Shown here: positions 1 through 44,093 of the stretch, one piece after another
How the letters are laid out: every line of letters starts with the position of its first letter
How positions within the stretch are numbered: position 1 is the first letter of the stretch
Sequence record: SRR2962707_2090
Direction: 5' to 3' (one strand)
DNA: 44,093 nt
Position numbers and translations under genes: made by a program
Notes under the pieces: model-generated
Database searches by the model: none
What the model was told of the DNA's origin: nothing
The model's input: the letters and a program-made list of their open reading frames with translations, nothing else

Positions 1-303
1 GGCTGCTCCCTGTGCATGGGTAACCAGGCCCGGATCGCGCCGAAGTCCACCGCGGTGTCCACTTCCACCCGTAACTTCCCCAACCGTCTGGGGCAAGGCG
101 CCGACGTCTATCTGGCGTCCGCGGAACTGGCGGCGGTGGCCTCCATTCTGGGCAAACTGCCCTCCGTGGAGGAATACATGCAATACGCCGCGGATATCGA
201 TTCCATGTCCGGTGAGATCTACCGCTACATGAACTTCGACCAGATGGAGGAGTATCAGGAAGTAGCGGACAAGGTGAAGATTCCGGTAGCCCAGGCAGGC
301 TGA
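1..303 (+). CDS. acnB: Aconitate hydratase B, 3' end (truncated by window)
   Basis: Frame from base 1 reads GCSLCMGNQAR (Fe-S Cys motif), STSTRNFPNRLG and VYLASAELAAV, typical of the AcnB C-terminus; TGA 301-303. Confidence 0.95.
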   Translation, partial: GCSLCMGNQARIAPKSTAVSTSTRNFPNRLGQGADVYLASAELAAVASILGKLPSVEEYMQYAADIDSMSGEIYRYMNFDQMEEYQEVADKVKIPVAQAG

Positions 304-322
304 TGGAAGCGCTTCGCTGTTG

Positions 323-353
323 AAAAAAGCCCGGCCCCGCGCCGGGCTTTTTT
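323..353. terminator. Bidirectional intrinsic terminator after acnB
   Basis: AAAAAAGCCCGGC-cccgc-GCCGGGCTTTTTT perfect inverted repeat with A and T tracts. Confidence 0.9.
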
Positions 354-457
354 ATGGCCGCCATACAAACCCGCATCCGCCAAATGGAGCCCTCACCTTC
401 AACCGGGTATGATGATTTTTTTGTGACCTTTTGAACGCTTGCGCCAGGAGCTTTTTC

Positions 458-1840
458 TTGCCTGACAGTACATCGGGTCAACACCGTCCGGACCAGGACG
501 GTCTGCCCATGGAGCAACGACGCTGGGCCATGTTCGCTATCGTGGTAAGCGTCGGCCTGGCGGTGTTGGACAGCAACATCGTCAACGTGGCGCTACCCAC
601 CATTGCCGGGGATCTGGAGATCAGTCCGTCGCAATCGGTGTGGATCGTGAATGCCTATCTGCTCGCCGTGGCCACCACCTTGCTGCCGCTGTCGTCGCTG
701 GGCGACATCGTCGGTTATCGCCGCGTCTATCAGACCGGGCTGGCGGTGTTCACCATCGCGTCCCTGGTGTGCACTCTCGCGGACTCCCTGGTAACACTCA
801 CCGCCGCCCGCTTTTTTCAGGGGCTGGGCGCCGCCGGGGTCATGAGCGTCAATGCCGCTCTGGTGCGCTTTATCTATCCGTCACGCTTATTGGGCCGGGG
901 CATCGGCCTGATCGCCATGGTGGTGGCCTTATCCTCGGCGGTCGGCCCCACCGTGGCCTCCGGCATTCTGTCGGTGGGATCCTGGTCCTGGCTGTTCGCG
1001 GTGAACATCCCCTTGGGCTGTCTGGCCTTCGTGCTGGCCCGCCACAATCTGCCCGAGACCGGCCAGGCTCCGCGCCGCTTTGACTGGGGCAGCGCGCTCC
1101 TCAATGCACTGGGTATCGGCTTGCTGGTCATGGCGGTGGACAGTCTCGCCCATGGCATGGGCGGCACCGTGGCGGCGCTGGCGCTGGCCGCCTCGCTGGT
1201 GGTGATCGCGTTACTGGTACGCCGGCAGCTGTCCCAGTCCTCGCCGCTGCTGCCGGTGGACTTGCTACGTATTCCGCCGTTCGCCCTGGCCATCGGCACC
1301 TCGTTTTGCGCCTTCACCAGTCAGATGGCCGCGTTTATCGCCCTGCCCTTTTATCTGCATGACATTCTCGGCTACAGCGCGGTGGAAACCGGGCTGCTGA
1401 TGACACCTTGGCCCGCGGCGGTGGCGGTCACCGCCCCCATCGCCGGGCGATTGGCGGATCGTTATCCCATCGGCGTGTTGTGTTCCCTCGGGCTGCTGCT
1501 GAAAATGACCGGATTACTATTACTTGCCGCGCTACCGGAACAACCGTCATTGCCAGCGCTGCTGGGATCCATGGCACTGTGCGGTATCGGTTTCGGGCTG
1601 TTTCAGGCGCCCAACAATCGCGCCATGATCGGGTCGGCGCCAAGAGAGCGTAGCGGTGGCGCCGGCGGCATGCAGGGCACCACCCGGCTGATTGGACAGA
1701 CCCTGGGCGCGGCGCTCACTGCCCTGGTGTTCGGACAGTTGACCAACGGCATCACCCCGGCGTTGATCATGGCCGCCACCTTTGCCGCCTGCGCCGCGGC
1801 AATCAGTCTGTTACGGATCCGCTCCACACCCCGGCTATAA
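458..1840 (+). CDS. DHA2 (14-TMS) MFS transporter, YebQ-like, copy 1
   Basis: DGLP..RR start, AVLDSNIVNVALPTIA, GDIVGYRR motif A, FQAPNNR; AGGAG 446-450 supports TTG 458 over ORF-track start 431. Confidence 0.9.
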   Translation: MPDSTSGQHRPDQDGLPMEQRRWAMFAIVVSVGLAVLDSNIVNVALPTIAGDLEISPSQSVWIVNAYLLAVATTLLPLSSLGDIVGYRRVYQTGLAVFTIASLVCTLADSLVTLTAARFFQGLGAAGVMSVNAALVRFIYPSRLLGRGIGLIAMVVALSSAVGPTVASGILSVGSWSWLFAVNIPLGCLAFVLARHNLPETGQAPRRFDWGSALLNALGIGLLVMAVDSLAHGMGGTVAALALAASLVVIALLVRRQLSQSSPLLPVDLLRIPPFALAIGTSFCAFTSQMAAFIALPFYLHDILGYSAVETGLLMTPWPAAVAVTAPIAGRLADRYPIGVLCSLGLLLKMTGLLLLAALPEQPSLPALLGSMALCGIGFGLFQAPNNRAMIGSAPRERSGGAGGMQGTTRLIGQTLGAALTALVFGQLTNGITPALIMAATFAACAAAISLLRIRSTPRL

Positions 1841-2425
1841 GCTGCCTCGGGCAGCCAACGCGCTCCAAGTCACGGTCACCAGTTCCCGCAGATGCGTGGT
1901 TGGCGCGGCGGCGCTCTCCGACGCCAACCAGGCCCGGCACAGCAGCTGGGCCGGCCCCAACAAGGTGGCCACCACCACCTCCGGGGACACCGGTTTGAGT
2001 GTGCCCTCCTCCACATGTCGCCGCACCCAGGCGGACACCGTCGACATCAATTTGGTATTGGCCTGTTCCACCTGACGGGCCAGATCCTCGCCCCATCCCG
2101 TGTAGCCGCGCTCGGATAGGAATCGCGCCCAGTCCCGGTTTCCCTCGGTCCATTCCAGGTGGTAACGCAGCAACGCCGCGACGACGTCACGAGCGCCACC
2201 GCCTTGCTCCAACTGTGCCGCCAAGCCGCCCTGATAGTCCCGGATCCCCTCCAGATAAACCGCCTCGCACAGGCTCTGCTTGTTGGCGAAGAAGTGAAAC
2301 AGGCTGCCATTGCTCACCTCGGCCCGCTCACGAATTGCCTGCATGGTGGCGCTGGCCACGCCCTTTTCCACGAAAGTGGTCAGCGCGGCGGCGATGATCT
2401 TGTCACGTGTGTCCGAACTCGGCAT
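1835..2425 (-). CDS. TetR/AcrR-family transcriptional regulator
   Basis: TRDKIIAAALTTFVEKG..ATMQAIRERAEVSNGSLFHFFANK HTH; ATG 2425 chosen. Confidence 0.9.
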   Translation of the reverse strand: MPSSDTRDKIIAAALTTFVEKGVASATMQAIRERAEVSNGSLFHFFANKQSLCEAVYLEGIRDYQGGLAAQLEQGGGARDVVAALLRYHLEWTEGNRDWARFLSERGYTGWGEDLARQVEQANTKLMSTVSAWVRRHVEEGTLKPVSPEVVVATLLGPAQLLCRAWLASESAAAPTTHLRELVTVTWSALAARGSL

Positions 2426-2506
2426 TCCCGGCCCTCGAGTGGGGGAGTGGAAAGTGGAGAGCAAAGCACCCTAATGCGATTCGCCACAAGGCACAACCTG
2501 TGTGGA

Positions 2507-2544
2507 TTGACGCCAATAGAGCACTCCTCTAGAGTAATACTCCA
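2507..2544 (+). promoter_or_regulatory. Sigma70-like promoter with tandem palindromic operators (probable TetR sites)
   Basis: TTGACG (2507-2512)-17 nt-TAGAGT (2530-2535); TAGAG-N5-CTCTA (2517-2531) and TAGAG-N5-CTCCA (2530-2544). Confidence 0.6.
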
Positions 2545-2592
2545 CTAACGGTATCGCTATTCCGGTGATGCCCCGAACCCGGGAGACTCTCC

Positions 2593-3012
2593 ATGCACGC
2601 CTCTTTGCAGCAGGCCCGGCAGGTCCTGGCCGAGCAAGCCTTCAGCGCCCTGTTGGGGACGGAATTACTGGACTATCAGCGGGGAAAAGCGACTCTGCGC
2701 CTGAAGGTGAAGGACGATCTGCGCCAGCAATACGGCTTCGTCCACGGCGGCGTCCTTAGCTATCTGGCCGATAACGCGCTGGCGTTCGCCGGTGGCACGG
2801 TTCTGGAGCCGCTGGTATTTTCCTCGGAATTCAAGATCAACTACTTGCGCCCCGCCGGCGGCGACACCCTGCTGGCGGAGGCCACGGTGATTCATGCCGG
2901 CCGTAATCAGGCCGTGGTCCGTTGCGACATTTACGATTGCCGTGAGGAGCAGCGTAAACTCTGCGTGGCGGCCCAGGGCACCATCGTCCGCAGTCCGCCG
3001 CCCGCCAGTTGA
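2593..3012 (+). CDS. PaaI-family hotdog thioesterase
   Basis: QQYGFVHGGVLSYLADN and EFKINYLRPA motifs; GGAG SD upstream. Confidence 0.9.
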   Translation: MHASLQQARQVLAEQAFSALLGTELLDYQRGKATLRLKVKDDLRQQYGFVHGGVLSYLADNALAFAGGTVLEPLVFSSEFKINYLRPAGGDTLLAEATVIHAGRNQAVVRCDIYDCREEQRKLCVAAQGTIVRSPPPAS

Positions 3013-3013
3013 G

Positions 3014-3952
3014 TTAGCGCCAGGGTGAATCGCCGCCTTTGACCAGCAGTTGCCAGACCCTCGCCGCGGCGTCGGACAATGGATGAGAGCGTAGCCGGCA
3101 GGCACTGACATCGACCCGCACTCCGGTATCCAAAGGCAGTGTCAGCAGATGTCCCGAGGCGATATCCGCCTCGATCAGCAAATCCGGCGCCACCGTGATC
3201 GCCTGTCCGGCCCGGCACAACGCCAGACAGGAACTGATCGCCGCCATCTGATACTCGGCACCCTTGCGCTGCTCCAGCAAGGCCTGGAACCAGGGTGACA
3301 GCCTTTGCCGATACTCCATGGGCACAATCGGCAATGCCCATGGCATCCGTGCCATGAATGCCCGGGCAGCGGCAGGATCCTCTCCGACCGGTTCTTTCTC
3401 CCCGCGGACCCAGGCCGCCGGCGCCACCACCCGCAGCGGCAAATGACGCAACGGCTGAACCACGGTATCGGCCTGATCCGCCAAGGTTTCCAATTGCGGG
3501 CGGTCATAGACCAGAAAGTCGTACCGGTAGGCGTACAGCCCCTCCTGCAGGGCATCAAACTGATCCGCGTGCAGATCCAGCCGGATCCCGCTGCCCTCGC
3601 GCCGTAACGGTCCGGCCAGGCTCTGGCCGAGAATATCCGGCGCGAAAGGTCCGCAGCCGATCCGCACCAGGCCGCTGCGCCCTTCATGGAAACGGGCCAC
3701 CAACAGGTCCAGCCCGGCCACTTCGTCGAGCACCCTGCCCGCCTGTCTATACAGTGCCCGCGCCAGTTCCGTGGGGCGCAGGGAACGTGTGTGTCGCTGA
3801 AACAGGGCGCCGCCCACACGCGCCTCCAGCTTACTCAAACTGTGGCTCAAAGCCGGCTGCGACATACCCAGGGCACGCGCCGCCGCCGACAGGCTGTCAT
3901 GCTCATACACCGCCCGGAACTGAACCAGCTGCTGCAAGGGCCACATCGCCAC
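3014..3952 (-). CDS. LysR-family regulator, divergent from sulfatase
   Basis: SLSAAARALGMSQPALSHSLSKLEARVGGALFQR HTH; GTG start with AGGAG SD. Confidence 0.92.
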   Translation of the reverse strand: MAMWPLQQLVQFRAVYEHDSLSAAARALGMSQPALSHSLSKLEARVGGALFQRHTRSLRPTELARALYRQAGRVLDEVAGLDLLVARFHEGRSGLVRIGCGPFAPDILGQSLAGPLRREGSGIRLDLHADQFDALQEGLYAYRYDFLVYDRPQLETLADQADTVVQPLRHLPLRVVAPAAWVRGEKEPVGEDPAAARAFMARMPWALPIVPMEYRQRLSPWFQALLEQRKGAEYQMAAISSCLALCRAGQAITVAPDLLIEADIASGHLLTLPLDTGVRVDVSACRLRSHPLSDAAARVWQLLVKGGDSPWR

Positions 3953-4075
3953 TCTCCTTGATTGTCATTCGGTCATACTGGGAGAACCATAAATAAAGAG
4001 AATGAATTTATTCATCCTGTTTATCAATTATCCCGGCATACTCCGCTCATCCAATAATCAATAACAGGGAACATC

Positions 4076-5782
4076 ATGACCGGACCGGATCGGCGCACCG
4101 TTCTCAAACAACTGGCCCTGGGGGCGGCCGCGCTGGGCGTCAGCCGTCCCGCCGGCGCCCGCGCACCCTCGCCGGTCCGCGGCGACCGTCCGCTCAACGT
4201 ACTGCTGTTGGTGTCGGATCAGGAACGGTCCTGGATGGATTTGCCGGCGGAGCTGGACCTGCCGGCCCACCGGACCCTGCTCGCCGAGGGGGTGGGTTTC
4301 AATCAGTATCATGTGAACACGTCGCCGTGTTCTCCGTCGCGCTCGGTGATGTACACCGGACAGCACACCATGCGCACCGGCATGACCGCCAACCTGCATG
4401 CGCCGCCCTTTCCCACTCTGAACCCGGATCTGCCCACCGTCGGTCACTTCTTTCAGGAGATGGGTTATCACACCGCCTATAAGGGCAAATGGCACTTATC
4501 GGACATTGAGGACGGTCCGGGTCTGCTCTATGGCAGCTACCCAAGCCGGGACAAGGCTCTGGAGGAATACGGCTTCCACGACTACAACCTCACCGGCGAT
4601 GTGCACGGCTCGGTATGGCAGGGTTATCTGGCCGATCGCATGGTGGCCGGTGAAGCCAGTCACTGGCTGGCGCGGCGCAGTCACCAGTTGGACAAGCCAT
4701 GGATGCTGGCGGTGAATTTCGTCAACCCCCACGACATCATGTTCTTCTCCAGCGGCGCGCGGCAGGAACAGTCGCGGGTCAATCCTGATTTCATGGCGCC
4801 GCTGCGGCCGCCGCCCAACGACCCGGTGTACGAGGCGGATTGGCGTCATATTCCGCTACCGCGCTCCTTCCATCGCGCCAATCTGATCGACAAACCCTGG
4901 TGCCACCGCTCTTACGCCCAGGTGCTCGATGCCATTTATGGCCACATCGATAAACAGGACGAAGCCGCCTGGCGCGCCAATCAAAGCTACTACTTCAACT
5001 GCATTCGTGATGTGTCCCGCCAGGTGGAGCATGTGCTGCAGGCACTCAAGGCCAGCGGCCAGTGGGACAACACCATCATCGTCTATACCGCCGACCACGG
5101 CGAAATGGCGGGCGCCCAGGGACTGCGCCAAAAAGGCCCGCTGATCTACAAGGAAAACAGCCGCGTGCCCCTGATCATCCGCCATCCGGATGTTCAGGGC
5201 GGACGCCGGGTGGACAATCTGGGCAGCACGGTGGATTTGCTGCCCACTCTGGTGGGGCTCGCCAGCGCGGGCAAACACAAGTGCGACACGCCGGGCGTGG
5301 ACCTGAGCCCGGCACTCAACGGCAAAACCACCGAACGAGATGATCGGGGCGTGCTGTTCGCCTATGGCGTGCTGCTTTACACCGATCCGGAAGCGACCCG
5401 GCGGCTGGCCAAGGAGGGGGATGAGATTACGCCCATGGCCATGCTCGCCGACTTTTTCAAGCAACTGCGCCTGGGCCCCGAATTGGGTAATCGGGGTCTG
5501 CATAGGGGGGTGCACGACGGCCGCTATAAGTTCGCACGTTATTTCAGTCCCGACAGCCATCACACGCCGACGGATTGGGAAACGCTGCGAGCGCATAACG
5601 ATCTGGAGTTGTATGACACTCATGCCGATCCGGATGAGCTCAACAATCTCGCGGCCGACCCGGAGAAGGTAAAGCCCCTGCTGATGGCCATGAACGAAAA
5701 GACCAACCAACTGGTGGCCGCCGAGATTGGCAAGGACGAGGGCCAGGAATTCCCTGGTCCGACGTTTCTTTACCGACTTTGA
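4076..5782 (+). CDS. Tat-exported Cys-type (formylglycine) sulfatase
   Basis: DRRTVLK twin-arginine signal; SDQER, CSPSRSVMYTG (CxPxR), GKWHL, NPHD and DHG motifs. Confidence 0.92.
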   Translation: MTGPDRRTVLKQLALGAAALGVSRPAGARAPSPVRGDRPLNVLLLVSDQERSWMDLPAELDLPAHRTLLAEGVGFNQYHVNTSPCSPSRSVMYTGQHTMRTGMTANLHAPPFPTLNPDLPTVGHFFQEMGYHTAYKGKWHLSDIEDGPGLLYGSYPSRDKALEEYGFHDYNLTGDVHGSVWQGYLADRMVAGEASHWLARRSHQLDKPWMLAVNFVNPHDIMFFSSGARQEQSRVNPDFMAPLRPPPNDPVYEADWRHIPLPRSFHRANLIDKPWCHRSYAQVLDAIYGHIDKQDEAAWRANQSYYFNCIRDVSRQVEHVLQALKASGQWDNTIIVYTADHGEMAGAQGLRQKGPLIYKENSRVPLIIRHPDVQGGRRVDNLGSTVDLLPTLVGLASAGKHKCDTPGVDLSPALNGKTTERDDRGVLFAYGVLLYTDPEATRRLAKEGDEITPMAMLADFFKQLRLGPELGNRGLHRGVHDGRYKFARYFSPDSHHTPTDWETLRAHNDLELYDTHADPDELNNLAADPEKVKPLLMAMNEKTNQLVAAEIGKDEGQEFPGPTFLYRL

Positions 5783-5813
5783 CTAAGCGCGCCTCTTGGC
5801 CGCGTTCTTTCAG

Positions 5814-5849
5814 CGGTCTCGTGTGAAACGGCACGAGGCCGTTTTTTTT
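5814..5849 (+). terminator. Intrinsic terminator of sulfatase
   Basis: CGGTCTCGTG/CACGAGGCCG stem followed by T8. Confidence 0.8.
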
Positions 5850-5855
5850 GAAATG

Positions 5856-5882
5856 AGGACCGGGCACCCCCGGTCCTTTTTT
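5856..5882. terminator. Second hairpin terminator at end of TRAP operon
   Basis: AGGACCGGG-cacc-CCCGGTCCT followed by T tract on + strand. Confidence 0.65.
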
Positions 5883-5895
5883 CCATAGCGGTCGA

Positions 5896-7230
5896 TCACA
5901 TCAGGCTGGGCAGGAACAATACGATTTGTGGGAACAGGATCAGCAACAGCACGGTAACGAAGTCCGCCACCAGGAACCAGCTGACCCCTTTGAAGATCTC
6001 ACCGATGGTTACCTCATTGCGCACTACCGCCTTGATGATGAAGCAGTTCAGGCCAATTGGCGGGGAGATCAGCCCTATCTCCAGGTATTTGATCATGATG
6101 ATACCGAACCAGATCAAATTGTAGTCCAGCCCCTTCACGATCGGGATCACGATCGGCAGGGTCAACAACATGATCTCGATGGACCCCATGAAGGTACCCA
6201 GAAAGATATACAGCAAAGTCAGGCTGAGCATGATCACCCAGGAAGGTCCATCAAAGCTGCCGGCCCAGGCGGTCATTTCACCCGCGATGCCGGTAAGCGC
6301 GGTAAAGGACGTAACCATATAGGCGCCGATGATCGCCGCGAACAACATCGACGTGGTCTTCAGGGTTTCGGCGAACGCCTTGGAGGTTTTTTCCTTGGTC
6401 AGCCGGCCACTGATCATGCAGATAAGGAACGCCACCGCCGCACCGATGCCGCCCGCCTCCGAGGGCGTGAAGAACCCGGAATAGAGCCCGGCGACAACCA
6501 ATACGATCAAAAGCAACATGCCGCCGGTTTTATTCAATGCCTTGAACTTCTCCTGCAAGGTGCTCTTTTCAGCGGGAGGGGCCAGAGCCGGATTCAACTT
6601 GGCCCTCACCATGACCATGGCGACATAGACCCCCAGCGACAGCAGTCCGGGTAACACGCCAGCCACGAACAGTGCCGCGATGGACTGCTCGGTGAACACC
6701 GCGTACAAAATGATCAGAATGCTCGGAGGAATCAAAGAGCCCAAGGTTCCCGAGGCCGCCACCACACCGGCGGCCAGCCCCTTCTGATATCCCCGCGCCA
6801 GCATTTCGGGGACAGCCATGCGCCCCATGGCCGCGGCGGTGGCCAGACTGGAACCACTGATCGCCGCGAACAAGGCGCAGCCGATCGAAGAGGCAACCGC
6901 CAGACCTCCGGGAACCCGCCCCAGCCAGAGACGGCTGGCACTGTAGATATCACGGGTGAACCCGGCTTCCGTGGCGATATACCCCATGAGAAGAAACATG
7001 GGAATGGTGGTGAAGGTGTAGTCCGAGGTGCTGGAAAAAGGCAGCTTGCCAAGGAACGAATTGGCGGTTATCACACCCGCCATGATATCAAAGTCATTAC
7101 CACGGGCCGCCGTGACCAGGACCATTCCTGCGTAACCGGCGGTCACCAGAACAATGGCGATCGGAACTCGCAACAGTAACAAGGCGATCATCCCGGCGGT
7201 AACCACGATACCGACAGTTTGCGGATCCAT
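5896..7230 (-). CDS. dctM: TRAP transporter large permease (DctM family)
   Basis: IPMFLLMG, FAAISGSSLATAAAMG, GTLGSLIPPS, TPSEAG and ISPPIGLN motifs. Confidence 0.93.
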   Translation of the reverse strand: MDPQTVGIVVTAGMIALLLLRVPIAIVLVTAGYAGMVLVTAARGNDFDIMAGVITANSFLGKLPFSSTSDYTFTTIPMFLLMGYIATEAGFTRDIYSASRLWLGRVPGGLAVASSIGCALFAAISGSSLATAAAMGRMAVPEMLARGYQKGLAAGVVAASGTLGSLIPPSILIILYAVFTEQSIAALFVAGVLPGLLSLGVYVAMVMVRAKLNPALAPPAEKSTLQEKFKALNKTGGMLLLIVLVVAGLYSGFFTPSEAGGIGAAVAFLICMISGRLTKEKTSKAFAETLKTTSMLFAAIIGAYMVTSFTALTGIAGEMTAWAGSFDGPSWVIMLSLTLLYIFLGTFMGSIEIMLLTLPIVIPIVKGLDYNLIWFGIIMIKYLEIGLISPPIGLNCFIIKAVVRNEVTIGEIFKGVSWFLVADFVTVLLLILFPQIVLFLPSLM

Positions 7231-7253
7231 TCAACGTCTCCAGTATAGTTATT

Positions 7254-7838
7254 CTATTCGGTATTCCGGGAAGTGGACTGCCCGTTGCTATCGGACAATT
7301 CTTCAGTATCACGAATGGCGGCCTCGAACTCGGTTTCCTCATTCGGGCGCATACCCGGCCAGACAAGATAGGTGGCGATGCGCAGGCACCACCAGCCCAA
7401 CCCCAGCGGGATAACAGCCTTGGCCGGCCAGTCACGTAGATTGAACACGCTGTTATAGGCCAGTTCGTCAAATACATAGGATTCGTAGGCGGCCTTGCCG
7501 CTCAGATAGGTCATGGCAACGAACATCAGCAGACCGAGAACCAGTGCCATGGTCACCAGGGTATTTTGTAGCCAGCGAGGAAACAGATCCGTCAAAACGG
7601 TCACTTCCAGATGCGCCCCAATCGACTGCACCCAACTCAGCGGCAGAAACACCAAGGCCACCATCATCATCTCCGCGATCAGCAGATCGTCGGGAAGAGA
7701 GGCATTGAAAAAAGTCCGCCCGATCACGGATGCGAAAGTCACCAGGACCATGATCGCCAACGTAATTTTGGCGATCAGAATCAGAAAAGCGTCAATACGA
7801 TCCATAGATCGATTGACGACACGACCAAAGCTGGACAT
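7254..7838 (-). CDS. dctQ: TRAP transporter small permease (DctQ family)
   Basis: About 4 TM segments, SVIGRTFFN and AHLEVTVL; GGAGGT SD before ATG 7838. Confidence 0.88.
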   Translation of the reverse strand: MSSFGRVVNRSMDRIDAFLILIAKITLAIMVLVTFASVIGRTFFNASLPDDLLIAEMMMVALVFLPLSWVQSIGAHLEVTVLTDLFPRWLQNTLVTMALVLGLLMFVAMTYLSGKAAYESYVFDELAYNSVFNLRDWPAKAVIPLGLGWWCLRIATYLVWPGMRPNEETEFEAAIRDTEELSDSNGQSTSRNTE

Positions 7839-7872
7839 CGCTTCGACCTCCTTTGAATACACAGGCAGGATA

Positions 7873-7893
7873 TGGCGGGCACCAGGCCCGCCA
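7873..7893. other. Intercistronic stem-loop between dctP and dctQ (probable mRNA stabiliser)
   Basis: TGGCGGGC-accag-GCCCGCCA just after the dctP stop, no U tract. Confidence 0.55.
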
Positions 7894-7900
7894 GACAAAG

Positions 7901-8986
7901 TCAGTCCTTATCCCAGGGATATCCGTTTTCCTGGATGTCGAGATCGACCTTACGGATTTCCTTAAGATAGGTGTCGTAGAGCGCCTTGACCGCGGGGTTA
8001 CGTTTGCTGGTCCGTTCCACGTTCTCGTTCTCCGCGCCGGAGACCGCCTTCTCCCAGACCTGGCGCTGCTCTCCAGTAACATCATGGACCTCGACGGGGT
8101 ACTTTGGATCGTTCTTCAGGTCGTTTCGGGCGCTCAGATTATCATCAATATCGCCCTTCGCCAGACGCTCCAGATACTCGTCCTGAAGGTCCGCGATAAC
8201 GGATCTTTGTTCATCGCTCAGGCTGTCATAAACCCGTTTGTTCATGACAATGATATTCATCTGTTGGCCAATATTGGGTAGCACCACATGATCAATCACC
8301 TCATTATGGCGATAGGAGAGCACATTATTCAGATAGCTCTGAGCACCATCGATGGTACCGCGCTCAAGAGCGGTATAGATATCGGGGAAAGTGAGATTGA
8401 CCGGCGTTACATTCCATTTTTCCAGGAGCGCGGCCTTGACCCAGCGTGACGCCAAACGCACCTTGTCACCATTGAAATCTGCCGGCGTCATATAAGGGTG
8501 TCCTTTGCTCAACAGCACACCCGGACCGATGGAAAAATGACCGATATGAACCAGGTTGCTGCGGTCCATCTCTTCCTTCAACTGAGGAAATTTTTCATAC
8601 ATTCTTTGCCATGCAATCATCGCCGCATACTGGTCACCCGGTCCTATGCCAGTGGTGGAAATGTAATGTAGCGGCAACTTGGCCTGAGAATATGCCGGTA
8701 CCACGTACCCCGCATCCGCCACGCCGGCGCTGATGCCGTCCACGGCATCCTTAAGTTTGACCAGGCTGTTCATATAATGGACATTGATCTTCAGCTCTCC
8801 GTTGGTGCGCTTTTCAATTTCATCAGCCCACCATTGCAACGCCCGATTAACGCCCGTATCCGCCGGGGGGGAGGACGTCGAATAAGACAGCGTCCGTGCT
8901 TCCACCATCGAAGCCGTCAGGCACAAGAGCAGACCGGATAACAACACCATGGTGCTCTTCTTGATTCGATTATTAAAACAACTCAT
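7901..8986 (-). CDS. dctP: TRAP substrate-binding protein (DctP family)
   Basis: Signal peptide, EIEKRTNGELKI, DFNGDKVR, DIYTALERGTIDG; GGAG SD before ATG 8986. Confidence 0.9.
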   Translation of the reverse strand: MSCFNNRIKKSTMVLLSGLLLCLTASMVEARTLSYSTSSPPADTGVNRALQWWADEIEKRTNGELKINVHYMNSLVKLKDAVDGISAGVADAGYVVPAYSQAKLPLHYISTTGIGPGDQYAAMIAWQRMYEKFPQLKEEMDRSNLVHIGHFSIGPGVLLSKGHPYMTPADFNGDKVRLASRWVKAALLEKWNVTPVNLTFPDIYTALERGTIDGAQSYLNNVLSYRHNEVIDHVVLPNIGQQMNIIVMNKRVYDSLSDEQRSVIADLQDEYLERLAKGDIDDNLSARNDLKNDPKYPVEVHDVTGEQRQVWEKAVSGAENENVERTSKRNPAVKALYDTYLKEIRKVDLDIQENGYPWDKD

Positions 8987-9042
8987 TTTATTCTCCGGGA
9001 TCTTCTTATTGGCATAAATGAATTCTGGGTTTATCCATACAT

Positions 9043-9810
9043 TCAAAACATGTACTCACCGCCATTTAGATGAATCGCCTGTCCGTTGACGAATCCTGAA
9101 TTCGGACCGCACAGGTAGACACAGGCCTGAGCGATGTCCTCGACCTCGCCCCAGCGCCGTACTGGTATCTCCTGTCGTTTGCGTTCCAGGTCGGTATTCG
9201 GATACTGGCTCCAATCCCGCGTGGTGTTGATCGCACCCGGAACCACCGTGTTGGCGGTCACTCCCGATGGACCAAACTCCCGTGCCAGCGCCTTGGTAAA
9301 ACCATGCATGCCGGCTTTGCAGGCGATATTGTGGGCGCGATTGAGGATGTGGCCGGTGAAGCCGTCATAACCGGAAACGTGAATCAGACGACCCCACCCA
9401 CGCGCCTTCATCGCTGGTAACACGCATCGGTTCAGGTAAAAGACCGCGCTCAGATTGGTATCCAGAACCCGTTTCCAGTCCTCCAGGGAGACGTCCAGAA
9501 ACGGCTGATGAAGCCGGCGCCCCACGTTGGATACGGCGATATCAACATCACCAAAATGGCCTTCGGTGACCTTGACCATGGCCGCCACTGCCTGGGGATC
9601 CGATACGTCGCACAGGTACGGCATGGCCTTCCCGCCGGCCTTCTCCACCTCATCACAAACGGACTCCAGCTTTTCCTGGCTGCTGGCGCCGTTGATGACA
9701 ACCCGGGCGCCCTGTGCCGCCAGGGCCAGAGCAATGGCACGACCGATGTTCTGTCCGGAGCCGGTAATCAATGCCACCTTATCTTGCAATGCTGGGCCAA
9801 TATCGCTCAT
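9043..9810 (-). CDS. Atypical short-chain dehydrogenase/reductase (catalytic Tyr replaced by Asn)
   Basis: TGSGQNIG NAD(P)-binding motif; HNIACKAG where YxxxK is expected. Confidence 0.85.
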   Translation of the reverse strand: MSDIGPALQDKVALITGSGQNIGRAIALALAAQGARVVINGASSQEKLESVCDEVEKAGGKAMPYLCDVSDPQAVAAMVKVTEGHFGDVDIAVSNVGRRLHQPFLDVSLEDWKRVLDTNLSAVFYLNRCVLPAMKARGWGRLIHVSGYDGFTGHILNRAHNIACKAGMHGFTKALAREFGPSGVTANTVVPGAINTTRDWSQYPNTDLERKRQEIPVRRWGEVEDIAQACVYLCGPNSGFVNGQAIHLNGGEYMF

Positions 9811-10676
9811 CAGCTATCCCCCTTCCTTGTTTCCAGAGCATGGGCGAAAGCCACGACTCGACGGGCTTGCTCCGCATGCAGATTTTCAATCATCCGGCCA
9901 TTCAGCACCGCAACGCCCTTGCCTTCCGCCAATGTCTTTTCCCAGGCCACGACAACTTCCTTTGCCTCGGACACCGCCCCGAGGTCCGGGCCGAATATGG
10001 CATTGGCGGGGCCAACCTGGGTCGGGTGTATCAGTGTCTTGCCGTCAAATCCCAGATCGCGCCCTTGGCGACAGACTTTCTCCAGCGCATCAAGATCCTT
10101 CAGATCCAGCGTTACGCCGTCCAACGCGTCGCAACCGTAACGGCGCGCGGCCGCCACGGTTCTGGACAGGGAGTACAGCAATGGAAGTCTTTCGGGGTGG
10201 TCGGTGATCCGAAACTCCTTGATCAGATCGGAGGTTCCCATTACCAGAACATCCACGCCCTCCACAGCGGCGATGGTGTCTACATTAGCGATGCCCGCGG
10301 GCGTTTCGATCATCACCCATAAGCACGGACCACCGGCACCAATGCGCTTGAGACACCGTTGCGCCATGGACGCATCTTCCACTTTGGGCACCAGAATGGC
10401 GTCCGGACAGGCCTTGGCCGCCGCCACGATATCGGCTTCGTGCCAGGGCGTACCCTCACCGTTGACACGAATCACTACCTCGCGGTAGCCGTAATCACGT
10501 TGTGCCACGCGCTCACAAACAAGGCCCCTGGCCTCCTCTTTCCTGTCCGGGGCGACCGCGTCTTCCAGATCAAGGATGACCGCGTCCACATCGAGAGTGC
10601 CCGCCTTTTCCATCGCACGCTGATTGATACCAGGCATGTACAGCACAGAGCGTCTTGGGCGAATGACCGGATTCAT
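9810..10676 (-). CDS. CitE-family protein, Mcl2-like ((3S)-malyl-CoA thioesterase-like)
   Basis: RSVLYMPG, DLEDAV, MGTSDL, QGRDLGFDGKTLIHP, GRMIENLH resemble Rhodobacter Mcl2 as recalled. Confidence 0.8.
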   Translation of the reverse strand: MNPVIRPRRSVLYMPGINQRAMEKAGTLDVDAVILDLEDAVAPDRKEEARGLVCERVAQRDYGYREVVIRVNGEGTPWHEADIVAAAKACPDAILVPKVEDASMAQRCLKRIGAGGPCLWVMIETPAGIANVDTIAAVEGVDVLVMGTSDLIKEFRITDHPERLPLLYSLSRTVAAARRYGCDALDGVTLDLKDLDALEKVCRQGRDLGFDGKTLIHPTQVGPANAIFGPDLGAVSEAKEVVVAWEKTLAEGKGVAVLNGRMIENLHAEQARRVVAFAHALETRKGDS

Positions 10677-10698
10677 GAGAACTCCTCTTTATTTCAGA

Positions 10699-11595
10699 TC
10701 ACAGACCGATCAGATCCGCTTTACGAATAGTGTTCTGGAGAATCCGGATTGACGCCGCGTCCACCATGTCGCCATCCACCGCCACCGCGCCAAGCCCCTG
10801 AGCCTCTGCTTCGGTATAGGCGGCGGCAAGCTTGCGCGCGCGATCTACACTCTCCTGGCTTGGAGAGTATTCGTCGTTGGCGATTTCGATCTGGCTGGGA
10901 TGAATGGCCCATTTTCCGGAAGCACCGAGAATACGGGAGCGCTTGCACTCTTCCCGATATCCTTCAGGGTTCTTGATCGCCGCATAGGGTCCATCGACCA
11001 TATCGATGCCAGCGGCGCGAGCGGCGATGATCACTTTGTTGCGAGCGTAGTGCCAGATGTCACCGGGGTAGCCGTCGCCGCTGCCGATGGCACGGGTATC
11101 CACACCCTGAGAAGCGGAATAATCACCAGGCCCGAAAATCAACGCTTCCAGACGAGGCGATGCAGTGGCGATTTCTTCAGCATTGATCATCGCTTCCACT
11201 TCTTCGATAAGCACTTCCAGGGCAATGCGTTTTTTCAAGCCCAGGCGCTCTTCAAGCTGGGTCAGCAACACATCCACCCACCACACGTCACGGGCCGCCT
11301 TCGCTTTCGGTATGATGATCAGATCCAGGTTCTCACCGGCCTGCTCCACCACATCAATGATGTCGCGGTGGGCATAGTGGGTTTCCAGGTTATTGATCCG
11401 GACCGCGCGGGTCTTCTTGCCCCAATCCAACGTGTTCAAGGCCTTGATCACGTTCTGACGCGCCGTGTCCTTCTCGGAAGGCGCCACCGAGTCTTCCAGA
11501 TCCAGAAACACCAGGTCGGCATCGCTGGCGGCCGCTTTGGTCATCATCTTCTCGCTACTTCCCGGCGTGGAGAGTTCGGAACGACGTAGACGCAT
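10699..11595 (-). CDS. CitE-family CoA-ester lyase, Mcl1-like (malyl-CoA/beta-methylmalyl-CoA lyase-like)
   Basis: DLEDSVAP, LDWGKK..VRIN, SPRLEAL, DIWHYAR, VDGPY, GKWAIHP resemble Mcl1 as recalled. Confidence 0.82.
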   Translation of the reverse strand: MRLRRSELSTPGSSEKMMTKAAASDADLVFLDLEDSVAPSEKDTARQNVIKALNTLDWGKKTRAVRINNLETHYAHRDIIDVVEQAGENLDLIIIPKAKAARDVWWVDVLLTQLEERLGLKKRIALEVLIEEVEAMINAEEIATASPRLEALIFGPGDYSASQGVDTRAIGSGDGYPGDIWHYARNKVIIAARAAGIDMVDGPYAAIKNPEGYREECKRSRILGASGKWAIHPSQIEIANDEYSPSQESVDRARKLAAAYTEAEAQGLGAVAVDGDMVDAASIRILQNTIRKADLIGL

Positions 11596-11599
11596 TGGT

Positions 11600-12847
11600 T
11601 TACTCCTTTACAAAATTAGTGATGATGTTCATTTCGGAGAGTTTCTTGATCTCTTCCGCGTTATATCCAAGCTCATTGAGAATCGAACCGGTGTGTTCAC
11701 CCAGCAACGGGGCACGACGGGCCCCGGCCGTGGGAGTGCCTCCCAACCGAATCGGGCTGGCGGCAAAAACGCCGGTATGGTCTGAGCCGGGGTGTTTGAG
11801 TTTAAGAAACATTTCCCGGCAGCCAATGTGCGGATCATTGAAGATGTCTTCCGCGGTGTTGATCGGCCCGGCGGGCACATAGCCGCCAAGCGCTTGCATG
11901 ATTTCCTGCTTGGTGCGCGAGCCGCACCACTCGGACAGAACCGCTCTTACCGCTTCCGCGTTTTCCACGCGCATTGCATTCGTGCAGTAATCCGGGTTCG
12001 CCGCCATATCCGGCCGATCGATGATCCGGCATAGCTCCCGCCATAGGTTGTCCCGGGGAGCGGCGACGGTGACCCACCCGTCCAGAGCTTTGAAGTTGTC
12101 GAAGGGACACAGCAGAGGATGCGTGGTTCCCTGGGGCCGAGGTATCTCGCTGGTATAGCTGTATTGATAGACAATACGTTCACACAGCGAGAGGATGCTG
12201 TCGTACATGGCCACATCGACAAACTGGCCTTCCCCGGTACGCTCGGCGTGATGCAAGGCGGACACGATGCCAAAGGCGGTTTGCACGGCGGGAAAGATAT
12301 CCCCCACTCCAGGTCCGATCTTGATCGGGCTGTCCTTGTCAGGCCCGGTGATGCCCATCAAGCCGCCCATGGCCTGCGCAACCACATCATAGGCCGGCCA
12401 GTAGGTGTACGGACTTTCGCCACTACGGGGATCGCCGAACCCACGAATGCACGCATAAACCAGCTTCGGATTGACCTCCTTGAGCATTTCATAGCTCAGG
12501 CCAAGGCGATCCATGACCCCTACTCTGAAGTTTTCCAGCAGGATGTCCGCTTTCCGTACCAACCCGAGAAGAATCTCCTTGCCTTCTTCCGTCTTCAAAT
12601 CCAGTGCAATGCTGGCCTTGTTTCGATTGACGCTGTGGAAATAACCGCCATAGTGCCGTTCCCCATCGTCATCGAAGTGAGGCCCCTGTCGGCGCGTCTG
12701 GTCGCCGCCGACAGGTTCCACCTTGATCACCTCCGCCCCCATATCGCTCAGCATCATCGAGCAATAGGGCCCGGCCAGCATCTGGCTGAGATCGACGACG
12801 GTAACGCCCTTCAATGGGCCACTCCCATCCCGCCTCCAATCGCTCAT
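11600..12847 (-). CDS. Family III (CaiB/BaiF) CoA-transferase, Mct-like
   Basis: DLSQMLAGP, YGGYFHSVNRNK, IRGFGDPRSGE, AYDVVAQA (catalytic Asp), GPGVGDIF, SLCERIVYQYSYT. Confidence 0.88.
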   Translation of the reverse strand: MSDWRRDGSGPLKGVTVVDLSQMLAGPYCSMMLSDMGAEVIKVEPVGGDQTRRQGPHFDDDGERHYGGYFHSVNRNKASIALDLKTEEGKEILLGLVRKADILLENFRVGVMDRLGLSYEMLKEVNPKLVYACIRGFGDPRSGESPYTYWPAYDVVAQAMGGLMGITGPDKDSPIKIGPGVGDIFPAVQTAFGIVSALHHAERTGEGQFVDVAMYDSILSLCERIVYQYSYTSEIPRPQGTTHPLLCPFDNFKALDGWVTVAAPRDNLWRELCRIIDRPDMAANPDYCTNAMRVENAEAVRAVLSEWCGSRTKQEIMQALGGYVPAGPINTAEDIFNDPHIGCREMFLKLKHPGSDHTGVFAASPIRLGGTPTAGARRAPLLGEHTGSILNELGYNAEEIKKLSEMNIITNFVKE

Positions 12848-13329
12848 TTGTCCCCCCAGTAGGAGCGACGCTTGATCAACGCCTTGCGCTCGCCGGAGAA
12901 CACCTGGATATCGTCCTGATTGAAGCCAAGGTGGCGGAAGGTAACGATTCCCGCATCCTCACGCTCAGCATCTTCGACCTTCAGGACTTCGGTATAGGCA
13001 TAAAGCGTATGGCCATGAAGCACCGGGCTGGAGAAGCGGATAGCATTCAGCCCCAACTCCTCGATCACCTGCTCGCCGGTGTCCTCGGAAGCAAGTCCGA
13101 TGATGAACGAGGCCGTTATGCCGCCGAAGTTAATACGATGCTTGAATGGTGACTCCTGCATCCTGTGTTCGTTGAAATGACCTTGAGCCGTATTCATCAC
13201 CTGCAGGGTGATCAACACGTTGTCCATTTCCGTAATGGTTCTGCCACGGGCGTGTTTGTAGACATCTCCGACCGTGAAGTCCTCGAAGTAGTTGTCTTTT
13301 CCGGTCAGTTCAGCAATGGGGTAACTCAT
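12844..13329 (-). CDS. MaoC-like hotdog dehydratase resembling the C-terminal half of mesaconyl-CoA hydratase
   Basis: YFEDFTVGD, RTITEMDN..T....NTAQGHFN, RINFGG; 4-nt overlaps with both neighbours. Confidence 0.85.
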   Translation of the reverse strand: MSYPIAELTGKDNYFEDFTVGDVYKHARGRTITEMDNVLITLQVMNTAQGHFNEHRMQESPFKHRINFGGITASFIIGLASEDTGEQVIEELGLNAIRFSSPVLHGHTLYAYTEVLKVEDAEREDAGIVTFRHLGFNQDDIQVFSGERKALIKRRSYWGDK

Positions 13330-14537
13330 TGTTTTACCGCTCCCAGAAGACGATCGGAGATGATCCGTTTCTGAATCTCGGAGGTGCCCTCAAAGATCTT
13401 GGTCAGGCGGGCATCCCGCCAATAGCGCTCCACCGCGAAATCCGTGGTGTAACCGGCGCCACCGTGAATCTGCAGTGCTTCACTGGTAACGCGCTCGGAC
13501 ATCTCCGCGGCGAACAGTTTCACCATGGAAGATTCCTTGTCGCAGCGCCGGCCGCTGTCGATCTCGGTGGCAACGTGATACATCAACTGGCGCGCGGCCT
13601 CGATCTGCGCCGCCATGTCCGCGATCTTGAAACGGATCGCCTGAAAATGACCGATCGGCCGCCCGAACTGCTCCCGCTCATGCACATAGCGGATGGAATC
13701 TTCCAAGGCGCCACGGGCCAGCCCGATGGAACGGGCCGCGGTGTGGGCTCTGGCCACCTCGAGTTTTCCCATGGTGGTGTAGAAGGCGTTGCCCTCCTCA
13801 CCGATCAGCGCCTCGGCCGGTACCCGGCAGTTGTCGAAAGACAGCTCAAAGGTCTTCCAGCCTCGATAGCCGATCTTGTTGACCGGGCTGCCCTGAACAC
13901 CTGGCGGCAGAGTCCCCCGCTCCTTCGGAATATGAAAGGCGCTGATCCCCTTATGCCGGGCCTTGGGGTCGACCTCGGGCGTAGTGCGAGCCATGACGGT
14001 CAGGTAATCCGCGCCATCGGCAAAGGTGCACCACATTTTTGAGCCGTTGATCACCCATTCATCTCCTTCACGACGGGCGCGGGTGGAGAGGTTTGCGACG
14101 TCCGACCCTGCGTTCGGTTCCGATAGAGCAAAGGCGTTCAGATAGTCGCCGGAGGCGATCTTCGGGAGATACTTCCGTTTTTGCTCTTCAGAGAAACCGG
14201 CTCCGGCCGCGTTACCGCGTGCCATGATGCTGGCCACGCTCATCCAGCCCCGGGCCAGTTCTTCCGCCACCAGACAGTACTCGAAACAACCCAGGCCCAG
14301 GCCGCCGTACTCCTCGGGAATCATGATGCCGAAGAAACCCATTTGAGCCATCTGGTCGCGCAGGCTCATGGGGATTTCCCCGTTGATCGGGTCAAGCTTG
14401 TTGGCCACCGGCAGCACTTCCTTCATGGAGAAGTTTCGCGCCGTTTCCTGAATCATCAACCGCTCTTCCGTAAAGTAGTCCGGCACATCATCTCTTGGCG
14501 GAATCGGCGGATTACTTCTACTGCTGTCTTTGGTCAT
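13326..14537 (-). CDS. Acyl-CoA dehydrogenase, methylsuccinyl-CoA dehydrogenase-like core
   Basis: ALSEPNAGSD, GYRGWKTFELSFD, ARAHTAARSIG, GRRCD, QIHGGAGY, IFEGTSEIQ (catalytic Glu). Confidence 0.9.
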   Translation of the reverse strand: MTKDSSRSNPPIPPRDDVPDYFTEERLMIQETARNFSMKEVLPVANKLDPINGEIPMSLRDQMAQMGFFGIMIPEEYGGLGLGCFEYCLVAEELARGWMSVASIMARGNAAGAGFSEEQKRKYLPKIASGDYLNAFALSEPNAGSDVANLSTRARREGDEWVINGSKMWCTFADGADYLTVMARTTPEVDPKARHKGISAFHIPKERGTLPPGVQGSPVNKIGYRGWKTFELSFDNCRVPAEALIGEEGNAFYTTMGKLEVARAHTAARSIGLARGALEDSIRYVHEREQFGRPIGHFQAIRFKIADMAAQIEAARQLMYHVATEIDSGRRCDKESSMVKLFAAEMSERVTSEALQIHGGAGYTTDFAVERYWRDARLTKIFEGTSEIQKRIISDRLLGAVKQ

Positions 14538-14540
14538 TAC

Positions 14541-15041
14541 TTATTTCCTGTTCAGCTTTTTGGCGATCAGATTGGTTCGATCAAAGTCAATGACTTTTTC
14601 ATTCCTTTGGTTGAATCCCTCGGTGTGCCAGGTGGCGATACCCATGCCGGGACGACTGTCGGAATCACGCAGATCAATCACCTCACTGCGGGCGGTCAGA
14701 GTGTCATCGGGATAAACCGCTTTCAGGAAGTTGAGGTTCTCCACGCCCAGAAAAGCCCCGCCGGATTCGCTCAAATCCTCGACGGACAAACCGAAAACCG
14801 TCAGGAACACCATCATCGGATTTACCACGATGGTGGAATGCCCGTGGGCTTTTGCGTATTCCTTATTGAAGTACAGAGGATTGAAGTTGAGCGTCATGGT
14901 GGAAAACTGAACACAATCCGACTCCAGCACGGTGCGGCCCCAGTGATGCTTGAAGACCTGCCCTACTTCCATATCGTCCAGACCATTGCCTTTGGCTCTG
15001 AACTTCGCCCCTTCCAGAAGGCGCTTGACATCGCTCATCAT
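14541..15041 (-). CDS. MaoC-like hotdog dehydratase resembling the N-terminal half of mesaconyl-CoA hydratase
   Basis: GRTV, VFGLSVEDLS...AFLG, VYPDDTLTARSEVI, GFNQRNE; GAGG SD; start may be 15038. Confidence 0.85.
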   Translation of the reverse strand: MMSDVKRLLEGAKFRAKGNGLDDMEVGQVFKHHWGRTVLESDCVQFSTMTLNFNPLYFNKEYAKAHGHSTIVVNPMMVFLTVFGLSVEDLSESGGAFLGVENLNFLKAVYPDDTLTARSEVIDLRDSDSRPGMGIATWHTEGFNQRNEKVIDFDRTNLIAKKLNRK

Positions 15042-15054
15042 TATTCCTCGTTGC

Positions 15055-16440
15055 TCATTGGCCTTTGCTGATCAGAGAGATCAAAGAACTCAAGTTTTCT
15101 TCTTTCTCCAACGCCGCCACCTTGGCAATAATCGCCTCCGCCGACGTCTCGCCCAGGACGGGCACCACCAGACTTCTGAATTTCTCCGCCAGCCGTTCCC
15201 ATTGCCGTGGCAATGCCTCGACCGGGGTCGGCTGCGATACATCCCCTTTACCCTGGCACACGCGCCCATCACGGCACTTCGCCTCCACCACGGAGCTGTA
15301 TCGATTGGGAAGATTGGTAACCGGAACGACAGTGACCTTGTCACGTAATCCACAAAGCCTTGCGTCCCTGACTTTTTCATCGGTAAACGAGGTAACGTCA
15401 GTGGGCTCCCCGGCGAGCGCCAGGGCGGTGGTGAATCTCAGGCTGAATTTGCCTTCCAGACCAGAACCTGGGGTGTGAATATTGCACACTTTCAGATGCG
15501 ACTCTGGCACCAGAACGCGCACTTCTTCTATCTCCTTATCGGCGATGGAATACTCGGATTGAAGCAGCTGGGCCGCTTCGATAGTCGCATGTGTCAGATA
15601 ACAAGCGGCGTGGTACTTGAACAGGACCTCACCAATGGAAAATCGATTCCGAAGAGCATCGAAAGCGGCCTCATTGAAACCGCTCGATTGCGTTTCGATA
15701 AATCCCTGGCTGGCTTCCAGCGCCTTGGGATTGGCGGTAAATCCTTTTGCGGCCAGGGAGGCGGCCAGCCAGCCGTTGGCGGCGGCCTTACCAGCATGAA
15801 AAGGCTTCGTCATGGTGCCAAACATGCTCTTGAGACCCGCGGCCTGCGCGGCGGCCAGACCAAAAGCATGCCCCCACTGTGGCCGGGGAAGGCTCATCAA
15901 ATGGGCGCAAGCCGCCGTGGCGCCAAAAGTGCCAACGGTTCCGGTGGCATGGAAACCAACCCCGTAATGATCGGGTGAGACGGCAGTGCCAACCAGACAT
16001 TCGGCTTCAAAACCGGCGACGAAAGCCGTGATGAAATCGAGACCAGAACGAGTGTCGATTTCAGCCAAGGCCAGGATCGCGGAGAACACCGGAACGGAAG
16101 GATGCCCACCCATCGCTGAAACCACATCGTCGTAGTCCAGAGCATGGGAGGCGGCACCGTTAATCAAGGCTGCCCAGAACGTGGAGGCACGCTGTTCGAC
16201 GCCAATCAGGGCACAGTTTTCAGCATAACCCTCTTCCAATGCCTGTTGGCGAAGCAGTACAACCAGTTCCTCACGAGAACCGGCGATGGTGACACCAAGC
16301 CAGTCAAGAAAGCAGTGTTTGGCGACTATCCGTTTGTCTTCCGGAATACTGTCCGCTCGCAACGACGATATAAACTCAATAATGTCGTCGGTGACCGGGC
16401 GGGCTACTTCACGCTTGTCATTCTTTTCAAACCCAGGCAT
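15055..16440 (-). CDS. MmgE/PrpD-family protein (IDS-epimerase/IRG1-like subgroup)
   Basis: DWLGVTIAG, ASHALDYDD, GHPS, GFHATG, KPFHAG, FKYHAACYLTH, EGKFS; GGAGG SD before ATG 16440. Confidence 0.88.
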   Translation of the reverse strand: MPGFEKNDKREVARPVTDDIIEFISSLRADSIPEDKRIVAKHCFLDWLGVTIAGSREELVVLLRQQALEEGYAENCALIGVEQRASTFWAALINGAASHALDYDDVVSAMGGHPSVPVFSAILALAEIDTRSGLDFITAFVAGFEAECLVGTAVSPDHYGVGFHATGTVGTFGATAACAHLMSLPRPQWGHAFGLAAAQAAGLKSMFGTMTKPFHAGKAAANGWLAASLAAKGFTANPKALEASQGFIETQSSGFNEAAFDALRNRFSIGEVLFKYHAACYLTHATIEAAQLLQSEYSIADKEIEEVRVLVPESHLKVCNIHTPGSGLEGKFSLRFTTALALAGEPTDVTSFTDEKVRDARLCGLRDKVTVVPVTNLPNRYSSVVEAKCRDGRVCQGKGDVSQPTPVEALPRQWERLAEKFRSLVVPVLGETSAEAIIAKVAALEKEENLSSLISLISKGQ

Positions 16441-16577
16441 TGCCTTCCTCCATACTAGCGGGTACAACCTAGAGCCAGCTGAGCCCACCTCCCGATGGAT
16501 CATTCGCCGTTCCGGCGGAACTCATTGGATGGGAATATCATTATGGAGCGGGGCTATAGAGACGCCATTTGCTAAAC

Positions 16578-16603
16578 GTTAATGCCAAATTAACCAGCGG
16601 TTA
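16578..16603 (-). promoter_or_regulatory. LysR-type operator, copy 1 (left operon)
   Basis: Minus strand TAACCGCTGGTTAATTTGGCATTAAC; contains a T-N11-A dyad; CATAAT -10 candidate at 16545-16540. Confidence 0.75.
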
Positions 16604-16653
16604 TTCCGGCCATTTGCAAGGTTGGATAATCAGAACAAAGAGGCAGAAACCCG

Positions 16654-17601
16654 ATGAAACGAAGGCATCTACCCCCCTTGAATCCAGTAAGAAGTTTCGA
16701 GGCGGCGGCTCGTAACGGCAGCTTCACCAAGGCTGCCGAGGAGCTGCATGTCACCACCGTCGCGGTCAGTCGGCAGGTCGCCGTCCTTGAGCAATATTTT
16801 GGAGTGCCTTTATTTGAAAGACGCCATCAGAGCCTGAAATTGACTCGTGAAGGCAGGGAGTTTCTTCCTTATGCCACCGCCGCATTCGACCAGCTTTATC
16901 AGGGTGCTCAGGGTTTACGCTCACCGGAGTCCCGCCCCATCGTGGTTTGTGCCTACGCATCAATCGCCATTCACTGGCTGATTCCACGTCTATGTCGTTT
17001 TCGCGAAGCCTTCCCCGAGATCCATATCGACTTGACGACCGCCGCCAAACCCGAGGAGTTCGATTACGATTCCATCGACGTTGCCATCCAATATCTGAAA
17101 GTGTCGTCTCAGGACCTGAGTAGTCAGACGTTGCTTCCCGATATTATCCAACCCGCCTGCAGCCCCGGACTTTTGCAGGGCGATTACCCCATTCCCCCCG
17201 AAGAAAATCTGCCCCGCCATACTTTTTTACACTCAAAGTACCGTAAACAGGACTGGGGTGAATGGCTGAAGACGGCCAAGCTTTCCCATCTTCAACCGGC
17301 TCATGAACTCACCTTCAAAGGCTCCAGTCTTGCCTATCAGGCGGCAGCGGAGGGCGTGGGCGTTGCCGTCGTTCAGCGGCCGCTGGTGGATGACGAGTTC
17401 CGCGCCGGCAGACTGGTCGCCCCGTTTGCTCTGGCCCACCAGCGCTCCGATGGCATTGTCATGGCTGGACGCAAGCGAAACTTCCAACACCCTCAGGTAA
17501 GCGCCTTTTGCGACTGGTTGGAACAGGAGGCCAGAGACTCTGTAAAACGAATGGATATTGAATATTCACGGAAGGACAGCAGTTTATTGACGGTGGCCTG
17601 A
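16654..17601 (+). CDS. LysR-family regulator, GcvA-like
   Basis: MKRRHLPPLNPVRSFEAAARNGSFTKAAEELHVT, WLIPRLCRF. Confidence 0.93.
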   Translation: MKRRHLPPLNPVRSFEAAARNGSFTKAAEELHVTTVAVSRQVAVLEQYFGVPLFERRHQSLKLTREGREFLPYATAAFDQLYQGAQGLRSPESRPIVVCAYASIAIHWLIPRLCRFREAFPEIHIDLTTAAKPEEFDYDSIDVAIQYLKVSSQDLSSQTLLPDIIQPACSPGLLQGDYPIPPEENLPRHTFLHSKYRKQDWGEWLKTAKLSHLQPAHELTFKGSSLAYQAAAEGVGVAVVQRPLVDDEFRAGRLVAPFALAHQRSDGIVMAGRKRNFQHPQVSAFCDWLEQEARDSVKRMDIEYSRKDSSLLTVA

Positions 17602-17621
17602 GGCCACCCTAGGCCAGCTGG

Positions 17622-17647
17622 TAACTTTTAGTTAACTGCCTCTTAAT
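17622..17647 (+). promoter_or_regulatory. LysR-type operator, copy 2 (right operon)
   Basis: TAACTTTTAGTTAACTGCCTCTTAAT followed by CAAATGGCG as in copy 1; TAGAAT -10 candidate at 17678-17683. Confidence 0.75.
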
Positions 17648-17790
17648 GTTTTCCAAATGGCGGAGAAATCCCTCGCCTAGAATACTACTCCCCACCGCGC
17701 CTGATAGGGCCATCGGAAAAACTTGCGGGCATTGTCCGGTATCCGCCCGTACCGGACTCACCCGGCATTCTCTTCGGGGAGCATTTCTGA

Positions 17791-18939
17791 ATGCATTCGT
17801 TTCGTTTTGATCCAGTCAACCTCCCGCCGGAAGTGGACCGGCTTCGCCAGGAGGTCAGAGAGTTCCTGGCCGACCAGCTTTCCTCTGGTCTGATCACACC
17901 GCACCGTAATTCCTGGGGCAGTTTCGACCCTGACTTTTCGCGTGAGTGCGGCCGTCGCGGCTATATCGGTATGCGCTGGCCCAAGCAGTATGGCGGCCAT
18001 GAGCGCACCGCGCTCGAGCGTTATGTGGTCACCGAGGAAATGCTCGCCGCCGGCGCGCCGGTTGGCGCCCACTGGGTCGCGGACCGGCAAAGCGGCAACA
18101 ACATTCTGGCCCATGGTAGTGAGCAAGCGCGGCAGGCCATTCTGCCGGAAATCACCGCCGGCCGGTGTTTCTTTTCCATCGGTATGAGTGAACCCAATTC
18201 CGGCTCGGATCTGGCCGCCGCTTCCACCCGCGCCAAACGCGTGGAAGGAGGCTGGCGCATTACCGGCAGCAAGGTCTGGACCAGCGGCGCTCACCGTAAT
18301 CACTACCTCATCGCCCTGGTGCGCACCGCCCCCCGCGGTGAGGACCGTCACGCCGGCCTCACTCAGTTCATCGTCGATATGAACACGGACGGCGTCACCA
18401 CCCGCCCGATCTATAACCTTTACGGCGGGCATGACTTCAACGAAGTGATATTCGACGAGGCTTTCGTTCCCGATCACATGATGATCGGCAAGGAAGGCGA
18501 CGGCTGGCGCATGGTCACCGGCGAGCTGGCGTTCGAACGCAGCGGCCCGGACCGTTTTCTGAGCACTTTTCAATTGCTGCGCCAGCTCATCGACAAACTT
18601 CAGGAAAATGCCGATAAGCATGAACGTATCGCACTGGGACGTCTGCTCTCGCATTTGACCACGCTTCGAATCATGTCGCTCTCCGTCGCCGGCATGCTGG
18701 AACGCGGTGACTCGCCCAACCTGGAGGCTGCGCTGGTCAAGGATATCGGTACGGCGTTCGAGCAAGAGATTCCGGAGATCGCCAGACTGCTGGTTGATGC
18801 CGAGCCGTCTCTCAGCCACGGACAGCCGTTCAATGAATCGCTGGCCCGCGCCATTCTCACCGCGCCCTCCTTCACCATCCGGGGCGGTACCCGGGAAATT
18901 CTGCGCGGCATCATTGCAAAAGGATTGGGTTTACGATGA
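17791..18939 (+). CDS. Acyl-CoA dehydrogenase, large/catalytic subunit of heteromeric type (PimC/ChsE2-like)
   Basis: WPKQYGG, GMSEPNSGSDLA, GSKVWTS, FNEVIFD, LAFERSG, TIRGGTREILR. Confidence 0.88.
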   Translation: MHSFRFDPVNLPPEVDRLRQEVREFLADQLSSGLITPHRNSWGSFDPDFSRECGRRGYIGMRWPKQYGGHERTALERYVVTEEMLAAGAPVGAHWVADRQSGNNILAHGSEQARQAILPEITAGRCFFSIGMSEPNSGSDLAAASTRAKRVEGGWRITGSKVWTSGAHRNHYLIALVRTAPRGEDRHAGLTQFIVDMNTDGVTTRPIYNLYGGHDFNEVIFDEAFVPDHMMIGKEGDGWRMVTGELAFERSGPDRFLSTFQLLRQLIDKLQENADKHERIALGRLLSHLTTLRIMSLSVAGMLERGDSPNLEAALVKDIGTAFEQEIPEIARLLVDAEPSLSHGQPFNESLARAILTAPSFTIRGGTREILRGIIAKGLGLR

Positions 18940-19988
18940 GTGAAGTACGCGACATCCTTATTGACAGCGCCAATCGTCTCATGGCGGATTCCGGTGGGCA
19001 TGAACTGTGCGCCCGCGTGGAGCGTGGAGAATGGCCGGAAGAAGTCTGGGCACGCCTTGTCGAGATGGGTCTGCCTCAGGCGCTGGCCAGTGCTGGAGAT
19101 GATCTCACGGTTGAAGACACGCTCGCCGTGGTCAATGTCTGTGGTTATCACGCCCTGCCACTCCCGCTGGCCGAGTCGCTGCTTGGAAACCGGCTGCTGA
19201 GAGTCGCCGGCCTCCCCTGCGGCGACACTCCAGTGTCGCTTGTGGCGCCGGCTTCCGGGCTGCCCCGCCTCACTCGAAATGGCGACCAATGGTGCCTGAA
19301 CGGCGAGCTCCACCGTGTTGCCTACGGGCGGCATGTTGACCGGGTTCTCCTGTTGGCCGACACCGATCACGTTCCGGCTCTGATTTCGTTACCCACCGCC
19401 AATCTGGAATGGCATCAGGATATCGGCTTGTGCGGGGAACCACGGGACAGTGTGGGCCTGATCAATCATCAGGTCAGCCCTTCCGATTTTGCCCCCTATC
19501 CCGAGAATGAGCCTTCTCTGCTGTTCTGGGGAGCGCTGCTTCGCGCCCTGCAAATGACCGGAGCAATGCGCCGGGTTCTGGAACTTTCGGTGCAATACGC
19601 CAATGAACGGGAGCAGTTCGGACGGCCTATTGGCAAGTTTCAGGCCGTTCAGCAGCAGCTCTCCGTGGCCGCCGGTCAGGTGGCCGCCGCCAGTGCCGCC
19701 GCCGAGTTCGCGGCACGGAGAATCATCTCGCCCCATGCTCTTTACGCCGTGGCGACGGCGAAAGCCAGGGTTGGCGAAGCCGCCGGTGTCGTCGCCGCTG
19801 TCGGCCATCAGGTCCATGCCGCCATGGGGTTCACCCAGGAACATACCCTGCACAACAGTACCCGACGCCTGTGGACCTGGCGTGACGAGTTTGGCAACGA
19901 AGCCCATTGGCAGGAAAAGCTCGGTGCTTTGGCTTGTGAATGGGGGCGGGACCAACTCTGGCCGGAGATCACCGCGCGACAATCCTAA
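18936..19988 (+). CDS. Acyl-CoA dehydrogenase, small partner subunit (PimD/ChsE1-like)
   Basis: Degenerate N-half; REQFGRPIGKFQAVQ and HQVHAAMGFTQEH; ATGA overlap with upstream ACAD. Confidence 0.85.
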   Translation: MSEVRDILIDSANRLMADSGGHELCARVERGEWPEEVWARLVEMGLPQALASAGDDLTVEDTLAVVNVCGYHALPLPLAESLLGNRLLRVAGLPCGDTPVSLVAPASGLPRLTRNGDQWCLNGELHRVAYGRHVDRVLLLADTDHVPALISLPTANLEWHQDIGLCGEPRDSVGLINHQVSPSDFAPYPENEPSLLFWGALLRALQMTGAMRRVLELSVQYANEREQFGRPIGKFQAVQQQLSVAAGQVAAASAAAEFAARRIISPHALYAVATAKARVGEAAGVVAAVGHQVHAAMGFTQEHTLHNSTRRLWTWRDEFGNEAHWQEKLGALACEWGRDQLWPEITARQS

Positions 19989-20017
19989 TCTCATCACAAC
20001 CGCACAGGAGTCCGCCG

Positions 20018-20812
20018 ATGTCGGAAGTATTACTGTTCGAGGTCGATAGTAATGGCGTAGCCCTCATTACACTCAACCGCCCGGAAAAACGTAACGCGTT
20101 CAATCGGGAAATGATCGAGTCGTGGCTCGGTGCCCTGGAGCAATGCCGCCGCGATGACATCCAGGCCGTGGTAATCACCGGCGCCGGTCAACAGGCCTTT
20201 TGCTCCGGCGGTGACGTTGGCGACATGGGGCGCAGCGAGCGCGGCACCTGGACCACCAAGGATTACCTGTGGGAAAACATCCATCGGGTGCCCCGAGCCA
20301 TCCGCGAGCTGGATAAACCGGTGCTATGCGCGCTCAATGGCGCCGCCACCGGGGCCGGTCTGGATATGGCTCTGGCTTGTGATCTCCGTTTCGCCGCCAA
20401 CAGCGCTCGCCTGGGAGAAACCTATATCAAGGTGGGGCTGGTTCCCGGCGACGGCGGTGCCTTTTTCCTTCCCCGCCTGGTGGGCATCCCGAAGGCATTG
20501 GAGCTGTTGTGGAGCGGTGACCTGATCGACGCGGAGGAAGCGCTCCGCCTTGGTATTGTCAATCGACTTTACGCGCCGGAAACGCTGCTTGAAGAAACGC
20601 TTGCCTTTGCCAGGAAACTGGCCCTTGGCCCGAGCCGTGCCACTCGCATGATCAAACGGCTGGTGTATCAGTGTCAGGATCTGGATCTGGCCACCAGCCT
20701 GGATCTGGTGTCTTCCCACATGGGCCTGGTCACCCGCGGCGCGGAACACAAGGAAGGCGTACAAGCATTTCTGGAAAAGCGCCGCCCTGATTTTCCCGGC
20801 GTCCGCGACTGA
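20018..20812 (+). CDS. Crotonase-superfamily enoyl-CoA hydratase/isomerase
   Basis: TLNRPEKRNA, AFCSGGD, NGAATGAG, GLVPGDGG; AGGAG SD before ATG 20018. Confidence 0.9.
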   Translation: MSEVLLFEVDSNGVALITLNRPEKRNAFNREMIESWLGALEQCRRDDIQAVVITGAGQQAFCSGGDVGDMGRSERGTWTTKDYLWENIHRVPRAIRELDKPVLCALNGAATGAGLDMALACDLRFAANSARLGETYIKVGLVPGDGGAFFLPRLVGIPKALELLWSGDLIDAEEALRLGIVNRLYAPETLLEETLAFARKLALGPSRATRMIKRLVYQCQDLDLATSLDLVSSHMGLVTRGAEHKEGVQAFLEKRRPDFPGVRD

Positions 20813-20951
20813 TTTCCGCACCAATCCGATTCCGTATCACAATAACGAGCGCGCTTTCGAATTTGACTGGATTCTCGCCCTATCTCCCCGCCAACCGGCC
20901 ATCCGGTTGGCCGCCGAATTACTAAAAAACGCTGTCAGTAAAGGAAACACC

Positions 20952-23075
20952 ATGTCGCAATCTCCATCCAGCCTGGCTCCGGACCGCATCCGGGCCCTGT
21001 TCCAACCGGACACCGTCGCCATTCTCGGCGCCTCTGATGACAGCGGCAAGATCAGTGGCCGGCCAGTACGCTATCTGAAAGAAAGCGGCTTCAAAGGGCG
21101 CGTTTTTCCGATCAATCCCCGGCGCGAAACGGTGCAGGGCCTCACCGCTTATCCGGACATTCACTCGGTACCGGAGAACATTGATCTTGCCATTGTCGCC
21201 CTGCCCGCCAAACAGGTCCTGGAGGCGATCGAAGCCTGCGCCGAAAAAGGCGTTTCCGCGGTGATTCTGTTCAGCGCCGGCTTCGCCGAAATCGGCGAGG
21301 AAGGCTATCATGTTCAGGCCCGCATCAGCGAAATCGCGCGCCGTTCCGGCATGCGTATTCTGGGTCCCAATTGTCTCGGCGCCATCAATCTTCGCAACGG
21401 TCTGATCGGCACCTTCACCTCAGGCATGGAAGGCGGCCTGGCCAAACCCGGGCGCATCGGCTTTGTCAGCCAGAGCGGCGCCCTGGGTTCCCACTGCTTT
21501 GCCGCGTTCCGGGAAAGAGGTCTGGGTTTCAGCTACTGGGTCACCACCGGTAACGAGTGCGATATCGAGTTCGCCGACTGTCTCGCCTTTCTTGCCGAAG
21601 ACCCCGACACCGATGTGATCGCCGCCTATATAGAAGGCTGCCGGGACGGAGACAAGCTTAAGAGAGCGCTGGCGCTGGCGCGAAAAAACCGCAAACCAGT
21701 GGTGCTGCTGAAGGTGGGAGAGTCAGAAATCGGCGCCCAGGCCGCGGCTTCCCACACTGCCTCCCTGGCCGGCTCCGACGCGGTCTATCAAACCATATTC
21801 GATCAGTATGGCGTATGCCGGGCACACTCGATTCATGAGTTCATGGAACTCACCTACGCCTGCCTCGGCAATCGCTTCCCCACCGGCCGCCGGATCGGTC
21901 TGGCCACCGTGTCCGGTGGCGTTGGTGTGCTGATGGCGGACAGAGCGGCGGCGATGGATCTTGATATCGCACCGATGCCGGAAGCGTCGCAGAAACGCAT
22001 GAAGGCCCTCTGGAGCCCGGCCGCGGTGATCAATCCGGTGGATACCACCGCGCAGGTGACCAGTGATCGAGGGCTGCTCGATCAATTTCTCCGGGAGATG
22101 CTGGATCATGGCCAATACGACGCCATTGTGATTTTCCTTGCGCACACTGGTTTGGTCAAAGCCACTTCCGACCGCATAAGAGAATATCTCCGGCCCTTGC
22201 GAGAGGCTTATCCAGACCGGCTGCTTATGATCAGTACCTTATGCACAGCGGAGATCCGCGCCGACTACGAGGCGGATGGATTCCCCGTGTTCGAGGATCC
22301 CAGCCAGGCGGTGGAAGTTTGTGCTCAGTTGATGCGTTTGGGCGCCGGCTTCGAGAATTCACGCCCGGATCGGCGACAGGATGACACCGTGTCGATGCCA
22401 GGCCTGCCAGCACAGTACGATGAATTCAGCGTCAAGCGCTGGTTGCAGGAAGCCGGCATCCCGACAACCGGGGAGCAGCTCGCGCACAATGCCGACGAAG
22501 CCGCCCGGGCCGCCGAAATGTTGGGATTCCCGATAGTGATGAAAATCAACTCGCCGGACATTCAGCACAAGACCGAAGCTGGTGGGGTGGTCCTGAACCT
22601 GTCGGACGCGCAGGCGGTTCGGGACAGCTACCGGACCATGCTGGAGGTAGTCGGACAGCGGCAGCCGGACGCCCGCATCGACGGCGTTCTCATCTGCCAG
22701 CAGGTGCGTGGCGGCGTGGAGACGCTGATCGGCGTGCAGAGGGATCCGATTTTCGGTCCCGTGGTGGTGTTCGGACTGGGCGGTATTTTTGTCGAAACAC
22801 TGAAGGACGTGGCCATGCGCGCGGCGCCCTTCGATCTTGCCACCGCCCGGGAAATGATGGGTGAAATCCGTGGCTACCCCCTACTCACGGGCACCCGTGA
22901 TCGGCCCGCCGCGGATCTGACTTGTCTGGCCGAAACCCTGGTGATCGTGTCCCGGCTGGCCTGGCAGCACCGCGATCGCCTCGAAAGTCTGGATATCAAT
23001 CCATTCATCGTATTGGCCGAAGGACAAGGCGCGGTGGCCGTTGACGGCCTGATCGTACCCCGCCAAGCCGACTGA
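20952..23075 (+). CDS. ADP-forming acyl-CoA synthetase (fused CoA-binding + ATP-grasp)
   Basis: ILGAS, GPNCLG, SQSGA, SHTASLAG phospho-His, NPVDTT, HKTEAGGV, DPIFGP, LDINP. Confidence 0.9.
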   Translation: MSQSPSSLAPDRIRALFQPDTVAILGASDDSGKISGRPVRYLKESGFKGRVFPINPRRETVQGLTAYPDIHSVPENIDLAIVALPAKQVLEAIEACAEKGVSAVILFSAGFAEIGEEGYHVQARISEIARRSGMRILGPNCLGAINLRNGLIGTFTSGMEGGLAKPGRIGFVSQSGALGSHCFAAFRERGLGFSYWVTTGNECDIEFADCLAFLAEDPDTDVIAAYIEGCRDGDKLKRALALARKNRKPVVLLKVGESEIGAQAAASHTASLAGSDAVYQTIFDQYGVCRAHSIHEFMELTYACLGNRFPTGRRIGLATVSGGVGVLMADRAAAMDLDIAPMPEASQKRMKALWSPAAVINPVDTTAQVTSDRGLLDQFLREMLDHGQYDAIVIFLAHTGLVKATSDRIREYLRPLREAYPDRLLMISTLCTAEIRADYEADGFPVFEDPSQAVEVCAQLMRLGAGFENSRPDRRQDDTVSMPGLPAQYDEFSVKRWLQEAGIPTTGEQLAHNADEAARAAEMLGFPIVMKINSPDIQHKTEAGGVVLNLSDAQAVRDSYRTMLEVVGQRQPDARIDGVLICQQVRGGVETLIGVQRDPIFGPVVVFGLGGIFVETLKDVAMRAAPFDLATAREMMGEIRGYPLLTGTRDRPAADLTCLAETLVIVSRLAWQHRDRLESLDINPFIVLAEGQGAVAVDGLIVPRQAD

Positions 23076-23111
23076 GCGAAACCGACCTGAACCGACACAA
23101 AGAGGGCTGCA

Positions 23112-24275
23112 ATGGGACGACAAGCCGTGATTGTCGGCGCCGCCGACGCGCCACTGGAAAATGGCGTATTGAAGGACGGAGGTACCGTCCTGCAAGTACA
23201 AGCCCGCACCGCCAAGGCGGCCCTGGACGAAGCTGGCCTGAACCTGGCCGAAGTGGACGGTCTGCTTACCGCGGGCCTTTGGGGGGTTCCCGGCCCGGGT
23301 AGCCTGATGAGCATCACGCTCGGTGAATATCTGGGGATTCGGCCGCGCTTTACCGATGCCACCAACATCGGAGGCTCGGCCTTCGAAGCGCATCTGGCCC
23401 ATGCCGCCATGGCCATCGAGAAAGGCTACTGCGAGGTGGCGCTGATCTCCTATGGCAGCACGCAGCGCAGCGATCGCAGCCGCAATCTGGCCGGACGGCC
23501 ACCAACATTGACCATGCAGTATGAAAGCCCGTTCGGCATGTTGATGCCAGTGGGCGGCTACGCGCTGTCGGCCATGCGGCACATGCACGACTACGGCACC
23601 ACCAGCGAGCAACTGGCTGAAATTGCCGTGGCCGCGCGGCAATGGGCCAGTCTCAATCCCATGGCCACCCACCGCACCCCGATTACCGTGGACGATGTCC
23701 TGGCCAGTCCGATGATCTCGGCCCCCTTGCACCAGTTGGACTGCTGTCTGGTCAGCGACGGCGCGGCGGCGGTGGTGGTCACCACCGAGGAACGCGCCCG
23801 GTCGCTGCCGACGAAGCCGATTTACGTTCGCGGCTACGGCGAGTCGCACACCCACTGGACCATCAGTCAGATGCCCGATCTGACCACCACCACGGCATCG
23901 GAGACCGGGCGTCGCGCCATGAATATGGCCGGCGTCCGCCATGACGACATCGACGTGCTGCAAATTTACGACTCATTCACCATCACCACCCTGCTCACGC
24001 TTGAGGCTCTGGGCTTCTGCCGTCGCGGCGAAGGCGGTGAGTTTGTCTCCGAAGGCCGGCTGGGACCGGGCGGTGAGCGCCCCATCAATACCAATGGCGG
24101 CGGCCTGTCCTGCGCCCATCCCGGCATGTACGGGCTGCTGTTGATGGTGGAAGCGATTCGTCAATTACGCGGGGAGTGCGGCGAACGCCAGCTTCCGAAC
24201 CCCACCGTGGCGCTGGTTAACGGCACCGGCGGAACACTGTCCAGTACCGCCACCTGCGTGCTGGCGACACACTAA
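23112..24275 (+). CDS. SCP2/Ltp2-type thiolase-fold protein lacking the nucleophilic Cys
   Basis: TNIGGSAF at the usual CxS position; DCCLVSDGAAA, QIYDSFT, NTNGGGLSCAHPG. Confidence 0.85.
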   Translation: MGRQAVIVGAADAPLENGVLKDGGTVLQVQARTAKAALDEAGLNLAEVDGLLTAGLWGVPGPGSLMSITLGEYLGIRPRFTDATNIGGSAFEAHLAHAAMAIEKGYCEVALISYGSTQRSDRSRNLAGRPPTLTMQYESPFGMLMPVGGYALSAMRHMHDYGTTSEQLAEIAVAARQWASLNPMATHRTPITVDDVLASPMISAPLHQLDCCLVSDGAAAVVVTTEERARSLPTKPIYVRGYGESHTHWTISQMPDLTTTTASETGRRAMNMAGVRHDDIDVLQIYDSFTITTLLTLEALGFCRRGEGGEFVSEGRLGPGGERPINTNGGGLSCAHPGMYGLLLMVEAIRQLRGECGERQLPNPTVALVNGTGGTLSSTATCVLATH

Positions 24276-24292
24276 CACTGGGAGAGTGCATT

Positions 24293-24700
24293 ATGAGTTC
24301 ACGCCCCGTTCCCGTGGTGGACGATGATAGTCGGGAGTTCTGGGCGGCCACCGCCCGGGATGAATTGCGTCTGCCCTATTGCAACCACTGTCAGGCGCCG
24401 TTCTATTACCCTCGCGTCCTGTGTCCGCACTGTCACGGCGACGACCTCAGTTGGCGCACTCTGAGCGGCCAGGGCGTCATCTACAGTTTCACTATAAGCC
24501 GACGCCCGGCCGGTCCCGCCTTCAAGGAGCGGGTGCCCTATGTAGTGGCGTTGGTGGATTTGAATGAAGGCCCGCGGATGCTCACCAACATTGTAGTGGA
24601 TGATGTAACGCAAGTGGCCATCGGTCAGAAGGTCTCGGTGGTGTTCGAAAAGCTGGGTGACGAAGGGCTGTCCCTGCCCGTTTTCTACCCTTCCCCATAA
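24293..24700 (+). CDS. DUF35/ChsH2-like Zn-ribbon + OB-fold protein
   Basis: EFW, CNHC..YYPR..CPHC, SGQGVIYSFT, PYVVALVDLNEGPRM. Confidence 0.9.
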   Translation: MSSRPVPVVDDDSREFWAATARDELRLPYCNHCQAPFYYPRVLCPHCHGDDLSWRTLSGQGVIYSFTISRRPAGPAFKERVPYVVALVDLNEGPRMLTNIVVDDVTQVAIGQKVSVVFEKLGDEGLSLPVFYPSP

Positions 24701-24716
24701 TCGCGGAGCTGCCTTT

Positions 24717-26069
24717 GTGACACCGCAAGACGGTCTGCCCCTGCCGCGCCGCTACTGGGCTCTGTTGACGGTCGGACTGGCCATTGGCATGGCGGTCATG
24801 GATAACTCGATGATCAACGTGGTGCTGCCGGTGATCGCCCAGGATCTGGAAATTCCACCATCACAATCGCTTTGGGTGGTGAACGCCTATCTGCTGGCCG
24901 TGGTGACCACCTTGTTGCCGCTGTCTTCCCTCGGCGACCTTCTCGGTTATCGACGCATTTCCCGGGCCGGTTTGTTTGTGTTCATTTGCGCCTCACTGAG
25001 CTGCATGCTTTCCCCGTCCTTGGCACATCTGACCGTATCACGCTTTATTCAGGGGCTAGGCGCGGCGGGAATCATGAGCGTCAATGTGGCACTGGTACGC
25101 CTGATCTTCCCGACCCGCTCACTGGGCAAAGGAATCGGCATCAATGCCATGGTGGTGGCGTTGTCCACGGGGCTCGGTCCGACCGTGGCCTCAAGTCTGC
25201 TGGTGGTGGGGAATTGGCGCTGGCTGTTTGCCGTCAATCTGCTCCTCGGCATGGTGGCCCTGCTCATCGCCGGACGCACTCTGCCGGACAATGTTTCGAG
25301 TCACCAGCCATTTGATTTTCTCAGCGCCGCGCTCAATGTCCCGGGTTTGGGGCTTCTCGTCTTCGCCATTGAGAGCCTGGCCCATGGCGCTCATGCCAAT
25401 CTGGTGTTGATCGAGTTGTTCTGTGCCGCCGCCTTCCTTTTTTTATTGATCCGGCGGCAGCTTTCCCGGCCTCACCCAATGCTGCCCGTGGATCTGTTGG
25501 CAATACCTTCTTTCACCTTGGCCATCATCACCTCCACCAGCTCTTTTGCCAGCCACATGATGGCGTTCATCGCCCTGCCCTTTTATTTTCACGATGTGTT
25601 GGGTTATTCGCCGGTGCGCGCCGGGTTCATGGTCAGCCCCTGGCCGCTGGCGATGATGCTGGTGGCGCCGCTAGCCGGTGCTCTCGCGGACCGCCACCCA
25701 CCCGGCCCGCTTTGCGGCCTGGGTCTGGCCATCACTGGTACCGGTCTGATCTTTCTCGCCAACCTGCCCGCGGAGCCGGCGCTCTTCGACATCTTCTGGC
25801 GCACGGCGCTTGCCGGCATTGGCTTTGGCCTGTTCCATTCCCCCAACAATCGCGCCTTGCTCAGTGCCGTTCCTCGCCATCGGAGCGGGGGGGCCGCGGG
25901 CATGCAAGGGACCGCACGGCTGCTTGGGCAGAGTATCGGAGCCGCCGTCGCCGCACTGATTTTCCAGCGCTTCGACAATGGCGCCCATGCCGTTCTCTGG
26001 GCCTCGGCCTGTGTCGCCCTGACCGCCGCCGTTATCAGCGTATCCCGAATGCTGGCGCCTTCGGACTAG
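24717..26069 (+). CDS. DHA2 MFS transporter, YebQ-like, copy 2
   Basis: DGLPLPRRY, NAYLLAV, GDLLGYRR, FHSPNNR; GTG 24717 with GGAG SD, 16 nt after the DUF35 stop. Confidence 0.88.
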   Translation: MTPQDGLPLPRRYWALLTVGLAIGMAVMDNSMINVVLPVIAQDLEIPPSQSLWVVNAYLLAVVTTLLPLSSLGDLLGYRRISRAGLFVFICASLSCMLSPSLAHLTVSRFIQGLGAAGIMSVNVALVRLIFPTRSLGKGIGINAMVVALSTGLGPTVASSLLVVGNWRWLFAVNLLLGMVALLIAGRTLPDNVSSHQPFDFLSAALNVPGLGLLVFAIESLAHGAHANLVLIELFCAAAFLFLLIRRQLSRPHPMLPVDLLAIPSFTLAIITSTSSFASHMMAFIALPFYFHDVLGYSPVRAGFMVSPWPLAMMLVAPLAGALADRHPPGPLCGLGLAITGTGLIFLANLPAEPALFDIFWRTALAGIGFGLFHSPNNRALLSAVPRHRSGGAAGMQGTARLLGQSIGAAVAALIFQRFDNGAHAVLWASACVALTAAVISVSRMLAPSD

Positions 26070-26097
26070 GATCGCGACTCACAATCCGTGATGCTGC

Positions 26098-26123
26098 AAA
26101 AAAAATCCGCCCTTGCGGGCGGA
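26098..26123 (-). terminator. Intrinsic terminator of porin gene
   Basis: A8 then TCCGCCC-ttgc-GGGCGGA (T tract on minus strand). Confidence 0.8.
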
Positions 26124-26159
26124 CAAGTAGGGACCGAGAAGAACATCAGGCGGATGAAA

Positions 26160-27344
26160 TCAGAACACGAATTCCGCACCAACGGAGACCGCCATGGGAT
26201 CACCGCCGGGTACCGTGGCGATCTTGTCACCATGGGCGTAATCGCCGGACCGATACTGGCCGTTATCATCGTTCTTGGTGGTCGTCGCGGCGAAGTAAAC
26301 TCTCAACGGTTTGAAAACCTGCTGATAAACCGCCAGTGTGAATTGGTCCGCGCCATCGTCACCGGCGGCCAAATCGGACTCATCGGCATGCATCCATTGA
26401 GCACCCACGGTGGTGCGCGGCAGGATGCGGTAGCTGGCGTAAAGGCCATAGGCGGAACGGGACAGGGAGCCGGAAGCGACGGTGTCGTCGGTATCAATGT
26501 TTTCATAGATACCGCCGAGAGTGAGTCTGTCGGTCTTGTAGCGAAGACCGGCGCGCCAGCCTTCCACTTCACCGCCATAGATTTCGGAGTACTTGATGTA
26601 AGCGGAAGACAAGGTGAATCCGGAAAGCGTATAGGCCGCGGAAACGCTGTACATATCGCTTTCGTTGTCATCGATATAGTCTTTGGTGCCCTGGGCGGAA
26701 CTGCCGTCCGGCAACGTATATTTGCCGCTGTCCTGATCCAGGGCATACTGAGCCGCCAGTTTGACGCCAGCCAGTTCTCCATTCCAGTACAGGGAATTGG
26801 CGCCGCGAAGGTCCAGACGGCCGCTGACCGCCGAACTTTGACCCAGAATCGCCATCGGATCCCCTACCGTGGTGACATACAAGCTGTTGCCAATACCGGT
26901 CCGTTTAAACGGCGTATCCATGCGGCCAACCCGGAATAAACCGGCCGGCGTCTTGATACCGAGAAAGGTATCGCGATTAGCCAGAGTATCCTTGGCATCG
27001 GTATCCGGATCGAAGTTCTGCTCCAGTTGCCAGACCACCGTGTATGGCTGGTCTTTAATGCCGTAGGAACCGCGGAAGCCAATAATCGTGGTATTGGTGG
27101 ACAACCCAAGACTGCCATCGGTCAGCCCCTTGGACGGGCTTTCCGGGGCATCTCCGAGATCGGAGTCGGCGTAGTCCAGCGATAAGCGGACCTTGCCATA
27201 GATTTCCAGTGTTTCCTTGGTTTCAGAGTCTTTATCGAAGTTGACCGGAATGTTTGCCGCCCATGCGGGGGAACTGATGACAAAAAGAGCGGACAAACCG
27301 CCGGCCATTGCTGAAAAACCAGTAATTCGTTTTTTCACTTTCAC
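26160..27344 (-). CDS. Gram-negative general-type outer-membrane porin
   Basis: Signal peptide, IYGKV, IGFRG, WQLEQ, NRDTFLG, GRMDTP, C-terminal Phe. Confidence 0.85.
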   Translation of the reverse strand: MKVKKRITGFSAMAGGLSALFVISSPAWAANIPVNFDKDSETKETLEIYGKVRLSLDYADSDLGDAPESPSKGLTDGSLGLSTNTTIIGFRGSYGIKDQPYTVVWQLEQNFDPDTDAKDTLANRDTFLGIKTPAGLFRVGRMDTPFKRTGIGNSLYVTTVGDPMAILGQSSAVSGRLDLRGANSLYWNGELAGVKLAAQYALDQDSGKYTLPDGSSAQGTKDYIDDNESDMYSVSAAYTLSGFTLSSAYIKYSEIYGGEVEGWRAGLRYKTDRLTLGGIYENIDTDDTVASGSLSRSAYGLYASYRILPRTTVGAQWMHADESDLAAGDDGADQFTLAVYQQVFKPLRVYFAATTTKNDDNGQYRSGDYAHGDKIATVPGGDPMAVSVGAEFVF

Positions 27345-27520
27345 GAGCCATGCCTCTTCTTATTAAGATTAATTTTTTCAGAACATACCTAACCCAAGGC
27401 CCAGTGCACTGTCGTGACAGCCTTATAAATTAGCCGTATTTTTTGGGTTTTCAGTTGTCTGACTCGGAAAGACGTTATAGAGAGAAGCTTCAAGGAACAA
27501 CAAAATCAGAGCGGCAATTA

Positions 27521-27546
27521 GTTAATCGCTCTTTAACATTATGTTA
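27521..27546 (-). promoter_or_regulatory. LysR-type operator, copy 3 (porin)
   Basis: Minus strand TAACATAATGTTAAAGAGCGATTAAC, same spacing as copies 1 and 2. Confidence 0.65.
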
Positions 27547-27614
27547 TTCAGACAAAAAACCTGATAAAAATTTAAAAAATCCTTTTTTTCAAGAAAAAAC
27601 AATATCAAACCTTT

Positions 27615-29102
27615 TTATAACCGACCCCAATAGAAGTCCTCCCGCCAATAACGGAACTTGCCGAAATCGCCGTGATTCTGCGGCACGCTGTCGTCGTTGG
27701 CGGGAAACACTTTCAGGTGAGCGTTGCCGGCATCACGGTAGAACGGCAGCAGATGACGGGCGTTGGTCCAGCGGCCGGAGCGGCGGTCCAGCATGTGATC
27801 CGGTTGCGTCAGCATGTCATCCAGCCACACCAGCAAACTGCCGTTGGGAATCAGGAAATAGCCGCGCACTTCCCGTTCTTCACTGGTGGGATGCAGAACC
27901 AGATTATAGAACGCCACCTTCGGATCGTCCGCGTGGGCTTTCAGCCAGGGATAGGTTTTGTCGATCCAGTTGCGGCTGCTGTCGGCGGCCCCCATATGGA
28001 TGATGGTTTTATACGGCAGTTGCGGGTACAGGGACACCAGCTCGTTGGCGACGATGGCACCCATACTGTGCCCCACCAATGTGATTTCCATGGTCATGCC
28101 CGCCGGTAACCGCCGGTTCAGCTCATCAAGACGCCGTGCCAGCACCGCCACCACGCCATTGCCTTCCACCGCGCAATCGTTACCACAATAGTCCTCGTTG
28201 TAGCCAAGCACGTCCGCTTCCATGGTGGTCAGATGCTTGGTGCGCCGCAGCATCATGCTCCAGGCCGGTGTCCCGAGGCCCTGCACCGCCGGCGTGGTCA
28301 CCAGACGGACCACGCCCGGCACCACCTGCCCGGTGCGATACAGCGTCTGATCCAGGAAGGAATAGGGCTCGCTCTCCGGCCAGTACAGGGCCTCATCGTC
28401 CTGGTAGTCGGGCCGGTCCCGATCCATGCCGCGCTGTCTCGCGTCAGCGGCGGCGATGCTGTTGGCGGTCACGTCCCAACCGGTTTCCGGAAATTTCACC
28501 AGACCGCTCAAGGTGTCGCTCAGGGTATAAACCGTGCCTCGCACCGGGGCCATCGGGCCACGGGCAATGCCACCGTTACGCACCGAGGTGAAGCGGTCCC
28601 AGAACGAGACAAAAGCACCAGAGCGCCAACTGACATAGAGCGGATAAAAACCGTCACACTCCATCTCCGCCAGATAACGGTCCAGGCGTTCGTCGTTATA
28701 ACTGGGGTGGTTAAGACCGCCATGGAAAAACAACAGTACCTTGAGCGTGTCTCCGCCACGTCCCTTTTCCCGCCGCGCCCGCGCCAGCATGTCTGCTTCA
28801 ATGTCGTCCAACAGAGCCTGGTAGCGGGCATATAGATTACGGTTGCCGGCATCATCCTGGGGGACAACACCACGCTCGGCCTGGAACCGGTCCATTGATT
28901 TGAAGTCGGCCTGTTCGATGGAATACGGATCATAGGCCCCGTTGAGGTCGCTGCCGATGTGGTGCAGGCGATTGGGGTCGCCCTGATCGTATTGGGGTTT
29001 GGGGAAAAGCCGGGCGCAGCCGGACAACATCATCAGGCTAACGGCAAGCAGCACTACACCTGACAAACGGGTCCGGCCAGTCACGATGCAGGTGGCTGGC
29101 AT
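27615..29102 (-). CDS. Lipoprotein with alpha/beta-hydrolase fold, substrate unknown
   Basis: Lipobox LSGC (Cys29), FFHGG, GHSMG nucleophile elbow, C-terminal NHG. Confidence 0.72.
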   Translation of the reverse strand: MPATCIVTGRTRLSGVVLLAVSLMMLSGCARLFPKPQYDQGDPNRLHHIGSDLNGAYDPYSIEQADFKSMDRFQAERGVVPQDDAGNRNLYARYQALLDDIEADMLARARREKGRGGDTLKVLLFFHGGLNHPSYNDERLDRYLAEMECDGFYPLYVSWRSGAFVSFWDRFTSVRNGGIARGPMAPVRGTVYTLSDTLSGLVKFPETGWDVTANSIAAADARQRGMDRDRPDYQDDEALYWPESEPYSFLDQTLYRTGQVVPGVVRLVTTPAVQGLGTPAWSMMLRRTKHLTTMEADVLGYNEDYCGNDCAVEGNGVVAVLARRLDELNRRLPAGMTMEITLVGHSMGAIVANELVSLYPQLPYKTIIHMGAADSSRNWIDKTYPWLKAHADDPKVAFYNLVLHPTSEEREVRGYFLIPNGSLLVWLDDMLTQPDHMLDRRSGRWTNARHLLPFYRDAGNAHLKVFPANDDSVPQNHGDFGKFRYWREDFYWGRL

Positions 29103-29170
29103 ATCGAAATCCTTTTTGTATTGTTATGTGGTTCTGGTCATTCCCGCCCTGAATAAAGCACAGTCAAAAA

Positions 29171-29186
29171 TGTGACGTCAATCACA
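29171..29186. promoter_or_regulatory. CRP/Vfr-family binding site upstream of lipoprotein gene
   Basis: aaaTGTGA-cgtcaa-TCACA, perfect TGTGA-N6-TCACA core. Confidence 0.65.
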
Positions 29187-29189
29187 GAA

Positions 29190-30185
29190 TCAGCGCTCCC
29201 CGTGGCCAAGCATCGCCGTGGCTTCTCGGCCGGCCAGTGCCAGAAGACAGCCACCTCCGACCAGCAAATACAGATAAAAGGTCATGAAACGCCACACCAG
29301 CAACACCGTGGCGGTGGTCACCGCTCCCAGCCAGGGGGTCAGTAAGGCGGCGCCGGCAACCTCAGCCCCGCCGGCGCCACCGGGCAGCAAGGTCAGATAC
29401 CCTGCTCCCATCGCCATCATCTGTACAAAGAAGCCGTACACCCAGTCCACATGTTTGCCCAGCGCCAGAACGGTGAGATAAATCACCGAATAACGCAGCA
29501 ACCAGTGCGCCAGACACAGACCGAACAGGGCCATCAACCGGCGGCGCGGCACTCGCAGTGTTTCCACCATGCTCTGGCGAAAGCGCAGCAGCGCCCGTGC
29601 CAGGGCGCGCCGTCGCCGCAGCGGCACCTGCCAGCGTTCCAGCCAAGGGTCGGTGAACCGCAGGATGTCACTGAACCGGTTCGCCACCAGCCAGCACAGC
29701 AACAGTGCCAGCCCCAGCAGTACCATCGGTAAAACCAGTTGCCACCAGCCCTCCAAATCCAGATAACGGCTCAACCCATACAGCGCCACTGTCGGCAATA
29801 ACACCAGAAACACCACCAGGTCGGTGATCTGATCCACCGCGAACACCGCCGCGGCGGTGGCCGGTGTCACCTGGTAGCGGCGCAGCAGCGCCACCAGCGT
29901 AAAGGGCGCGCCACTACCGCCGGGGGTGGCGTTAAGCGCGCATTCGGTGGCCATCACCGTGGCGAGCGCACCGCCGTGGCCCAGCCCTTCGGCGCGCTCC
30001 GCCAGCATGATGCGCAGCCGCCAGGCATTGAGGTTCCAGCACAGGAAGATCATCGCCACCATCAGCAGCAACCAACCCGCCGGAATAAGCGTCAGCCCGT
30101 GAAAGGCGCCGGCGCCCCCCAGCACCAGCGGCACCAGCGCGCCCAGCCCCAGAGCCAGGAGCAACAGCCACCAGCGGCGCCTCAC
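29190..30185 (-). CDS. Lysylphosphatidylglycerol-synthase TM / flippase-like membrane protein
   Basis: Multi-TM, NATPGGSG and LLPGGAGGAE, WRFMTFY; GTG overlaps upstream TGA. Confidence 0.82.
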   Translation of the reverse strand: MRRRWWLLLLALGLGALVPLVLGGAGAFHGLTLIPAGWLLLMVAMIFLCWNLNAWRLRIMLAERAEGLGHGGALATVMATECALNATPGGSGAPFTLVALLRRYQVTPATAAAVFAVDQITDLVVFLVLLPTVALYGLSRYLDLEGWWQLVLPMVLLGLALLLCWLVANRFSDILRFTDPWLERWQVPLRRRRALARALLRFRQSMVETLRVPRRRLMALFGLCLAHWLLRYSVIYLTVLALGKHVDWVYGFFVQMMAMGAGYLTLLPGGAGGAEVAGAALLTPWLGAVTTATVLLVWRFMTFYLYLLVGGGCLLALAGREATAMLGHGER

Positions 30186-30955
30186 ACCGCCTCCCCTGTC
30201 AACTCGTCCAGCCATTGGGATTTGGTCAACGCCCGGCGGCACCCGGCCAGCCGCTCAATGGTGGCGATCCAGGCCCGCCGCGAGCGTTGGTGGCGCATGT
30301 CCACCGGGTGCACCGCCAGACGCAATACCGGTGCGGCGCGATGCGCCCATTCGCGTGCCCGATTGACCCCCTGGAACAGCCCGCGGCGCCACGGCGAGCG
30401 AGCGGACCATACCAGTGTCGGTGTCGCCAGAAACAGGCCGCTGCCCGGACAATGGAAACCGTCCCGGTCAGTCCAATAAGAAAACCCGGCCTCGGCGATG
30501 GCGGCGCGGGAGCCGGCGCTGGTCATCCATCCCGGTGGCACGAAGCCGCGGGCCGGCCAGCCGAGCTGGTGAAACATCGCCAGACCTCGCTGTATGCGCG
30601 CTGCCGCCGTTTCTCCGTCGAGGGCGGCGAACTCGCCTTCGTGCGTCAACAACCGCCGGCGCACCCAGCCTCCCGGCGTGGTCGGTGGCGGGCTGTCGTC
30701 ATGATGGAAATAACCGTGCAGCACCAGCTCGTCACCGCGTCGGCGGCGCTGTTCCAGCGCCTGACAAAAAGGCTCGTCGTCGATAAAGCGCCCGCCGCCA
30801 TGAAAGTCCGGCACCACCAGCAACGTCAGCGGAATTCGCGGGTGGCGCTCTAGAGCACGCAACAACGGTTGATAATCCGCCCAGGTCGCCGGACACACAT
30901 CGTGCAGCGACAACAGGAAGGCGCTGTCGGGACGGGAATCAGGTCTGGGGGCCAT
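30182..30955 (-). CDS. DUF2334/polysaccharide-deacetylase-like protein
   Basis: SLHDV, LLVVPDFH, LHGYFH, EGEF, GFVPPGW, RLAVHP. Confidence 0.82.
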   Translation of the reverse strand: MAPRPDSRPDSAFLLSLHDVCPATWADYQPLLRALERHPRIPLTLLVVPDFHGGGRFIDDEPFCQALEQRRRRGDELVLHGYFHHDDSPPPTTPGGWVRRRLLTHEGEFAALDGETAAARIQRGLAMFHQLGWPARGFVPPGWMTSAGSRAAIAEAGFSYWTDRDGFHCPGSGLFLATPTLVWSARSPWRRGLFQGVNRAREWAHRAAPVLRLAVHPVDMRHQRSRRAWIATIERLAGCRRALTKSQWLDELTGEAV

Positions 30956-32069
30956 GGTGTTCCGATATCCGCGTTTCAGGACGAGCGCCAATCAGCCTGC
31001 GGTAGTGGCGCACCAGACTGTCCACTACCTTGTCCCAGCCATGCTCCGCTTCCACATGGCGGCGGGCGCGCTCGCCCATGGCCACCGGATCGTGCTCCTC
31101 GAACAAGACGCGTACCGCCGCCGCCATGGCCACCCCGTCATGGGGAGGCACCCTTAATCCGCAGTCCTCCGGCACCACTTCCGGCAAGGCGCCACCGTCG
31201 GCGCAAATCACCGGGATGCCCGAAGCCATCGCCTCCAGCGCCACCAGACCGAAGGTTTCCTGATCTCCGGCATGCAGCAGCGCATCCGATGACGCCAGCC
31301 AGACCGCCACTTCCGCCGCTGGCATGAAATGCTCGAATACCGTGGCGTTACCCGGCGCCTCCGGTTGCGGCCCGGTCCCGATCAGCAACAAGTGGTAACC
31401 CGAACCCAGTTCCCGCAAGGCGTCGAACAACACCGGCAGATGTTTTTCCTGGGAGCCCCGGCCGGCGAACACCAATAACCGTTCGTGCTCTCCGAGTCCC
31501 AGCCGCGCCCGGGCCAGAGGGTCGGCCCGATTGGGGTGAAAAACGTGGGCGTCCACGCCAAGCGGCTGGATTTCCACATTATGCAGTCCACAGTCCCACA
31601 GCCGCTCGGCCATCACCCGGGACGGGCTCAGCACCAGGTCGAATCCGTCGTACAGCTTCCGGACGTAGGCGCGGGTGGCACCGTCCAGCATTGGGCTGAT
31701 GCGGTTGTGCAGGAGCGTGATCAGATCGGAGTGATAAAACGCCACCGCTGGCACATCCAGCATTCGGGCCGCCCGGAGCGCCGCCCAGGCGGGCGTGTAG
31801 GGATCGCCGGCCTCGATCAGATCCGGTTGCAAACCGGCGATGATATGACTCCACAACCCCACCCGGGTTGGGAAGCGGAAGCCCGGCGCCATCGGCAGGT
31901 TGAGTGCCGGCAGTTGTACGAAATCACCCTGCAGCACCGTCTCCGCGCCCGGGTACACCACCTTATGTTCCATGTCCCTGGCCAACAGTCCCCTGCGCTT
32001 GCTGTCCACATAGGTATGCACCCCGCCGCTGGACTGCGCATAAAACAAAGTGGTATCGACGACTCTCAA
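30939..32069 (-). CDS. GT4-family glycosyltransferase
   Basis: SGGVHTYV, FYHSD, FAGRGSQEK, ETFGLVALEAMASG; TTG start with AGGAG SD. Confidence 0.9.
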   Translation of the reverse strand: MRVVDTTLFYAQSSGGVHTYVDSKRRGLLARDMEHKVVYPGAETVLQGDFVQLPALNLPMAPGFRFPTRVGLWSHIIAGLQPDLIEAGDPYTPAWAALRAARMLDVPAVAFYHSDLITLLHNRISPMLDGATRAYVRKLYDGFDLVLSPSRVMAERLWDCGLHNVEIQPLGVDAHVFHPNRADPLARARLGLGEHERLLVFAGRGSQEKHLPVLFDALRELGSGYHLLLIGTGPQPEAPGNATVFEHFMPAAEVAVWLASSDALLHAGDQETFGLVALEAMASGIPVICADGGALPEVVPEDCGLRVPPHDGVAMAAAVRVLFEEHDPVAMGERARRHVEAEHGWDKVVDSLVRHYRRLIGARPETRISEHHGPQT

Positions 32070-32255
32070 GCGTGACTCCTTTCTCCCGCCTGTGGTGAGC
32101 GCCCCGGGACCGCACCGATTTGTGACCCGGTAATGACCCGGGGGTTTCAATATTGTGATAGGACGAACGGCGCAAGCGTTCAATAGGAAAGGAGGAAAAA
32201 TTTCACAACCCCGCGAATTCCCTGAGGCCGGACTGGTAAAGGGTTGTAAAACGCG

Positions 32256-33017
32256 TCAGCGGGCGCGCAGCGGGTCCTGGCGATAGAATTGCGCCAGCTG
32301 GCCATAGACCTCCGGCAGAATCTGTTCGAGAGGCTCCGGTGTCTCGAAAAAGCTTTCCGTGATCACGGCGAAGAATTCCCCCGGATCCTGCAGGGCATAG
32401 GGATCGAGGAAAGGCTCCCCGTCCCGCTCCGCCTGTTCCAGCGCGCTCCAGGCCCGCGTGAAGGTATCATGCCAGACCCGGGCATCCATGCCGTGGTGCA
32501 GAGGAGGCGCGCCGTTGGCGCTGCCGCTGCGCATATCCAGCTTGTGTGCCATCTCGTGCAGCACCACATTGAACCCCGGCTCCGATGACGCCGCCTGCAC
32601 GTCCTGCCAGGACAGCAGCACCGGCCCCCGGTCCCAGGCTTCGCCGGCCAGCACCCGTCCCTCACTGTGAACAATGCCGAACTCGTCCATTTCATCGCCG
32701 GGTGTGACGAAAGCGTCCTCGTAGACGATCACCGTGTACCAACCGTCATACCAATCCAGATCCAGGCCCATGATCATCACCACCGCCATGGTGGCGATCT
32801 TCAATTCCATGGCCGGAGTCACCTGGAAATCACCGCCGCCGCGAAACTCCTTACGCAACAGGAAGCGCAACGTCTGCTGGAACAGCCTCTCGCGGCGCTC
32901 TCCCTGGTAACGCCGTGCTGGCGCCCAGTCGGCAATGGCGTCTTCCCATTGTTCCCGGGTCACCGGCAAACGGGCCAAACGTCGGTTTTCCAGCCACAGA
33001 CGGGTACGGTCAAACAT
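32256..33017 (-). CDS. mtfA: MtfA/peptidase M90 zinc-dependent peptidase
   Basis: GEAW..GPVLLSW, NVVLHEMAHKLD (HExxH), DPYA...PGEFFAV..ESFF, FYRQDP. Confidence 0.85.
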   Translation of the reverse strand: MFDRTRLWLENRRLARLPVTREQWEDAIADWAPARRYQGERRERLFQQTLRFLLRKEFRGGGDFQVTPAMELKIATMAVVMIMGLDLDWYDGWYTVIVYEDAFVTPGDEMDEFGIVHSEGRVLAGEAWDRGPVLLSWQDVQAASSEPGFNVVLHEMAHKLDMRSGSANGAPPLHHGMDARVWHDTFTRAWSALEQAERDGEPFLDPYALQDPGEFFAVITESFFETPEPLEQILPEVYGQLAQFYRQDPLRAR

Positions 33018-33272
33018 GAGAGGTCCAGCAGGTGGAACAGGGTCGCGCGGAAGCGCTCAGGCAGCTTGCCCCGTTCCCGCCACACGTACAAGCACGGAAC
33101 GATTGCAGGCTGTTTCAGCACACCCACACGCCGATTCGCTGGCAAACCAGCGGATCGGCCTGGCGTGTTGCATGAGCGGCGATTGTCGTGCTGCCCCCTC
33201 CGCCTCCTGCTACACTTCGTTCCTGCGTCCGTGCTGATGCTTTTTCCGCTTTTATCCCTGGGAGAGAAAACA

Positions 33273-33740
33273 ATGGTGTTGTCCATGGCCGTGCCTTTGG
33301 TGCTGCATATACTGGCGGCGGTGATTTGGGTTGGCGGCATGTTTTTCGCCTACATGGCTTTGCGCCCCGCCATGGGCGCCACTCTGGATCCGGAGTCCCG
33401 GCCACGCCTGTGGCTGCACACGCTGGACCGTTTTTTCCGCTGGGTATGGGGTTGCGTGGCGGTGCTGCTGATCACCGGCCTGTGGATGGTGTTCGGTGTC
33501 TATGGCGGCATGGGTTCCACTGGCGCCTATGTGCATACCATGCTGGCGCTGGGCCTGGTAATGATGGCGCTGTTCGCCCACGTCTACTTTGCGCCCTTTC
33601 GCCGCCTGCGCCAGGCGGTAACGGTCCGCCATAACGCCGACGCCGCGTTTCAGATCGGACAGATCCGGCGCATTGTCGGCATCAACCTGCTGCTGGGTCT
33701 GCTGGTGATCAGCATCGCCGCCGCCGGCCCCTATTTCTAA
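33273..33740 (+). CDS. 4-TM membrane protein, CopD-like family
   Basis: LHILAAVIWVGGMFF; GGAG SD before ATG 33273; the ORF-track extension to 32667 overlaps mtfA and is not used. Confidence 0.75.
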   Translation: MVLSMAVPLVLHILAAVIWVGGMFFAYMALRPAMGATLDPESRPRLWLHTLDRFFRWVWGCVAVLLITGLWMVFGVYGGMGSTGAYVHTMLALGLVMMALFAHVYFAPFRRLRQAVTVRHNADAAFQIGQIRRIVGINLLLGLLVISIAAAGPYF

Positions 33741-33856
33741 GAGTCTGTTTCGGATCCAGCGATGCCACGGCCTGGGCCGTGGCCGGTGAAGCCGCCATGC
33801 CGCCGTGCTAGAATCCGCATCGCCGTGCAATGCGGCCCCACACTTGTAGCGGAGTT

Positions 33857-34825
33857 ATGGCCCTTCCCAGTTCGACCAAATCGGATCTTCTGCTGGTCTG
33901 CGTGACCTTGCTGGCGGCGGTCAGTTGGATGTTCTCCAAGGAGGCGGTGTTACTGATGCCGCCTCTTCTGTTCATGTGTCTGCGTTTCCTGCTGGCCGGC
34001 CTGATTCTGGCGTTGGTGGGTCATCGGCAATTGCGCCGCATGAACCGGGACAAATATTGGCGCAGCGTCCAGGTAGGCATGGTGTTCGGCACCGCCATGA
34101 GTTTCTGGATCATGGGATTGCACTACGGCAATCACGTCGGTGAAGGCGCTTTCATCACCAGCCTTGGCGTGGTGCTGGTCCCGGTCATGGCGCGCCTGGT
34201 GTTCAAGGAGCAGCCGCCGCTGAGTACCTGGCTGGCCCTGCCGGTGGCGGTGTGCGGGCTGGCGCTACTGTCGCTGGATGGCGGTTTCCAGGCTGAACTG
34301 GGGCAATTGTTCTTCCTTGCCTCGGCGATGATTTTCGCCCTGTTTTTCACCCTCAATACCCGCGCCGCCAATAACGCCACCATCACCGGCAGCGGCGGCC
34401 GGATCACCACCCGGGAACGGGTACCGGCACTGGCGCTGACCTCGGTGGTGCTGGTTACCGTGGGCCTGGTCACCGGCACCGCGTCCCTGTTGCTGGAGCC
34501 TTGGCGCCCCACTTTCCATTCCGGCGAACTGGGGCTGGTGATCGCCGCCTGGGTGATCGCCAGCGCCACCCTGGGCACCGCCGCGCGTTTCTTTCTGCAG
34601 ACCTACGCGCAGAGCTTGTCCATGCACAGTCATGGCGTGGTAATCATGATCCTGGAGCCGATGTGGACCGCGCTGCTGGCCGCCCTCTGGTTCGGTGAGA
34701 CCATGAGCGCCACCCAACTGGGCGGCTGCGCGATGATCTTCCTGGCGCTGCTGGTCAACCGCTGGGGCGCGATACGGCGAGTGCTAAAGCGCTGGATCGA
34801 TCAGCGCCGGGCCGCCCGCGCATGA
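33857..34825 (+). CDS. EamA/DMT-family transporter
   Basis: About 10 TM, LRFLLAG, AFITSL, ILEPMW..LLAALWFGE; GGAG SD before ATG 33857. Confidence 0.88.
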   Translation: MALPSSTKSDLLLVCVTLLAAVSWMFSKEAVLLMPPLLFMCLRFLLAGLILALVGHRQLRRMNRDKYWRSVQVGMVFGTAMSFWIMGLHYGNHVGEGAFITSLGVVLVPVMARLVFKEQPPLSTWLALPVAVCGLALLSLDGGFQAELGQLFFLASAMIFALFFTLNTRAANNATITGSGGRITTRERVPALALTSVVLVTVGLVTGTASLLLEPWRPTFHSGELGLVIAAWVIASATLGTAARFFLQTYAQSLSMHSHGVVIMILEPMWTALLAALWFGETMSATQLGGCAMIFLALLVNRWGAIRRVLKRWIDQRRAARA

Positions 34826-35067
34826 TCCAACCGGACCGTGGCGGCCCGCTACTGGTACTGGCAGTGGTCAGCCTGTTGTTGTTCGCCCCATTGGGACCGG
34901 TGGTCTGGTGGTGGGCACACTGGGATCTGCGGGCCATGGCCGAAGGTCGCATGGATCCCACGGGCCGGCCCTCGACCTTATGGGCCCGGGGCCTGTCCAT
35001 GGCGGCCACCTTGCTTTTAGCCATGATGTTGATTGGAGTCCTGATTGCTTTAATTTCAATGATATAG
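34822..35067 (+). CDS. Small 2-TM membrane protein (DUF4190-like)
   Basis: ATGA overlap with EamA; two hydrophobic stretches around DLRAMAEGRMDPTGR. Confidence 0.55.
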   Translation: MIQPDRGGPLLVLAVVSLLLFAPLGPVVWWWAHWDLRAMAEGRMDPTGRPSTLWARGLSMAATLLLAMMLIGVLIALISMI

Positions 35068-35240
35068 GCAATCTTATTAAGGCCAATTCTATATCACGAT
35101 TTCGATTTTCCACTGCGCTCATTGAAGTCGATCCTCGCCGCCCCCATTTGATCGCGCTACCATCCACTATTGTCCAGCAGCAGCCTGGATCAAGCCGGTT
35201 CAACCTGGCGACCTGAGTTCACCACCACCGGATATTCGAT

Positions 35241-35624
35241 TTGGCCGTACCGCCGTCCCGCAGCCTTCGCTCCCACCGCCGTGCCCCGGCGGGGAGCCTG
35301 CTCGCCCATCTGCTATGGGTGCTGATGCTGCTTGCCGCGCCGCATTCCGGCCAGGCATTGGACACCCGCGAAGGCGGACCGCACACCCGGCCCCTGGACG
35401 GTGCCGCTCAACTTGCTTTGCCCTCCGGGTATCAGGTCCGTTGCGACGCTTTCGCCGCTGATCACCACGACGACAACGCGGCTCCGTTACCCTGGCTGCC
35501 GTCGGCGGCGCCGTCACCGTCGCGCCCCGGCCCACCTCCCCTGAACCGTCCCCTGGTGGCGGCGGTTGTCGAGCACCATCGGCCACAGGATCCCCGCGCC
35601 CCACCCGCGTTCTCCACGCTCTGA
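35241..35624 (+). CDS. Secretion-monitor leader / translation-arrest peptide (RAPP motif, ApdP/ApdA-like) upstream of secDF
   Basis: Basic n-region and hydrophobic LLAHLLWVLMLLAA signal, Pro-rich linker, DPRAPPAFSTL* C-terminus, ends 74 nt before secDF; TTG start has a weak SD. Confidence 0.8.
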   Translation: MAVPPSRSLRSHRRAPAGSLLAHLLWVLMLLAAPHSGQALDTREGGPHTRPLDGAAQLALPSGYQVRCDAFAADHHDDNAAPLPWLPSAAPSPSRPGPPPLNRPLVAAVVEHHRPQDPRAPPAFSTL

Positions 35625-35695
35625 CCCCAACAACACCGCCACATGGCGGCGCCTTCGGGCGCGCGCCCGGCGGAGAGTGGTTTTAATGGAGAACG
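35608..35695 (+). promoter_or_regulatory. SD-sequestering stem controlling secDF translation
   Basis: CGTTCTCCA (35608-35616) is the exact reverse complement of TGGAGAACG (35687-35695), which contains the SD; internal hairpins include CGCC-TTCG-GGCG. Confidence 0.75.
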
Positions 35696-35698
35696 AAC

Positions 35699-38182
35699 TT
35701 GAACCGATTTCGCTTACGGGCGGCGGCCTATGCCATCGTCATTCTGCTCGGTGTGCTCGCCGCACTGCCGAGTATCCTGCCACCGGCATCGTTGCAACGG
35801 GCGCCGGAATGGTACCGCCAACACCATCTGTCCCTGGGGCTGGATCTCCAGGGCGGCTCCCATGTGCTGCTGAAAGTCGAACAAGGACCACTGCTGGCGG
35901 AGAAAACCCGCAAGATCGCACAGGAGCTGGGTCAGCGCCTGGACCGCAACGGCATTCAACACGGCCGCCCGGTGGTCGATGGCGATCAAGTGCGCCTGGC
36001 CATCCGCCCGGCTGCCGCCATGGAAGCTGCCCTGCGGCTTGCCTCGGACATCCGGGATGATCAGGGCCGCCGCCAGCTCTCCGTCACCCACGACGGTCCG
36101 TCCCTGGTATTGCGGCCCTCTTCCAGTTTGTCGCAACAAGTGATCAGCGATGCGGTGGAACGCAGCCTGGATGTGGTGCGCCGCCGTATTGATGAAACCG
36201 GCGTGGTGGAACCCCGTGTCACCCGCCAGGGCAACGATGCCATTCTGGTGCAACTGCCCGGCGTCACCGATCCGGAGCGCATCACCGCCCTGCTTGGCCG
36301 CACCGCGCGATTGACCTTCCATCTGATCGCCGATGGCAGCAGCCCGGACCGTTCCCTGGTACTGCCCGGCGCGGAAGACGGCCGGCGTTACCAGGTCGAA
36401 TCCACGCCGTTACTGGACGGCGGCCAGTTGGCCGACGCCCGTCTGGGCTTCGACAGCCGCACCCATCAGCCGGTGGTGAATTTCACTCTGGACAGCGACG
36501 GTGCCCGCCTGTTCGGCGACATCACTACCCACAATGTGGGCCGGCCCTTCGCGGTGGTGCTGGACGGCGAGGTCATCACCGCGCCGGTGATCCGTACCCC
36601 GATCACCGCTGGCCGCGGCGAGATCAGCGGCAACTTTACCCCGCGGCAGGCCGGAGACCTGGCCATGTTGTTACGCGCCGGCTCCTTGCCCGCCCCGCTG
36701 CAAGTGGTGGAACAGCGAACGGTGGGCGCGGAACTCGGCGGTGACACCATTCGCATGGGCGTGCTCAGCGGTGCCCTCGGCGCGGCCCTGGTGCTGGTGT
36801 TCATGATCTCGATCTACCGCCGCTGGGGCGTGATCGCCAATACCGCTCTGGCCATCAATGTTCTGTTGGTACTGGGTTTGCTGGCCAGTTTCGGCGCGAC
36901 ACTGACACTGCCGGGCATCGCCGGTCTGATTCTTGGCGTCGGCATGGCGGTGGACGCCAATATTCTGATCAATGAACGTATCCGCGAGGAAGCGGAGAAA
37001 GGCAAGAATGCCATGGCGGCGCTGCGCGCCGGCTTCCAGCGTGCCTTTGCCACCATCGTCGACGCCAACATCACCACGCTGATCGCCGTGGGCCTGTTGT
37101 TCGGGTTTGGCAGCGGTCCGGTGCGCGGCTTCGCCGTGACCATGGCGGTGGGGCTGCTGGTCTCCATGTTCACCTCGGTGTCGGTGACCCGGTTACTGAT
37201 GGAATGGCGGCTGCGACGGCGGCAGCGGCAACCGCTGGCCCTGCCAGAGGTACCCGGGTTTCAGCGGCTGCGGCAACGGCAACGGCCGATCCAGTTCATG
37301 CGCGTGAAGGCGTTGGGCATCGTGCTGTCGGTGCTGTTGTCGGTCCTGTCCCTGGGCTCACTGGCCTGGCCGGGATTGAACCAGGGCATCGATTTCCTCG
37401 GCGGCACCGCCATGGAAGTTCAGGTGCCGGCGTCGCTGTCGGAGAACGCTCTGCGGCAGGCATTGCGGGACGCCGGCCTCACCGACGCGGCGTTGCAGCC
37501 GTTCGCCGATGACGGCCACTTCCTGGTGCGGATGCCCGCCAGCGAGAACGGCAACGCGGCGGTCGAAACAGCGAAGACGGCGATCACCGGTCTGCACGCC
37601 GACAGCCGTTTCCCACGGGTGGATATGGTCGGTCCGGCGGTCAGCGGCGGCTTCGTTGAAGCCAGTATTCTGGCGGTGCTGCTGGCCGGGGCGGGCATGT
37701 TCGCCTACCTGCGGCTGCGCTTCGAACGGCATTTCGCCTGGGCGGCACTGATTACCCTGCTGCTGGATGTGAGCAAGACACTGGGGTTCTTCGTGCTCAC
37801 CGGCGTGGAATTCAATCTCACCGCCATCGCCGCCTTGCTGACGCTGATCGGTTACTCGGTGAACGACAAAGTGGTGGTCTTCGATCGTATCCGTGAAAAC
37901 CAGAAGCTCAATCCGGATCAGCCGTTGGAGACACTGATCAACGTCAGTCTGACCCAGGTGCTGACCCGCACTTTGTTCACCTCCGCCACCACCTTCCTGG
38001 CCCTGCTGCCGATGGGGTTGCTGGGCGGCGGAGCGGTGGCCAGCTTCGCCCTGCCGGTGCTGTTCGGCATTGTTGTCGGCACCACCTCGTCCATGTACAT
38101 CGCCGCGCCCATGGCCCTGTTCCTGGCGCGCTGGCGGCCGACGCAACGGGCAGACACGGAGGCGCTGGCGGAACGGCCCTGA
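35699..38182 (+). CDS. secDF: Fused protein-translocase subunit SecDF
   Basis: LGLDLQGG, VQLPG, LRAGSLPAPL, TLPGIAG..GMAVDANILINERI, GIDFLGG, GYSVNDKVVVFDRIRE, RTLFTS. Confidence 0.95.
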   Translation: MNRFRLRAAAYAIVILLGVLAALPSILPPASLQRAPEWYRQHHLSLGLDLQGGSHVLLKVEQGPLLAEKTRKIAQELGQRLDRNGIQHGRPVVDGDQVRLAIRPAAAMEAALRLASDIRDDQGRRQLSVTHDGPSLVLRPSSSLSQQVISDAVERSLDVVRRRIDETGVVEPRVTRQGNDAILVQLPGVTDPERITALLGRTARLTFHLIADGSSPDRSLVLPGAEDGRRYQVESTPLLDGGQLADARLGFDSRTHQPVVNFTLDSDGARLFGDITTHNVGRPFAVVLDGEVITAPVIRTPITAGRGEISGNFTPRQAGDLAMLLRAGSLPAPLQVVEQRTVGAELGGDTIRMGVLSGALGAALVLVFMISIYRRWGVIANTALAINVLLVLGLLASFGATLTLPGIAGLILGVGMAVDANILINERIREEAEKGKNAMAALRAGFQRAFATIVDANITTLIAVGLLFGFGSGPVRGFAVTMAVGLLVSMFTSVSVTRLLMEWRLRRRQRQPLALPEVPGFQRLRQRQRPIQFMRVKALGIVLSVLLSVLSLGSLAWPGLNQGIDFLGGTAMEVQVPASLSENALRQALRDAGLTDAALQPFADDGHFLVRMPASENGNAAVETAKTAITGLHADSRFPRVDMVGPAVSGGFVEASILAVLLAGAGMFAYLRLRFERHFAWAALITLLLDVSKTLGFFVLTGVEFNLTAIAALLTLIGYSVNDKVVVFDRIRENQKLNPDQPLETLINVSLTQVLTRTLFTSATTFLALLPMGLLGGGAVASFALPVLFGIVVGTTSSMYIAAPMALFLARWRPTQRADTEALAERP

Positions 38183-38235
38183 GCCCCTCGCGGTTCGAGG
38201 ATCAGTGGTGTGCCGGAATTCACAGGCACGCTCCA

Positions 38236-38304
38236 TTCGCGGCCAAGGCCGCTTCCCACGGAAGGCACTACCAAGCCGCTGCGGGAAGCTGCTTTAGCAG
38301 CGAA
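38236..38304. repeat. Inverted REP pair between convergent genes
   Basis: TTCGCGGCCAAGGCCGCTTCCCAC and GCGGGAAGCTGCTTTAGCAGCGAA are imperfect inverted copies, each with an internal hairpin. Confidence 0.65.
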
Positions 38305-38350
38305 GGCGGCGGTGGGCTTGCCCACCGACCGCCACGTTGGCGCCCCACTC

Positions 38351-38614
38351 TCAACCGTGACTCTTCCGCAACGCTTCCACCTTGCTGATGTAGTTTTGCC
38401 GCGCGGTGTCCTGGTCCATGCCCTTGAGCTTGGCCCAGGCGTCGTACTTGGCGCGCCCCACCATGTCCAGCATGCCGGGCCGCTTGCCGGTCACGTCACC
38501 GACACTGCCCTGCTTGAAATGGGCGTACAGATACAACAGGTCATCGTTGCCCGGCTTGCGTGACAGGGTCTGTACGTCCTTCCGGGCCTGTTCAAATTGC
38601 TCTTCATACGCCAT
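38351..38614 (-). CDS. Acyl-CoA-binding protein (ACBP)
   Basis: LLYLYAHFKQGSVGD..RPGMLD..GRAKYDAW..KGM. Confidence 0.92.
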   Translation of the reverse strand: MAYEEQFEQARKDVQTLSRKPGNDDLLYLYAHFKQGSVGDVTGKRPGMLDMVGRAKYDAWAKLKGMDQDTARQNYISKVEALRKSHG

Positions 38615-38770
38615 TATTCGTACCTTCAGGTTGTGTTACCCATTTATCATTAGTCCGTTGCCCGGCGCGCTATCATGCCCCGGTTCGGCAAATAGTGTCC
38701 GCACCCACAAACGGAAGCAACCGGGCAGCGACCACATAATAAGCAGCAACGTCAAAGAACGGGGGACTCC

Positions 38771-40006
38771 ATGGCCACTGACAGCACCCAGACGCGACCT
38801 CTGGAAGCGGAACAGGAACGCGCTCTGAAGCGCGCGTTAAGCACGCTCTGGGTACGTTTTCCCGGATCCCTGGAAGACGACTACATCGTCTACGCGGAGC
38901 GTCGCGCCACCCAGTTGATCCGGCGCTCGGTGTACATCCTGCTGGCGATTTTCCTGATCGTGGTGGTGCCGGTATCGCTGCTGGTGAAGGACCCTTCGCT
39001 GGGCCGCTGGCAGGCGCTCGGCGTTTATCCCATTGCCTGCTCATTGGCGTTGCTGCTGGCGGCCATCCATGTTCGCGCGGTACAGCCGCTGGTGGCGACG
39101 CTGATCGGGCTAGCACTGATGATCTCGTTGACCGGCACCCTGATCGGCGCGATCCATTTGCAGGATCATTTCCTCGGCCAGGTGGCGGCGTTTGAAACGG
39201 TCTACGTACTGATCATCGGCTTCTCCATTTTGCGGCTGCCTCCCACCCGTACCCTGTTCTGGTCCCTCGGCGCCCTGATCATCGCCCTGGGCGTGGCGCT
39301 TTATCAGGATTGGCGCATCACGCCGATCTCATTGCTGCTGTACTACGGCTTCCCGCTGCTGGTGTGCGCCCTGAACGGCTACATGCTCGATGCCAGCGCC
39401 CGCAGCAACTTCGCCAACATGCTGCTGCGCAACGCCGAATCACAACGGCTGCGGCGCTGGCGCGACAATGCCGACCGGGAAGCCCGGCGGCAGCGTCTGC
39501 TGAATGAATTCACCGCCCACATTGCCGGCAATCCGCGTGTCACCGAATTGCTCGACAAGACACTGGCGTTTCTGATCGAGAACACCCCGGCGGTAGCGGG
39601 TGCCGGCTACCGGCTGGAGGAAGACGGCCTGCACCTGGAAGCGGCGCGCGGCCTCGGCCAGGCGGCGCGGGAACAGTCCCATATTGAAAGCGACGGTTTC
39701 CTCGCCTCGGCCCTGGAGATTCAGGGCGCCTCGGTGCGCCACGAGGTGCCCGGCGGCTACATGGATCTGGAAACCGGCCACAGCCAGATTCGCCCCGGCG
39801 AGGTGCTGTTCCTGCCGATCCGGCAGGGCGAACACACGCTTGGCATCCTGGAGCTGGCATCTCTTGAGCCGTTCGACGAACACGTTCGTTCCGCCTGTGA
39901 CGCCATTGCCACGCCACTGGGTTACGCCATGATCGCGGCCCTCGGCCGGGAGTCCTTCATCCGCCGCGCCAGAGAGAAACAACAGCAGCAAAGCACGGTG
40001 ACATAA
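38771..40006 (+). CDS. Multi-TM membrane protein with C-terminal GAF domain and no output domain
   Basis: About 6 hydrophobic helices, charged linker, GAF-like LFLPIRQGEHTLGILELASLEPF, stop soon after. Confidence 0.75.
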   Translation: MATDSTQTRPLEAEQERALKRALSTLWVRFPGSLEDDYIVYAERRATQLIRRSVYILLAIFLIVVVPVSLLVKDPSLGRWQALGVYPIACSLALLLAAIHVRAVQPLVATLIGLALMISLTGTLIGAIHLQDHFLGQVAAFETVYVLIIGFSILRLPPTRTLFWSLGALIIALGVALYQDWRITPISLLLYYGFPLLVCALNGYMLDASARSNFANMLLRNAESQRLRRWRDNADREARRQRLLNEFTAHIAGNPRVTELLDKTLAFLIENTPAVAGAGYRLEEDGLHLEAARGLGQAAREQSHIESDGFLASALEIQGASVRHEVPGGYMDLETGHSQIRPGEVLFLPIRQGEHTLGILELASLEPFDEHVRSACDAIATPLGYAMIAALGRESFIRRAREKQQQQSTVT

Positions 40007-40021
40007 GAGCTTCATTTTCGC

Positions 40022-40040
40022 ATTGATAAGCATTATCAAT
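40022..40040. promoter_or_regulatory. Fur box upstream of TonB-dependent receptor
   Basis: ATTGATAA-GCA-TTATCAAT dyad; TGATAAGCATTATC is one mismatch from the Fur core. Confidence 0.8.
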
Positions 40041-40087
40041 ACCCCTATCCTCCCCGGCGAATTACAATTCCAATCCGGGGAGTCTCA

Positions 40088-42304
40088 ATGTCACGTGCGA
40101 ATACCTTCAAAGGCTTTGTGGTCCTGTCTCCGTTACTGCTGACCGTGACCGCCGCCGGCCATGCCGAGAACCGTCTCGACAGCGTGGTGGTCACCGGCTC
40201 CCGGGCGCCGACACAAATCAGCCAGGTGCCCGGCAGTATCCATGTGGTTTATCAGGAACAGATCGAAGAGCAGGTCCGTTCCGGCAAATCGCTCAAGGAA
40301 GCCCTGGGCACACTGATACCAAGCATGGATGTGGGCCCGCAGGGCCGTACCAACTATGGCCAGAACATGCGCGGCCGCTCGGTGCTGGTGATGATTGACG
40401 GCGTGTCGCTGAACTCTTCCCGGGGACTGAGCCGCCAGTTCGACAGCATTGATCCGTTCAACATCCAGCGCATCGAGGTGCTCTCCGGCGCCTCCGCGAT
40501 TTATGGCGGCGGCGCCACCGGCGGCATCGTCAACATCATCACCAAGAAGGGCCAGAGCGGGCCGGCCGGCTATGAAACCGAACTGGGCGTGACCAGCGGC
40601 TTCAACAACAGCGACGACCGCGATCTGCGCGCCGCCCAGTCCGTTTCCGGCGGCAACGACACCCTGCATGGCCGCCTTGGCGTGGCGGTGCAGAAGAACG
40701 GCAGCTTTTACGATGGCAACGGTGATGCCGTATTGCCCGACATCAGCCAGACCGATCTGCAGGAAAACCGCAGCGTGGATCTGCTCGGCTCGCTGGAGTG
40801 GAATCCGGATGAAAACCAGAACCTGCAGCTGCTTGGTCAGTTCTACGATTCCGGTTACGACGGTAACAAGGGACTGTATCTGGGCGAAAACCTGTCGGCG
40901 GTGACCGGCGCCGATCCGGAAGCGTTCGACGTGCGCTCCGGTTTCAGCTCCGACCGGGAACCGGCCACGCGACGCTACCAGCTCAGCGCCAATTACCGCC
41001 ATGGCGACGTGCTCGGCCAGACCCTGTATCTGCAGGCCTTCACCCGCAGCGAAACCATGGATTTCCACCCCTTCCCTTATCTGGACCGGGCCAGCGACCC
41101 GAACGCCCCCACCGGGTACTATTCAGCATCCCGGCAAAGCACTGACCTGGCCGGGCTCAAGGCCATGCTGGTGAAGGACTGGAACCGGTTCCGGGTCTCC
41201 TACGGCGTGGACTACGACCGCGAAACCTTCGACTCCGACCAAATGCTGTTCGACTTCCAGCGGGTGCTGGACAGCGGTGGCCTCGATCTGGACCGGGTCA
41301 ACAAACTGGGCCGCTATCCGGATTATCAGGTGGACAGCCTGGCCGCCTTCGTTCAGGCCGACTGGCAGATCACCGACACGCTTCGCTTCAGCAGCGGGCT
41401 GCGCCATCAACGCATGGATGTGGAGGTGGACGACTTCATCGCCGTGGCTCAGCAGGTCAAAATCGCACGCGGCCAATTAAGTGGCGCCGACGCCATCCCC
41501 GGCGGCAGCAATGACTACCACGCCACCCTGTTCAATGCCGGCTTTATCCAGGAACTGAACAATGGTCACCAGTTCTGGATCAACTACAGCCAGGGCTTCG
41601 AACTGGCCGACCCGGCCAAGTACTACGGCCGGGGCAGCTACGACGAGAGCAGCGGCTACGCGGTGCTGCGGGAAGGCATCGACGTGGACGGCCAGCCCAT
41701 GGATGCGATCAAGACCGAGCAGGTGGAATTGGGCTGGCGCGGCTACGGCGAACGCTGGAATGCACAGAGCGCGGTTTACTACAGCTGGTCGGACAAGACG
41801 CTGCAGATCAACAGCGGCGATCTGTCGGTGGACGTGGAAGACGACAAGAAGCGCAACTACGGCATCGAAGCTCAGTTGGATTACTCTCTCACCGACCAGT
41901 GGAGCCTCGGCGGTAACGCCCATATTGTCCGTTCTGAAGAAAAGAACGACGGGGAATGGGACCCGCAGTTGGCCACCACCGCCAGCCTGTCAAAAGCCAC
42001 CGCCTACCTCGGCTGGCAGCAGCGCGGCACCCGCGCCCGTGTGCAGAGCACCTATGTCCACGATCTGGACGACGACTACGACAATGAAATCGACGGCTAC
42101 ACCCTGGTGGATGTGATGGTCAGCCAGCGCCTGCCGGTGGGCACCGTGTCCGTGGGCGTCCAGAACCTGTTCGATCGCGACTACGGCACCATCTGGGGCC
42201 AGCGGGCGCAACTGTTCTACGGCGGTTACTACGGCCCTGACGCCATGTTCGATCAGCGTGGCCGGGGGCGGACCTACACCCTCTCCTACTCCGTCAAGTA
42301 CTGA
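40088..42304 (+). CDS. TonB-dependent siderophore receptor, IutA/RhtA-like
   Basis: TonB box DSVVVTG, RTNYGQNMRGR, NSSR..SRQFDSIDPFNI, YGGGATGGIVNIITKK, GRGRTYTLSYSVKY. Confidence 0.88.
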   Translation: MSRANTFKGFVVLSPLLLTVTAAGHAENRLDSVVVTGSRAPTQISQVPGSIHVVYQEQIEEQVRSGKSLKEALGTLIPSMDVGPQGRTNYGQNMRGRSVLVMIDGVSLNSSRGLSRQFDSIDPFNIQRIEVLSGASAIYGGGATGGIVNIITKKGQSGPAGYETELGVTSGFNNSDDRDLRAAQSVSGGNDTLHGRLGVAVQKNGSFYDGNGDAVLPDISQTDLQENRSVDLLGSLEWNPDENQNLQLLGQFYDSGYDGNKGLYLGENLSAVTGADPEAFDVRSGFSSDREPATRRYQLSANYRHGDVLGQTLYLQAFTRSETMDFHPFPYLDRASDPNAPTGYYSASRQSTDLAGLKAMLVKDWNRFRVSYGVDYDRETFDSDQMLFDFQRVLDSGGLDLDRVNKLGRYPDYQVDSLAAFVQADWQITDTLRFSSGLRHQRMDVEVDDFIAVAQQVKIARGQLSGADAIPGGSNDYHATLFNAGFIQELNNGHQFWINYSQGFELADPAKYYGRGSYDESSGYAVLREGIDVDGQPMDAIKTEQVELGWRGYGERWNAQSAVYYSWSDKTLQINSGDLSVDVEDDKKRNYGIEAQLDYSLTDQWSLGGNAHIVRSEEKNDGEWDPQLATTASLSKATAYLGWQQRGTRARVQSTYVHDLDDDYDNEIDGYTLVDVMVSQRLPVGTVSVGVQNLFDRDYGTIWGQRAQLFYGGYYGPDAMFDQRGRGRTYTLSYSVKY

Positions 42305-42350
42305 GCACCGTGGCCCTTTTATTTGAGATGACGTTCTAACACACCTACAC

Positions 42351-42449
42351 GCTACGAAGCCGCTGTAGGAGTTTGCCTTGCAAACGAAATTTCTGGGACC
42401 CGAAAGCCCGATTCGCTTGCAGGGCAAGGCCCTACAGCGGCCTTGTAGC
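42351..42449. repeat. GTAG-type REP doublet (REPIN-like long hairpin)
   Basis: GCTGTAGGAGTTTGCCTTGCAAACGAA ... TTCGCTTGCAGGGCAAGGCCCTACAGC with flanking GCTAC/GTAGC arms. Confidence 0.75.
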
Positions 42450-42495
42450 AATCTCTGAATTCATGTCCCTGGGGTCTGTCCGAGCGCGAGTTTTT

Positions 42496-43137
42496 TCACG
42501 GATGTTGCCGGCGGCGCTTGAGCGGCGCCGACAGCCTTTCCGGATGGCGTGGCTCGACGTCGTCCAGCAAGGCGTAGATCGCTTCCAGATCCTTCTCCAC
42601 ATCGCCGGTGGGCCAGAACGCGTCCAGAATCCGCGCTTCCTTGCGGCGATAGCAGAACGTCACCACGATGATCGGCAATTTCAGCGCCAGCGCGATCCGA
42701 TAGAAACCGGTCTTCCATTCCCGCGCCCCGGTGCGGGTGCCTTCCGGCGTGATACCAAGCCAGAACGGATCGCCGGCCGCCAATACTCTTTGCGTTTCCT
42801 CCACCAGCCCGCCGGCGCGGCCCCGATGCACGGGGATGCCGCCGAGCGCCTTGAGCAGTACGCCGGTGGGCCCCCGGAACAAGGTGTGCTTGGCCATGAA
42901 ACGAATGTCCAGGCGCAGGCTCTGGATCGCGCTGATGCCCACCAGCCCGTCGTAATTGGAAGTGTGCGGAGCGGCAATCATCACCGCCCGTGGAATATCG
43001 GGCAAACGCCCCACCACTTTCCAGCCGATGGCGCGCAGAATCCAGCGGCCCAGCAACGCCATCGGCGCACTGCCGCGGCGCGGCACCCGTGCTCCCAGGT
43101 CCGCCGGATGCAGAGGAGGCAGCTCAAGCCCACTCAT
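42496..43137 (-). CDS. PlsC-like lysophospholipid acyltransferase
   Basis: APHTSNYD (HxxxxD), TPEGTR, WKTGFY; ATG 43137 just after the upstream stop. Confidence 0.88.
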   Translation of the reverse strand: MSGLELPPLHPADLGARVPRRGSAPMALLGRWILRAIGWKVVGRLPDIPRAVMIAAPHTSNYDGLVGISAIQSLRLDIRFMAKHTLFRGPTGVLLKALGGIPVHRGRAGGLVEETQRVLAAGDPFWLGITPEGTRTGAREWKTGFYRIALALKLPIIVVTFCYRRKEARILDAFWPTGDVEKDLEAIYALLDDVEPRHPERLSAPLKRRRQHP

Positions 43138-43141
43138 CGAA

Positions 43142-43936
43142 TCAGCCAAACACCACGATGGTCTGGCGACTGAACGCCACTGGACGCCCTTCGCCATCCC
43201 AGATCACCGAGCGATTCTGGCCGTAGCCGTCGGCGAAGCTGTCGGTATGCACGGTGTACAACCAGTGATCGGTCCACGGCAGCTCGGCCGGATCCTCCAA
43301 AAATTCCATGATCCAGGTCATGGAGCTGGACGGCGCCCGTTTGGTCAGCATCGGAATCACCGACGGCGGCCAGACATCCACCAAACAAGCAAGACTGGCG
43401 GCATCCTGGCGCTCCGGGCGTTCACGGAAGCTCATATAACCTTCGAAGTCCGGCTTGTCGCTGCCGGAGTACGGGAACTGGCCGGCCACCGGGCGCATCT
43501 CGAATTCGCGCAGAAAATCCGGGGAGACGCCCTCCATGAACGGGATGGCGTGGTACTCCTCGGCGGGTTTCCAATCCGGCGCCGCCGGTCCCGGGACCCG
43601 GATGGAAGATTCACGGGCATGGCCCAGGCTGGCCAGCATGGTGCTCACCACCTGCCCTTCCTGACGGGCGGTGACCTGCATCTGGGTCACGGATTTGCCG
43701 CTGCGCAGGATTTCCGCGCTCAGCGCCAGCGGCCCCGGAACGGCGGGACCGACAAAAGTCAGGGCAAAAGAACGTAAAGGCGGCGGCTCCGGCAGTTCCC
43801 GAGCCAGATACGCCTGCATGTGACGGATCAGAATGGCGCCCATCAAACCACCAAAAGTGGCGCGGCCCTGCCCCCAACCTTCGGGCAGAATCATTTCATT
43901 GGCTTCGGCCGCAACCATAATGGAATCAAATTTCAT
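43142..43936 (-). CDS. TesB-like double-hotdog acyl-CoA thioesterase
   Basis: WGQGRATFGG, LRSGKSVT, DVWPP, SSMTW, SRQTIVVFG. Confidence 0.88.
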   Translation of the reverse strand: MKFDSIMVAAEANEMILPEGWGQGRATFGGLMGAILIRHMQAYLARELPEPPPLRSFALTFVGPAVPGPLALSAEILRSGKSVTQMQVTARQEGQVVSTMLASLGHARESSIRVPGPAAPDWKPAEEYHAIPFMEGVSPDFLREFEMRPVAGQFPYSGSDKPDFEGYMSFRERPERQDAASLACLVDVWPPSVIPMLTKRAPSSSMTWIMEFLEDPAELPWTDHWLYTVHTDSFADGYGQNRSVIWDGEGRPVAFSRQTIVVFG

Positions 43937-44065
43937 ATTTCGCTCCCTCCGAAAGCGGCTATTGATAGCAGAGGGCGTGTTCCAGGGAAAGGGCCGAAAC
44001 GATCACACTGCGGGATGCGTGGTCAATCAGGCTAATAGCGACATGGAAAGGACTAAGGAATTGCT

Positions 44066-44088
44066 GTGGGAGCCAGCCTGCTGGCGAA
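44066..44088 (+). repeat. GTGG-type REP unit (partner may lie beyond window)
   Basis: GTGGGAGCCAGCCTGCTGGCGAA: GTRGGA head, GCCAGC/GCTGGC stem, CGAA tail like the other REPs. Confidence 0.6.
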
Positions 44089-44093
44089 TGTGG

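What the first reader, a model, noticed from the sequence alone, without database searches (positions are those of the whole stretch)
5896..16440. Candidate undescribed C5-dicarboxylate catabolic operon built from lower ethylmalonyl-CoA / methylaspartate-type enzymes
Seen: one tightly packed minus-strand operon, MmgE/PrpD - MaoC - ACAD - MaoC - CoA-transferase - CitE - CitE - SDR - dctPQM. From recalled sequences, the transferase resembles haloarchaeal succinyl-CoA:mesaconate CoA-transferase (Mct), the ACAD the core of Rhodobacter methylsuccinyl-CoA dehydrogenase (Mcd), the MaoC pair Mch, and the CitEs Mcl1 and Mcl2. No ccr, ecm, glutamate mutase or methylaspartate lyase is in the window. Inference: TRAP uptake, CoA transfer to methylsuccinate/mesaconate, oxidation to mesaconyl-C1-CoA, hydration to beta-methylmalyl-CoA, cleavage to glyoxylate + propionyl-CoA, then glyoxylate + acetyl-CoA to malate. 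The layout parallels the Pseudomonas itaconate cluster (ict/ich/ccl with ACAD, MmgE/PrpD and TRAP) but would use the C1-CoA/methylmalyl route instead of citramalyl-CoA. The true substrate could be another substituted succinate.
Basis: partly seen in the sequence, partly recalled or inferred. Interest (0 to 1): 0.85.

Follow-up and report, generated by a model that had tools for sequence, protein, structure and literature searches.

The report
Methylsuccinate/mesaconate breakdown operon, methylmalyl-CoA route
An eleven-gene operon on an acquired island in a marine bacterium most likely imports a branched C5 dicarboxylic acid such as methylsuccinate or mesaconate and splits it into glyoxylate and propionyl-CoA, using enzymes so far known only from central carbon cycles, a route I found described nowhere as a breakdown pathway.

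Summary
Eleven minus-strand genes (5896-16440/16503) lie -4 to +23 nt apart, with a divergent LysR gene.

The operon is not the characterised Pseudomonas/Cupriavidus itaconate/methylsuccinate (C4-CoA, citramalyl-CoA) cluster. The nearest held genome carries a cluster of that layout elsewhere, and the window proteins are only 30-35% identical to it.

Four enzymes point to the C1-CoA/beta-methylmalyl-CoA route:
- The CoA-transferase is nearest haloarchaeal Mct (482 bits; the Ict-type control scores 196).
- The two small MaoC proteins match the N and C halves of mesaconyl-CoA hydratase.
- The ACAD keeps Arg252 and Arg421 of (2S)-methylsuccinyl-CoA dehydrogenase, in 18 of 18 orthologues.
- CitE1 is nearest solved malyl-/beta-methylmalyl-CoA lyases (291 and 262 bits).

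The PrpD-like protein keeps all the methylsuccinate-isomerase residues named in the paper.

The six-gene core recurs in 13 of 80 loci across several phyla. CitE2, the SDR and the TRAP genes are accessory. Eight literature searches found no description.

The function is inferred only, and the substrate could be another 2-substituted succinate. I rate it a new variant of a known kind, interest 0.6. A sequence look-up of earlier scan notes found nothing alike.

The parts
15055..16503 (-). MmgE/PrpD-family protein, proposed (S)/(R) epimerase of methylsuccinate or another 2-substituted succinate. The longest ORF has 482 aa. The likely start is the ATG at 16440 (461 aa).
   Evidence: - Pfam PF03972 and PF19305.
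- All the Msi/IDS-epimerase residues named in PMC12290011 are kept: H120, D123, H134, Y180, H185, K233 and K296 in 482-aa numbering. Each column is invariant in 25 of 25 aligned sequences, except that D123 is E in the Msi-type row.
- 33% identical to the Msi-type protein of G001.
- GGAGGA lies before the ATG at 16440.
14541..15041 (-). MaoC1: single hot-dog protein equivalent to the N-terminal half of mesaconyl-CoA hydratase (Mch).
   Evidence: - PF19315 MC_hydratase, 110.5 bits, profile positions 9-167 of 353.
- NF041625, 115 bits, positions 10-169 of 358.
- PDB 4e3e residues 7-150 and 8hgn residues 6-148.
13326..14537 (-). Acyl-CoA dehydrogenase, proposed methylsuccinyl-C1-CoA (2-substituted succinyl-CoA) dehydrogenase.
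   Evidence: - Four ACAD Pfam domains.
- Aligned to 6es9, it has R107 = Arg252, S103 = Ser248, T266 = Thr418, R269 = Arg421 and E383 = Glu535.
- These five are conserved in 18 of 18 syntenic orthologues and absent from the C4-type Mcd orthologue.
12844..13329 (-). MaoC2: single hot-dog protein equivalent to the C-terminal half of Mch.
   Evidence: - PF19315, 97.3 bits, profile positions 223-353 of 353.
- PDB 8hgn residues 188-314 and 4e3e residues 190-314.
- Predicted heterodimer with MaoC1: ipSAE 0.94, best control 0.00.
11600..12847 (-). Family III CoA-transferase, proposed succinyl-CoA:methylsuccinate/mesaconate CoA-transferase (C1-specific by analogy).
   Evidence: - PF02515.
- Best NCBIfam hit is NF041294, succinyl-CoA:mesaconate CoA-transferase: 482.1 bits, full length, cut-off 700.
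- The Ict-type control from G001 scores 195.7 bits on the same model.
10699..11595 (-). CitE1: proposed beta-methylmalyl-CoA/malyl-CoA lyase (glyoxylate + propionyl-CoA).
   Evidence: PDB phmmer scores: 5ugr 290.7 bits and 4l9y 261.7 bits, both full length. Lower scores go to 4l7z (143), CLYBL (122), 3qll (103) and 8khl (78).
9810..10676 (-). CitE2: accessory CitE-like protein, proposed malyl-CoA thioesterase and/or citramalyl-CoA lyase (CLYBL-like).
   Evidence: - PF03328.
- Distant from all solved proteins: 5ugr 131 bits, CLYBL 118 bits.
- Present next to CitE1 in only 1 of the 80 loci, L020.
- Homologues about 50% identical lie beside methylmalonyl-CoA mutase in 6 of 8 metagenome loci.
9043..9810 (-). 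FabG-like SDR of unknown role. Absent from the only other full operon (L020).
   Evidence: - PF13561 and PF00106.
- No NCBIfam cut-off reached.
- No orthologue at this place in L020.
5896..9046 (-). TRAP transporter: DctP (7901-9046; the likely start is further downstream, at Met21 or Met33), DctQ (7254-7898) and DctM (5896-7230).
   Evidence: - PF03480, PF04290 and PF06808.
- DctP scores at most 73 bits against any solved TRAP binding protein.
- The N-terminal sequence looks like a signal peptide, by my reading.
16591..16603 (.). T-N11-A inverted repeat (TAACCGCTGGTTA) in the 150-nt divergent promoter region. Candidate LysR binding site.
   Evidence: Conserved with the equivalent intergenic region of L020, as is the block that follows it.
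16654..17601 (+). LysR-family regulator (GcvA-like), divergent from the operon.
   Evidence: - PF00126 and PF03466.
- NF008352, 282.7 bits, just under its cut-off of 288.
- 59% identical to the LysR gene that is divergent from the same operon in L020.
5850..27620 (.). Insertion of about 21.8 kb relative to the nearest held genome. It carries this operon and a second acyl-CoA operon.
   Evidence: G001 contig C30 matches window 1-5849 and 27621-40000 at 95-99% and joins the two directly. The sulfatase Pfam match (4076-5782) is. GC is 55-58% across 6-18 kb, against 60-66% in the flanks.

Best explanation
This is a catabolic operon for methylsuccinate and mesaconate (branched C5 dicarboxylates) that runs through the C1-CoA ester and beta-methylmalyl-CoA.

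**Proposed steps (all inferred; none assayed)**
1. The TRAP system takes up the acid.
2. The PrpD-like protein interconverts (R)- and (S)-methylsuccinate, so that a stereospecific downstream enzyme can use both.
3. The Mct-like family III CoA-transferase moves CoA from succinyl-CoA onto the carboxyl next to the methyl-bearing carbon.
4. The ACAD oxidises methylsuccinyl-C1-CoA to mesaconyl-C1-CoA. Mesaconate enters here directly after CoA transfer.
5. The MaoC1/MaoC2 heterodimer, a split mesaconyl-CoA hydratase, adds water to give beta-methylmalyl-CoA.
6. CitE1, an Mcl-type lyase, cleaves this to glyoxylate and propionyl-CoA.

**Fate of the products**
- The host's methylcitrate cycle takes the propionyl-CoA and malate synthase G takes the glyoxylate.
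- CitE2 may add a second outlet for glyoxylate. CitE1 would condense it with acetyl-CoA to malyl-CoA, and CitE2 would hydrolyse that to malate. Alternatively CitE2 may cleave citramalyl-CoA formed from any C4 ester.

**Regulation and origin**
- The divergent LysR protein probably switches the operon on in response to the acid or to a CoA ester.
- The operon arrived on a 21.8-kb island. The species already owns the classical C4-CoA/citramalyl-CoA cluster elsewhere.
For: **Operon structure.** Eleven co-directional genes lie -4 to +23 nt apart.

**CoA-transferase.** Its best model is haloarchaeal succinyl-CoA:mesaconate CoA-transferase: 482.1 bits, E 1e-144, positions 3-380 of 381. The Ict-type enzyme of G001 scores 195.7 bits. 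The characterised Mct forms only the C1 ester and uses methylsuccinate as well as mesaconate (PMC5592240, section 19).

**Hydratase.** MaoC1 and MaoC2 match the N and C halves of Mch in Pfam, NCBIfam and PDB. The Ich-type hydratase of G001 does not hit PF19315. The complex model scores 0.94 against a best control of 0.00; that mark was reached by 58 of 80 solved complexes and 2 of 110 mismatched pairs. The three runs agree in 100% of contacts and the partner's pLDDT is 94. Hot-dog dimers are solved, so this pass may reflect likeness to known structures.

**ACAD.** Arg252, Ser248, Thr418, Arg421 and Glu535 of PdMCD are all present and conserved in 18 of 18 orthologues. According to PMC5798300 (passages), Arg252 is essential and Arg421 binds the substrate's carboxylate. 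Three generic ACADs lack the Arg252 equivalent (my reading of the alignments). The C4-type Mcd orthologue lacks both arginines.

**Lyase.** CitE1 scores 290.7 and 261.7 bits, full length, on solved malyl-/beta-methylmalyl-CoA lyases, and 78-143 bits on citramalyl-CoA-type lyases.

**PrpD-like protein.** All the Msi residues named in the paper are kept, including the second-base tyrosine, in 25 of 25 sequences (residues taken from PMC12290011).

**Conservation.** The six genes occur together in 13 of 80 loci and 2-4 partners occur in 13 more. The hosts include Chloroflexota, Alpha- and Gammaproteobacteria, a Margulisiibacteriota MAG and Caulobacteraceae. The gene order is rearranged in some loci.

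**Host context (G001).** It has malate synthase G (1170 bits) and a type II citrate/2-methylcitrate synthase match over its cut-off (517 bits). It has no Ccr over cut-off and no methylaspartate ammonia-lyase.
Against: - No enzyme reaches an NCBIfam equivalog cut-off.
- The ACAD scores about the same on generic ACADs (307, 301 and 301 bits) as on 6es9 (300 bits). A second Mcd, 8ciw, scores only 217 bits.
- The ACAD lacks Mcd's ~170-residue N-terminal extension.
- At Mcd's methyl pocket it has Phe136 and Leu138 where PdMCD has Ala285 and Phe287. In RsMCD, Ala-to-Phe gave an inactive enzyme (PMC5798300 passages). Orthologues carry F, V or A here, six each.
- The Arg376 equivalent is kept in only 2 of 18 orthologues.
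- The MaoC proteins score about as well on the RipB/Ich model (100 and 103 bits) as on the haloarchaeal Mch model (115 and 99 bits).
- Haloarchaeal Mch also hydrates the C4 ester (PMC5592240 abstract), so the hydratase does not fix the regiochemistry.
- Module-linked PrpD homologues are not one clade: 12 label changes on the tree, at least 7 of them forced by well-supported branches. 52 of the 80 PrpD homologues have none of the partners nearby.
- DctP resembles no solved binding protein closely, so it gives no hint of the ligand.
- G001 is only a relative. The window's own genome is not held.
Confidence: 0.55

Rival explanations
1. The chemistry is the same: CoA transfer to C1, desaturation, hydration, then Mcl-type cleavage to glyoxylate plus an acyl-CoA. 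The physiological substrate, however, is a different 2-substituted succinate. Candidates are ethyl- or other alkylsuccinates, a carboxymethyl-succinate such as tricarballylate (which would give succinyl-CoA), or a methylsuccinyl-CoA released by the neighbouring beta-oxidation operon from a 3-methyl-branched dicarboxylate.
For: - No equivalog cut-off is reached.
- The residue at Mcd's methyl pocket varies among orthologues: F, V or A, six each.
- The PrpD subfamily also occurs in other CoA-transferase contexts.
- A second acyl-CoA operon lies next to the module both in the window and in L020.
Against: - The nearest characterised relatives of the transferase and the lyase are specific for the C5 or C4 compounds (PMC5592240; PDB molecule names).
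- The core module occurs without the second operon in the other 12 complete loci. None of their second-operon matches passes the 40% identity and 60% coverage filter.
Confidence: 0.25
2. This is a divergent version of the known itaconate/methylsuccinate pathway. The C4-CoA ester is formed, giving mesaconyl-C4-CoA or itaconyl-CoA, then (S)-citramalyl-CoA, then acetyl-CoA plus pyruvate. One of the two CitE proteins acts as the citramalyl-CoA lyase.
For: - The same five protein families occur as in the Pseudomonas/Cupriavidus cluster (PMC12290011).
- The MaoC proteins score 100 and 103 bits on the RipB/Ich model.
- Haloarchaeal Mch also hydrates mesaconyl-C4-CoA.
- CitE2 is about as near to CLYBL, a citramalyl-CoA lyase (118 bits), as to anything else.
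Against: - The window proteins are 30-35% identical to the canonical-type cluster of G001, and the hydratase gives no hit to it.
- The transferase sits far nearer Mct than the Ict-type control does.
- The arginines of the ACAD are those of the C1-specific Mcd and are absent from the C4-type Mcd orthologue.
- CitE1, the conserved lyase, is nearest glyoxylate-forming lyases.
- CitE2 is missing from 12 of the 13 complete modules.
- G001, the nearest held genome, already holds a canonical-type cluster.
Confidence: 0.1
3. This is an unrelated short dicarboxylate pathway, for example glutarate or 2-methylglutarate through glutaconyl-CoA and 3-hydroxyglutaryl-CoA, with the SDR acting on the aldehyde product.
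For: - The second-best transferase model is succinate-glutarate CoA-transferase (330 bits). The ACAD scores 270.6 bits on the non-decarboxylating glutaryl-CoA dehydrogenase model.
- Mct has weak glutarate activity.
Against: - PrpD-family substrates share a succinate backbone (PMC12290011).
- CitE1 is closest to lyases that release glyoxylate.
- The SDR is not part of the conserved module.
Confidence: 0.05

Closest known systems
Pseudomonas aeruginosa / Cupriavidus necator itaconate-methylsuccinate cluster: ich-mcd-msi-ict-ccl (Gonner et al. 2025, PMC12290011)
   Same: - The same five protein families: MmgE/PrpD epimerase, ACAD, MaoC-type hydratase, family III CoA-transferase and CitE lyase.
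- The same logic: activate a branched C5 dicarboxylate with succinyl-CoA, desaturate, hydrate, cleave.
- The PrpD-like protein keeps all the Msi residues named in the paper.
   Different: - Only 30-35% identity to a cluster of that layout in the nearest genome.
- The hydratase belongs to the Mch family and is split in two.
- The lyase is of the Mcl type, not the Ccl type.
- The ACAD carries the arginines of the C1-specific Mcd.
- The predicted products are therefore glyoxylate plus propionyl-CoA, instead of acetyl-CoA plus pyruvate.
- This operon has an extra CitE, an SDR and a TRAP transporter.
Lower methylaspartate cycle of Haloarcula: Mct, Mch, Mcl (Borjian et al. 2017, PMC5592240)
   Same: - The transferase is the best match to the Mct model.
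- The predicted sequence is the same: mesaconate, mesaconyl-C1-CoA, beta-methylmalyl-CoA, then glyoxylate plus propionyl-CoA.
- The paper already noted unexplained bacterial relatives of Mct, and one-domain relatives of Mch (section 21).
   Different: - The Haloarcula enzymes form an anaplerotic cycle fed by glutamate mutase and methylaspartate ammonia-lyase. Those genes are absent from the 36 window ORFs scanned, and G001 gave no methylaspartate ammonia-lyase match.
- Here the module is a stand-alone uptake-and-breakdown operon with an added ACAD and epimerase.
- The Mch is split.
- The scores stay below the haloarchaeal equivalog cut-offs.
Lower ethylmalonyl-CoA pathway: Mcd, Mch, Mcl1, Mcl2 of Rhodobacter and Paracoccus (PMC5798300; the Mcl1/Mcl2 pair is recalled, not read here)
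   Same: - The reaction order is the same: methylsuccinyl-C1-CoA, mesaconyl-C1-CoA, beta-methylmalyl-CoA, then glyoxylate plus propionyl-CoA.
- The ACAD shares Arg252, Arg421 and Glu535.
- CitE1 scores 262-291 bits on solved Mcl-type lyases.
   Different: - There is no Ccr or Ecm upstream. G001 has no Ccr over its cut-off.
- The ACAD lacks the N-terminal extension and the Ala285/Phe287 pocket.
- The substrate arrives as a free acid through a CoA-transferase.
- The relation of CitE2 to Mcl2 is untested.
Human CLYBL (citramalyl-CoA lyase and malyl-CoA thioesterase; bioRxiv 10.1101/2024.09.25.614871, passages read)
   Same: - CitE2 is a CitE-like protein about as close to CLYBL as to any solved protein.
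- Its ~50%-identical relatives lie beside methylmalonyl-CoA mutase. CLYBL is reported to protect that enzyme.
   Different: The similarity is distant (118 bits). No activity is known for the bacterial clade. Here the gene sits in a catabolic operon.

Membership tests
Pseudomonadal itaconate/methylsuccinate cluster (Ict, Ich, Ccl, Mcd-C4, Msi) | Proteins are orthologous to Ict, Ich, Ccl, Mcd and Msi. | tested here: not met
   Identity to the same-layout cluster of G001 is PrpD 33%, ACAD 35%, CoA-transferase 31%, and CitE1 and CitE2 30% each. The MaoC proteins give no blastp hit at E 1e-3. I inferred that the G001 cluster is the canonical one from its gene order and protein sizes, not from comparison with the Pseudomonas proteins.
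Pseudomonadal itaconate/methylsuccinate cluster (Ict, Ich, Ccl, Mcd-C4, Msi) | Msi residues named in PMC12290011: His88, Glu91, His102, Tyr148, His152, Lys202 and Lys266 (Pseudomonas numbering). | tested here: met
   H120, D123, H134, Y180, H185, K233 and K296 in the window protein. They are conserved in 25 of 25 sequences (Asp in place of Glu, as in IDS epimerase).
(2S)-methylsuccinyl-CoA dehydrogenase (Mcd, ethylmalonyl-CoA pathway) | N-terminal extension of about 170 residues (the enzyme is a homodimer). | tested here: not met
   The window ACAD has 403 aa. Its residues 24-398 align to 6es9 residues 169-550 only.
(2S)-methylsuccinyl-CoA dehydrogenase (Mcd, ethylmalonyl-CoA pathway) | Arginine cluster that binds the terminal carboxylate: Arg252, Arg376 and Arg421, with Ser248 and Thr418. 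| tested here: met
   In the window protein these are R107, R225, R269, S103 and T266. R107, R269, S103 and T266 are kept in 18 of 18 orthologues. The Arg376 equivalent is kept in only 2 of 18.
(2S)-methylsuccinyl-CoA dehydrogenase (Mcd, ethylmalonyl-CoA pathway) | Pocket for the C2 methyl group: Ala285, with the aromatic residue shifted to position 287. | tested here: not met
   The window protein has Phe136 and Leu138 at these positions. Orthologues carry F, V or A (six each) at the first.
Succinyl-CoA:mesaconate CoA-transferase (Mct, NF041294) | Score over the curated equivalog cut-off (700 bits). | tested here: not met
   482.1 bits. It is nevertheless the best of the 7 families hit, and the match is full length. 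The Ict-type control scores 195.7 bits.
Succinyl-CoA:mesaconate CoA-transferase (Mct, NF041294) | Forms only the C1 ester, from mesaconate or methylsuccinate. | not testable with these tools
   This needs an enzyme assay with HPLC separation of the C1 and C4 esters.
Mesaconyl-CoA hydratase (Mch, PF19315 / NF041625) | Two (R)-hydratase hot-dog domains in one chain. | tested here: not met
   The two domains are separate proteins of 166 and 161 aa with the ACAD gene between them. Each passes the PF19315 gathering score on its own half. The predicted heterodimer scores 0.94 against a best control of 0.00.
L-malyl-CoA/beta-methylmalyl-CoA lyase (Mcl1/MclA type) | Closest sequence relatives are characterised Mcl enzymes rather than Ccl, CitE or RipC. 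| tested here: met
   CitE1 scores 290.7 bits on 5ugr and 261.7 on 4l9y. It scores 143 on 4l7z, 122 on CLYBL, 103 on 3qll and 78 on 8khl. One loop of about 16 residues is missing relative to 5ugr.
L-malyl-CoA/beta-methylmalyl-CoA lyase (Mcl1/MclA type) | Cleaves beta-methylmalyl-CoA to glyoxylate and propionyl-CoA. | not testable with these tools
   This needs an enzyme assay.
(3S)-malyl-CoA thioesterase (Mcl2) / CLYBL | CitE2 groups with Mcl2 or CLYBL. | tested here: inconclusive
   No Mcl2 sequence could be fetched. CitE2 scores 118 bits on CLYBL and 131 on 5ugr. The names of its homologues are all generic. The only support is the methylmalonyl-CoA mutase neighbourhood of ~50%-identical relatives, seen in 6 of 8 loci.
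TRAP transporter | Genes for the P, Q and M components lie together. | tested here: met
   PF03480, PF04290 and PF06808 in three adjacent genes.

The most novel reading that the evidence does not exclude
The six-gene core is PrpD-like epimerase, split Mch, an Mcd-like ACAD without the N-terminal extension, an Mct-like transferase and an Mcl-like lyase. On the boldest reading it is a widespread, so far undescribed second bacterial pathway for methylsuccinate and mesaconate catabolism, a 'C1 route' that yields glyoxylate plus propionyl-CoA.

It would then also be the kind of bacterial module from which haloarchaea drew the Mct and Mch of the methylaspartate cycle.

In this island it may further be coupled to the neighbouring beta-oxidation operon. 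That operon could deliver methylsuccinyl-CoA from 3-methyl-branched dicarboxylates. CitE2 would act as a CLYBL-like malyl-CoA thioesterase that turns glyoxylate into malate.
Probability: 0.5. Interest if true: 0.72.

Novelty: new variant of a known kind. Interest (0 to 1): 0.6.

Why it matters
- **A second route.** Methylsuccinate, mesaconate and itaconate are abundant fungal, gut and immune metabolites and are also platform chemicals. Only the C4-CoA/citramalyl-CoA route of their bacterial breakdown has been characterised (2014-2025). A second route with different products (glyoxylate plus propionyl-CoA) would change how these compounds are traced in metabolic models of soil, marine and subsurface bacteria. 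The module is present in Chloroflexota MAGs.
- **New enzyme variants.** It would supply a compact methylsuccinyl-C1-CoA dehydrogenase and a two-subunit mesaconyl-CoA hydratase. Both are relevant to synthetic CO2-fixation cycles that use these steps.
- **An evolutionary source.** It would offer a concrete bacterial origin for enzymes of the haloarchaeal methylaspartate cycle.
- **Directly testable.** Four or five recombinant enzymes and the published HPLC assays would settle it.

Tried and rejected
- **Own genome.** I used the nearest genome, G001, as a stand-in.
- **Expression.** No RNA holder is listed among the 23 runs returned for the operon DNA.
- **TRAP ligand.** DctP scores at most 73 bits on any solved TRAP binding protein, so it gives no hint of the ligand.
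- **Promoter and terminator scan.** One promoter-like site was found where shuffles give 6.2, and 13 terminator-like sites where shuffles give 12.0. This is uninformative, apart from a hairpin at 5855-5878 just past dctM.
- **Apparent gene fusions.** The ACAD-MaoC2 and MaoC1-MaoC2 'fusions' in L027, L035 and L086 are artefacts of taking the first start codon. The tblastn matches lie in different frames (coordinates).
- **Hydratase motif.** The classical hydratase-2 motif was not found in either MaoC protein by simple patterns. I did not interpret this.
- **Metagenome scan.** The scan with CitE2 found no further copy of the operon. It found only ~50%-identical relatives in another context.
- **Island boundaries.** There are no direct repeats and no mobility genes at the island ends.
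- **Earlier scan notes.** Nothing was found by place or by sequence. By words, two notes on other genomes concern C4-type methylsuccinate/itaconate modules. They did not affect this reading.
- **Named-reference phylogeny.** A tree with Mct, Ict, Mcd, Mcl1, Mcl2 and Ccl could not be built, because no tool gave me those sequences as stored proteins. HMM and PDB scores were used instead.
- **Supplementary files.** These were not opened. Supplementary Table 5 and Fig. 5 of PMC12290011 (the MmgE/PrpD clades) may already show this clade.

Full report
**1. What is there**

The region holds eleven minus-strand ORFs:
- MmgE/PrpD 15055-16503
- MaoC 14541-15041
- ACAD 13326-14537
- MaoC 12844-13329
- family III CoA-transferase 11600-12847
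- CitE 10699-11595
- CitE 9810-10676
- SDR 9043-9810
- DctP 7901-9046, DctQ 7254-7898, DctM 5896-7230

Neighbouring genes overlap by up to 4 nt or lie at most 23 nt apart. This fits one transcript. The first gene more likely starts at the ATG at 16440, which follows GGAGGA.

A GcvA-like LysR gene (16654-17601) is divergent. The 150-nt gap between it and the operon holds a T-N11-A inverted repeat at 16591-16603. The repeat is conserved with the one other complete copy of the operon, L020.

None of the proteins reaches an NCBIfam equivalog cut-off. Pfam scans of the 36 window ORFs examined show no ccr, ecm, glutamate mutase or methylaspartate lyase.

**2. Genomic setting**

The window's own assembly is not held. 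The nearest held genome, G001, matches window 1-5849 and 27621-40000 at 95-99% and joins the two stretches directly. Window ~5850-27620 is therefore an insertion of about 21.8 kb.

The operon part has 55-58% GC, against 60-66% in the flanks. No mobility gene or direct repeat marks the ends.

With the PrpD-like protein as query, 0 of 5 same-genus and 0 of 12 same-family genomes had a match at E <= 1e-60. The best match in 401 genomes of the order was 47% identical. Near-identical operon DNA (97% or more of the sampled words) is held by 18 runs of about 11 studies. By their labels these are marine, seawater or biofilm metagenomes and coded organisms. Some may be the source sample itself.

The island also carries a plus-strand operon (17791-26069):
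- a PimC/PimD-like two-subunit ACAD
- a crotonase
- an NDP-forming acyl-CoA synthetase
- an SCPx-type thiolase
- a DHA2-type MFS transporter
- a porin gene beyond it (26160-27344, minus strand)

Four of these genes also lie next to the module in L020, at 55-77% identity.

**3. It is not the known itaconate/methylsuccinate cluster**

Gonner et al. 2025 (PMC12290011; I read the abstract, sections 4, 6 and 13, part 1 of section 14, and passages) showed how the Pseudomonas/Cupriavidus cluster ich-mcd-msi-ict-ccl works. It degrades itaconate and both methylsuccinate enantiomers through mesaconyl-C4-CoA and (S)-citramalyl-CoA to acetyl-CoA and pyruvate.

G001 has a cluster of exactly that order and size on another contig: proteins of 283, 387, 450, 427 and 273 aa. 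The window proteins are only 33% (PrpD), 35% (ACAD), 31% (CoA-transferase) and 30% (both CitE) identical to it. The MaoC proteins give no blastp hit to it. The island operon is thus a distant paralogous system in a lineage whose nearest held genome carries a canonical-type cluster. I inferred that the G001 cluster is the canonical one from its layout only.

**4. What each enzyme is nearest to**

*CoA-transferase.* The best family is NF041294, haloarchaeal succinyl-CoA:mesaconate CoA-transferase: 482.1 bits, full length, cut-off 700. The next best is succinate-glutarate CoA-transferase at 330 bits. The Ict-type enzyme of G001 scores 195.7 bits on the Mct model. The characterised Mct makes only mesaconyl-C1-CoA. 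Its kcat/Km for methylsuccinate (12.4) is at least as high as for mesaconate (9.8) (PMC5592240, section 19).

*Hydratase.* MaoC1 covers PF19315 positions 9-167 and MaoC2 covers positions 223-353 of 353. In the PDB they match the N and C halves of 4e3e and 8hgn; 8hgn is named 'beta-methylmalyl-CoA dehydratase'. The Ich-type protein of G001 does not hit PF19315.

A complex model of the pair scores 0.94 against a best control of 0.00. That mark was reached by 58 of 80 solved complexes and 2 of 110 mismatched pairs. The three runs agree in 100% of contacts and the partner's pLDDT is 94. Hot-dog dimers and fused double hot-dogs are solved, so this pass shows likeness rather than proof of binding.

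Borjian et al. had already noted bacterial one-domain relatives of Mch, and bacterial relatives of Mct, without a known role (section 21).

*ACAD.* By score it is a generic short-chain ACAD: 4iv6 307 bits, 5ol2 301, 5lnx 301, 6es9 300, 8ciw 217. Residues say more. I aligned it to 6es9, whose numbering fits PdMCD in PMC5798300 (Trp476, Glu535). The window protein has Arg at the Arg252 and Arg421 positions, Ser at Ser248, Thr at Thr418 and Glu at Glu535. All five are kept in 18 of 18 syntenic orthologues.

In the paper (passages) Arg252 is essential and Arg421 takes the place of the carboxylate-binding arginine of glutaryl-CoA dehydrogenase. In the alignments, 4iv6, 5ol2 and 5lnx lack the Arg252 equivalent. 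The C4-type Mcd orthologue has Gln, Glu and Pro at the Arg252, Arg421 and Glu535 positions.

Three features count against membership:
- There is no N-terminal extension.
- Phe136 and Leu138 stand where PdMCD has Ala285 and Phe287. Orthologues carry F, V or A at the first position, six each.
- The Arg376 equivalent is kept in only 2 of 18 orthologues.

*Lyase CitE1.* It scores 290.7 bits on 5ugr and 261.7 bits on 4l9y, both named malyl-CoA (beta-methylmalyl-CoA) lyase and both aligned full length. It scores 143 on 4l7z, 122 on CLYBL, 103 on 3qll and 78 on 8khl.

*PrpD-like protein.* It is about equally far from the Msi type (33% identity) and from the solved family members: the 'B. subtilis IRG1' protein (157 bits), IDS epimerase (149 bits) and cis-aconitate decarboxylase (99 bits). 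It keeps every residue named for Msi, including the tyrosine that serves as second base in the two epimerases, in 25 of 25 sequences.

**5. Conservation**

A genome-contig scan with the PrpD-like protein returned 80 loci.
- 13 loci hold all five partners (MaoC1, ACAD, MaoC2, CoA-transferase, CitE1).
- 13 loci hold 2-4 partners. Some of these are cut contigs.
- 2 loci hold one partner, and 52 hold none.

By their record titles the complete modules come from Chloroflexota (Anaerolineaceae, Dehalococcoidia), Alpha- and Gammaproteobacteria, Caulobacteraceae and a Margulisiibacteriota MAG. Partial or rearranged sets occur in Tepidiformales MAGs, Rhodococcus opacus and a Streptomyces. Eight of the 13 share the window's gene order, and five are rearranged or hold the PrpD gene divergently.

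Genes beyond the six are not conserved, so the six form a self-contained module.

Only L020, an Alkalilimnicola MAG, also has CitE2 (73%), the TRAP genes (52-71%) and the divergent LysR gene (59%). It has no SDR at that place.

On a tree of 81 PrpD homologues the module-linked ones are clustered but do not form one clade. The label needs 12 changes, at least 7 of them forced by well-supported branches. All lie far from the Msi-type protein. Many of the 'no partner' homologues sit beside other family III CoA-transferases of 30-39% identity. An epimerase paired with a CoA-transferase is thus a recurring theme, and the PrpD gene is not exclusive to this module.

**6. Accessory genes**

CitE2 has only generically named relatives. 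Its ~50%-identical homologues in eight longer metagenome loci lie between an AMP-forming ligase (6 of 8 loci) and methylmalonyl-CoA mutase (6 of 8 loci). Propionyl-CoA carboxylase subunits and MeaB follow in some loci.

A preprint (10.1101/2024.09.25.614871, passages read) reports that human CLYBL is a better malyl-CoA thioesterase than citramalyl-CoA lyase, and that it protects methylmalonyl-CoA mutase. By analogy CitE2 may hydrolyse the malyl-CoA that an Mcl-type lyase forms from glyoxylate and acetyl-CoA. Alternatively CitE2 may cleave citramalyl-CoA. This is inference.

The SDR has no assignable role.

**7. Host context**

G001 has malate synthase G (1170 bits) and a type II citrate/2-methylcitrate synthase match over its cut-off (517 bits). 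It has no Ccr over cut-off (best 79.7, cut-off 378.55) and no methylaspartate ammonia-lyase. The products glyoxylate and propionyl-CoA could therefore be used. The module is not part of an ethylmalonyl-CoA pathway or a methylaspartate cycle.

**8. Mechanism and odds**

Most likely (0.55) the pathway runs as follows:
1. TRAP uptake
2. epimerisation
3. CoA transfer to C1
4. oxidation to mesaconyl-C1-CoA
5. hydration to beta-methylmalyl-CoA
6. cleavage to glyoxylate plus propionyl-CoA

The rivals:
- the same chemistry on another 2-substituted succinate (0.25)
- a divergent C4/citramalyl-CoA pathway (0.10)
- an unrelated dicarboxylate pathway (0.05)

Shown here are the gene content, the conservation, the family placement and the conserved residues. 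Every reaction, the substrate and the regulator's signal are inferred.

**9. Novelty**

Eight full-text searches found no paper that describes this module or a catabolic C1 route. The nearest statement is a 2026 Cupriavidus paper (PMC13491972, passages). It mentions that partial flux through a beta-methylmalyl-CoA route 'cannot be ruled out'. Supplementary files were not opened. The library lacks most subscription journals.

All the reactions are known from central cycles, and the parallel C4 cluster is known. I therefore class this as a new variant of a known kind, with interest 0.6.

Noticed in passing
window 17791-27344: A second operon lies on the same island: a PimC/PimD-like two-subunit ACAD, a crotonase, an NDP-forming acyl-CoA synthetase, an SCPx-type thiolase and a DHA2 MFS transporter, plus a porin on the other strand. 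It has no 3-hydroxyacyl-CoA dehydrogenase of its own. Four of its genes also lie next to the module in L020 at 55-77% identity, so the two operons may work together.
   Followed up: partly
L101 8499-17721, also L102-L105 and L107 (metagenome loci): Relatives of CitE2 at about 50% identity sit in a conserved row: AMP-forming ligase, CitE-like gene, methylmalonyl-CoA mutase, propionyl-CoA carboxylase beta and alpha subunits, MeaB. This may be a bacterial counterpart of CLYBL's reported protection of the B12-dependent mutase.
   Followed up: partly
L007 5269-10754 (G001 contig C44): The nearest genome carries a five-gene cluster with the order and sizes of the Pseudomonas/Cupriavidus ich-mcd-msi-ict-ccl cluster. 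The lineage may therefore own both routes once the island is present.
   Followed up: partly
window 38226-38315: A short intergenic element after the SecDF gene matches many places in G001 at 76-100% identity: at least 30 rows. It looks like a REP-type dispersed repeat.
   Followed up: no
window 3002-3016: G001 has about 1.7 kb here (C30:51703-53412) that the window lacks. The stretch to its right (3016-5849) is 95% identical to G001, less than the 99% seen elsewhere.
   Followed up: no
window 5855-5878: A GC-rich hairpin with 10 base pairs lies exactly at the left edge of the island, just past dctM. It could terminate transcription from both directions.
   Followed up: no
L041, L042, L045, L050, L053, L057, L069, L070 and L072 (genome-contig loci): PrpD homologues of 44-50% identity that lack the module still lie near other family III CoA-transferases (32-39% identity). 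In L053, L057, L069 and L070 an ACAD and an SDR are also nearby. These look like further uncharacterised epimerase-plus-CoA-transferase clusters.
   Followed up: no
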